The notes under the pieces are model-generated. The model ran no database searches. It was not told where the DNA came from and worked only from the letters and a program-made list of their open reading frames with translations. This document shows, piece by piece, positions 1 through 64,000 of a DNA stretch of 64,000 bases. Position 1 is the stretch's first letter. Every line of letters begins with the position of its first letter. Location of the stretch: the NCBI RefSeq assembly GCF_964204645.1, contig NC_134029.1:14286850-14350849 (forward strand), in the 5' to 3' direction. A program made the translations under genes and the position numbers. The DNA comes from Tubulanus polymorphus (lineage: Eukaryota; Animalia; Nemertea).

Positions 1-826
1 CTCATTGCAATTGCTGATGGGTATTCTTTGGAAAGTGATGATTTATACCTGAGACAGGTATTTTTGATCAGCCAATTATGACGCAATTGGCGGCCATCTT
101 GGTGTCATCAGTACTCATTCATAGGTGGGAAAAAGTTTTTCGACATCATATTGATGCCTAAGCATATTTTGTTACCACAATGAATTACAAAGTTGTAGCT
201 TATAACGTGTTTTATGATTGTGGTGAGTTTCAAGGTCATTGGTTTTTGTATATGGCCACCAGGGGGCGTTGAATAATACAATATCTTAGTATTTCTATAT
301 TATATTCGTACCAATACATATTTTGTTACCACGATCAATTGCAAAGTTGGAGCCATGACATTGTCTATGATTGTTGTGAGTTTTAAGGAAATTAGTTCCA
401 TATGGTCACCAGGGGGCTTTGAATAGTGGATCAACCTAGAATTTCCTTATTATATTGGTATACCTAGGCATATTTTGTTACCAAGATCAATTGCAAAGTT
501 GTAGTTCATGACATGTTCTATGATTGTGGTGAGTTTCAAGGTCATTGGATTTTGAATATGGTCACCAGGGGGCATTGAATAGTAGAATAATAGTATTTCC
601 ATATTAAATTGGTAACGAGGCATCTTTTGTTATCACAATCAATTACAAAATCGTAGCTGCTGACATGTTCTATGATTGTGGTGAGTTTCAAGGTCATTGG
701 TTTTTGTACGAATTATCCTATGAAAATTAAAGGGAATAATGAAGGAAAAAATCGAGGTAGACTATGTTTTCATTAATATCATAGAAAACTGGACCTCGAG
801 AGCACAGGACCTTTGGTCCTTTAGTT
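1..826 (+). mobile_element. Non-autonomous Helentron/HINE (DINE-1-like) repeat, 3' part
   Basis: 1-330 aligns by eye with 30550-30870; internal ~153-bp tandem array; ends in a short stem-loop AGGACC-TTT-GGTCCT followed by TTAGTT, as at HINE 3' ends. Confidence 0.55.
150..710. repeat. ~153-bp tandem repeat (4 units) with CTCF-like GG(C/T)CACCAGGGGGC motif
   Basis: TTGTTA(C/T)CA anchors at ~169, 323, 475, 627; motif copies at ~254, ~403, ~559; partly duplicated at 2800-3125 and related units at 30700-31005. Confidence 0.8.
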
Positions 827-1478
827 CAGAAAATATAAGAGAAGTGTATTCTGTATTGAGGGAAATATTGCGTGGTTTTTCCTTACCTTTGTAATATTTT
901 GTAACATTTTGCCTCTCTTCCTTCCCTTGGGCTCTCTGATTACCAAGAATAGGCTTCTACCATCAAGAATTGAATTGTTTTAGCAAAATCCTCCATATTC
1001 TTATCATCACTCGGTGACATCTTTGTTTACTTCACACTCTGTTTCTCTCTGATAACTGACACTCTGATAACTGTGTCAAGAAATTTCTAGAATCTAAATT
1101 CAATAAAACACAACCTAAGACTTAAGAGGATGAAGTCAATTTGTTTATCCTCTATACCATACGTTGGTAAACCATCAGTAATTTTTGCACATCTATTAAA
1201 ACTCATTTTACTGTAACTCTGAAATGCTGTCTTATCACACCAAGGTTAAAAGCTTTTCCCTGAAATGTGCTGAAATGAAAACCTGTTATTTTAAGTATTA
1301 TTATTATTATTATTTATCAGTAGATGAATTCCTGTTATAATGCCACTCATGGCTGTCTGGCAGCCATCTTTTCGATTCTAGAAATGTAGATTTTTGCCTA
1401 TAAGCGCGCGTGTATTTTGTTTAGAGCATTGAATCTGGGTTGTAATGCCATTCAAGATGGCTCTTTTTTGCCCACCTG

Positions 1479-1610
1479 GGGCCAGTTCCATAGTCAAGTC
1501 CAAAAGTCGTCTTTAAATCTGAAGACTGGTCTTAAGCTGTTAGATTAGCTATAGAACTAAGATAGTCTTAGACTGGTATTAAGTCTAAGCCCTGACTATG
1601 GAACCGGCCC
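1479..1610. mobile_element. PIF/Harbinger-type MITE, 132 bp
   Basis: TIR GGGCCAGTTCCATAGTC...GACTATGGAACCGGCCC; 3-bp TSD CTG at 1476-1478 and 1611-1613 (CWG target); palindromic interior. Confidence 0.8.
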
Positions 1611-1619
1611 CTGGAACAA

Positions 1620-2798
1620 GTCACGAGAGGGCTATTGCGTTCACTTTTTGTAAGTCATCTGTCCGTTCTTTCGTCCGTCCGTAGACGGAATCGATTCATT
1701 TTGGGAAGTTTTAAGGACATTTCATTTTAATGTCTTGATATTTGGTTTATACATGAATCTACCCTTGACACATCTTCAGCCCAAAAACTGGACCTGTCGG
1801 ATCAAGTACAGATCCAGGGCCATTCAATGACTACATCACAGTGAAAAAAGGGTGACCAACTTTGAAAAGGGCCAATATCCATATGCCTAGTGAGCGACTT
1901 GGTCTCAAAGGAGATAAAGGAAGTCTGATGGAGGTCTTCGAATTCTATGTTTATTTTAATGCATTGACCAGGCACTTGGTCAAGATAGAAGAGGCATGTC
2001 AACAGGGCAGATTCTAAGTAAAAATCTTAGCCTGCCTTTTTACGAGATTTGCTCAAAATTTGTGTGCTATCTATTGGCAGGCATAATGCTACTAAATTTG
2101 CCTTCACATTCAATTTGCTTGTGCCTTTCTTTTTTTGAGATTTGAAGATTTTTTGGCCATATTTTGCCCTTTTTTGATTGAATTTATAAGAGCATCAATA
2201 ATATCTAAATTAGAAAAGTGCTTTATGAGTCAAGGAGAGTGCCTTGTTTGATTTTGGGTAATTTATTTTCATTCACATTTTTTGCTTAAGGCCTAAGTAA
2301 AGGAGGCAATTATTCTTATGGCTAACAAATTCTGTGCCCTTTTGTTTACTTTTTTCCAGAATTTCAAGGGCATTTGAAAACTGTGACTACCGCATGTGCT
2401 GCATGCGCGACAGTCTGTATCCGCACTTGCAGATACAAGATGACTGACTGGCAGCCATTGTTGTTCGCAAAAATCAGCACTTATCACAAATTTTTTATGT
2501 TTTCAAAGGATATTTGAAGGCACTTGATCTTGCATATATATCTGTATCCCCCAGGGCTTATCAGCATAAGAAAAATTGGGTGAATTGGACTCCAGATGGC
2601 CGTCCTGTGCACTTTTTTGTGCCCAGAAATGTCAATTTTGGCCTGAATTCTGAGTCCATAACTTCCTAATTGTTGGGCATTTGTCATTGCAATTTGTAGT
2701 GGTTTTTCTATGGAAAGGGATCTTTAATACATGTAACAGATATTTTTAATCAGCCAATCCTCACACAATTGGCTGCCATCTTAGTGTCACCAGTACTC
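1620..2798 (+). mobile_element. HINE/Helentron-like repeat 5' part interrupted by a ~620-bp insertion (~1806-2430)
   Basis: (TCCG)n microsatellite at ~1660-1682; 1730-1805 and 2430-2798 are contiguous in the homologous copy at 30215-30670. Confidence 0.5.
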
Positions 2799-3896
2799 TT
2801 TTAAGGAAATTAGTTCCATATGGTCACCAGGGGGCTTTGAATAGTGGATCAACCTAGAATTTCCTTATTATATTGGTATACCTAGGCATATTTTGTTACC
2901 AAGATCAATTGCAAAGTTGTAGTTCATGACATGTTCTATGATTGTGGTGAGTTTCAAGGTCATTGGATTTTGAATATGGTCACCAGGGGGCATTGAATAG
3001 TAGAATAATAGTATTTCCATATTAAATTGGTAACGAGGCATCTTTTGTTATCACAATCAATTACAAAATCGTAGCTGCTGACATGTTCTATGATTGTGGT
3101 GAGTTTCAAGGTCATTGGTTTTTGTACGAATTATCCTATGAAAATTAAAGGGAATAATGAAGGACAAAATCGAGGTAGACTATGTTTTCATTAATATCAT
3201 AGAAAACTGGACCTCGAGAGCACAGGACCTTTGGTCCTTTAGTTCAGAAAATATAAGAGAAGTGTATTCTGTATTGAGGGAAATATTGCGTGGTTTTTCC
3301 TTACCTTTGTAATATTTTGTAACATTTTGCCTCTCTTCCTTCCCTTGGGCTCTCTGATTACCAAGAATAGGCTTCTACCATCAAGAATTGAATTGTTTTA
3401 GCAAAATCCTCCATATTCTTATCATCACTCGGTGACATCTTTGTTTACTTCACACTCTGTTTCTCTCTGATAACTGACACTCTGATAACTGTGTCAAGAA
3501 ATTTCTAGAATCTAAATTCAATAAAACACAACCTAAGACTTAAGAGGATGAAGTCAATTTGTTTATCCTCTATACCATACGTTGGTAAACCATCAGTAAT
3601 TTTTGCACATCTATTAAAACTCATTTTACTGTAACTCTGAAATGCTGTCTTATCACACCAAGGTTAAAAGCTTTTCCCTGAAATGTGCTGAAATGAAAAC
3701 CTGTTATTTTAAGTATTATTATTATTATTATTTATCAGTAGATGAATTCCTGTTATAATGCCACTCATGGCTGTCTGGCAGCCATCTTTTCGATTCTAGA
3801 AATGTAGATTTTTGCCTATAAGCGCGCGTGTATTTTGTTTAGAGCATTGAATCTGGGTTGTAATGCCATTCAAGTTGGCTCTTTTTTGCCCACCTG

Positions 3897-4028
3897 GGGC
3901 CAGTTCCATAGTCAAGTCCAAAAGTCGTCTTTAAATCTGAAGACTGGTCTTAAGCTGTTAGATTAGCTATAGAACTAAGATAGTCTTAGACTGGTATTAA
4001 GTCTAAGCCCTGACTATGGAACCGGCCC
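3897..4028. mobile_element. Second copy of the Harbinger MITE (within the tandem duplication)
   Basis: Same TIRs and CTG TSD, offset 2418. Confidence 0.8.
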
Positions 4029-5834
4029 CTGGAACAAGTCACGAGAGGGCTATTGCGTTCACTTTTTGTAAGTCATCTGTCCGTTCTTTCGTCCGTCCGT
4101 AGACGGAATCGATTCATTTTGGGAAGTTTTAAGGACATTTCATTTTAATGTCTTGATATTTGGTTTATACATGAATCTACCCTTGACACATCTTCAGCCC
4201 AAAAACTGGACCTGTCGGATCAAGTACAGATCCAGGGCCATTCAATGACTACAGCACAGTGAAAAAAGGGTGACCAACTTTGAAAAGGGCCAATATCCAT
4301 ATGCCTAGTGAGCGACTTGGTCGCAAAGGAGATAAAGGAAGTCTGATGGAGGTCTTCGAATTCTATGTTTATTTTAATGCATTGACCAGGCACTTGGTCA
4401 AGATAGAAGAGGCATGTCAACAGGGCAGATTCTAAGTAAAAATCTTAGCCTGCCTTTTTACGAGATTTGCTCAAAATTTGTGTGCTATCTATTGGCAGGC
4501 ATAATGCTACTAAATTTGCCTTCACATTCAATTTGCTTGTGCCTTTCTTTTTTTGAGATTTGAAGATTTTTTGGCCATATTTTGCCCTTTTTTGATTGAA
4601 TTTATAAGAGCATCAATAATATCTAAATTAGAAAAGTGCTTTATGAGTCAAGGAGAGTGCCTTGTTTGATTTTGGGTAATTTATTTTCATTCACATTTTT
4701 TGCTTAAGGCCTAAGTAAAGGAGGCAATTATTCTTATGGCTAACAAATTCTGTGCCCTTTTGTTAACTTTTTTCCAGAATTTCAAGGGCATTTGAAAACT
4801 GTGACTACCGCATGTGCTGCAAGCGCGACAGTCTGTATCCGCACTTGCAGATACAAGATGACTGACTGGCAGCCATTGTTGTTCGCAAAAATCAGCACTT
4901 ATCACAAATTTTTCATGTTTTCAAAGGATATTTGAAGGCACTTGATCTTGCAGATATATCTGTATCCCCCAGGGCTTATCAGCATAAGAAAAATTGGGTG
5001 AATTGGACTCCAGATGGCCGTCCTGTGCACTTTTTTGTGCCCAGAAATGTCAATTTTGGCCTGAATTCTGAGTCCATAACTTCCTAATTGTTGGGCATTT
5101 GTCATTGCAATTTGTAGTGGTTTTTCTATGGAAAGGGATCTTTAATACATGTAACAGATATTTTTAATCAGCCAATCCTCACACAATTGGCTGCCATCTT
5201 AGTGTCACCAGTACTCTTTCGTAGATGGAAAAAGGAGGAATTTTTTAGGAAAAAAGGTTTGAACTTATATCCTTTATTTATATTTGAGTATTGTAAGCAC
5301 AGTCATAGGATAAATCTCCTCACGTTGGATCACCCAATTCTTTGTTCTTGCCCCCAGCAGAGTTAAATATTAAATGATATACAATTTGTCTTCTTTCATT
5401 GGTACCTATGCATTTTGTGACTACAATCAATTGCAAACTTGTAGCTCATGTCATGTTCTATGATTGTGGTGAGTTTCAAGGTTATTTATCTTTTGACTTC
5501 GTCGACTGTAGTCAACGGAGTCTTCATAATGGTCTGGAGACCTCTCCAGAAATAACTTGCTCACAAAATGCCGTGCAGATAAACTCGTGTTTTGTACTGT
5601 ACACTTTAGTCACGCGATTAGTGCCATTTAAAACGTTACCAAATAAAGATAAAACAGTGAGAAGATGAAACTGTGAAACGTTCCAGTTACGCAGTTATTA
5701 ACAGTCAAAGTTCGGTATTTTTTCACAAATATATGTTCCATCCGGAAAATGAATACCTCATTCTGCGGAGATCATGTGGGCTCTTTCAGCTAATCACTGC
5801 TCTTCAACGGGTAGGCCGCGGCCAGCGTGATCGC

Positions 5835-5978
5835 ACTTGTGACGTCATTGCGAGAAAGCTGCGCTCTGATTGGTTGTTGGGGGAATACCCTTAGCAGCTA
5901 GAGTATTCCCCAAACAACCAGTTTAGCTGAACACGAAATGCACGAGGGATACACGCCATTTTGACGTCTTGGGTAAGT
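5835..5978 (+). promoter_or_regulatory. Putative host promoter / first exon
   Basis: CpG-richer patch with TGACGTCA (5840), ATTGG/CCAAT (5869), YY1-like CGCCATTTT (~5954) and splice donor GTAAGT at 5973; candidate downstream exons 6421-6460 and 6769-6899. Confidence 0.4.
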
Positions 5979-8900
5979 GAAGTTCATGTTTTTTGCTGAT
6001 TGTGGTAGAATTGTCTAATGTGGTGTAAGAATCCAGTTGGCAATGCTGGGTCCAATGTTGATGGATTCTGACTTTCATTCCGTCAATGTCTAAAGCACGC
6101 ATAATTCTTACGAAAAAATAGATTAAACAACCTAAAAACTGTGGACGTGGTGTTAGCTGGTGTTTTCTGTCGATTTCTAGCGACAAACCGTCATTCACCT
6201 AGGCTAATGATTAACGGGGCTACATTGCATCAATATCAAAGTATGCAGCGTAATTTTTAGTTGCATGTGTTTTATTTTCAACCGCATTTGTGTGCCCTTC
6301 GAATAATTATTAATTATCAAATTTCAGCTTAATTCGATTCGCCTGGGTGACGATCTGCTCTCAGCCGCGTATGGGCCTTTGTATAACCATAAAATCAGTA
6401 AAATATTTCCATTTTTTCAGATTCATTGTTCTCAATCTCTGCTTCAGGATTCCTGCTTAGGTGAATTTTTTTCAGTATTTCTGTCATATCAATATGGGAC
6501 GGGGGCAAGTTATTGTGACAGTTGTCGTAGACTTTCATGGGGTTGGGGGGTGAATGAAAATGGCTTGGCCGGGCGGGAGCGCCTGCCCAAATATTAGGTC
6601 TTGACTTTAGATTTTTTTCGCAACCACGCCAACAGAAACTAGAACATGGGGTTTTCCATGGCCGGCCTAAGATATCCTAACTTGACAAGCCCTGACAGTG
6701 TATTGAATACTTCTTATTTGTGTTTTGATTAGGCAGAAACTAAATTAGTACATTTCTATTGTTTCAGATTTGTAAAATGGATGTTGAATGATACGTACAA
6801 TCCCTATCTACACTAGACAGTGGTTTTTATTTCTCTATACTACAGCAATCACCGCTTTCCTCGGAATGGCTTCAAAATCGATACTCTACCAGAGTAAAGG
6901 TATTTCCTATCTGAAACAACCTAGTGGTACCAGCATGTGCAGTAGTGATAGATCGTAGTGAATTTCTCTCAGACTGCACATTATAAAAAAGTTGAAGTTA
7001 ATACAATTCAAGTCTCTCTGTCAATGGACTCACTGTTCATCAACAGCTTGTTGGCAATCTAACTGTTGTGCATTTTCAAAAATTTCGAGAAGCAGGTCGA
7101 TTTTGATCTAATCACATATGTTTCATTTAGCCACCTATCTTCACTTCAAATCCAGAAAATAAAGAGCATGGTTCAATGTTTATTTTCGTGTGACCATAGA
7201 ATTTGTTGTACAAGTTAGTTAAAATGTCCAAGCTTATTCCTACTTTGCTAAGTGATAATGACTAACGTTTTAGTCCCAATAGCAAAGACAGTCTTGTTGA
7301 TTTCTTTTTCTTTTAAACAGGTATGTGACGGTTTCAGTGTTTTCTTTATTGATTTATGTATTTATTATTGACTTATTCATGTGTGAGCGGTAATGCTTTT
7401 AGGCTTGGGTGGGTTTGGTTATATAAGTACTGGGGAGGATTTGATATGAGGAGAACTTTTGGGAGGATCTCTGTGTAAAGCAGTAGGCTGTGGGTAGATA
7501 TTGTGTGGGAGCCGTAAGTGTATATATAATTAATTTATTATAGAGTTATTTATTTCATTCATTATATTCATGTCGTGTTATTTATTTTAGTTCTAGTGTT
7601 TGATGTGGAAAATAAACGTGTCTTATATAAAAGGAAGCTTTGTAATTCGTCATCATCGATATCATTTAAGTGCCCTGCCCTGGCATCGAAATTATCACAA
7701 GGTCCTTAAGTAAAATTGCTGAAATATTTTATATTGTTACATTATTAACAGTGTTTGTAATGACAAATAATGTGCTATAATCATGACTTTATGTAATGTT
7801 TATTTTTCATTGAGAGATTTTATATTGCAATATTTTTGAAAATGTTTTCAATAAAGTTTGAATAAGTTGGACAACCATTTTTCGTCTTCTCCGTGAAGTT
7901 TTTGCTGTGGCTGTTATTCATCTGCTTTTAAGAGGTATTGACTGATGCAGTTTGAAACAGGAGTGGTTGGATAGAGCCTCATACATAAACCTCAAAAGGA
8001 ATTACCAGTGAAAAGTTTTAGCTCATGTGGATCTTTGAGAAAATAAGCATATTTTAAAATTAAGACAGTATTGAATTCTAAATTACATTTCAGCACAAGT
8101 GGTGACATATTTGCTATACATGTAAATGTAATTTTTACGTTTAAAAACATTGATCCAGCCTGCCCGGAAAGGCGGGACCTGTTCCTTTTCCCAAACTGAA
8201 ACTTCTGATTATCTCAATGAAGTCTCAAGGTCCATGGACCTCTTGTTATATACTGTCTTGTTTACAAAATTCATCTATTTTCTAGAAATCAAGAATTAGA
8301 GAAAGATATTGTGTCTCTAAGATCTAATAAAGGTGACATGGTAGATGGGAGCAGCATTGATTCTAAGTGAGTACAATTTGCTGTAACATTCTAAGAATTT
8401 CTTCAAATGCACTTCTTGTTTTCTATATCAATTTAGGCATTCTATATCGATTTACGCATCAATTTTCAAAACTGCCCACAACCAAATCTACAGTATTGAT
8501 CTTATGATAGAAGAGGTCAAGTTCTAAATGACCAGAGTATCAAAACGGATACCGGTACTGATAGTAGTATATTCACACCGGTCAGTGGTCTCATCTCTGC
8601 GGTGAGGATGGATGGGGAGTACTTAAACAAGCGGGGATTAGAGACCACCAGGCCAATATCAGGATTTTTTATCTGACTGCATGCATAGGCCACACAAACA
8701 ACTGCAACCGCCCAGCGTGAGATACAAACGATTACTGATCGCTACGCAGATCACACGTGATCAGTGTTAATAGTATTATATTCACATTGGTCAGTGGTCT
8801 TAGTTCCACGGTGAGTGATGGATGGGGAGAACATAAACAAACGTGTTATCGGCCACAGTGGCTGAGTCACTGCTATCACCACCTATCCAAACAATAATAA

Positions 8901-8999
8901 CGCCGGAAGTCACATAAAACCCCAACCCCACACCCAAAAACTCAAAGGCCAACTGAAAGGATGCCTTGAAAATCAGCAAGCTATCATCTAGCTAGCAGC

Positions 9000-10460
9000 T
9001 AGACTTTTATTTATTTTGCCATAGGCCATTAACGATCGCATTTCATTGTTATCTTTGTAAGGTCCCTTGTAGCATTCCTGGGTGTTCTCCAAGATGCCGT
9101 TCATTGCACCAGAAATGCTGCTGGACATGATGCTGTCAACTCATGTGAAATGTTTTGCCATCTTCTCAGATCACCCCCAAATGTAATTCGAGACATCATT
9201 AGGGGAATGCATCATTATGGAACAGCCCACCCAAAAACTGTGTGGAGTTTCTCTTTCGTCAATTCCACAAGAACCCAAATAAAACCTCAGTTGATGGGCT
9301 TCTTCAAGATGTGGCTGTTTCTATCCAGTACCCTGGATAGGTACCCATTCCAAAGGTTTACTTGCAAATCATTGGCAACTGTAAAATAATATTCTAGTCC
9401 AGCAACATTGTATCCAGTTGCCACTAAACCTGTGTTTTGGTTAACAGAATTCGTGACTGAGCATCTGCCAGGTTGTCGTCCGACCGTTCGTAAAACAATT
9501 TTAGGCAGATATTTAGTCTGCAAGTAGTTCCACAACAGTTCCGTACATCAATTTTCCACCCCACATAAAGCCTGACACATCCGAGAATATGGACACCTGG
9601 GAGTACCACTGATGGAACCAATGAATAGACCTTGGGGCACTTTCTAACATACGCCAGTACTCATCTCGAAGGCTTTCCTTCTACAAGAATGTCCTTTGAA
9701 TTTCTAACAGCTCTCGAGAGCGCCAAATTGCATCCCCTCATGTAAAATTTTCCCCCTAGAATCACTAAGCCAAATGATACTACCTTCCCCAGAAATCTTT
9801 GCATCGTTTTTATATTGACCTTCCGTTTTGATAAAATCCTTTCCCTCAATGACGAAAATCCTTTCATTCAATGGCGAAAATCCTTTCCCTCAATGACAAA
9901 AAACAAGATCTGTTGTTCGAGGGTAAGGAAAAACTCGAAGTCAACAATGACACCCAGGTGTCTCAGAATCTGAGAAAGAGATGTACTGCACTGCGGGAGG
10001 TGAAATAGTATCCCAGGCGTGACAGAACCTCAGTAGTCATAAACAACGCTAATTTCGCCCTGGCGTCAGGACTAAGGCTGGCGGCCGACATAACTTTTAA
10101 TTTACCGCACAAACGGTCGTCTGTGTCACGTGTGTACTGTGTCACTGGAACTCCCAAACCTCGTAAGTATGCTGTTGCCACTAAACCTGTCTTTTGGTAA
10201 ACATAAGCCGAAGCTTTGAACCCGAATGAAATGGTGGTAAAAACGTAGTATGATTCCTTCCACAATAAACCCAAATATTTTTGACCATCGGGTGATACCA
10301 AAATATGATTTTAACCACTCTTGTCATCAAGAAAAGTCATAAAAGATCCTCTACTCAACATACGGGGTACCAGTGGGAGAGTCTCCAGACGAAACGGGCA
10401 ATCTTTTATTCATAAGTTGCAATACCGCTCATCATGGCTCATACGTGGCATAGATATGAA
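9000..10460 (-). pseudogene. DIRS/Ngaro RT and tyrosine recombinase remnants
   Basis: YLGLLWKESYYVFTTISFGFKASAYVYQ...DDRL and MQRFLGKVVSF (RT); LHSFWVGCS...WG*SEKMAKHFT-like YR C-terminus at ~9150-9250; multiple frameshifts. Confidence 0.75.
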
Positions 10461-11859
10461 ACGCCATTGATCAAGATGCCTGCCAAGTACACCTGCCTTA
10501 AATTCATTTCGATTTTTCATTCATGCCTCATTAAGCTGGATTGCCCGGAAAGTCGAGGGTGTTGCGAAAACCTGCTCCGCAGGCGTACTTCCTTGCACAG
10601 CGATTTCCTAATGTTGTGTGGATCCTTAAAAAAAAACCAAAATAAGTAGTTGAAAGATTCTCTTAAACGAAACCAATCATAATCTTTATTCAAAACTATA
10701 ACATATACAACATTTTTCCGTAACATTTAACCAGTTATAAAAGCATCCAGCCAAATGTCTCCGTTCAGTCCATGAAATATCTAGGTTCCTAGAATTACAA
10801 ACGACAATTGAGTGCAAAATCTCACACTATTTTAACTGAGGGCGGGGCAAACGCGCATGAAAGGCCTCTCTTTATATTACCAAGACAGTCTAGCTCCTCC
10901 CCCTCCATGGCAGCGCAGCGAGAGCCAGGACAACAGATAGTGGTGGATCTGTTGCAAGGGACTAAGAAATCTAAAAAGAAAACCAGAAATAATGTGTATC
11001 AAGATGGCGGTCTGGAGTAATCATGTGTGAGTGGTACTCTTCAAAATATGCTATTTTATGAAGTACTAATGCTAATACAGGATCAGAAAATCATCCATAA
11101 TATGTTTACGTAACAAAGATCGGTGATAAAGGTATTGAAATTGCTCATCCCGTTCTGTTGCGAAAAGCTAAACCTGATGGGGCTGAGAAAAAAGCGATCC
11201 CATTATTCTTTGTTTTAAAGATTGTAAAAAATGTTTCGAAATACTGTGTAATAGGCGAAAACTGAAATCCAGTGGAGTTGTGATTTTTGAAGATTTGGCA
11301 ATTGGAATAATCAAGCTGTTCAATCGCGCTAAACCTCAGGCAGATATGAAAATGAACATGGAATGGCAAAGTTTATGCTTCAAACAAAGATGGTGGTATC
11401 AGACGTATCGAACTATTCGAGCCGCTACCGAACTTTTGAACTGTTAGGGAATATTCATTATGTATACAGTCACTTATATAAGGTTCAATGAAAATATATT
11501 TTTATTACTGTTATTATAACATATTCTGGTGCATGGATTCAAATTCCACTACGATGTAAACGCAATCTTGCTACTAGTTACTTTCTGTGAGTTTAATTTT
11601 CCTTATTTTCATTTCATTTTTTTCTTGTTTTTAGTGTTTAAATTTATTTTTAATTTTTTTTCTGATTGTATATGTACACTTACACTTATTTAAGAATTGT
11701 GCCTTCTACTTTAATCTGCAACAATTTGTCTAATCTGTTATGCGTAATCGATTTATTTAATCAAATAGCACCTTCAATGTCCACCATAGCTGTACAACAT
11801 GTGTCTATTTATAAACTTATAGCCTATATCTTCTTATAATGACAAACGTATATAACAAA

Positions 11860-14230
11860 ACTAGTTGTGAATGTTATGATAATATTTCTCTTTCACAATT
11901 ATCAAATACAAAAGATTTTAGTCGGTCACTTACACATTAGGAGTATGAACACAAATTTTGATCGTTTCTTGACCTCTTTACAAGCGTTAAATGGGATTTT
12001 GATGTTATTGGCTTTTACAGAAACGAGAACTTCAGAATACCATGACAATAGTACAATGTATTCAATACCCGGTTATAAATCAATTTTTTCATGAAGAAAA
12101 GGTAGATTTGGAGGTTGTCTAGGGGTTTTGTGAAAAACGATTTTAATTTTAAAGTCTGTGATGACCTAAATATAGTATTCAAAACAAGTGATTGTTTGGT
12201 TATTGAAGTAACTCTTCATTCAAATATATAAGTGAATATCTGTATGCTATACATGCCAAATGGCTCAAAAATCAAACAGTTTAATCCGGAGTTTGATAAA
12301 CTTCTCTCCTACATCAGTAAGTTCCCAAGATGTTTTATAATTGGAGACTTTAACATTGATATTCGTTATCATCAAACTAATTACCAAATTGGGAAATTTT
12401 TGGACTGCATCATCTAGTTCTTTTGTCCCTCAAATTAATATATGCACTCATGTGACAGAGACTTCATCATCATTGATCAACAATATTTTTGTTAACTGCC
12501 ACACCAAGTACAAGTGTGAATCAGGTGTTTTAGTTGTGTGAGTTCACTTCTTTCTTTTTTCAGCATACAACAAAAACTCCTAAAAAGGAGGCAATAAACT
12601 ATCGACTTATAAATGATAGAATCTTACAGATTTCTTAGGAGAAAATTGATGGTAACCAATTGGGACTCTGTGTTGTATATAAAAGATGCAGAAATTGCAT
12701 CCAGTAGATTCTATGATATTTTAAAAGTCTGATGATTCTTTTCCAAATAGGACTGCTAAGAATTCCCAGTATTCTAGCCGTCAACAACCCTGGATGTCTA
12801 ATGGGTTACTTATTTCTCTAAAGCATACAAACATGTTGTATAAACGATTCAAATCACCTAAAAACGCAGCAATGAAAAAATAGATATTGTAAATTTAGAA
12901 ATTTATTGCCAAGAAAAATTAAGTAAGTGGTGATAATGAAACAAACCTGGCAAAAAATGTATAATATTCTAGGCAAATGCAAAGTTAAAAATTACCCTTA
13001 CTTTTTCAAAAATGGCGTTACAGTCATACAGGACGATCGGAATGTTGCAAATGCTTTTAATGGATTTTTGTGTCGAATGAATGAAGTGTCGATTGGACCC
13101 CAATTGGCCGAAAAGAATCCTAATTCACCCAAACATTTTACTGAGTATTTGAGTAACGTGAACGATCAGAGTTTATTTATGTATCCAACCTCTAGGAAAC
13201 GAAACAAAGAATCTAGCCAAAGCTATGAAATGCAAAAGCACATGTGGTTCTGATGGAATTAGTCAAAAAAGGTTCTGCAATAATTTATTTGATTTCAGCT
13301 TCTCTGAGTCATATTATTAATTGTAGCTTGTCAACTGGCATAGTACCAACTCCTTTTAAATCTGCTCTAGTTACTCCTTTATTCAAAAGGGGTGATCAAC
13401 ATGTATTCAGTAATTATAGACTCCATCAATATCTAAATTACTGTTTATACAAGAATCGTGGTATTTATGGAGAAATATAATTTGTTAACGAATTTCCAAT
13501 TTGAATAGAAAGGGATATTCTACTGAAATGGCTTTAACACTTATAACCAACCATATTTTTCAAAATTTTGAAACTGGAAATACCACTATTGGAGTTTATC
13601 TCGAGGTAAGGACTTTGATACGTTAAAGCATCAATTTTTTTACGTAAATTGAATACATACGGAATAAGAGCTATTCTCCATAAATAGTTAGAAGATTATT
13701 TGAGTGATCGTGTACAAATTGTTAAATACAAATCGTATTATTCTAGTGCTAATAAATTGCAATGTGGTGTCCCCCAAGGCTCAATACTGGGCCTCTTGCT
13801 GTTTTTGATTTACATTAATGACTGTGTTAATGTTACTCACTTAATCAAATTAATTATGTTTGCGGATGACACTAACGTTTTTATCCATGGAAAAAACCAA
13901 AGAATATTAGAAAATATGGTCAACCTTGAATTGAATAAATAACCCACTTGCTTTAAAGCAAATAGGCTATCCTTTAATCTGAATGAAACACATTTTATGG
14001 ATTTTAGTGGAGTCAGAAATAAATTTACATTTGATATGTTTATCGATGGAAAAAGTAACTTAAGTTGGAAGGAACGCATCCACCTTATCTGCTCCAAAAT
14101 TTCAATGAGTATTGGGCTACTTTCTAGATTCTCAAAATTTTTTCCTTCAAAAGTCTTTTACCAATTATATAACAGTATCATTCACCCACATTTAACATAC
14201 TGTGGATATTTCAAACATACTTCCCCATTA
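11860..14230 (+). mobile_element. CR1/L2-type non-LTR retrotransposon ORF2 (APE + RT), heavily degraded
   Basis: HLHIRS, IIGDFNID, LINNIF (APE); PWMSNG; CGVPQGSILG.LLFLIYIND and MFADDT (RT). Confidence 0.85.
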
Positions 14231-15100
14231 TTCAAAAGTAAAGAAATTCTGAAGATTTTTGACATCCATTAATCTCGATATCCATATAATAATTTACCAA
14301 TCCACAGCTATGTCTAAATCTGTTAAGATATCTGGACCTTCTCTTCGGAAATCCTATCAGCGTATATTCGTAATCAGCATTCTTCCTTTGTATGGGGGGC
14401 TGAGGTTTGCAAGCCGCAGTATCGTTTGCTTTTAAGATTGTTAAGTGACCGAGTAGCTGGATGGTCATCCTCTCCATTCCAGCCCAGCAAATTTAAGACT
14501 CAATCTACGCTTTGACCTGCAAACAGAAAGATTCACTTGGCTCAACATTATGGACAACAAATTCCAAACACTCAGAAGGGGAAGTGATAGAAATTCCAAA
14601 TCAACCAAATCAATATAAAAATCAGCCCCTAGAAGTTGTGAAGGTGAACGGCAGGTAGTTCTACTAATACACGTACCAAGGCAACCAGCCTTTTCCACAT
14701 CAAGCTAAACACAACAGATGACAATGACTCACCAACAGAGAGAATAAATTGTCCTTGACATACTATAACGATGCTGTTTCCAAAGGATTTAATAACTCAA
14801 ACCTAGCGAAGACCAAAGGAGGCGTTTTGTCGATCGATTTCAATTTTAACAGTCTCGCCAAGTCCACCTTCAGTGGGGTATCCAGGATCCATGGAAGGGG
14901 GTGCACAAATCCAATTAGAGGGCCTGGGGTCCTCCCCCAGAAAATCTATTGAAATTAGACGCGTTCTGGGCACGATCAGAGTACGATTTTAAACTCGTAA
15001 TTTAAATAGTGATTTTCACAACTTTCATGAACGATATTGGACTGCCAAACGATTACAAATGATTACTGATCGCTACGCTGATCACACGTGATCAGTGTGA

Positions 15101-15175
15101 ATACTACTACTACCACTACTACTACTACTGCTACTACTACAACTACTAGTACTGCTACTTCTACTACTAGTACTA
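15101..15175. repeat. (ACT)n microsatellite
   Basis: Imperfect trinucleotide run. Confidence 0.9.
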
Positions 15176-15190
15176 TATCGTTCATATTAG

Positions 15191-15317
15191 GTCAGATGTG
15201 CGTGATATGTTGAAAGAACTCAATAGACAAGTTGCTGAGCACAATGAAAATAGACAGCGGTTAGAACTAGAATACAAGCAAAAACTTGCAAACCTTACAA
15301 AACAGTATGATTCCAAG
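15191..15317 (+). CDS. Probable internal exon of a host coiled-coil protein
   Basis: tattag| ... AAG|gtagg boundaries; open frame SDVRDMLKELNRQVAEHNENRQRLELEYKQKLANLTKQYDSK. Confidence 0.55.
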
Positions 15318-16239
15318 GTAGGCCTAAATGAGAGAATATTGCTCACTCGTATGTGCTATGGCCATCTGGCAGTATAATCTTGGATGCTCTTTGTCTACAT
15401 TTCAATCACATTTGAAAATAGATAAACCCCATGAACACGTTTAAAGTGATGTGTAGTTAAATCAGCAGTTCATTGAAGTTTTAACGTGATCCGTACAAGC
15501 AGCTGGGTAGACATTTTGAATCGTAGTTTGTAAAACTTGTAGTTTGTATTGAATTTTAGATAAACGCGTTAGAATTACGGCTATTTTCTGAGAATGCTAT
15601 GCACAATGTGACAAAGAACCAAGTGAATTCATTGGAAGAAGACTTGCAACGATTGCGCTGTAAATTATTGAATAAAAAAAGGGAAAATACTGACAAGTAA
15701 GTGTTTCATTATTGAGGGTCTTGATATTTTTGTCGAGAAAACAATCCATCTTCAGACAAAATATTCGGACTTTTTCGAAAATATCCTTGAGCACAATTGC
15801 ACAGTCATGGTCCTAAATTCAAAGACTAGTCCTAGATTTTTAGATTAAAATTAGAACTTTGATGGTCTTAGACTGGTCTTAAATCTAAGGCATAATAACT
15901 ACACAACTAGGCCAAGTTCTGGTTTATGCAAAAAGCGAACTTTGGTTTAATCACATGGAATTGGGAAAACCCACTTTTTCACCACTAGGGGGGACTTGAA
16001 TATGGAATGATATATGATATATTGTCTATCTATATGGGTACATATAGATTTATGTGTTGTAACTGCTCTAAATTGCTAAGTTGTAGCTCATAGCATGTTT
16101 TATGATTGCAGTGATTGTAATTGATACGTTTAGATACATTGATCCAGCCTGCCCAGTGAGGTGGGACTTGTTCCTTTTCCAAAACTGGAACTTCCAATTA
16201 ACTCGACAAAGTTTCAAGGTCCATGGACCATTTGTTAAA

Positions 16240-16900
16240 GATTGTGATCCTGTTAATTTGAATGACACTAGTATCGGTTGCCTTTTCTATGCCGATGAAC
16301 TAGTTATTTTAAGCAAAACCCCATTTGGTTTACAGAAGTCCCTTGACAACCTTGCTTCCTATTGTGATGAATGGGGCTAACCTGTAAACCTTTCTAAAAC
16401 CAAAATTATGATCTTTACTAAAATTAGCCATTCAATTCGATAAATGAGATATTTTTTATTTCTCTGGTTTAACTATTGACTGTGTTAATAAATACTGTTC
16501 AATTCTTCACACAAATTAGTGCTTGTGATTGATTACCTTCTGAAAAATGCATACAAGGTTCTTTTTAAGCTAAAGTCTATTGACTTAAGAAATCAAATTC
16601 CCATGGCTTACTCCTTATCCAACTGTCAGACCTATTCTTGATGACTGTTGTGAAATTTAGGCTTGCACCTACTCGTGTAATTACCTCTTTTAATTTTTTT
16701 GACTCATGGGACCGCTTTATTTTACATGTGCCAAACATTTATTGGGTCCTAACAAAAGAGCAGTTAATGCTGCTGTTCGTGGTGAGTTAGGACAATTTGC
16801 ACTCCTTAAAAATTTGTTCCCACTAATTTTATGGTCTTTCGCTTTAGCGACGTCCATGTTATCGCACATGAAACTTTCTTGCTTTGGTACAAAATAACTT
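16240..16900 (+). mobile_element. Non-LTR retrotransposon RT 3' fragment
   Basis: CLFYADELVILS...GLQKSLDNLASYCDEWG; AVRGELG. Confidence 0.75.
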
Positions 16901-17939
16901 AAAAGCGAGGCTTAGTTTCTCCACAGGACTTACAAAACATTCAATGCAGTAATAAAATCTCTTACCCTATTGAATTTCATCGGCATCCGTTATTTATTGA
17001 TTTAGTCATTTATTTGTTGTTGGAACTACATTTCGTTTTGGAAGAACACATGCCCTTTTACATATATTCATGCTTCACACACGTGCGCGGTACACACACT
17101 CGCTGCCATGTGATGTTTTAATCTGTGCATGCATATGAGAAGCTTGCCTCGCGTGTGGCCTAGTTAAAGTTTTCTGCAATATGATTCAACTGCCAGAGTT
17201 CGTTGTGGGCGGCCGTGAAAAGCAGTGAATTTTATAGAAGGACAGTAAAATTGGGAAAGTGGGAAGTGGATCTTGGAAGGTGTTCAATTTACGAAAATAA
17301 ATTGTCTAACGTGAACAAACTTCGTCCATACTTCGATGAAATAAATAATATCGTCACACCAGTGTCTATTTGAGTCAGTGGGGAAAACCCACTACCATGT
17401 ATATTCATGATTAATCATCATGCAGCTATGTGTGATGGAGATCATATCAATAGACAGATTTTCGTGAAAACTTCTTGATTCAATCAAGGGGGACGTCTTA
17501 GGCTTTTTTGATTACTTGGAGCACAGATTCTCTGAAATTCTGCCAAAAACTTCATGCCGAAGATAGGTATGTGTTTCCATTCAAAATTAGAAAATACATT
17601 TTTTTTCTTGATATTTTCGTCCTAATTTTCGATCTAATTGTCTGTAACAAGTCAATTTTCTCCCATCGTTTGAATTCAATCTGGTACTTATCACTCTTTT
17701 TCATCTGTTCTTAACCCTTTCCCCGCTTCTATTTCTAATTAAAAAATTGATTCTCATTACTTCTTTTTGCTTGTTTTGGGATATTCTGAACACGCGTGAT
17801 TCTCCACACATTCGCTGAAATAATACCCACAAAACTATATATTTTCTGAACGATAAATGGTGGCCTATTCAGAAGTGCTCATTCCCAAACTTGGTGACCG
17901 CATCTTCCGGTCTGTCTTAGTGCTGCCTAAGTGCCTGCC

Positions 17940-18875
17940 TGAGATACCTTCATGAAGGTGTGTCAAAGCCTTAGGCAGTAACACGTAAGGCAGAATGACA
18001 TATGATTTCCAAAGTCTGGATCCAGGGGCAGGTCTAGAAAATAAAACGTCCTTGTCAATAACAAGGCGCTCATATTAAACAAGAAACACTGGGTTTGGTG
18101 CTAAATTGACGCATAACAGCGGCACTAGGTTTAACCTGTTGTCGATAGACTAAGTCCTTAACTATCGATATGTCAGTGTCCTCGTCTTGTTACCGGGCTA
18201 TTTCCACTGTCGACAAGCCGGCATGATCACTACCAACACTTACTGCTGAAACCTGACATTTTGGGGCGCTGGTCTGACTACAACTAGGGCAGTCCCCATG
18301 ACGTTTCAGTTGTTAAGTGGATACGCCCGCGCCGGTGTTCAATATCGAAGTCATAGTCGGCCAACCGTTGTCCAGACTGAATGTTTGTAGACCGGAGCCA
18401 TTTGCTGCATGGTCAGTACGCACCAAAATTTTTAGGCCGAACAGGTGATGCGTGTTCGATCATATCGACTAGGGCAAGCATCTCTCGCCTGGTGGCACAG
18501 TAATTCTCTCCACCACCCCGTAATGTGTGACCAGCATACGCGATCACCCTTTTGGACGAATTTGCCTGCACCAATTGCCCAGTCACTAGCGTCACAGTCG
18601 ATAATAAATTTGCCTGCACCTGTCTCGAAATCAGGGAAGGCCAAAACAGGATGGCTAGTCAGTGCCATCTTTACGGCGTCAAATGCTCGCTGTTGCTCTA
18701 TTCCCCATACAAAAACATGGCCCTTTTTAGTAAGTTGGTGTAGGGGACGACACATTTAGAAATCCCTTCAATAAACTTTGAGTAATAGGTCACTAACCCG
18801 AAGAAACGGTGAACCTCTGAAACCGTGGTTGGAACAGCCCAGTTCATGATTTTCTCAACTTTGGACGGGTCAGCC
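17940..18875 (-). mobile_element. Ty3/Gypsy LTR retrotransposon pol fragment (RT connection/RNase H)
   Basis: PLHQLTKKG..FVWG..QQRAFD..K.ALTS.PVLAFPDF; IDCDASDWAIGA; NYCATRREMLAL. Confidence 0.85.
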
Positions 18876-20687
18876 TCTATATTATAGAGAGCGATATTGA
18901 AGTTGGCATCGAGCCAATTATGTAAAATTGTGGTACGTTTTTTATGTGAACATTTGTTTCATTGGTTCTCAGCTCAAACGACGTATAATCGATGCGATCA
19001 AAGACATGGCAAACCTGCGTCGATTCAGTGGTCAACCTTGTTAAAATTCTACGAAAAACTGTTTTTTGCGGGAAAATTCTTAGCTCTTGCGTATGAAATT
19101 GCAATGACCTCGATTGGGGGCGTTGTCTCTACGAGTGAATGTGATTGGCTCTTTATGACATATATGGGGAATTCCGGCGCTACTAAAATAAGTATGGGAA
19201 AGCCAAAATGGCGAGCGTTTCTTTCGACTAGGTGTCGTACGCTCGCGAATTCCAAATGCTCAGCTGGTGACAATATAATTATTTCACATATCCGCCATTG
19301 GTATTGTTTTATTTTAATACCCCGTGATTGTTTTGATTGACATTGAAGTGTAAGTGAACATTCACAGGGCCTCCACGTGTGTGAATACTATTATAGTGAA
19401 TACTGTAATACTATAATCTGGATTAACTGTATTCAGTGTATACATTTTCAAGCATGAATTCTCCTTTATGTATGTTAAAGCAGTTTGTGATTTACATATC
19501 ATTGAACACAAGTATTTATACTGTTGAGCCCTATACTGTGGGAGAGAAATAAACTAGACGTCTTCTAATGCAGTCGTTTCGTCGTTCGTTCTGAGTCTAC
19601 CAGGGAAGGCGTTTACAACGTGCGCGCTGAGTGCTAATCATTAGACTGTTGCACACACATGCTCGTACTAATACAGTATACACTTTTATATATGGTGATA
19701 CTGTAATAACGCTGCTTGCTGGCGCGTGCAGGTTCGACATGAAAATAAGCTTTCATTTAAGCTATTATAGCAGAAGATGAGCGCTGTTTTCTGTTTGATA
19801 GAATTTGTAATAAATTGTAATTTCTTGTGACCTGAAAATACTTAGCAGCAAACTACAGGTATAGGTCGAGGTCTGAATATTTTAGTGGTATTAAAACGAT
19901 CTACTGTCATACACCGATTTAATAACAGGACCGGTATGTTTCGTAGCTTCCTCGGAAAAGATTGTCAAGATTATTTAGCCACGCTCTGATTTGTGATATC
20001 ATATGAATTTGATTCAAAAATTTTTCATTTTGTGAAAAATATGTTTTCCAAATATAAAATAGTTTTCCTGCCTACCTGCACCCTACGGAATTTTGGATGT
20101 GGAAATGTATTTTTGGCCTCCATTTGACTTCAAAATAATTATTTCAGAAAGATAAAATGAAGTAATAGAACTTCCAATTCACAAATTAAAAAGATTATTC
20201 ATAAGCAATGCCCTTGCCAAACAGGCTCCAGTTTTCAAGGTAATCCACACTTTGCCCATGGGAAATTTATTTTTTTGTATCCTTAGCCCATAGATTCAAC
20301 TTCCCAAAGTTTGTATTTTCTGTCATCGCCATCCAACATCATGTAGGTTCATTGGTAAATAACTATAATTTCAGACGTGACAATTAATGAAAGATGGTAG
20401 CACCTGTCAAACATCGTGAAATATTAGTAACTAACAATACACCGCACCGCAGTGTAGATGCTCTATAGTGGTATTCCCGTTATTCAACACACTGGGGTGG
20501 AATTGTCCAAATTTTCAAATTATCTCCAGCACTATAGGGTAACTAACAGTTAGCACTGAATTAAAGTGCAATAAGTAAAATCAATCACTGTAGCCCACAA
20601 AATTATTAACATGGTTCGACCATACTGTCACTGCATCAATAATGCATTACTTCCTCTTCTTAATATGTCATAAATGTTATTTTTCAG

Positions 20688-20919
20688 ATCAAAAGATGTT
20701 TCACGTATTGAAGAAATTAATGAACTAATTGCCAAATCTCAAGTACGTGCACAGGCAATGCTATCAAATTCCTTTGCACTCGATGAAACTTCGCTTAACA
20801 ATTTGAGGTTTTCACCAATGGTTGGCACACCTACTGCATTGTCACCTGCATTTGCTACCAGTACACCACGGGTTCCATCAGTAAATTCCATGTTTCGACC
20901 CATTGATTCCAATAAATAA
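20688..20919 (+). CDS. Probable terminal coding exon of a host gene
   Basis: tttttcag| acceptor; protein-like frame SKDVSRIEEINELIAKSQVRAQAMLSNS...FATSTPR...*; downstream AATAAA (~21274). Confidence 0.55.
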
Positions 20920-22039
20920 CCATGAGATTTCATAAATAGTCAGCCCTTGACTATCAAGCACTCTGTTTTCATTGTGATTTTGAGTTTCTGATTAATAGAA
21001 TCGTTTTATTGTCAACTAGGATTAATTTCAGTTATCTACACTTTTCATTGTTACCAACGCCATTGTTTTAAGTATAATTGCTATTATATCATGTGCTTGT
21101 ATGCGAGGCAATTTATGCTATCACCAGCTTGATTTTTTTAGCTAGGAAACACGAACTTAAGGAACAGAATTCGTAGTTTGCTCAAACTTTTTGCAGTTAT
21201 GGTGAACATTTCATGCAGTATGCAAGCTTCCTTTAATTTAGTTACTAAATTGGTAAATTGGTAGCGTTTTCATGAATAAAAATTTTTTTGCAATTTTTAC
21301 TGCCCCAGCGGACGAGCTTAATCAGTGTGGGAGACCTCCTTTGTTACTGCGCTCAAACGTCATTCATGCAGTACCCTGTAATTGGCCGTGTTTTTGAATT
21401 CTTGCGATAACAACTATCTAGACACTGGATGATTGGATTTACTATAATCATACCCAATTAGCTGTACATTTCAAATCACAAAATTAGTGCTATTCGCAAA
21501 TACCAATTGAATTTGATTTCATTGCATGAATTCAATTTAATCAATACTCATGATAGACTGAAGCAAATGAAATACTTGAATTCTGTTTATAATATATAAC
21601 AGGTTTTACAGGTTTTTATAAGCATGTTTCCTCCTACAAAACAAGCGGTTTGCTATGAACAGCAGCGATATTCATTTACATGTCTATTTACCTACATCGT
21701 AAAATTGACTAAACTGTACAACTGTGTTTACTCATGTCATCATCCATCGGTCTCATCCCTTAATGACTTAATGAAGTTACCGCCAAAATGAAATTTTCAA
21801 TTAATCCACCCTTTGATCCGTATGCTCCTTGTGTATTATATGTTGTTTGTATTAACCCATGTAACTGTATTGAAAGTAATGTTTCATGGAATAAATATGT
21901 CTATGAAATACAGCGCAGCTATTCATGTTCCATGTTTGACTCATTCAACATCCGGTTACATTGTTGAAAAAATAGCCTAGAGCACTATGATAGCGCTCTA
22001 TTTTTTATCAACTGCATCATCTCTTTATTTCTATTAGGG

Positions 22040-22440
22040 ACCTTCCATATAGTATATACAAAACATTGCGTCGATGAGTCGTTCCGTTGATTTCGGCTAC
22101 ATGTTTTCGTTCATGTTTTCCAGTTAAGTGCTGAGCCATTTGAGCGACCTATCATTGATACTGTTTCCTAATAGCCTGTTTAGTAATGGCTGATGTTGTA
22201 CCTTATCAAATGCATTGTCGAAATCCATGAAGAGTAATTATGGCCTAACAGTCGATTTTCCAGAGTCAAATAAGACCATCTGATCCAATTGTCCATGGTT
22301 TCAAGTAGGTGTGATTGACTGTTTGTCAACCTACCTCTTATAAAACTGTGTTAACCGTTGAACAGGATTCTAAGACTGTGCAGAAAACCCGTCATCGCTG
22401 CTTTGCAGCTATTTTTCAAAATTATTATTCCGTATTATTA
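22040..22440 (-). mobile_element. L1/Tx1-like LINE RT fragment
   Basis: Minus strand reads LFMDFDNAFDKVQH (D..KAFD motif); degraded. Confidence 0.55.
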
Positions 22441-23879
22441 TATCTACTTATCATAGAACTTCCTTAAGGGGCCGAATATCCTAGCGTTTGTACAGCCTAA
22501 TTGACCGTTCAGGCCTATTTCACCAGTCTTAATATTTCTGCCATATACTGTGTATTCTTTTTTTGTAATTTTGTATTCCTCTTTTAAATGAAAATGTGAA
22601 ATAAATTTCATTTTATATAATTATCGGTATCTGAAGTCATAATTCTAACAGTGGCAGATAATAATCAAAAGGTTGACTTATTTTATGCAATCTATGCAAC
22701 TACATCTTCGGAGATTTTTAAATTCCATTCATTATCCACCTTTGCATTCATTGTCCACTTTTGCGTTCACTTTTCATCCGCCCATACATCTATCGATAGA
22801 ATCCAGTTATCGTGGAACCCAAAAACAAGCGTGTTCAGAAACAAGATTTCGTGGCAGTTATTGATTTTCACAGAGAGCAGGGCTTTGCGTTTTGGCTTAC
22901 TGTAATAACAGGAATGGAACGGAACGAATTAAATTGAAATTTTGAAGACGCGTAGATGAATTTTTGGCCACCCCAAGCAGCTGCGCCACAACGTGGGACT
23001 TACGCGAAGCAGTAGATTGCTAACATGGCCACACTTCGTATATTCGTTAAGGATATAATATTGTAGCAGAACAGGGATATATAAATAACCCGGCAAAAAT
23101 AGAACCGAAGTCCAGTTCTATGTCATTAGTAGTGTTCAATAAGACAGAATTTGATTTGGCGTCCACTACTGGGTCCGTCCCAGGTCCATCCAATGCCGGA
23201 AGGGTATTGGGTAAGGGGATGTGGGATTTAACATCCACCCCGAGATAGATAAAAGAGAAGAAAATAACTAGGGAATAACTGTCAATATGATTCAACGCCG
23301 ATGACTCGTAAAGGGGTAAGTAAATAAAGTGAGGCCTATCGCCGCCAGTAAACACTCCCGAGTGCCCACCGCAAAATCTCGTCCCCGCAGAGTCTCGTGG
23401 GATCAGCAAACAACTAGTCTGTACCTCAATCGGATATCCTCGGTAACGTTGGCGATAAATGTCTCTCAAATGTATACAAAGCTGTGCGGTCTGTTTCAAA
23501 TCTCGTCATGGAGACCCGCGTGGCGATAAAAGATGAAAAAAATCCTGGACTTCGATATAATGCAGATCAACTCGTCGTATGAGATATGATACGAAAAGTA
23601 CGTGTCTTTATTTACGAGATGGACATCCCAATAACACTAGCAACCATCATCAATACCAATAGGTTAGAGTATGATAACCACACTCAAACGTGGTAGACGG
23701 ATAATAAGATAAAACCCCACTATGTACAAATTAAAAGAAATTTTAAAATCGAGAATTTATTCATTCAAAAAATAAAAAATACACGACGTTTGACGGAGGG
23801 ATGATTTCCGGGTAGTTTTCTAGTTTTCATCACAATTATATATTCATGACACCATTTGGAATACTCTTCAAGGTCAAAC

Positions 23880-24520
23880 TAATCAGTTCTTTCCGAACTA
23901 AAATCCATCAAAACCATCTGCATCTCCAAGGCTGATAAAGGCGGTAAACTTGTTATTCAAGATTTGATCGAGTACATATTTAAAATGTCTGCTATTCTCG
24001 GTGATTCCAATTTCTACAAATCCATCAAAAAGAAACCTTTGAAAAAGATGAACCAGCTATTAATTTAGGTTTGAAAAACATCTCAAATAAATTCCACGAT
24101 CATTCATTCAGATTTCATCTCTAAATTCAACTCTCGGCTTCCAAATCATCCTTATGCTTATGGTATTCCTAAAATTCACGAACCCATTCACCTCATTTCT
24201 AATGTCAATTCTCCATCATATCGGCTTTCCAAATATCTGGCTAAAGTACTCTCCCCGGCTTTGGGTACTTTTTCTGACTCTCACATTCGGCACAATATTG
24301 ATCTTTTAGACAAACTCAAAAATCTCAAACCTAATGGCCAAAATTTTATGTTTTTCGACGCTGTATCTTTGTTCACTAATATACCATATTGGAACCAACT
24401 CCCGGACACCAATATTGATCTCCCGATTCCTTTTGATTCCTGTTGATTGCTTACTTGAACTACTGGAACTCTGTACAACCAATCTATATTTCCAATTCGA
24501 AGACAGATTCGGCTCAAGTC
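23880..24520 (+). mobile_element. Penelope-like element RT fragment
   Basis: KADKG; YGIPKIH; SPSYRLSKYLAKVL; FDAVSLFTNIP. Confidence 0.8.
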
Positions 24521-25242
24521 CATAATAGCATTAAGTAGTGCCAGCAGAGATTAATCACAACGGACTGGTATTTGAAATTAATCCGCCCATATCGGGCTGA
24601 TTGAATCTTACATTACGCCATACGGACGTACCGGCAAACCGACATACCTTCAAACCGACATACCTACAAACTGACACACCGACAAACCGACTTATTGACA
24701 AACTGACATCGGCATTTAACAAAAAAGATATATTATTTAACCTTATTATTAATAGCAATAACATACTGAATGCTCGGCGGATTTTATGTATCTTGGGTTC
24801 CACACGTCTAAAGGTTTTCCCGTTATTTCATTGTATAAATGCTTTTACCATAAGTCTATGAATTCAAACGATTATAAATAATAAAGCTGCAAAGCAGCGA
24901 TAACGGGTTTTCTGCGAAGCCATTCAGGATGAAGAGAATTGAAGAAAATTTAAATACCGATACATGGAATAAAATGCATTGACAGATTCGAACCTTAATA
25001 TGCAACCACTGTGTAAACGTCCAATGTGTCAGCTTTGAAACCGAACTTACGCGGACGTACAATCAATAAATATGAATTGATTCGACCAGGCATTTATTTT
25101 GGCATTCAAACTTTATGATACTGTATTATCACCACCCTTAAAAATGGGTGAACTCATAGTAATAACATTATGGCGTTATATACGAGAGTACAACACATCA
25201 CTCATCACCACTCGTCACCACTAGTAATTTTTTTCCTTATAA

Positions 25243-26152
25243 ATGGGAGAGAGTGAGTTCCAAACATTAAATAAAATGATGTTAATGAAAATCAATATTA
25301 TTGTCCATATGTAGAAAATACATTGATAAATCTAATAGATCTCATCATGAAAAATCTGCAAATCATAAAGAAAATGTTATATATTTTGAAACTCCAGAAA
25401 ATCCCAATGAAAGGAAAGAACAATAAGAAAATATGAAAAAAGATGAAATTAGATGCGATATTTGTAACGGATTTATAATAAAAATGAATTTTAAAAGACA
25501 TCTTGAATCCAAAAAACACCAACAAAATCTAAGTTATAATGTTTTAGATACAGAATATTTTGATGATGAATTTCAACAAGTAATAGAATATATTTAAAAA
25601 AAATTATAATCAAATAAACCTTATATGAAAAATGTTAAAAATTCTATTGATTCATTAGAAATAAAAGATACAATTGAAATTTTAGAAACATGTAGTAAAA
25701 TTGAACCTGCAGCTATTATATTTAGATTTTTTAAAGGCACAACAATTGAAGATTATAGAATATTTATTGAAATAATGGAAAAAATAATGGATTTCGTAAC
25801 AGATGTTGAATATCCAAAATAGTCTTTTAGGAACAGTAAGTTTTATAAAATCAGAAGAAAAAAGGGATTATGAAAATAGAAAAGAGATTAGAAAAAAATA
25901 TGTAATGAATTTAAACGTCATATCGAAGAAAGATATTTTGAGGGTTCCAATATAAACAGTCAATGAAAATATGTTTTTAGATTTAAATATCCATAATACA
26001 AAAAGGAATAAAAAATCAAAAATTAATAAAAGGTTTACTAATGATTCAAACAAACAGAAAAGATTTACATTTATAACAGAAAAGAATATTGAAGCATCAT
26101 CTTATGTTAAATATTACCATTTACTACAAAAGCAGTAATAAATGTTCAAAAT
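25243..26152 (+). pseudogene. Decayed fragment of a Maverick pPolB N-terminus (zinc fingers onward)
   Basis: Colinear with 33396-34300: IEILETCSKIEPAAIIFRFFKG vs IEITEAFKSDIGPAAIEFRFHKG; shared GAAGCATC...GTAATAAATGT(T/A)CAAAAT; AT-rich. Confidence 0.7.
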
Positions 26153-28114
26153 ATAACTGCATAGCAGCGATAACGGGTTTCTGCCTAATTGGGTCATATA
26201 TTGAACTGGGAAGCGTACGAAGATTTCATCGAAATAATTCTAGCCCATAACATATGGCTATTGCCAAGAAGCGCAACCTGGGTAAACATTATGCTGGATA
26301 TGTGAATATTAGGAGTCCATTTGTCAAAGCATCGAAGCAATACAGTCCAACTTGTTTATGTCTAAGATGATGCGCACGGGGCAGGGCCGTCATCATATTG
26401 CTGACTTATCCAAATTACGCTTACACAGCGCAACGTTTTTCAGTGTGCAAACTCCGTCGTACTCGGCATTATAGGACAGTGAGGAATTGATTTTTAGCCA
26501 CCTGAGCCCTTGGCTTGATTCGAGCAAAAGACCTTAAATGACTTCACAGAATTTGATTATGAGTCTAGGATTTTCTAAATTTTTGAAGAATGCTTTCTCT
26601 GGTTTTGAGATCGATTAAAATTCACTCCTGAATACATTAGTAAAGAATTAGTCAAATATTCTTATTTTATTGAAAGAAATTCTACTGAACACAGATTTTG
26701 AAATGAATTATGTGTCGATTGATCCAGGCGAAGTAATTACAGCTAAATCAACTGACGATCAACAAGGTGGAGTTTTCATTTATCTTCGGATAATTTGTCT
26801 ACCCCTGATGATACAAGCATTTTGGCGACATCTTTTGAAACCTCAACGCTTTATCTGCGCGTGTCAATTAGTCAGTGACAGTCGATTTTCATGCCATCTG
26901 ACCTCTTTCCACTTGTAATTAAGTCATCTAATGTAAGAATTACTCAGTTATGTAATAACATAGGCCTAATAGAGGAGTGGAAGAAAGTATAACAAATATT
27001 CAAATCGTGCGTTTGTCCTGAAACATCTATTACTACCGTCTCGCAGAGCATAGACACCTACCGTTAAGCCATGTGGAATTGGTATTTTAAGGGCTATTCG
27101 GTTTACTCCAAAACAAGTCTCTGATAAACTTTTAAAAGCTTCATAAGCGCACAGCGAGCGCCGAAGGCGCGAGCTGGAAGCTCCTTAAGTTAATCGCGCG
27201 TATGAGGCAAATTCAAATTTTCTCTATTTCTCCATACCGTCCTTCTCAAAAAGTGTAGTTAACATCCGGGACACATGGGCATTGGCTGAATCGCGGCAAC
27301 GAAAATGACGGTCACGGACGGACTTTCGTCGAAACTTGCGGGCCGCATCGTGCGGGTAGTTTAAATACGTCAATGAAGGATAACAAAATGATTTTGTGTA
27401 ATTTTCAGAATATTTACAAACAATATTCACAAAATATTGTCAAAAAATGTTATTTTTAGTTCGTATTTCTCCGTAGAAATCGATTGGAAGACTGGATTCG
27501 AATCCCACAAAAAGCACAGTCCCTTAGCAACGGGTTCGAATTTTTTAGAATAACAAGCGCGCCGGTTTCACAGCATCACTAAGGGTCGAGTCCCAGAGAA
27601 AAATGCGCGCGCGCGGTCCGCGTGTTACAAAATGACCGTCCCGCTGATCCACATAAGTACTGAATAATTAACTCGCCAAAAATTTTGCCAATCCCTGGGA
27701 GTAAAATGCCGTGCGTTTTTTAACATATCTTATCTTTATGTGTCTTTTACTCCCGTTTTTCAAACGTTATTCCCCTTTTCCGTTTCGAGTAAAATTCGTA
27801 TGCCGCTATAATCCGTATTCAAAATACCGTTGTTCCATTAATTCCGTACCCATGCAACCCGTTGTAATACTTAGGAACAAATCTTTAGTGTAAAACATAT
27901 AAAACTATTGAAGCCATGAGATTTAATGTAAAAATCTGACGTTTTTTAACTACAGAAAAATTTATTGTCGTGTAATCGATAAAACAATAGGCTCTCAAGG
28001 CTCAACTCCAAAATAGGTAAAAGTAGATCTGCGGGTTGGTTCCAATGTTTTCACTGAGAAAAGTATTAATACGAGCAGATCGATAGAAAGAGGCACGTGA
28101 AGTAATTTTCAGAA

Positions 28115-28530
28115 GTCGACAATCCGGCAATCGGCATACAGAAACCTGATATTCGACCATTTCTCGAGTCGACAATCGGTAATCCGCAATCAGAAACCTG
28201 ATAGTCGACCATTTCTCGGATCGGCAATCGGCATTCAGAAACCTGATTGTCGACCATTTCTCGAGTCGACAATCGGCAATCTGCAATCAGAACCTGATAG
28301 TCGACCATTTCTCGCCTCGACAATCGGCATTCAGAAACCTGATTGTCGACCATTTCTCGAGTCGGCAATCGGCATTCAGAAACCTGATTGTCGACCATTT
28401 CTCGAGTCGGCAATCGGCAATAAGAACCTGATAATCGACCATTTCTCGCCTCGACAATCGGTAATCAGAAACCTGATTGTCGACCATTTCTCGAGTCGGC
28501 AGTCGGCAATCAGAAACCTGATAGTCGATG
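28115..28530. repeat. CpG-rich minisatellite, ~9 units of 44-52 bp
   Basis: Recurring AGAAACCTGAT(T/A)GTCGACCATTTCTCG with variable TCGGCAA subunits. Confidence 0.9.
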
Positions 28531-28567
28531 ATCTGGTCATTCTCGTCAACATTTCAGAAAAAGTAAA

Positions 28568-28710
28568 ATGATATAGATGCTGCGATTGTGAGGGTGAAAT
28601 AGATGTGATTGTGAGGGTGATATAGATGTTGTGATTGTGAGGGTGATATAGATGCTGTGATTGTGAGGGCGATATAGATGCTGCGATTGTGAGGGCGATA
28701 TAGATGCTTC
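28568..28710. repeat. ~26-bp tandem repeat
   Basis: GATATAGATGCTG(C/T)GATTGTGAGGG(T/C) x ~5. Confidence 0.85.
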
Positions 28711-30209
28711 GGGTGATTGGTTTCTGATTGCCGATTATCTTCGGTCACGCCACCGGGTGCCTACCTTCAGCAAAACCTACATTTTTAGGCCAGCCGTAGG
28801 CTGAGCCTATTACTATACAAATGGAGCGAATTTAAATGACATGGTTTCCACACAAAAGGCTCTTTTGCTTGCCAAGTGAGGGCATATTCGAACAAATCAC
28901 GTATTTAAGCGTAATCCATTCTCGGAATCGTAGCGAGCAGAATTTTGAAATAGGGTCTCATAAAAATGTTTTCTGCATTTTTCACGAAAGTTAAATCGGG
29001 AAAATTTCAATTTTTATCAGCCAATCAGGAAGTTGTGTCTTCCCTGTGATTGGTTTATCTGAAAATATCAGCAGCTGTTCACGTGAATTATCGCGATTTC
29101 ATTACTGGCGCTTTTGCGCATGACGTCATGTATCAACACGCGACAATACTTCCGCGTTCGCTACGTGTTCGCTGATTGGCCCATTTACTGGGAAATTCCA
29201 CAGAAGCCTAATGTGGTTTGTTACAAGCGCTGTGACTGGCATTGCTTTAGCTTAGTGGGTTCGAATCCCTTGACGGGTGAAGATGATGGATCCTATCAAT
29301 ATCTATTGAAACAAATAAGTTTCCCGGTTGGGCAGCCGCGGATATCTACCGGAAGTGTTCCGGTTCGATATTTCGAGGTTTCGAGGAATTTTGGAGTGAT
29401 ATTGAAATCCGGTAAATACCAGCGGTAGATTGTGAAAACCCATTGCATGATATTTGTATTACTTAATCTACGAAAAGCGTCGGGGCCGCGCCAGGAGTTT
29501 TCGTGATTCAAGTAGCGCAATAGCCTACTTCTTCGTGTTCGTCCACCTCAATTTTCATTCCGCCGATCTCTGACACGGCTCTGTCCCCGTCGGCGCTGTG
29601 ATTGCACTTTCGTACCACCAACATTTTTTATTTCTATATCAAGGAGGTCTGGAGAATAAAAAAGTCAAAATTTGGATATCACATAGGCCTGATTTCATCG
29701 AATAAGTCGACCATGGTCGTTACGTTTCCGTACTTATTACCACCTAAAACCGTCTGAACAATTTTGTCACAACCAACATTTCGTTTACAGATATCAGGGT
29801 TCACGTGAACCCGCGGTCGTCTACTGTTTTACTTCCGGGTTTTATTTTAAGATTTAAAATTGTATTTCAAGATCGATTTCTATGAAATCTTTAGTTGATT
29901 TGGTGTTTGGGAGGAATTTTTATTTGCTCTACAGAAAATTCATCCTTGACAATTGCGCATGGTTCGCGAAAAAAATGGTTTTACCAAATCGGGTGTATGA
30001 CCTTGATATGCTAATTAGCCATGTGCCCGAATTGCAAATTCAATCAAATTTTATTCTGCCAAAAAATGTTAAATAGAATTCGCTTTCCGAGAGTTAATGG
30101 TACGCTGCATGGAACAAAGTTGTTGTGAGATGGGTCTTGAAGCTATTGAGGTCGAGAGATAACCATCTAGATAGTTCGTGAGAGTTCCAAAGTTTTGAAG
30201 AGGCTTCAA

Positions 30210-31154
30210 GGTAATGTCTTGATATTTGGTTTATACGTGTATCTACCCTAGACACATCTTCAGGCCAAAAACTGGCCCTGTCAGATTCAAGATGGCCGAC
30301 TGGCAGCCATTGTTGTTCGCCAAAATCAGCACTTTTTACACATTTTTGAAGTTTTCGAGGGAAATTTTGAAGACACTTTCATCAATAACCTTGATCATTC
30401 GTATATATTTGTTTCCCCCGAGGGCCCATCGGCATGAGAAAAATTGGGTCGATCGGACTCAAGATGGCCGTCCTGTGACCTTTTTTGTTCCCAAAAATGT
30501 CAATTTTGGCCTGAATTCTGAGTACTGTAGCTTTCTAATGGTGTGCCATGTTTCATTGCAATTTGTAATGGGTATTCTTTGGAAAGGGATCTTTTATATC
30601 CGAGAGGGTATTTTTGACCAGGCAATTATGACGCACTTGGCGGCCATCTTGGAGTCATCAGTACTCATTCGTAGGTGGAAAAAAGTTTTTCCACATCATA
30701 ATTGATACTTAAGCATATTTTGCAACTATAATCAATTGGAAAGTTGTAGCTCATGTTCTATGATCGAGGTGAGTTTCAAGCTCATTGGTTTTTGTTTATG
30801 GCCACCAGGAGGCGTTGAACAATACAATAACTTAGTATTTCTATATTACATTCGTACCTTTGCATATTTTGCTACGACAATCAATTGAAAAGTTGTAGCT
30901 CATGACATGGTCTATGATCTTGGTGAGTTTCAAGCTCATTAGTTTTTGTATATGGCCACCAGGGGCGTTGAACAATACAATAACTTAGTATTTCTATATT
31001 ACATTCATTCCTGCTGTCTGTGTTAACACACGATTTTACTATGTAAATGATATTGAGCAGGGAGTGTATATTGATAAATATAACCCACAGATTACATCAT
31101 TTATAAAAAGCAAATCTGACAGGCTGGCCATTGTGCCCCTTGGGGCTCTTGTTT
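30210..31154 (+). mobile_element. HINE/Helentron-like repeat, same family as 1-826 and 1620-2798
   Basis: Direct homology to those copies; YY1-like CAAGATGGCC repeats; ~150-bp units; 3' stem-loop GCCCC-TT-GGGGC-TCTTGTT. Confidence 0.55.
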
Positions 31155-32785
31155 ACAATGTAGAACTTGGGAACACATTTTAGCTATTAAAGCCGTTCGT
31201 AAAACATATCAGATAAGTGCATATATAATATCATGTAAGATCTATTGTCGTATCAAAGATAAAACAAACAAGGCTTTCACTTTGTAATCAACACTCCCAA
31301 AGCATGTTTTTTTCGCAAAAATGAATTCCTTTTCTATACATGTATTTGATCACGGCGAATCTTCGCTCGAATAGATCTTCGATATTTGGGGTGATTTTCT
31401 TTGGCTACGGACCACGCCGAACACAGGTGCCCTCGCAATACCTATGTTTTTTACAATGTAGAATTCTATATGAGTTGGGGAGGGCACTCGCCTCTATTTA
31501 TTCATTAAAACTTAAGACTGGCTGTGCGCTTCACCAAGTTTCGACTTTGACATATTATCAAGGGTATATCGTAGGACTCTTGATGCTCGTGAATCATCAT
31601 CCTATATAATAGACGTCCCTTTGATAAACGCGTATATGTGGATTCATTAAAGTGTCTTTTTAACCGAATCTGACTTACTGACAAAGTCAGAAAAAAATGA
31701 CGTCAGAGTACGTCCGGTTTGAAGTTCATGGGGAAATCGGAAGTAGAATTACGTCACGCTAAAATCCGGCAGCGAAGTAACTAAAATCCGGCAACTTTTG
31801 GATCGGGTGATTTCAGAATGTATTTATTTCGTGAAATTTCGACCAAGATTGGATCGTTGAATCGTTTAACAATGAACCGCGTTGATCGATCCTATTCCAG
31901 AGCGATTTCATAAAAAAAAACGCGGCCGGTCCGGCATCGCGCACGGGTTCGAATCCCGGAGAATTACGCTCTAGCGCCCAAGTACCAGCAGTCAACCCCA
32001 GCCACAGCACTGAAATATTTAATTATTTTATCAAATTAAATGACTCTAAAACAGCGATGAGAGTTGCGTTAGACTGAGTCGTACGATTTGCTTAAAATTT
32101 CACGGCAGCGCGGTGGATCGCCGATCGGTCTCGCTCGAGCAGCAGCCCCAACATCGCGGTCGGCAACAACATTTAGTCTCCGCCCCTTCTTTCACCAAAT
32201 AAGGAATTTGGTACCGCTAGCCACGTGCACTGCTTATTTACTTGAGCCGTAGATTCCCGGTACTCGACATTACCGGAGGATTAGAAACAAATTAATATTT
32301 TTCGTAAGAGAAATCAATTTTTGTATTGACATTTGAATTTTTCTGCTGATAATTAATTAATTCGATTCTTTCTGGGAGAAAATAATTTTCCGATTGATGC
32401 GTTTTAACGCGTCTTCCATTTTTCTCCGTAATTAAAAAATTCGTAGTTATCTTATTGTCCTTTTGTTTTCGAATGGTGCTAATTTCTAAATTAACAACCA
32501 GGTCAAAATTCTTCAATCTTGCAAAAAACGAGTCTCAGTCTGACTTCGTCTTCACTTCGAAATGTCGGTTACAGTGGTTTTGCAAAGTGGTTTAAACCAT
32601 CGAATAATTCTAGATACACTAATCTAAATTGAAAAACAGTGCAACGGGTAAGCCAAATTAATATTAATAAATAATTCATTTGGAAATTAGGTCAAGTCTT
32701 TTTTTCTGGCAGAAAATTGAATTTCATTATCTTAAAAGCCCAAATTTTCTATAACCAGAAATGAATCAAACCTAAGATTTGCAGT

Positions 32786-33248
32786 AGTAATAGGGGTAAT
32801 GGGCTTTCAAGCCAAAGGTCGAACGGTCGAGCTCATTAAAAAACAAAACATTAAAAGTAATTTAAAACTATAATATATTTTCATAACCGTGTGTATTCTA
32901 TATTATAACTAAATATTTATTCTAAGATATCAATAATTTAAAAAGCATATTGTATTAGATCAATTGGTCGCTCCACTTCGCTGCCGCTCCGCTCCGCGAC
33001 CAATTGATTTATTTACAATACACAAATTCATATAATCAAATATATTTTAATAATAATTATTATTATATTATTAAACTGAAATACACACGGTTATGAAAAT
33101 ATATTATAGTTTTAAATTACTTTTAATATTTGTTTTTAATGAACTCGACCATTCAACTATTAACCTGAAAGCCCATTACCCCTATTACTCTTAAAATAAT
33201 CATATATATGAATAACATTTAAATTGACAGATTATTCAATATAAAAGT
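32786..33248. repeat. Left TIR of Maverick 1; 32786-33189 is itself an imperfect palindrome
   Basis: Inverted copy at 49226-49633; internal arms AGTAATAGGGGTAATGGGCTTTCA...TGAAAGCCCATTACCCCTATTACT. Confidence 0.95.
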
Positions 33249-33395
33249 ATATATTTACAACATTATTTCAATATTCATATTTGTGTGAGTTAGATTTTTA
33301 AACATTAAAAGTGTTAGTAAAGTGTGATTGAAATAATACATGATATAAATCATTGAACTTCTAAAATCAATTAAAAAAAAAAATTTAGTATTAAA

Positions 33396-36300
33396 ATGGA
33401 AGCAAATAAGTACTACTGTCCAACATGTAATATCAATATAGATAAATCCCAAAAAGCAAGACACATTAAAACTAAAACACATTTAGAGAATAAATTGAAA
33501 TTAGAATATGAAGATGATATATTAGAAACTAAATTAGATGAATTAAAGAATGAAAAAGAAACATACAAATGTGATACATGTAATCAATCATTCAGTGATA
33601 AAAGATATTATAATGAACATTTAAAATCTAAAAGTCATATTAGAAATAAGAATAATGATATTTTAGGTGAAGATTATTTTGATAAAGATAGTGATAAGAA
33701 ACAGAAGACAATTAAAAGCATAAAAAATAAATTAAACAATAAAAGACCATACATGGAAGATAAGAAATTATATTAATTCATTAGATAATAAAAAAGATAT
33801 AGAGATAACCGAAGCATTTAAAAGTGATATTGGTCCAGCAGCTATCGAGTTTAGATTTCATAAAGGAAAAACTTTAGAAGAAAATAAAAAACATTTAGAA
33901 AATATGAAAGAAATAATAAAAATAATAACTGATGTTGAATACCGTAAAATAAGTATTTCATCAAAAGTTAAATTCATAAAATCTGAAGATAAACCAATAT
34001 ATAATATAAATTCTCATTCACAACATATTATTTCAAAACAACATATAGATGATAAATTAGATAAATGTTATAATGAAGTAAAAACTAAAATAGAAGAGAA
34101 ATATTTTGAAGGGTCTGGTTTAATATTTGATGAGATAATATTTATGAATTTACATGTTTATAACACAAAATATAATAAGTTAACTAAATCAAAACCAATT
34201 GATGAAAATAATGTATCATATTATAAAGAACCAGATATTGAAGCATCAAGTTATATTAAACTACCATTTAAAACTAATGCTGTAATAAATGTACAAAATG
34301 TAGATGATAAATGTTTTCTATGGGCTATAATAAGTTGTTTACACCCAGTTGAAGATTATAAACAACATAGTTTTAGATTAACTCATTATAAACAATTTGA
34401 AAATAATTATAAGATAGATAAGTATCCTGTTAGAATTAAAAACGTCCCAAAGATAGAAAGAGATAATAATTTAAGAATAAATGTATTTGATTTAATCAAA
34501 TTACCAAATACAAAAGGTAACAATATAAAACATTATACATTAGAACCTTTATATCTATCAAAAGATTATGATTCAAACGATGTTATAGATATACTATATG
34601 ATGAGAATCATTATATGTGGATTAAACAAATCGATTTATTTTTTAAATCAGAAAATGATCACCATAAAATATATCTTTGTAGAAAATGTTTACATACATT
34701 CAGTAATGAAAGTACATTATTAAATCATAAACAATTATGTGAAAATCATGATTATTGTAAATTAGTTTTACCAAATGAAAAAGATAAAATATTAGAATTC
34801 AAAAAATATGATTAGAAAAATAAAGTTTCATTTGTTATATATGGAGATTTTGAATCATTAAATAAAGAACTAACTGATCAAGATAGAAAAGAAATATATT
34901 ATAAAAGAAAGAAATTAAATTCTAATGAAAATGATTTTTCAGATGAACCACCAAAAACAAATACTATTTAAAAGATTCATCAATCAGCTGCAGCTTTCGG
35001 GTTATATATTAAATCTGATTATCCAGAACTAATTGAAAGTGAATGTTATGATTATAGAAATGAAAATGTTATCAATCATTTTTGTGACTTATTAATTGAA
35101 TATGAAATAAGATTTAGTAAATTATTGAATACAAATATAGAAATTATAATGACAGAAGAAGATAAAGAAGAATTTGCGTTTGCAGATAAATGTTATTATT
35201 GTGAAAAGATATTTAATTTTAAAGATAAAAAAGTAAGAGACCATGATCATTTGAACGGAAAGTTTAGAGGCGCTGCACATGAGAATTGTAACTTACAAGC
35301 TAAGAAAATTAATTTTGTACCAGTTATATTTCATAATCTATCAGGATATGATGCACATTTATTCATCAAACAGTTATGTCATAAAATAGAAGAAATTAAT
35401 AATGAAATAGAAAGATTAAATTCAAATAGATCAAAAGATAAAATACCAACTTATAAATTTAGAATGTTAGCTAAAACATCTGAGAATTATATATCATTCC
35501 AATTTGGTTGCCTAAGATTTATAGATTCATATAGATTTTTAAATAGTTCATTAGATAACTTATCAAAATCATTAGTTGATGATGAATTAAAGATATTAAA
35601 ACAACACTATCCAAATAATGATGATTTTAAATTAATGAGATATAAAGGAGCAATTCCATATTCATTTTATAAATCACATAATGACTTTAATATAACTGAA
35701 TTATTGAAAGAACAATTCTATGATGAATTAAAAAATGAATATGTTAAAGATGAAGTCTATAATAGAACATTGAATATTTGGAATCATTTCAAAATAGAAA
35801 ATCATGGGCAATTAGTAGATTTATATCTAAAATCAGATGTATTATTATTAACCGATATATTCGAAAGGTTTAGAGATGTAAACCTAAAATATTTCAATAT
35901 TGATCCTTGTCATTGTTATTCTAGTCCAGGTTTAACATGGGATTGTGGTTTAAAATTTACAGATATAAAAATGGATTTGTTAACAAATATAGATCAATTA
36001 TTATTATTTGAAAAATCTATTAGAGGAGGAGTTTCAGGTGTATTAGGCGATAGATATTTCAATGTAAAGGATAACCCTGGATATAAGTTATTATATATAG
36101 ATGCAAATAATTTGTATGGATGGGCAATGATGGAACCACAAGCTTATGGAGTATTTGAATTAACTGAAGTTTTACAGAATGAAAATAATGATAAATTTGA
36201 TTGGAAGAAAAGAATTCTAGATATTGCAGATGATTCAGATACTGGTTACTTCTTTGTTGTAGATTTAGAATATCCTGAAGATAAAAAATTTAAATCTAGA

Positions 36301-37434
36301 AATCTAGCATACTGTCCCGAACATAAAACTGTAACTCATGAAGAATTATCAAATTATCAAAAAAGAATTGAACCTGAAAATCATATTCATACAGAAAAGT
36401 TAATGGTAACTCAAGAAGATAAATTTAATTATGTAGAACATTATAGAATGTTAAAGTTGTATTTGAATCAAGGAATGATTATAAAAAAAGTACAAAGATA
36501 TATTTCATTCAGCCAATCTAAGTGGTTAGAAAAATATATAGATTTTAACACCAAACAGAGAACTGAAGCTAAAACTGATTTCGAAAAAGATTTCTTCAAG
36601 TTCATGAATAATGCATTCTATGGTAAGACTTGTGAAAATATTAGAAATAGAAATGATATTGAGTTAGTTAGTAATGGTAAAAGGATAAGGCATTTACAAT
36701 CATATCCTAAGTTCATTGGTAACAGAATATTTGATGAAAATTTAGCTGCAGTTAAGATGAGAAGAACATCAATGAAATTTAATAAACCAATCTATGTTGG
36801 CGCTTCAGTTTTAGAATTATCAAAATTACTAATGTATGAATTCTATTATAATGTATAACAACCACTTTTTGGAGAAAAACATATAGAAATATTATATTTT
36901 GATACTGACAGTTACATATTTAAGATAAAAACTGATAACATAACAGATGATTTAAAAACATTAAAACATCATTTTGATTTTAGTAATTATCCTTAAGATC
37001 ATGAATTGTTTAGCAATGATAATAAAAAAGTTCCTGGTAAATTCAAAGATGAATTAGGTGGTGAAGAAATGATAGAGTTCATAGGTATTAGATCTAAAAT
37101 GTATTCATATAAAACTAAAGAACATGAAGCTAAAAAAATAAAAGGAATAACCAAAAGTGTAGTAGAAAAGAATATTCATTTCAAAGATTACATCAATTGT
37201 ATATTCAATGAAGAAGTTAGAAAACATAAGATGAGATGTTTAAGATCTGAAGATCATGAAATGTTTATTGAAGAAATTGAAAAGATAAGTCTAAACCCAT
37301 TTGATGATAAAAGATATATTCTGGATGATGGAATTCATACAGTTGCTTATGGTTGCAATTTAGATGAATACTTAAAATTTAAAAGAGAGGAAACAAAAGA
37401 GAACGAGATAATGAAAAGAGTTCTAACGTGTTAA
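33396..37434 (+). pseudogene. polB: Protein-primed family B DNA polymerase (N-terminal C2H2 fingers, OTU-like Cys/His region, endonuclease VII-like insert)
   Basis: ExoI IYGDFES; FHNLSGYD; motif A YIDANNLYG; motif B KFMNNAFYGK; motif C YFDTDS (~36895); DHDHLNGKFRGAAHENCN. One frameshift (~33770) and in-frame stops at 34813, 36856, ~36994. Confidence 0.93.
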
Positions 37435-37463
37435 TCAAATTTTAATAAAAATATGTTATTAAA

Positions 37464-37817
37464 ATGGAGAGTAAACAAACACACAGTGAGAACAACAAAT
37501 TATTTCTAGATAGAATAAAAGATATCACAAATGTAAAATCTGTAGATTATAAATTCAAAAAGTTAACAGAATTAACAATTCATAAGAAATATCTAATTAC
37601 AAATATTGATACAGTTACTAATAACTATGGAGATAAATTAGTTATACACTTAGAATATGAAGGATTAAAAGGAAATACACATAAATTCAGAACATATTTA
37701 CCGGATAGATTTCATAGATTATCAAGTGAAGATCTAGAAGAATTATGTTCTGGTGATTTCTATTTCGTATACAAAGGTAAGAATGAAAAAGGGCATCATG
37801 AAATAGATTTCGAATAA
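37464..37817 (+). CDS. Small Maverick protein (117 aa), possibly an OB-fold/ssDNA-binding protein
   Basis: Intact ORF after polB; beta-rich TNNYGDKLVIHL...TYLPDRF pattern; function is a guess. Confidence 0.5.
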   Translation: MESKQTHSENNKLFLDRIKDITNVKSVDYKFKKLTELTIHKKYLITNIDTVTNNYGDKLVIHLEYEGLKGNTHKFRTYLPDRFHRLSSEDLEELCSGDFYFVYKGKNEKGHHEIDFE

Positions 37818-37834
37818 GAAAATATGTAAAATAA

Positions 37835-38588
37835 ATGGTAGAAATAAAAGAATACAGAATATTTGTTGATTCTAGAAAACTTACAAATTATAAATCTCAT
37901 AATTTACTAGTACAATTAGATAGAGAATATAAAAATTGTGTAGATTTAAAATTAGTAAATATAAGTTTATGTAATTCTTTTTATAATATAACGGATAAAA
38001 CTATTGAAGATAATACTTTTTTAATTCATATTGGAAATATAGATAAATGGTTTCATATAATTTTAAAACCAGGATTATATAATTTAGAAACATTAACTCA
38101 AGAAATTAATCGAAGAGCACGGTTGAAAATTAGAAGAGATGATAAATTTTTAATTAGATTTATAAAAAGTGATAGCACAAATAAAATTAAAATAAAGGTA
38201 TATGATGAAAGTCAACATGCATTTATGGTAAAAAAACCATTAGCTAAACTGTTAGGAATTGCACCAGATACTGTTACAGGAAACATAGATGGTAATTCAA
38301 ATACCTTTTACACACTTTTATATTTATTGCAATTTAATTGATCCTACAAAAACATTCGAAGCAACTAAAGATACAATTTGTAATTCTAGTATATTAAATA
38401 TTTTACCATTAAAGAATGTTAAACAATTTGGAACTCAAATAAATTATAATTTAACTGAATGTGATTTTAAACCTTGTATTCCTCAATTTAATAATTTTAA
38501 ATTAGAAATAAGAAATCATAATGGATACTTAATTGATTTGAATAACTTTCCTGTAATTTATGAATTAGTTATAAGATGTAGAGAGTAA
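37835..38588 (+). pseudogene. Minor capsid (penton, single jelly-roll) protein, frameshifted near 38290
   Basis: LKPGLYN; FYIYCNLIDP; SILNILPL; FKLEIRNHNGYLIDLNN.PV.YEL, typical of Maverick minor capsid proteins. Confidence 0.75.
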
Positions 38589-38604
38589 TTTTTTCATTAT
38601 ATAA

Positions 38605-38961
38605 ATGAATATAACTGTTGGGCCGAGCATATGTTTTGGATTTGATTTTAAACGTGAGAAAGAAATGAAATTTAACGTTAATGATGTAATTACACATAAC
38701 AAAAATATTGCATTTTCTAATGAAACAACATTTGAGTATGAAACAACAAAAGATAAAGAAACTTTAAATGTAGAAAAGATTACTAATTTAATTAGAGAAT
38801 CTTTAAGATTTAATGAATTAGATGAAGATTTTATCATCGATGATATTAAAAGAATAATAATTGAAATATATACAAATGAAACTAGTAATGAAATAAATAT
38901 CGAATTAATCATAAATAAGTTAACTAAATATTTTGATGATAGTAATTTTTTTGATAAATAA
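38605..38961 (+). CDS. Hypothetical Maverick protein (118 aa)
   Basis: Intact ORF with TAAATG start in the gene array. Confidence 0.6.
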   Translation: MNITVGPSICFGFDFKREKEMKFNVNDVITHNKNIAFSNETTFEYETTKDKETLNVEKITNLIRESLRFNELDEDFIIDDIKRIIIEIYTNETSNEINIELIINKLTKYFDDSNFFDK

Positions 38962-39697
38962 ATGAGTGATAATAAGTGGATAATAACTGCTGGATTATAT
39001 AATGGCGCATTACTATCAGTCGGAACTGTTGGTTATTCAATGGTATTAAAAAAAGTATTTAAAATGGGAAGTGTTAATGTTGATAGATTTGATATAAATG
39101 ATATTTTAAAATTAACATTTGCAGTTACTTTATCTAATTTAACTATCAGTGTTGCCACTTCTCCGGATTTCTCCGGAATTCCGGATTTAAAAAAAATCCA
39201 ATTTCATTTCCGGATTTTCGGGAGAAGTCAAATAACCACAAAAGAAAACTTCGCGAAAAAAATAAAATCAATTCGGGATTCGACCCTAAACATCAAAACG
39301 TGACGGCTCCGTAGTGGGTTTGAAAAAGCCGTATTGTGCTGCCGCGTAGTGGCAACAACCCCGCAGTACACGATTAAACCATAGAACATAGTTCTATGAT
39401 TAAACCAAGATGACGCGACGATCGAAATCGACTGACGCTTCGTTTGTTTTTTGGCTCTCTGGTTTATATATGCGGTGCCAATCGCTATTTGAAAAAAAGA
39501 TCTATAGGCGGTAATGAAAGTGAGGCCTATAACGCGTATTGCGCCAGAACGCATCTCCTGGCGTTCTAATTTCAAAAATTTTTTTGGGGGAGGGCCCTCA
39601 GACCCCCGACTTATTTTCCGGATTTTTAGCTTCACATAAGTGGCAACTCTGAACTATTGATTATTTAGAAAAACAAAAATATATTCCTCCCATATAA
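38962..39697 (+). pseudogene. Small hydrophobic Maverick protein disrupted by a DNA transposon
   Basis: Removing 39147-39657 restores ...LSNLTIDYLEKQKYIPPI*. Confidence 0.7.
39147..39651. mobile_element. Non-autonomous DNA transposon (hAT-like TIR), 505 bp
   Basis: TIR CAGTGTTGCCACTT...AAGTGGCAACTCTG; 6-bp TSD AACTAT (39141-39146, 39652-39657); GC content jumps against the AT-rich Maverick. Confidence 0.85.
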
Positions 39698-39721
39698 ATG
39701 CGTAATTATTTTACTAAATAA

Positions 39722-40137
39722 ATGGCTTCTGCAATTATAACTATTATAGGATCGGCAATTGTTTAGCATTTACTGGTGGTGGTTATTTATTTAAGCATAT
39801 TGATAAAAATGGTTCATTAACTGAACAAAAAAGACATAACTTAGCATTAGAGAAATACAATAAAGCAGCAGAAGAATATAGAGAAAAAAGACAAAACTAT
39901 ATGGATTACATCAATAAAGAATTATATGATCAGAAGATTTCACATAGAGATTTTCAATCAGTTGATGATGCAATGAGTTAATATAACGCAGTAACAAATA
40001 AAGAAAAATTACATCTACATAAACCTACAATATCAGATTATTATACCCCAAGTAAAGAACAACAGAAATATGAAATAATATGGATTTTAGGTGGAACAGT
40101 TATTGTTATATTTGTAGCATATAAATTTACTAATTAG
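39722..40137 (+). pseudogene. Maverick protein with hydrophobic termini and central coiled coil (not in ORF track; disrupted)
   Basis: MASAIITIIGSAIV / AFTGGGYLFKHIDKNGSLTEQKRHNLALEKYNKA...WILGGTVIVIFVAYKF. Confidence 0.6.
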
Positions 40138-40151
40138 TTTTTTCTAAATAA

Positions 40152-40586
40152 ATGGAAGATAAAGTTGATAGTATTGATATTATTCCTCATGATATCAGTA
40201 AAACTAAATTAAAAATATATTTAGAAATACAAATATTAGAATTTGAAAGTGACTTAACGATAAAAAAGAAAAAATATTTAAAAAGTAAAATTATATATTA
40301 TTTGATTATAAGTGGTTCGATTACAATTAGTTCTGTAATAACATTTCTAGCAATATTCAGTCCATTAACACCTTTAGCTATATCAATTGGTGTATTAGGA
40401 TTAAGTTCAAGTGTTTTAACCGGTATAAGTTCAGAATTAAATATAAAAAGTAATTAAGAAAAAATTAAAACTAATATAAAAGAAATTAATAAATTGAAAA
40501 ATACACTAGATTATATAATAAGTTTAAATGGTCATATAACAGTTGAAGAACAAGATAAATTATTAAAAGAATTAATAAATTATTAA
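40152..40586 (+). pseudogene. Two-TM membrane protein with a premature stop at 40455
   Basis: Two hydrophobic segments; frame continues past TAA to 40586. Confidence 0.55.
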
Positions 40587-40602
40587 TTTTTTAATTATAT
40601 AA

Positions 40603-41927
40603 ATGGCAGATAGTTTTCCAAAAGCCTTCCAATATAATAAATCAATTAAATATAATATTCCTGCAATAGATTTTAATAAAGATATAACATATAGAAATGA
40701 AGTTTTAAATTCATTAATTGATTTATATATTTATGTTACTGAAAGTAATAATTTTCATGTAAAGATGGAAAATATATTTCATGTATATACAATTAATTTC
40801 AAAAATTTAAATGAGGCAAAACAATGGTTATTAAAATCTAATATGAAGTATTGGCAGAACCAATTGAATTTTGCTGTTTATTGCGCAACAACAGGATGTG
40901 GAATTAGTTGGAATGATCATTGAACAAACCAAGTTTACCATTGATGTTATCACTTTTTAGATTTCATACATATTTTCAAATAAGATTAATATTAGATGAA
41001 TTAGAATGTCCTTTACCAGGTTCAGAATATTTTAAAGAATTGAATAATAATATTAATTTTTCTAAGTTTTATAAAATATGTAATGAATTTAATATTAATT
41101 CAAATAAAGATTTTAGAGCAAAAATTGGAACAATGGGTGGATTAGGAATATTATATACTAAAGAATTTGGAAAAATAATGACAAATTCAGATATAAGAAC
41201 ACTAAATTGGAATGAATTACCAAAATATTATAATAATATACAACAACAAAACAATAATGGTTGGGTTAATTTCATTTTAGAAAATAGTGAAGGTTTTACT
41301 AAAGCTGGTATACAAAGAATAAATCAATCTATTAGAACTTATTTGATATGTATTTTAGGTGCGCAAGTTGAAACAAGATCACCAATAATTGGAAATGATA
41401 ACACTTCATTCGATGCGCAGAAACAATTCAAAGTATTATTTGAAGATTCAATTCATAATGATAAAAATAGATCGATTCCGGAAAACATTGTAAGATATCA
41501 AAATTATTTAGATAAATCACATGTAAGACTAAATTATTGTATAGGCCCCAATCTATTAATTATTTCTAATGATTTAGTATTAAAGATGGGAAACATAATT
41601 GGTTATAATAATCTAATTAAAACTGCAACAATAAATAATTCATTTGGATTAAATGATATAAATAAAAAGATTATTACTGCTCCAAAATTAATGGAAGGTG
41701 AAAAAAATAAAAAACATATTCAATCAACAGAAACTAAAACTAAGAATGTTAAATTAAATAATGATTCTAAAATAAAAGATTACAATACATCAGAAAATAT
41801 AAAAACTGATAATATTCAACATGATATAATTAAACTGAATGATGATAATAAATCCCATGAAAATACTAAATTAGCTATAACTTGTATAGGAATTGTAATC
41901 GGAGGAATATTATATTTTAAATTTTAA
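40603..41927 (+). pseudogene. Conserved Maverick protein with C-terminal TM anchor, frameshift at ~40920
   Basis: YWQNQLNFAVYCATTGCGIS; C-terminal LAITCIGIVIGGILYFKF; homolog at 63729-64000 (-). Confidence 0.7.
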
Positions 41928-41942
41928 TTTTTTATTATATAA

Positions 41943-43654
41943 ATGGAAGAAGATATTCCAATGGATACTTTTGGTGACGCCCCCGGTATAAGTGATGAAC
42001 CACAACCTGATTTTAATGAAACTAATATTGATAATGATGATGAATCAGCATATAATACTAATTTAGGTGAAGATGATTCTAGTGGGCCTATATTATATGA
42101 TTATGATGAATTTAAATATGATACTGTAACAAGTGAAATGTTAATAGATTATTTAGAATCCCTCGATAAGATAATAATTAAAACTAGGCCAGATAGAAAA
42201 GATTTAATTAATAGATTAGAAAGAACAGAAAACCCTGAATTGAAAAAACAATTATTATACATAAAACATAGTGTAACAAATACAGTTATTGAAGAATTAT
42301 TATAAAAAAATGTAACATATAACATTGAACCAGAAGATATTTCAGAACAAATTAGAAAAGATGATCCACATTTCATGAATAATTTAGAATTTAAAAATGA
42401 TTCATGGTTTTATAAAGTTGAATTAAATAACGAAACTGTATCAATTCAATTATCTAAAATGGGACAAGAAGATCTGAACCATCCTGAAATGCGAGCAGGA
42501 TCTTCAATTGAACGTTCAAAAGGTGGTAGAGAATTTCTCAGAATTATATGGAATGCAATCGATAGAATAAATGAAGAAGAACCAATTCCTAATATTGATA
42601 TAAATAAATAATCGCCATTTAAAAATCCAAATTTAAATCCTCCTGATGTTGATCCAGAAATGGAATAGTATGGAGATCGATTAGATAAATTAAGATCTTC
42701 AACGCCCGAAACATCGAGAAGAGATATTCAACAAATTGATAATGATTCAAGTCAATTACAATTAGTATTAGAAGAACAAATTGATAGATTAAGTGATACA
42801 GAAGAACTGATGAATAGTATGTTAGATACATCCGGTACTGAAACTGGAATAAATCGAATGCAATCTTTACTAGAAAAAGGATTATTTGATTTAACTGATG
42901 ATGAATTAGAAGCATTTCCTGAACAAACACGTAGAGAAATTAAAGGTATGCAAGAATCAGCTGATAAAATTGCGCATGAAAAAAGTAAAAGAGATATTAA
43001 AATTAGAACTTTAGAAAAAGAATTGACTGATAAAAATAAAGAAATAGAACAACTAAAATTAGATAGAGATAATAAAGTTATTGAAGAAATCGAATTTAAA
43101 AAAAGAAATGCGTATTTAGAAAAAGATGATTTAGAATATAACATAGAATTACAAAAAGAAGAAATTGAATTATTATTAAAATCATATGATTATAATATTA
43201 ATAGATTAAAAGTTATTTTTAAAGATTTGTTGATTAAACCAGATTCTAAAATATCATTGAAAGATAGAATAAAATTATTATTTAAGTTTGAAGGAATCAC
43301 AATTCTTTCAATTCTAACAGCTGTAACTATGGTATTTACAACAATAGGTTTAGCTATATCAAAATCACTGAAATCTACTCCTACTCCAAATAAACCAGAT
43401 AAACCCCCGAATGATAATAATTCTATACAAGATAAAGTTAAAGATGGTTTAAAGAAATTAGCAAAATATTTATGGGAACTATCAAAGAAATCTGCTGCAG
43501 CATTGCCAGGAATTATTGCATCAATTGTTGGTTTCATATTGAAATCTGCAGGAAACATTATTAACTTTGCTGCTGAACATATTTTATTTTTAATTACAGT
43601 TGTAAGTGCAATTATTTTGGGTTAGTAAACATGATATCAAAAAATATCAAATAA
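41943..43654 (+). pseudogene. Large acidic/coiled-coil protein with C-terminal hydrophobic and amphipathic helices (putative membrane-active virion protein)
   Basis: Colinear with 62006-63712 (-); in-frame stops at 42303, 42609, 42667 and a late frameshift. Confidence 0.7.
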
Positions 43655-43694
43655 CCATGATAAAAAATGAATAATTAATTTTTTTGTTAAATAA

Positions 43695-45401
43695 ATGAGT
43701 GGGAGTTATATCAATCCTTCTAAGAATCATAGAATATCTAATGCTATTAAAGCAGAAAGATCACATCATATAATTACTCATAACTCTTCTAATATTAATC
43801 CCGATGAAACTTTATATGTTAGGATTCCTCGATTAACACAAAATACTTTTTATGTTCCAAATAGTATTTATTCATCAGCCGATATAAAAGTAATCGGTAA
43901 TAATAATAATCATGTTGTTGATAATGTTGGGAGATATTTGATTAGAAAATTAACTATAAAGATTGGTCCAGAAACAGTTTTCTCATTAGATGATTATAAT
44001 TTATTTATGCATTATAAAGATTTATGGTTAACTAAAGAAAATAGAAATAATATGATATTTCAAGGAATCCAATCAGAAAACCAAAATAAATTAAGATCAG
44101 AAGCTAATAGCGCAATATTAACTAATGCTGTAGATAAATTGATAAAAAGTATATATGGAAGCAAATATAAAATTCCATTAGACTTTGAATTGATAAATAA
44201 TAATGGACCTTTATATAAATATGTAATTCAAGAAGATATTATATTTGAGATAACATTTGCTCCTGTAAATGAAATTGTAATATCTAGCGTTAATAAAGAT
44301 ATGAGTTATAAATTATCGAATATATGTTTAGAATATGATACAGTAACTGATGAAAATATTGCAAGCATAATTCAAACTCAATACAATCAAGGATTTTCAT
44401 TATTATATGATTATATTGATAAATTTAAAACTGTAACTATTTCAAATGATGAAATGATTAATGAGAATATTAACTTCCCAAGAAGATCTATTAAAGGTAT
44501 ATTAATATTTTTTACCATCGCAACATATACTAATGGCGCAATAAATGTTGATAATTATTATAATCCTGAAATAACAAAAGTAGAAATAACTATCGAAGGA
44601 ATAGCAAATAAAATATTTTGTCAAGGAATGAGAATGATAGATCAGTGGCCAGAAATTAGAAAACATTTTATGAATGAAAAAGTGAAATCATCTGAAAATT
44701 GTAACATTAATCAAATTGATTATTATACCGGTAATAAATATGCATTATGGTTAGATTTTAGAACAACAGAGGATAATAACACAAATAACACTGGTGTCAT
44801 AAACATATACTACAAGAAGTGTTCTAAGTGTGAATTAGATAAATTAGCTTTAACAGAATTTAGTAAGCGTAAGATTAGCAAAGATGGTTTTCAATATTGC
44901 TGCAAAACTTGCACTAAACTATATACCAAACAATATCGAGAAGATAATATAGAACATTATAATTATTATATGGCAGAATATATGAGAGAAAGATATCAAA
45001 CAGATCTTAATTTTAGATTAAAACAATGTTTACGGTCTACATTAACACAATTATTCAACAAAGAAACACATTCAGAAACACTATCTAATTTATTGGGTTG
45101 TTCAGATGAATTTTTCATATCATGGATAATATATCAATTCGATGATAAAATGAATATAGATAATTATGGTGAATACTTTCATATTGATCATGTGTTGCCG
45201 ATTTCTAAATTTAACATGAATGATGAATACAATAAAAAACTTATTTGGAGTTGGAAAAATTTAAGACCTTTAGAAAAGAAGAAAAACATAATTAAATCTA
45301 ATAAACTAGATTTACAGTTATATTTAGATCAACTGGATAAAGCAAAGACATTTGTTGAATTATGGAATTCAACACATAATGAAAAATACGTTGAAGCTTA
45401 A
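43695..45401 (+). CDS. Chimeric ORF: C-terminally truncated major capsid protein fused in-frame to an HNH endonuclease
   Basis: 43695-44778 nearly identical to the MCP at 60738-61985 up to DFRTTEDN; the remainder matches the HNH at 55545-56225 (CSKC..CKTC, HIDHVLP, WKNLRPL). Confidence 0.85.
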   Translation: MSGSYINPSKNHRISNAIKAERSHHIITHNSSNINPDETLYVRIPRLTQNTFYVPNSIYSSADIKVIGNNNNHVVDNVGRYLIRKLTIKIGPETVFSLDDYNLFMHYKDLWLTKENRNNMIFQGIQSENQNKLRSEANSAILTNAVDKLIKSIYGSKYKIPLDFELINNNGPLYKYVIQEDIIFEITFAPVNEIVISSVNKDMSYKLSNICLEYDTVTDENIASIIQTQYNQGFSLLYDYIDKFKTVTISNDEMINENINFPRRSIKGILIFFTIATYTNGAINVDNYYNPEITKVEITIEGIANKIFCQGMRMIDQWPEIRKHFMNEKVKSSENCNINQIDYYTGNKYALWLDFRTTEDNNTNNTGVINIYYKKCSKCELDKLALTEFSKRKISKDGFQYCCKTCTKLYTKQYREDNIEHYNYYMAEYMRERYQTDLNFRLKQCLRSTLTQLFNKETHSETLSNLLGCSDEFFISWIIYQFDDKMNIDNYGEYFHIDHVLPISKFNMNDEYNKKLIWSWKNLRPLEKKKNIIKSNKLDLQLYLDQLDKAKTFVELWNSTHNEKYVEA

Positions 45402-46553
45402 GCGCTTAGAAAACCGGTTACTCTCGATCTATGTCAAACCGCCTGTATGTAATTGTATTAGGTTGTTTACAAAAGCATCTGTCGCACGTTATATTCAGTT
45501 GAATAGGGTGTATCTCATTTGAATATTGATCGAATGTGCTATTTCAGTTGAAAAGGATTAATCAATTATATTACAAAGGAAGGAACATATGTTGCTCAGA
45601 CAGTGTTTAGCTAGTGAATAACTGACAGTTATGAGCGCGCAGCACATAAGCATAGGAACGTATAGGATATTCTCTCTATAAACACAATTTTAGGAGTTTA
45701 CAGTTATAAATGTAAGTACTGTTTTTGTTGTTATTAAGGCGTTGGAAAACGTTAAACATGTAAAACTTATCCTGGTAAGATGCGCCACAAATGGTCATGT
45801 TTAAGTGCTGTAATTAATATTTTACAACTACAACTTCAAGTTAGTTTTATTCTACGTTAGATATTTATCTTTTAGATAACAAAATGAAGGCCATTGAATC
45901 AAGAAAGTGAAGATAGATGGATGTGGAATCAGAAATAATGGATATTTCAACTCATGAGACATGTAGCAGTTTAGCCATACTGTATAGGCTTCCAATGCAT
46001 TACGTTTGTCGGAATGTCAATTGCGTCATTAAGCTGTTGTTAATGACACACAGTGACAGATGTTGTATTGTACTTTATTGATTCCTGCATTCCACGCATA
46101 ACTTGCCGGGCCTCAAACGCCCGGTGAGGAATGTGGAAATCGATAATGATTGCAGAATAAAATATATGTGTTTATGAAATAGTAATTCCACCAGTCGTTT
46201 CTTTGAATTTATTTTCAGTTTTAGGATTTATTATCAAGAATCCGAAATGACTTATCCGGACAGTTATAATTACTGCTCCCATAGATAAACAATAGTAGTG
46301 AGATAATCTAAATCCTAATTTAAATAAAATATAATAAAAAAACAATAACTTCAACTAGCTAGTGAATTCTATTATATTTTTAATACTTTCTTTTCAAAAG
46401 AGAATACTTTATATTTTGAATAGGTTCAAATAGAAATTCTTTAAGTTCAAATAGCTAGTATCAGTAGTCAATACTAGAATTCTTTAACTTTAACTATCTA
46501 GTATCATTTTATAATACTTATAATATTTTTCTTATTAAATTTCTCTAATATAA

Positions 46554-47156
46554 ATGTCAAAGAAATCGAGTAAGAATAGTATTGATATTGAAAAAACATT
46601 AGATGATTTGGGTATTAGTGATAATAAAGATACAGTTGTTTTTAATTCTATTCAAGTTAATAACAATATTGATTATGAATACTACTTATATTGTAAACAC
46701 CATCTAGAATTATTAATTGCTAGTGGTAAATGTAATCAGTTTATCGGGAAAATTTTAACTTATCAAGAACTAGATGCTATGAAACCCGATAAAGTAATAA
46801 AATATTTTAGGATTTATGAAGAAGCTAGATTAGCCCGAATAAATGATTCTATTTCAGATGGTATTATAAAATGTTATTCTAAGTTATGTAACCGGCTAAT
46901 GTCAATTGATGATGAAAATAAATTATATAGTGATTTGAAAACTGACTACTTAGTTATGACTGAATTACAAAAATGGGTTGGTTATGCTTCATTCCAATTA
47001 GGATCGGTTATGACATTAATTTCTACTGGCGTCATAACATTTTCGAATATCAAACCTATAGAATGTAAATCAGGTAAGAACGAAACAGATGTACTACAAC
47101 CAAACGTCGAAACAGAAAATGAATCAGAACAAAAATTAACTAAAATAAATGAGTGA
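46554..47156 (+). CDS. Hypothetical Maverick protein (200 aa)
   Basis: Intact; homolog of 56475-57059. Confidence 0.75.
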   Translation: MSKKSSKNSIDIEKTLDDLGISDNKDTVVFNSIQVNNNIDYEYYLYCKHHLELLIASGKCNQFIGKILTYQELDAMKPDKVIKYFRIYEEARLARINDSISDGIIKCYSKLCNRLMSIDDENKLYSDLKTDYLVMTELQKWVGYASFQLGSVMTLISTGVITFSNIKPIECKSGKNETDVLQPNVETENESEQKLTKINE

Positions 47157-48591
47157 TGGAGTTAAGAAAAAGGCTAGATCCGAGAAACAAATTAAATGGG
47201 CAAGAGAATTAGGTAAAAGATCTTCAGAAATAAAAAAAGCTAAGAAAAAGAAATTAACTGATATAAATGAATCACAGACTTTATCTGATATTGATTCAAA
47301 TAATAATCCATCTAATTCTTCTATTATATTATCTGGTGTAATATATAAATCAAAATTCAAATCTGATGATAAAGATGATTCCAATGATGATAAACCAGAA
47401 AATAAGTCAAATCATAAAGTCATTGAAACTAAATCTAAATTATTATTAATGGATCAAAAGAAGATGAAAAAAGAACAATATTTAAGAGAGTTATATTATA
47501 ACCCAGAAAGTGAAGTATCATATTCTAACGTTTCAGAATTATGGGATAAAATTAAATCTGATAATGAAAATGGTAATGGTGCCGTACGGCACCCACACGG
47601 TGATATAAAATATAGTGAATTAAAATCATGGTTACAAAATCAACCAACATATCAAATTCATAAGAAAATGGATAAAACTTATTTAACAAGAAAAGTTATG
47701 GTTTCATATATCGATCAACAATGGCAAGCAGATTTAATTGACATGAAGAACTTAGAGGAATACAACAAAGGATATTTCTGGATACTGAATGTTATAGACA
47801 TATTCAGTAGATACGCATGGAGTATACCAATCAAAAATAAAACTGGAATAGAACTTACAAATGCTTTTAAATCTATATTTAAAGAAGCTATTCCAGATAA
47901 GTTACAATTTGATGAAGGTAAGGAATTTTATAACAAACATTTTTAAAAACTGATCAAACTTATCTGATAACGATGTAGATTATTTTTCAACACATTCAGA
48001 TGAAAAAAGCATCTATTATAGAAAGATTTAATAAAACATTGAAAACTAGAATGTGGAAATATTTTACTGCTAATGAAACATATAAATATATCGATGTATT
48101 AGATGATTTAGTGAAAAGTTATAATAATTCTAAACATAGTTCTATAAATATGAAACCTATACAAGCTAGAAAAGAAGATAATTCGGAAATAGTTTGGAAT
48201 AATTTATATGGAGCATTTGTCACACATGATTTCGGTGAACCTAAATTTAAAATAGGACAACACGTTAGAATATCTAAATATAGAAAAACATTTTATAAAG
48301 GTTATACCCCTAATTTTACAGAAGAAATATTCAAGATTAGAAAGATAATATTAACTAAACCATTTGTTTATAAATTAGAAGATTTAAAAGATGAAGAAAT
48401 ATTAGGTTATTTCTATGAACAAGAATTATCACTTGTACCAAATCCAGATGAAATAGAATACAAAATAGAAAAAGTATTGAAAACAAAAACTCTTAAAGGA
48501 AAAAAAGTATTCTTTGGTGAAATATAAAGGATATGATGATAAATTTAATGAATGGATTTTATCTAGTAAAATTAAAAGAATAAATGAATAA
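47149..48591 (+). pseudogene. Small basic protein read through into a frameshifted retroviral-like integrase
   Basis: Homologous to 57052-58530; stop lost (GAT CAA vs GAT TAA); frameshifts at ~47945, ~48000, ~48505. Confidence 0.88.
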
Positions 48592-49194
48592 AGATTTATT
48601 TATATTTGAACCGCATAATATGTTAGTTACTGGAGTAACCAATTGTGGTAAAACACATTTCATATTAGATTTGTTAGAAACTATTCATAAGAATCATTTT
48701 GATAATGTAATATTATTCTGTCCTACTTATGAAATGAATAAAACATATAATAGAGATATTTATAAGTTAAAAAAGTTTATTATATTAGATCCTAAAACAG
48801 TAAAAGAAAATTTAGATAATTGTATTAAAATAGCGATTGATACTTATAAAGGATCAAATACATTATTCATTATAGATGATTGCGCTAATTTACATGATTC
48901 AAAAGTGAGAGAAAGTGAGTTATGTTATTTAGCTTTCTCTGGGAGACATTTTGGGATAACAACATGGGTTTTAAATCAAAAATATAATTCAATTGTTAAA
49001 GACAAAGGGAGAATATAAGATTTCTAGTTTTATTCTACAATAAAGATAGAAAATCTATGCAACAATCATTGGAAGAAAATCATATTATACCTACTGAATT
49101 ACATGATGAATATATGAATAAATTAAAAAGTAATAAAGGTTCAAAATTATTACTGAGATTACAATTTCCATATGAATATAAATTTATAAAATAA
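48584..49194 (+). pseudogene. A32/FtsK-like packaging ATPase, frameshifted at ~49005
   Basis: Walker A GVTNCGKT, Walker B FIIDD, SGRH..I...NQ. Confidence 0.88.
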
Positions 49195-49225
49195 CTATTT
49201 ATATATCTATTCTATAAGAGCTTAC

Positions 49226-49633
49226 ACTTTTATATTGAATAATCTGTCAATTTAAATGTTATTCATGTACATGATTATTTTAAGAGTAATAGGGGTAATG
49301 GGCTTTCAGGTTAAAGGTTGAATGGTCGAGTTCATTAAAAACAAATATTAAAAGTAATTTAAAACTGTAATATATTTTCATAACCGTGTGTATTTCAGTT
49401 GAATAATAGAATAATTATTATTATTAAAATATATTTGATTATATGAATTTGTGTATTGTAAATAAATCAATTGGTCGCGGAGCGGAGCGGTAGCGAAGTG
49501 GAGCGACCAATTGATTTAATACAATATGCTTTTTAAATTATTGATATCTTAGAATAAATATTTAGTTGTTTTTTTTTAATGAGCTCGTTCGACCGTTCGA
49601 CCTTTGGCTTGAAAGCCCATTACCCCTATTACT
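49226..49633. repeat. Right TIR of Maverick 1 (fold-back 49284-49633; ~60-bp deletion in the outer arm)
   Basis: Reverse complement of 32786-33248. Confidence 0.95.
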
Positions 49634-51101
49634 GCAGTTTCATCGTCTTCCCCCTCCCCCAACCCTCTGGCATTATTTTTCATTTTTCCAAGTTTTATCT
49701 AAGAATTGATATGCTTTGGGCCCAAAGTACAATTTCAATATGAAAAAAATTGATCAAAGTTACTTTCCAGTTCCATGGGATTGACTACAATTAATTGTCT
49801 CTGTGTTCCTAGTCACAAACAATATATTGAGCGTATTTCGTTATACACTCAAAATACACAATACATGCACAATACACAATATCAATATACACGAGGTTGT
49901 TTTCGAATCGAAATGATTTGTTAGTATAAAACATTAAATCAAGCTGTGACGAAGCGTCCGTCTATTAGATTTCATCTATAACATATTAAGCGCACAGTTT
50001 TGCCATACTGTATAGACTTTCAATGCATTACGTTTGCCGGAATTATAGTTGCGCGTACATTAGTCATTCAGTCGTTGTTATTGGTTACAGTAACAGCTAT
50101 GCATTCCGCGCATACCTTACCGCTCCTCTCAGGAGCGGCTTGGAATGTTGAAATCGATACTGACTGTAGAATAAAATACATGTGTTTATGAAATAGTAAT
50201 TCACCCGGCGTTTTCGTTAAATTGATTTTCAGTTTGAGGAATTTAATATCGAGAATCCGAAATGACTTATCTGGACAGTTATAGTTACTAAAAATATTTG
50301 TTAAGTACCAAAGCGCATATTTAGTTAGATTTTCTATTAGATTTGTACGCAAATCGGGTAAGTTCGAATCTCAGCGAAGGTCGTGTTTTATTTTTACGTT
50401 TTGCCATATAATAAATGCCATTTGGAATGCAATTGTGTATCTTTTTATTCTTAATTCATGACATGAATGTATGCAACTCATGTTAATTGACGAAACTTAC
50501 AACGCGGTGTAAAAAGATGGCAGCACCATACAGCTTGCCGTGTGCAGACGTCCGAACTTGCGGGAGTTTCGATTTCGCATTTTGACAGCTGTCAACGCTC
50601 ATGCCACATCTAGCAAGAGTTGGTGAAAAATCCTAATACAGCGAAGAACTGCGATATTCAGAAGAGAAAACAACGTTGAGAAAACGACAAGATTCAGTTA
50701 TTGTAGAATTTTATTATCATTTTGATAAGTAAGCACTTTTTCATTCAATCATTGAAAAATCATTTGTACAGAAATTCAATAATTCTATTCAGTTCTATTA
50801 CTATTACATGTAGTAGGCTTTCTAATTCATAAGTTTTCTTTGTGAAATTCGAATCAGCCAAGTATCAAGCCCAAGGGCAACGAAGCCTAAATCATTTTAA
50901 AGAATTTTCTTTGAAATAGCAAGTATGGTTGTACAACTGATAGCTCGAGACCATCCCTATGCACTTGCATTATTGGGTAAACCAACCTCTAAAAAAACCT
51001 AACGATACAGCACTTTTCAATCATCATACTTATGCATCGGCATTAACCAAACCAAAGCCTAAAGTGCATGAAAAAATATATCGCAGACATCTGCAGATAT
51101 A

Positions 51102-51977
51102 TTGCCAGTTCTCCAAAATTGTAAAGCCAGGACTCACCATGTATCTATTCCCCCACAGCAGTATCCTTTTACAGTTCCCTCAGGCCTGTTCAATATGAGA
51201 GATTTCGAAGGGTATAAGGATACAACTGTAGGTAACAATGAAATCTACCATGTCATTGATGTTCCCAGAGATGGAAACTGTTTTTTTCATTGTATAAGCC
51301 TTGCAGTACATGGAGATTTTTCACAGCATCAATACTACCGCGTAAATATCGGTGATTTTATCATCCATAACTGGCCAGAATGGTATGCAAATGTAACTGA
51401 GTTTCATGCCCCTGATGTAAATATAAATAGCATCGACCACTTTAAGGACCGAATGATCAATTCTTCAGGCTGGGCAACAGCAGCTGAAATTGAAGCAGCT
51501 TCCATTCTGCTTTCTGTACATATCTCAATTTTTGTACATGGAATTATTTTAGGCAATGATGGAATAAGCCGAGTTGAAAATATATCCTTACAGTCTACCT
51601 ATGGCAGGGAATCCTTGAAAAACATTCAACTGCTTCTCAAGAACAACCATTTTCAGGTTCTATCCAATGCTCATGCGTTCAAACGACCCGCCCAGCTGGA
51701 ATCCATACCCGAAAAAATTCCTCGTACTTTGAGCCCAATCCCGAATGATCCTGAAATTCTTCCATCGAAACAGTTTGAAAGTGAACAGCCAGATTCAATG
51801 TCCCCTAAAAATACTCGAAATCAAAGTTCGCTTCTAGCCAATCAAAATGCATCTCCGGCCCATCCATTATATGACATCTGTGAAAACTATGCTAAAATGC
51901 CACCAGTGGTCCTGCACCATATCAAAGCATTTGAAACCGAGCAAATGTCCTATGATTTCAAACATTATAACATGTAA
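51102..51977 (+). pseudogene. OTU-family cysteine protease domain of the Helitron
   Basis: VPRDGNCFFHCIS, GWATAAEIEAAS, NNHFQVL. Confidence 0.8.
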
Positions 51978-52085
51978 TGAACGACATCTTGAAATGAAAA
52001 TGAACAAACAAATTCCAAATCAGTGCATAAGGTGTTCTAGAGATAAGGGTACTACCAAGTTATATCAAACCCAGGTCCAGTTCCG

Positions 52086-53781
52086 TTGGAATTAACAGCG
52101 TTGACATTGATTGAGCAGCAATTAATTTCTCGGTTAGCTCCAACTATGAATGTTCATCTGCTTAAGCACGGTGGGATCGCATCAACTGGCCACTGTGTCA
52201 CATTGCCACAAAATATCAATGAGCCCGCTCAAATTCTGCCAAAATTACCAGCTGAAATTAATACACTGAAGGTCAGAAAAATTGGCAAAGGTGGGACATC
52301 AAAGGAATTTAATGTGCGACGTACCATAGTAGAAAATGCTCTGAAATGGCTTAAATTCAACAATCCTGCATATCATGACATAACTATCAGTCAAGATCGG
52401 TTAGATCAACTGCCAATAGATGGTGAGATTCAAATTGAAACAGTTCGTGTTCAGGGATCCAAGTCCACATGTGATCGGGGACCAGCGTTACAACAAATCG
52501 ATCCATCTGATGTTGATGATGGTGCTGAAACAGTGTCAGGAGTGCTGCTCCCGGATCCTGGAATGGACGTGAGATTAGAAGTTGAAAAAATCATCCATGA
52601 AATAGTTGGTGAAACTCATGGAGATGTTACAAAAAAACAAACGCGGGAAAATAACAATTCCATGGCCAACCCGTGATTCTACACCAATTTCCGAGTCAGA
52701 ACCCAATACTTTTTTACTTTTTTACTTTTCCTTGTCTATATCCGTGGTCTACTGGTGACTTTCAAATCAACAAACCCCGCACTTTAACATCTCTTTCGGA
52801 TTGGGCGCAACATCTCATCTGGTACAGTGATGGCCGATTTGCTCGACACCAGTTCTTTAAATTTGTAGTACACAATATAATAGTTCGCAAACAAGCACTA
52901 GACCGCAGCAACTTTGTAATTAAGCAATCCCTTTGTGACCAACATCTGTCTGTTGGAGATCTGAAAAAGAAATTAGAAGAAGAAGGAGATCAATCTTTTG
53001 CAAAGAAAATACTGTACTTTTCATCTTCACTTCGTGGTACAGCTCAATATTGGAGTCAAAGGAGTAAAAAGCTACGTTCACTTGTTCAATACCAAGCTAA
53101 TGTCGGCAAAGGACTACCTTGCTTTTTTACAACGGGAAGTTTTGCAGAGTATCACTGTTAGCCACTACGAAAATTGCTTACAGAATATATCAGCCAAACA
53201 ACAGGATTGCAAGTGGATCTAAACAATCGAAACACATTATTCAAAGCCCTTCAAGAGCACTCACATATTGTTGGCCACTATTTCGATTTACGTACCACCA
53301 GCTACTTCAGGCATATCATGCGTCCTGTATTCGGAGTGGAAACATATTGGTATCGCCAAGAATTCGAGAAATGAAGAGGCATGATACATTGGCATGGTCT
53401 TTGCTGGCGTTCCGATTTAGAACCACACAACTTACTGTTTGATGCCAACCAGAACAATCTTTCGGATGATCAAGTTGCAGAGGTATCGTCGCTTTGGGCT
53501 GAAGAAAAATTCTCCATGACAGCCCAACATCCGGCAGGAAAAGACTGTCATGGACTGCCACGAAAAGATCTATGGCCTGCACCAGAAGTAACCTGTCCAC
53601 CCCCACCAGAGGAGTCTAATCCACTTGTTAAACTTTTGACTGACATTGCCATCAAGAAAGCCTTTTAGAGGATCATCTTTTACTCTGCAATAAGATCGAC
53701 ATCCATCGTTGTTCAGACTACTGTCTCAGACAAAAAAAATGGGAAAAAAACATGCGCATGGAGTTTGGATCTATAGATAAT
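52086..53781 (+). pseudogene. Helitron Rep (HUH replication initiator) fragments
   Basis: LTLIEQQLIS..GHCVTLPQ..ALKWLKFNNPAY; FPCLYP..GD; LRGTAQYW..GLPCFFTT; WYRQEFEK*RGMIHWHGLCW; HRCSDYC. Confidence 0.85.
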
Positions 53782-54047
53782 AGTAATAGGGATAATGGGC
53801 TTTCAGATCAAAGGTCGAACGGTCGAGCTCGTAAAAAATGAAAAACATAAAAATAATAACAATTTCTACTTGAATTACTCGCAAAACTCATAAAAATGAA
53901 AAATAAATTCTCACACACTCGAATTTATTTTTCATTTTATAAGTTTCACTCCTAATTCAAGTAGAAATTGTAATTATTTTTATGTTTTTCATTTTTACTC
54001 ACCCGCCCGTTCAACCTTTAACCCGAAAGCCCATTATCCCTATTACT
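53782..54047. repeat. Terminal fold-back of Maverick 2 (266 nt)
   Basis: Arms AGTAATAGGGATAATGGGCTTTC...GAAAGCCCATTATCCCTATTACT with further paired segments up to a TCACACACTC loop. Confidence 0.92.
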
Positions 54048-54127
54048 CTTAAAATATTCACATAAATGAATAACATTTAAATCATTGAACTTCTAAAATC
54101 AATTTTAATAAAAAATATAGTATTAAA

Positions 54128-54400
54128 ATGGAAGCAAATAAGTACTACTGCCCAACATGTAATATCGATATAGATAAATCCCAAAAAGCAAGACACAATA
54201 AAACTAGAACACATTTAGAGAATAAATTGAAACTAGAATATTTACAGTTATATTCAGAACAGTTAACAAAGGGAAAGAAATTTATTGAATTATGGAACAC
54301 TGATCCAAATAATGAACAATACGTTGAGGATACGATGTTTATACTAGAAAATGATTCTATTTTAGCCTATATACATTCAATGTACAGAGCTATAGAATAA
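54128..54400 (+). pseudogene. Chimeric stub: first ~38 codons of polB joined to an HNH C-terminus
   Basis: MEANKYYCPTCN...LKLEY matches 33396; LQLYSEQL...ELWN...NEQYVE matches the HNH ends. Confidence 0.75.
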
Positions 54401-55094
54401 ATCTATAAATTCACAGCTGTTGCAGTTGTTACTATAACGACGAGACATTATGACACGTCATAATCAGAAACGTGTAGAATATTCTAGAAAAGGCGCGCCG
54501 GAACTAGATGACGTGGCATAATCAACGACGTGTTCATTCTAGAAATCGCCCCGGAAATGGACATACGCTGTAATATTGTGCTCAGGATATTCTATCTTTC
54601 GAAACGAAATAAGGAGTTTATAGTATACAATTATAAATCTAAATGTAAGTACTGTTTGTTGTAGTTATTAGGGCTATTAAATATGAAACCTTTAGATATA
54701 TTTAAGCGTATTTAGTATATCTTTTAGATAGTTAGAGTTACCGCTAATATCTTTTAGATTAATAAAAAGTCATACACATCAAGAAGCGATAGAGAAACTC
54801 AAGATACTCTTTCTGCCTGAGGAATCAACAGCAATGGATATCGAACCAATAGAAATTAACACAAGAAACACCAAAAGATCAACGAAGAAACTATATAAGA
54901 ATTTCAAAAACATTCAGACTCCAATGATTAAGTTTAACATTTGTTAATGTAGTTAAATATTTATCAGCAATTGAAAAAATGTTTGTAATTATAAATTGTA
55001 TTTATAGAAATCAAATGATGTATTAGAAGAAATGACTGAACAACTTGTATAATGTATTGTGTAAATCTGATTTGTGAATTTTTATGTTCAGTCG

Positions 55095-55410
55095 TTTCTA
55101 TTATGTTTAACGCATGCGCATTAAGCAAAACCGACCATAAATGGCCGCATGTGACACATGTAACGCATGTGACGAGGGACATGAATGCGTTTGAATTTTC
55201 TACGTTCAGTTGTTTCTATTTTACAGAATTTATAGAATGAATATACAATTATGATTAACACATGTGCATTAAGCAAAACCGGCCATAAATGGCCGCATGT
55301 GACACATGTAGCGCATGTGTTGTTTCTATTTTACAGAATTTATAGAATGAATTTATAATTATGATTAACGCATGCGCATTAAGCAAAACCGGCCATAAAT
55401 GGCCGGCCGC
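55095..55410. repeat. ~110-125-bp tandem repeat (3 units) with small hairpins
   Basis: GCAT(G/T)(C/T)GCATTAAGCAAAACCG(G/A)CCATAAATGGCCG x3. Confidence 0.85.
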
Positions 55411-55544
55411 TTGTATTATTTAGATATCAAGGAATCGAAACAACTTATCAAAAGCAGCGAGGAATGAAAAAGGATGACGTTGGTCGAAGAAATGGAAGAG
55501 GATTATAAAATATTAACCAATTTTAATAAAAATATGTATAATAA

Positions 55545-56225
55545 ATGGAGCCGGAACAATCACAAGCTATAAATATAAACAATAAGAAATGTTCTAAATG
55601 TAAAATAAATAAACAACTCTCGGAATATTATAATTATAAAACTCAGAAAGATGGTAAGCAAAGTTATTGTAAAACTTGTAGTAAACTAAGTGACAAACAA
55701 AATTATAGAAATAATACCGAAACACGCAAAGATAAAAATAAGCAATGGAAAGAAAATCATTTAGAACATATTAAAGTGTATAATAGAAATTATCATAATG
55801 AAAAATATCATACAGATTTTAATTTTAAATTGAAACAATGTTTGAGATCTAAAGTATCAAAATTATTCAGTAAAGATAAACACTCAGAAACATTATCTAA
55901 TTTATTGGGTTGTTCAGATGAATTTCTCAAATCATGGATTATATTTCAATTCGATGATAAAATGAATATAGATAATTACGGGGATTATTACCATATTGAT
56001 CACGTGTTACCAATATCTAAATTTAACATGAACGATGAATACAATAAAAAACTTATTTGGAATTGGAAAAATTTAAGACCTTTAGAAAAGAAAGAAAATC
56101 AAATCAAATCTAATAAAATAGATTTACAGTTATATTTGAATCAACTGGAAAAAGTAAAAAAATTTATTGATTGGTGGAATTCAACACATAATGAACAATA
56201 CGTTGAGTCTTTAATGAGTGGTTAA
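55545..56225 (+). CDS. Zn-binding HNH endonuclease (giant-virus type)
   Basis: CSKC/CKTC; HIDHVLPIS...NWKNLRPL...N..KSNK; intact 226 aa. Confidence 0.82.
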   Translation: MEPEQSQAININNKKCSKCKINKQLSEYYNYKTQKDGKQSYCKTCSKLSDKQNYRNNTETRKDKNKQWKENHLEHIKVYNRNYHNEKYHTDFNFKLKQCLRSKVSKLFSKDKHSETLSNLLGCSDEFLKSWIIFQFDDKMNIDNYGDYYHIDHVLPISKFNMNDEYNKKLIWNWKNLRPLEKKENQIKSNKIDLQLYLNQLEKVKKFIDWWNSTHNEQYVESLMSG

Positions 56226-56474
56226 AGAATAATAGATTTTAAATAAAAAGTATTTAAAAAACAATAACTTCAACTAGCTAGCGAATTCTATTATATTTTT
56301 AATATTTTCTTTTCAAAAAGAGAATACTTTATATTTTGAATAGATCCGAATAGAAATTCTTTAAATTCAAATAGCTAGTATCAGTAGTCAATACTAGAAT
56401 TCTTTAGCTTTAACTATCTAGTATCATTTGAAGAATACTTATAATACTATTCTTATTAAATTTCTCTAATATAA

Positions 56475-57059
56475 ATGTCAAAGAAATCTAATAAGAATAG
56501 TATTGATATTGAAAAAACATTAGATGATTTGGGTATTAGTGATAATAAAGATACAGTTGTTTCTAATTCTATAGATTATGAATACTATTTATATTGTAAG
56601 CATCATCTAGAACTATTGATTGCGAGTGGAAAAACTAAAGAGTTTATTGGTAAAACAATAACTTTTCAAGAATTAGATAATATGAATAAAGAAAAAGTAA
56701 TAAAATATTTTAAGATTTATGAAGAGGCAAGATTATCTAAAATAAATGATTCTATTTCGAATGGTATTGTCAAATGTTATTCAAAATTATGTAACCAGTT
56801 AATACCAATTGATGGTGAAAATAAATTATATAATGATTTGAAAAATGACTATTTAGTTATGACTGAATTACAAAAATGGGTTGGATATGCTTCATTCCAA
56901 TTAGGATCGGTTATGACATTAATTTCTACTGGTGTCATAACATTTTCGAACATCAAACCTATGGAATATAAATCAGGTAAGAACGAAACAGATGTACTAC
57001 AACCAAACAGTGAAACAGAAAATGAATCAGAACAAAAATTAACTAAAATAAATGAGTGA
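56475..57059 (+). CDS. Hypothetical Maverick protein (194 aa)
   Basis: Intact; conserved with 46554-47156. Confidence 0.75.
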   Translation: MSKKSNKNSIDIEKTLDDLGISDNKDTVVSNSIDYEYYLYCKHHLELLIASGKTKEFIGKTITFQELDNMNKEKVIKYFKIYEEARLSKINDSISNGIVKCYSKLCNQLIPIDGENKLYNDLKNDYLVMTELQKWVGYASFQLGSVMTLISTGVITFSNIKPMEYKSGKNETDVLQPNSETENESEQKLTKINE

Positions 57060-57438
57060 TGGAGTTAAGAAAAAGGCTAGATCCGAGAAACAAATTAAAT
57101 GGGCAAGAGAATTAGGTAAAAGATCATCAGAATTAAAAAAAGCTAAGAAAAAGAAATTAACTGATATAAATGAATCACCCGATGATGCCGTACGGCACCC
57201 ACACGGTAGTATTGATTCAAATAATAATCCATCTAATTCTTCTAATGCTGGAAGTAATTATAAATTATATATTACAATTGGATCAGTAACAATTATTATA
57301 TTATCCGGTGTAATATATAAATCAAAATTCAAATCTGACGATAAAGATGATCGGAAACTTAGTTATCCATGTACAGACAATAAACCACCAGAAAATAAAT
57401 CAAATGAAAATAAATCTAAAATATTATTAATGGATTAA
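57052..57438 (+). CDS. Small basic protein with one TM-like segment
   Basis: Lys-rich N-terminus; LYITIGSVTIIILSGVIY. Confidence 0.7.
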   Translation: MSDGVKKKARSEKQIKWARELGKRSSELKKAKKKKLTDINESPDDAVRHPHGSIDSNNNPSNSSNAGSNYKLYITIGSVTIIILSGVIYKSKFKSDDKDDRKLSYPCTDNKPPENKSNENKSKILLMD

Positions 57439-57444
57439 AATAGA

Positions 57445-58530
57445 ATGAAAAAAGAACAATATTTAAGAGATTTATATTATAACCCAGAAAGTGAAGTATC
57501 ATATTCTAACGTTTCAGAATTATGGGATAAAATTAAATCTGATAATGGTGGTATAAAATATAGTGAATTAAAATCATGGTTACAAAATCAACCCACATAT
57601 CAAATTCATAAAAAGATGGATAAAAAATATTTAACAAGAAAAGTAATGGTTTCATATATTGACCAACAATGGCAAGCTGATTTAATTGATATGAAAAACT
57701 TAGAAGAATATAACAAAGGATATTTTTGGATACTAAATGTTATAGACATATTCAGTAGATACGCATGGAGTATCCCGATTAAAAATAAAACTGGTATAGA
57801 AGTTACAAATTCTTTCAAATTAATATTTAAAGAAGCTATCCCAGATAAAATACAATTTGATGAAGGTAAAGAATTTTATAACAAACATTTTAAAAAACTA
57901 TTAACTGATAACGATGTAGAATATTTTTCAACACATTCAGATAAAAAAGCATCTGTTATAGAAAGATTTAATAAAACATTGAAAACTAGAATGTGGAAAT
58001 ATTTCACCGCTAATGAAACATACAAATATATCGATGTGTTAGATGATTTAGTTAAAGGTTATAATAATTCTAAACATAGTTCTATAAATATGAAACCTAT
58101 ACAAGCTAGAAAAGAAGAAAATTCAGAAATAGTTTGGAATAATTTATATGGAGCATTTGTTACACATGATTTTGGAGAACCTAAATTTAAAATAGGACAA
58201 CATGTTAGAATTTCTAAATATCGAAAAACATTTTATAAAGGTTATACTCCAAATTTTACTGAAGAAATATTTAAAATTAAAAAGATAATATTAACTAAAC
58301 CATTTGTTTATAAATTGTTTGATTTAAAAGATGAAGAAATATTAGGTTATTTTTATGAACAAGAATTATCATTAGTACCAAATCCAGATGAAATAGAATA
58401 CAAAATAGAAAAGGTATTAAAAACTAAAACATTACGCGGTAAGAAATATTCTCTGGTGAAATATAAAGGATATGATGATAAATTTAATGAATGGATTTTA
58501 TCTAGTAAAATTAAAAGAATAAATGAATAA
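57445..58530 (+). CDS. Retroviral-like (rve) integrase with C-terminal chromodomain
   Basis: WQADLID, QFDEGKEF, ERFNKTLK (DDE); YKIEKVL...VKYKGYDDKFNEWI; intact 361 aa. Confidence 0.95.
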   Translation: MKKEQYLRDLYYNPESEVSYSNVSELWDKIKSDNGGIKYSELKSWLQNQPTYQIHKKMDKKYLTRKVMVSYIDQQWQADLIDMKNLEEYNKGYFWILNVIDIFSRYAWSIPIKNKTGIEVTNSFKLIFKEAIPDKIQFDEGKEFYNKHFKKLLTDNDVEYFSTHSDKKASVIERFNKTLKTRMWKYFTANETYKYIDVLDDLVKGYNNSKHSSINMKPIQARKEENSEIVWNNLYGAFVTHDFGEPKFKIGQHVRISKYRKTFYKGYTPNFTEEIFKIKKIILTKPFVYKLFDLKDEEILGYFYEQELSLVPNPDEIEYKIEKVLKTKTLRGKKYSLVKYKGYDDKFNEWILSSKIKRINE

Positions 58531-59134
58531 AGATTTATTTATATTTGAACCTCATAATATGTTAGTTACTGGTGTAACCAATTGTGGTAAAACACATTTC
58601 ATATTAGATTTGTTAGAAACTATTTATAAAAATCATTTTGATAATAAAATATTATTCTGCCCAACTTATGAAATGAATAAAACATATAATAGAGATATAG
58701 TTAAGATAAAAAAGTTTATTATATTAGATCCTAAAACAGTAAAAGAAAATTTAGATAATTGTATAAAAATAGCAATTGATACTTATAAAGGATCAAATAC
58801 ATTATTCATTGTAGATGATTGCGCAAATTTACATGATTCTAAAATTAGAGAAAGTGAGTTATGTTATTTAGCTTTCTCTGGTAGACATTTTGGGATAACA
58901 ACTTGGGTTTTAAATCAGAAATATAATTCAATTGTGAAAGATTTTAGAGAGAATATAAGATTTCTAGTTTTATTCTACAACAAAGATAGAAAATCTATGC
59001 AACAATCATTGGAAGAAAATCAAATTATACCTACTGAATTACACGATGAATATATGAATAAATTAAAGAATAATAAAGGTTCAAAATTATTACTGAGATT
59101 ACAATTTCCCTATGAATATAAATTTATAAAATAA
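58523..59134 (+). CDS. A32/FtsK-like genome packaging ATPase
   Basis: GVTNCGKT, FIVDD, SGRHFGI..LNQ; intact 203 aa. Confidence 0.92.
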   Translation: MNKDLFIFEPHNMLVTGVTNCGKTHFILDLLETIYKNHFDNKILFCPTYEMNKTYNRDIVKIKKFIILDPKTVKENLDNCIKIAIDTYKGSNTLFIVDDCANLHDSKIRESELCYLAFSGRHFGITTWVLNQKYNSIVKDFRENIRFLVLFYNKDRKSMQQSLEENQIIPTELHDEYMNKLKNNKGSKLLLRLQFPYEYKFIK

Positions 59135-59164
59135 AATCCTAATTTGGAATATTATAGAAACTAA

Positions 59165-59506
59165 TTTATATATCTATGTACTAGACGTACGAGTAAGAAA
59201 GTAAGATTCTTACCTTTTTACTTTCTTGGCAAGAATCTTGGATTCTTACGTACGTCTAGTCTATAGAAATATGAATTATTAAATGAAATATATAATAATG
59301 AATAAATCATATATTAAAACTATGATTATAATTTATGTTTATAATTTATATTTATAATTTATGTTTATAATTTATATTTATAATTTATATTTATAATTTA
59401 TGTTTATAATTTATGTTTATAATCTATGTTTATAATTTATATTTCTTGGTAAGGATTCTTGGATTCTTACTTTCTTACTCGTACGTCTAGTGCATAGATA
59501 TATAAA
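59165..59506. repeat. 42-bp inverted repeat enclosing a 12-bp tandem array, between convergent genes
   Basis: 59165-59206 pairs with 59465-59506 (1 mismatch); (TTATAATTTAT[G/A])-type array at ~59326-59440. Confidence 0.85.
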
Positions 59507-59540
59507 TAGTTTTATAGATATATAAATAGTTTTATAATGA

Positions 59541-60704
59541 TTATTCTAATTTTGTTTCTAATACATTTATAAAATCATCTTCGTTTATATCAAATTCTCC
59601 ATAAGTCTTTGGTATATTTATTGAGTTTAGTCGAGCCATCATTAATCTATAATCAGTAGGCATATTAATTTTTTCTTTTATTTTTTCAAAGTTTTCATCA
59701 AAATCATAATAATAAAAATCAATATCATATCCAAAATTAATTATCAAATAAGTTGAATCTTTTCTTCTCAAATATAATAATTTATACATTTGTTCAAGAT
59801 TATCGTTTGCATAATCTAAAAATTTATGTAATAACAAATTATAGAATATATCATATTGGTTAATATTATAATCAAAATATTTGATAAATTCTAAAGGGTT
59901 ATTTAACAATGGTAACATACCCACTTTTTTATAAACATTAATTAGATGTAATTTTGATTTATAATGAATAATTTTATCAACAGGTTCAATTTCTTTATTA
60001 CAATAATCACATATTAATTCTTTTTCATTTTCTATGTGCCACTTAGATTTTTTATGTTTAGAAAAATTACTTTTAGAAATATCTAAATTACAAATGTTAC
60101 AATGTTTTTTAGAATCATCAATTATTTCATTATCTGTTATATCATTATCATTAGTTTCAATTGGGTTAACATTATTTATTACATTATCTGTTATATTATC
60201 TATGGTATCATTAGTTTCAATTAGGTTAACATTATCTTTTATATTACTAACTGATATATTATTATCATTATTATTCTTTTCTTTTTCTATATGTTTCTTT
60301 GATTTCTTATGTGATGCCCAATTTTTATATGATATATATTTCTTACATACATCACAATATTTTTGATTATAATTTTTTTTGGATTCAATATCATATGTAG
60401 AGGGTATATTATAAGATGTAGATGCTGTTACATCTTCTATTTTAGTTTCAATATTATTACTATCTTCTATTTTAGTTTCAATATTATCTTCTATTTTATA
60501 TTCAATATCATTCTTATCTTCTATTTTAGTTTCAATATTACTTTCTATTTTAGTTTCAATATTATCTTTTATTTTACTTATTCTATATTTGAATTGATTA
60601 AAGTAATCTCCAAAATACTTACTGTATTCATCATAAGGTAATATATAATATATATCTGATATCATTTCACTTGGAGTTTGTATTTCATATATTCCACCTT
60701 CCAT
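59541..60704 (-). CDS. Multi-zinc-finger (C2H2/U1-like) protein with NIETKIE repeats
   Basis: CDVC..HKKSKKH, CNIC..HKKSKWH, CDYC..HYKSKLH; intact 387 aa. Confidence 0.75.
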   Translation of the reverse strand: MEGGIYEIQTPSEMISDIYYILPYDEYSKYFGDYFNQFKYRISKIKDNIETKIESNIETKIEDKNDIEYKIEDNIETKIEDSNNIETKIEDVTASTSYNIPSTYDIESKKNYNQKYCDVCKKYISYKNWASHKKSKKHIEKEKNNNDNNISVSNIKDNVNLIETNDTIDNITDNVINNVNPIETNDNDITDNEIIDDSKKHCNICNLDISKSNFSKHKKSKWHIENEKELICDYCNKEIEPVDKIIHYKSKLHLINVYKKVGMLPLLNNPLEFIKYFDYNINQYDIFYNLLLHKFLDYANDNLEQMYKLLYLRRKDSTYLIINFGYDIDFYYYDFDENFEKIKEKINMPTDYRLMMARLNSINIPKTYGEFDINEDDFINVLETKLE

Positions 60705-60737
60705 TTAATATAATAAATTTTTATTAAAGTTAAAATT

Positions 60738-61985
60738 TTAATACATAACACTATCTAATTGTGAATTTACAATATTTAATTGCGCGTCAGATATAATATA
60801 AATGTGCATTTTAAAATTTTTGATTCCCTTTTTCTTTGTCATGAATAATTGTATTCCATCTTTTGTATTTTGTAGTTTTTTTCCAGAACCATGTAATGAA
60901 TTATCCTCTGTTGTTCTAAAATCTAACCATAATGCATATTTATTACCGGTATAATAATCAATTTGATTAATATTACAATCTTCAGATGATTTCACTTTTT
61001 CATTCATAAAATGTTTTTTAATTTCTACCCATTGATCAATCATTCTCATTCCTTGACAAAATATTTTATTCGCTATACCTTCAATAGTTATTTCTACTTT
61101 TGTTATTTCAGGATTATAATAATTATCAACATTTATTGCGCCATTAGTATACGTTCCAATGGTAAAAAATATTAATATACCTTTAATAGATCTTCTAGGG
61201 AAGTTAATATTCTCATTAATTATTTCATCATTTGCATTAATAGTTACAGTTTTAAATTTATCAATATAATCATATAATATTGAAAACCCTTGATTATATT
61301 TAGTTTGAATTATACTTGAAATATTTTCATCAGTTACTGTATCATATTCTAAACATATATTCGATAATTTATAACTCATATCTTTATTAACGCTAGATAA
61401 TACAATTTCATTTACAGGAGCAAATGTTATCTCAAATATAATATCTTCTTGAATTGCGTATTTATATAAAGGTGCATTATTATTTATCAATTCAAAGTCT
61501 AATGGAATTTTATATTTGCTTCCATATATACTTTTTATCAATTTATCTACATCATTTGTTAATATTGCGCTATTAGCTTCTGATCTTAATTTATTTTGGT
61601 TTTCTGATTGGATTCCTTGAAATATCATATTATTTCTATTTTCTTTAGTTAACCATAAATCTTTATAATGCATAAATAAATTATAATCATCTAATGAGAA
61701 AACTGTTTCTGGACCAATCTTTATTGTTAACTTTTTAATCAAATATCTTCCAACATTATCAACGACATAATTATTATTATTACCGATTACTTTTATATCA
61801 GCTGATAAATAAATACTGTTTGGAACATAAAAAGTATTTCGTGTTAATCGAGGGATTCTAACGTATAAAGTTTCATCGGGATTAATATTTGAAGGGTTAT
61901 GAGTAATTATATGATGTGATCTTTCTGCTTTAATAGCATTAGATATTCTATGATTCTTCGAAGGACTTATATAACTCCCACTCAT
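60738..61985 (-). CDS. Major capsid protein (double jelly-roll), intact 415 aa
   Basis: Size, beta-rich pattern and position; PSNINPDETLYVRIP; KYALWLDFRTTEDNSLHGSG; HIYIISDAQLNI, typical of Maverick MCPs. Confidence 0.82.
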   Translation of the reverse strand: MSGSYISPSKNHRISNAIKAERSHHIITHNPSNINPDETLYVRIPRLTRNTFYVPNSIYLSADIKVIGNNNNYVVDNVGRYLIKKLTIKIGPETVFSLDDYNLFMHYKDLWLTKENRNNMIFQGIQSENQNKLRSEANSAILTNDVDKLIKSIYGSKYKIPLDFELINNNAPLYKYAIQEDIIFEITFAPVNEIVLSSVNKDMSYKLSNICLEYDTVTDENISSIIQTKYNQGFSILYDYIDKFKTVTINANDEIINENINFPRRSIKGILIFFTIGTYTNGAINVDNYYNPEITKVEITIEGIANKIFCQGMRMIDQWVEIKKHFMNEKVKSSEDCNINQIDYYTGNKYALWLDFRTTEDNSLHGSGKKLQNTKDGIQLFMTKKKGIKNFKMHIYIISDAQLNIVNSQLDSVMY

Positions 61986-62005
61986 TTATTTAACAAAAAA
62001 ATTAA

Positions 62006-63712
62006 TTATTTATTTTTAATCATATTCACTAACCCAAAAATAATTGCACTTACAACTGTAATTAAAAATAAAATAATATGTTCAGCAGCAAAGTTAATAA
62101 TGTTTCCTGCAGATTTCGATATAAAACCAACAATTGAAGCAATAACTCCTGGTAAAGCTGCAGCAGATTTCTTTGATAGTTCCCATAAATATTTTGCTAA
62201 TTTCTTTAAACCATCTTTAACTTTATCTTGTATAGAATTATTACCTGGAGGTTTATCTGGTTTATTGGGAGTGGGAGTAGGAGTAGATTTTAAAGCATTT
62301 GATATTGCTAAACCAATTGTTGTAAATAACATAGTTACAGCTGTTAGAATTGAAAGAATTGTTATTCCTTCTAATTTAAATAATAACTTTATTCTGTCTT
62401 TTAATGATATTTCAGAATCTGGTTTAATCAACAAATCTTTAAAAATAACTTTTAATTTTTTAATATGATTAAGATCATATGATTTTAATAATATATCTCT
62501 TTCTTCTTTTTGTAATTTTATGTTATATTCTAAATCATCTATTTCTTTTACTAAAACTAACTTTCTGCTTTCAAAATCAGCTTCATAAACTACTTGATGA
62601 TCTCTATTTAATTCTAATTGTTTTAATTCTTCATCTACATTAACTAATTCTTTTTCTAATATGGTTATTTTAGAAAATCTCATCTAAATATTAGCAATTT
62701 CACCAGCTGATTCTTGCATACCTTTAATTTCTCTACGTGCTTGTTCAGGAAATGCTTCTAATTCACCATCAGTTAAATCAAGTAATCCTTTTTCTAGTAA
62801 AGATTGTATTCGATTTATTCTAGTTTCAGTACCGGGCGTATCTAAAATACTAATCATATCTTCTTCAAATGAATTCATTGTATCAATTATTTTACCATAA
62901 TTTAATTGATTTGAATCATTATCAATTTGTTGAATATCTCTTCTCGATGTTTGGGGTGTTGAAGATCTCAATCTATCTAATCGATTTCTATTCTCTTCCA
63001 TTTCTGGATCAAAATCAGTAGGATTTGGATTTGGATTTTTAAATGGTGAATATTTGTTTATATCAATATTCGGAATTGGTTCTTCTTCATTTATTCTATC
63101 GATTGCATTCCATATAATTCTGAGAAATTCTCTACCACCTTTTGAACCTTCAATTGTAGATGTTGCTCGCATTTCAGGTTCATAAATATTTTCTTGACCC
63201 ATTTTAGATAATTGAATTGTTACAATATTCCTATTTAAATCAAGATTATAATACCATGCATCATTTTTAAATTCTAAATTATTTGTGAAATATGGGTCAT
63301 CTTTAAAAATTTGTTCTACAACACCTTCTGTATCAATTTCATGTATTACAACTGTTGGTAATAATTCGTTAACAATTGTATCTGTTACTCTAGATTTCAT
63401 TTTAAATAATTCCAAACGTTCATCAGGATATTTTTCTTGTTGTTTTTCTAATACATTCATTAATTCTTTTCTTTCTGTTCTAGTTGTAATTCTACCACTT
63501 TTAGGAGCTTCTAAATATTTATTTAATTTTTCACGTACTTCGGCATTAATTCCATCATCATAATCATCATCTTCACCTAAATTAGTATTATATGCTGATT
63601 CATCATCATTATCAATATTAGTTTCTGCATCATTATAATCATCATCAATATATCCTTCATTATTATTTCCCATTTCTCCCATTTCATAATCTTCTCCACC
63701 TTCTACTTCCAT
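62006..63712 (-). pseudogene. Acidic/coiled-coil/membrane protein split by a single in-frame TAG at 62684-62686
   Basis: The two ORFs abut in the same frame; the copy 1 homolog is continuous across this point. Confidence 0.7.
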
Positions 63713-63728
63713 TTACAAAATAAAAAAA

Positions 63729-64000
63729 TTAAAATTTAAAATATAATATTCCTCCGATTACAATTCCTATACAAGTTATAGCTAATTTAGTATTTTCATG
63801 TGATTTATTATCATCATTTAGTTTAATTATATCATGTTGAATTTTATCAGTTCTATTATTTTCTGATGTATTGTAATCTTTTATTTTAGAATCATTAACC
63901 AATTTAATATTCTTAGTTTTAGTTTCTGTTGATTGAATGTGTTTTTTATTTTTTTCACCTTCCATTAATTTTGGAGCAGTAATAATCTTTTTATTTATAT
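63729..64000 (-). CDS. C-terminus of the TM-anchored conserved Maverick protein (continues beyond window)
   Basis: Near-identical to the end of 40920-41927. Confidence 0.8.
   Translation of the reverse strand, partial: INKKIITAPKLMEGEKNKKHIQSTETKTKNIKLVNDSKIKDYNTSENNRTDKIQHDIIKLNDDNKSHENTKLAITCIGIVIGGILYFKF

What the first reader, a model, noticed from the sequence alone, without database searches (positions are those of the whole stretch)
47578..47601. Identical GC-rich palindromic 22-mer inserted in-frame in different genes of the two copies
Seen: TGCCGTACGGCACCCACACGGT occurs at 47580-47601, in the integrase N-terminus of copy 1 (within the perfect palindrome GGTGCCGTACGGCACC), and at 57186-57207, in the small basic ORF of copy 2. 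Each is absent from the orthologous site of the other copy. Both encode AVRHPHG and preserve frame, in otherwise very AT-rich DNA. Established analogues: yeast mitochondrial GC clusters and Rickettsia palindromic elements. Inference: a mobile micro-element spreading within Maverick genomes, possibly via the HNH or endonuclease VII activities or polymerase template switching.
Basis: partly seen in the sequence, partly recalled or inferred. Interest (0 to 1): 0.72.

Follow-up and report, generated by a model that had tools for sequence, protein, structure and literature searches.

The report
Tiny GC hairpin copied within Mavericks
The same 22-base GC-rich hairpin sits, in frame, in two different genes of two related virus-like Maverick elements made of AT-rich DNA; it was likely copied once between two spots 300 bases apart, and whether it is a spreading mini-element like the GC clusters of yeast mitochondria is untested.

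Summary
The 22-mer occurs exactly twice in 64 kb: in an integrase loop of Maverick copy 1 and in the small basic ORF of copy 2, and is missing at each orthologous site. It is 68% GC in 25% GC DNA, so it was written into one site from another at least once.

A spreading element is not shown. There are only two copies. They share strand and codon phase and lie about 300 bp apart in element coordinates (0.6% under free insertion). Only site 1 has a direct repeat (GGTG), and neither empty site is clean. No related copy was found in viral, metagenome or bacterial collections, in 25 related loci, or in 415 homologous proteins.

In favour of a wider class: close integrase relatives are polymorphic for 8-15-residue in-frame inserts, many in the same loop. 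My hairpin-coding test on them was not significant.

Best reading (0.55): a GC-cluster-like module copied locally by template switching, then sorted by deletion or recombination among tens of family copies. Dispersed mobile family: 0.33. The host assembly was unavailable, so the decisive count is open.

The parts
47580..47601 (+). 22-mer, site 1, in the integrase N-terminal loop of Maverick copy 1; reads AVRHPHG
47578..47593 (.). 16-bp perfect palindrome; predicted 6-bp stem with GTAC loop, about -6 kcal/mol as single-stranded DNA
47566..47598 (+). 33 nt present in copy 1 and absent in copy 2: 12 nt of triplet-like sequence plus a 21-nt unit flanked by the GGTG direct repeat (47578-81, 47599-602)
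57547..57552 (+). Orthologous empty site 1 in copy 2. It reads GGT GGT (Gly-Gly), a pair not seen in the loop tally of close relatives, so it may be a footprint (inferred)
57186..57207 (+). 22-mer, site 2, in the small basic ORF of copy 2; reads AVRHPHG
57171..57219 (.). Site 2 context: TGAATCA arm (57171-77), 35-nt variable segment holding the 22-mer, TGATTCA arm (57213-19)
47268..47298 (.). Orthologous empty site 2 in copy 1: the same arms around an unrelated 17-nt segment; the whole folds as a hairpin (-6.7 kcal/mol)
47149..47946 (+). Copy 1 ORF: small basic ORF fused in frame to the integrase N-terminal part (integrase ATG at 47464); the integrase is broken near 47950
57052..57438 (+). Copy 2 small basic ORF, 128 aa; no Pfam or PHROG family, no homologue at E<=0.001
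57445..58530 (+). Copy 2 retroviral-type (rve) integrase with chromodomain, 361 aa; site 1 maps to the loop between predicted helices 23-33 and 39-47
32786..49633 (+). Maverick/Polinton copy 1: terminal inverted repeats, 5-bp target duplication GCAGT, broken protein-primed-type PolB, rve integrase, A32-type ATPase
53972..64000 (.). Maverick copy 2: partial, different gene order, runs off the window; 84-92% identical to copy 1 in the three aligned blocks
55545..56225 (+). Endonuclease VII/HNH-like ORF (phrog_1035, E 1e-14); a related domain ends the ORF 43695-45401 of copy 1

Best explanation
A 21-22-base GC-rich hairpin module lies in frame at two non-homologous sites 300 bp apart in this Maverick family, and was likely copied once from one site to the other by a short template switch during replication or repair, after which deletion or recombination likely left each element with one copy. 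Shown: the two copies, their reciprocal absence, the GGTG direct repeat at site 1, the replaced hairpin at site 2, a family of tens of copies in the host, and that site 1 is a loop where relatives often carry extra residues. Inferred: (1) the module first entered the insertion-tolerant integrase loop; (2) protein-primed strand-displacement replication (established for pPolB elements, recalled) exposes single strands where the module and the site 2 inverted repeat fold, stall the polymerase and let it copy about 30 nt from the neighbouring site, replacing the site 2 loop; (3) copy 2 then lost site 1, by slippage between the GGTG repeats or by a crossover between the sites; (4) only whole-codon events in tolerant loops survive. 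It works like a yeast GC cluster, but a dispersed family is not shown.
For: Two copies only, in about 27 kb of element DNA, and no other piece of the 22-mer of 9 nt or more in the window. Same strand, same phase, 300 bp apart: 3.7% for distance alone and 0.6% jointly under free insertion. Site 2 is a replacement between inverted arms, as a templated patch would be. Flank likeness extends a little beyond the 22-mer on both sides. Gly-Gly at empty site 1 is absent from the 30 loops tallied in relatives. Read depth over site 1 is about 400 against about 5-17 in flanking host DNA, so there are many recombination partners. 23 of 36 internal inserts in close integrases, copy 1's included, fall in this loop.
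Against: It needs two steps (copy, then loss or crossover) and does not explain where the GC-rich module first came from. The 0.6% figure ignores that few sites tolerate inserts and that target preference can follow codon phase, so it overstates the case. Close relatives gain and lose 8-15-residue inserts at several integrase sites while 93-100% identical, which suggests a recurrent process rather than a one-off. Neither element in the window carries both sites.
Confidence: 0.55

Rival explanations
1. A true dispersed micro-element family (GC-cluster type) of about 21 nt inserts independently at many tolerant sites in this host's Mavericks; the window shows two of its insertions.
For: Foreign composition and codons. 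A 4-nt direct repeat around a 21-nt unit at site 1 looks like a target duplication. Relatives carry polymorphic in-frame inserts: 7 distinct inserts absent from a relative of at least 90% identity. Those inserts are poor in AT-codon residues (0.20 against 0.39 in the protein body; distant relatives 0.30 against 0.34). Endonuclease VII-like genes are on board. Unchecked scan notes describe such elements in AT-rich giant viruses and virophages (leads only).
Against: One copy per element, where known GC clusters have 5-25 identical copies per genome (PMC4478555, passages). No target duplication at site 2. No match in 415 homologous proteins in any of six frames or in 25 related viral loci (best 12-16 of 22). 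Hairpin-coding test on relatives' inserts: 4 of 29 at p<=0.05, one being copy 1 itself, Fisher p=0.20; 1 of 7 on polymorphic inserts. Peptide words shared between different sites: 3 observed against 4.0 expected.
Confidence: 0.33
2. Both sites captured the 22-mer independently as a repair patch from a third source outside the window, such as an abundant host repeat or another virus.
For: The composition is foreign to the element, and no donor lies in the window.
Against: Two captures with identical 22-nt limits, strand and phase are unlikely without element-like ends. Exact matches in public collections are all in GC-rich, unrelated DNA (3 of 3; 15 of 15).
Confidence: 0.07
3. Assembly or sequencing artefact that wrote the same short string twice.
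For: The family is high-copy and hard to assemble, and no read-level row confirms the 22-mer (truncated tables).
Against: Both copies keep frame and phase, have different junctions, and site 1 falls in the loop where unrelated natural inserts accumulate.
Confidence: 0.05

Closest known systems
GC clusters of Saccharomyces mitochondrial DNA (GC42; optional in-frame clusters of var1). PMC4478555 and PMC8811140, passages read
   Same: Short, gene-less, GC-rich palindrome in AT-rich DNA; present/absent between related genomes; in-frame in a coding region; short flanking direct repeat (site 1); altered bases beside the insert, like the co-conversion tracts described for GC42.
   Different: About half the length; sits in a nuclear-integrated virus-like element, not an organelle; only two copies seen; no constant target duplication; palindrome covers only the 5' part.
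Rickettsia palindromic elements (PMC10969869, passage read)
   Same: Palindromic insert translated as part of unrelated proteins.
   Different: RPEs are about 150 bp and occur dozens of times per genome; this is 21-22 bp, twice.
Short templated insertions from microhomology-mediated template switching (MMBIR; PMC8421209, search listing and start of abstract only)
   Same: A short stretch copied to a non-homologous site by template switching.
   Different: Donor and recipient are seen in different element copies, so sorting is also needed; described there for cellular genomes.
Double-hairpin elements of Allomyces mitochondria (Paquin et al. 2000, seen only as cited in PMC7218506)
   Same: Optional short hairpin sequence taken as mobile.
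   Different: A second hairpin here is only 3 bp in the predicted fold; the original paper was not read.

Membership tests
Mobile GC cluster (yeast type) | GC-rich short sequence in an AT-rich genome | tested here: met
   68% against 25% GC
Mobile GC cluster (yeast type) | Palindromic, hairpin-forming | tested here: met
   12-16 bp perfect palindrome; stem about -6 kcal/mol, z from -1.1 to -2.2 in 60-nt context; the bare 22-mer folds no better than its shuffles
Mobile GC cluster (yeast type) | Present/absent at orthologous sites | tested here: met
   Reciprocal at both sites
Mobile GC cluster (yeast type) | Constant short direct repeat (target duplication) at all insertions | tested here: not met
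   GGTG repeat at site 1; only a single T at site 2, whose empty allele is a different sequence
Mobile GC cluster (yeast type) | Many dispersed copies per genome | tested here: inconclusive
   One per element in the window; host genome not held; the other family copies could not be counted
Mobile GC cluster (yeast type) | Stems conserved and loops variable across copies | not testable with these tools
   Only two identical copies
Rickettsia palindromic element | About 150 bp, dozens of copies | tested here: not met
   22 bp, 2 copies
Rickettsia palindromic element | In-frame fusion into unrelated ORFs | tested here: met
   Frame kept in both ORFs; translation itself not shown
Maverick/Polinton (the host element) | pPolB, rve integrase, packaging ATPase | tested here: met
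   PF03175, PF00665, PF04665; integrase fold matches intasome chains
Maverick/Polinton (the host element) | Long terminal inverted repeats, AGT ends, 5-6 bp target duplication (feature list recalled) | tested here: met
   Copy 1: 32786-49633, duplication GCAGT
Maverick/Polinton (the host element) | Double jelly-roll capsid protein | tested here: inconclusive
   Candidate 60738-61985 has no Pfam or PHROG hit; not folded

The most novel reading that the evidence does not exclude
Animal Mavericks of this clade carry their own parasites: codon-sized (21-45 nt) GC-rich hairpin modules that copy themselves into tolerant loops of viral proteins, turn over faster than the proteins diverge, and extend the GC-cluster lifestyle from mitochondria to endogenous Polintoviruses.
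Probability: 0.33. Interest if true: 0.65.

Novelty: new variant of a known kind. Interest (0 to 1): 0.4.

Why it matters
If the module is mobile, it would be among the shortest selfish DNA units known and would live inside an element that encodes its own polymerase, integrase and endonuclease VII-like nuclease. A host with tens of copies would then let gain and loss be counted on a tree, which bears on the unsettled question of how GC clusters move (PMC4478555 leaves the mechanism open). If it is one local template switch, it is an ordinary though neat record of how Maverick proteins gain loop peptides.

Tried and rejected
Collection scans: 22-mer in viral contigs, 0 hits. 21-mer in metagenomes, 1 hit, and in bacterial genomes, 2 hits; all 64-71% GC with no similarity to the window beyond the word. 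16-mer core in viral contigs, 15 hits, all 51-77% GC. Element terminus in viral contigs, 0 hits. All taken as chance or blank.

An 8-nt match between the 22-mer's 3' end and the terminal repeat looked like a donor; 1067 of 2000 shuffled 22-mers do as well, so it was rejected. A degenerate palindrome search found only the two sites above chance level.

Related loci: single-protein queries and one alignment found none; two alignments gave 3 and 22 distant loci. No dispersed hairpin family was seen in the 20 loci under 40% GC; the 5 loci at 40% or more were only counted.

The small ORF has no homologue at E<=0.001; Atlas hits at 0.90-0.92 are weak. None of 10 window proteins is in the clustered collection. 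No integrase match in the phage collection. No RNA holder listed.

Back-translation hairpin tests were not significant; the second test was chosen after seeing the first. Sequence identity of the two 22-mers does not date the event: 22 identical bases are expected 16% of the time at the copies' 8% divergence.

Literature searches listed no paper on such inserts in Mavericks/Polintons, judged from listings; most subscription journals are not in the library and no supplements were read.

Full report
Observation. The 22-mer is at 47580-47601 and 57186-57207, identical, on the + strand. These are the only matches in 64 kb with up to 3 mismatches; no shuffle gives any. It is 68% GC in element DNA of 25% GC. 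Three of its codons (GCC, CGG, CAC) occur 2, 2 and 5 times among 2996 codons of nine element ORFs. Both copies read AVRHPHG in the same phase.

Setting. Copy 1 is a Maverick at 32786-49633 with long terminal inverted repeats and a 5-bp duplication. It encodes a pPolB-type polymerase, an rve integrase and an A32-type ATPase; several genes are broken. Copy 2 starts near 53972, has a different gene order and runs off the window. The three shared blocks are 92%, 89% and 84% identical. Reads of another sample of the same coded organism lie about 400 deep over site 1 against about 5-17 over the flanking host DNA, so the family has tens of copies (85% likeness). That the host is an animal is inferred from the named integrase relatives (Lineus, Branchiostoma, Glandiceps). 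No host assembly was held.

Site 1. Copy 1 has 33 extra bases: 12 of triplet-like sequence and a 21-base unit bounded by GGTG on both sides. The model of the copy 2 integrase (mean pLDDT 79.9) puts the site in a five-residue loop between two N-terminal helices, and the fold matches retroviral intasome chains. The loop tolerates inserts: 30 of 284 integrases examined have 5 or more extra residues there, and 23 of 36 internal inserts in the close clade, copy 1's included, fall in it (these are relatives, not independent events). Copy 2 reads Gly-Gly at the empty site, a pair absent from the 30 loops tallied in relatives. This may be a footprint of loss, which is an inference.

Site 2. Copy 2 has 35 bases and copy 1 has 17 unrelated bases between the same TGAATCA and TGATTCA arms. 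The copy 1 allele folds as a hairpin itself. This is a replacement with no target duplication.

Search for more copies. None in viral contigs. Exact matches in metagenomes and bacterial genomes (3 of 3) and to a 16-base core in viral contigs (15 of 15) lie in GC-rich unrelated DNA. None of 415 homologous integrases and polymerases carries a peptide from any of the six frames. Twenty-five distant Maverick-like loci (23 contigs) match at best 12-16 of 22 bases; the 20 below 40% GC show no dispersed hairpin family, and the other 5 were only counted. An 8-base match to the terminal repeat is chance. None of these data include the host's other copies, so the blank says little about the family itself.

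Is there a wider class? Integrases within one 90% cluster differ by 8-15-residue in-frame inserts at several sites, including the site 1 loop; 7 distinct inserts are absent from a relative of 93-100% identity. Close-clade inserts are richer in GC-codon residues than the protein body (0.30 against 0.15) and poorer in AT-codon residues (0.20 against 0.39). Inserts of distant relatives are nearly as rich in GC-codon residues (0.27), though less depleted in AT-codon residues (0.30); near against far p=0.008, not independent. A test of whether the peptides could encode unusually long hairpins was not significant: 4 of 29 at p<=0.05, one being copy 1 itself, Fisher p=0.20, and 1 of 7 in a second, post hoc set. 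Peptide words shared between different sites were no more than chance (3 against 4.0). The DNA of these relatives could not be fetched. Earlier scan notes report similar modules in AT-rich giant viruses and virophages; they are unchecked leads, raised my prior for the class, and mean the idea is not new within this scan.

Mechanism. At least one copying event to a non-homologous site is unavoidable, even if an ancestor held both sites. The two copies share strand and phase and lie 300 bp apart, which free insertion would give 0.6% of the time. Tolerant sites are few, so the true contrast is smaller, but it favours a local event. I propose a short template switch on displaced single strands, helped by the hairpin and the site 2 inverted repeat, followed by loss at site 1 through the GGTG repeat or a crossover between the sites (0.55). 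A dispersed family (0.33) remains open. The endonuclease VII-like ORFs are real, but no evidence ties them to the insert.

Comparison. It works like a yeast GC cluster: GC-rich, palindromic, optional, in frame, with altered flanks (PMC4478555 and PMC8811140, passages read). It fails the constant-duplication test and the copy-number test is open, so I do not file it as a member. It is far shorter and rarer than Rickettsia palindromic elements (PMC10969869, passage read). Passages of two 2026 bioRxiv preprints on Polinton-like viruses (10.64898/2026.07.28.741278; 10.64898/2026.10.13.758929) deal with terminal palindromes and mosaicism, not intragenic inserts; their supplements were closed. PMC7218506 (passages) was read for the double-hairpin citation. 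Eight searches listed nothing on such inserts in Mavericks.

Verdict. A real and tidy observation whose mobile-element reading is unproven. Interest 0.40; 0.65 if the host's other copies show dispersed sites.

Noticed in passing
window 32786-33251 and 49223-49633: Each terminal repeat of copy 1 holds an inner inverted copy of its first ~110 bp and a GC-rich hairpin (12-bp arms, near 32959-33008 and 49468-49517), so each end could fold back on itself.
   Followed up: partly
window 39147-39651: 505-bp gene-less insert with 14-bp terminal inverted repeats (one mismatch) and a 6-bp duplication AACTAT, interrupting ORF 38962-39303: MITE-like.
   Followed up: partly
window 43695-45401: The capsid-candidate ORF of copy 1 is fused to an endonuclease VII-like domain, which in copy 2 is a separate ORF (55545-56225).
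   Followed up: no
window 49650-53780: Low-copy host stretch between the elements, with an OTU-like ORF (51195-51977) and a DUF6570 ORF (52146-52676); resembles Helitron-associated genes (recalled).
   Followed up: no
window 45400-46319: Foreign-looking stretch inside copy 1; 45967-46274 is 74% like 49995-50289 outside the element.
   Followed up: no
window 53781-54082: Two short terminal-repeat-like pieces face each other before copy 2; read depth there is high (about 1470), so these ends may form an abundant small element.
   Followed up: no
window 381-5219: 2.4-kb tandem duplication, 99.7% identical.
   Followed up: no
proteins P0024, P0126-P0132, P0031, P0133: An insert just after the first catalytic motif is shared by integrases 82% identical yet absent from relatives 94-98% identical, which suggests exchange or repeated loss.
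   Followed up: partly
proteins P0039, P0292, P0293: Close Maverick integrase and PolB relatives are filed under Bartonella sp. assemblies, possibly host contamination.
   Followed up: no
L029:14257-14487: 58-bp tandem array with a GC-rich hairpin at a contig end of a PolB-bearing viral contig.
   Followed up: no
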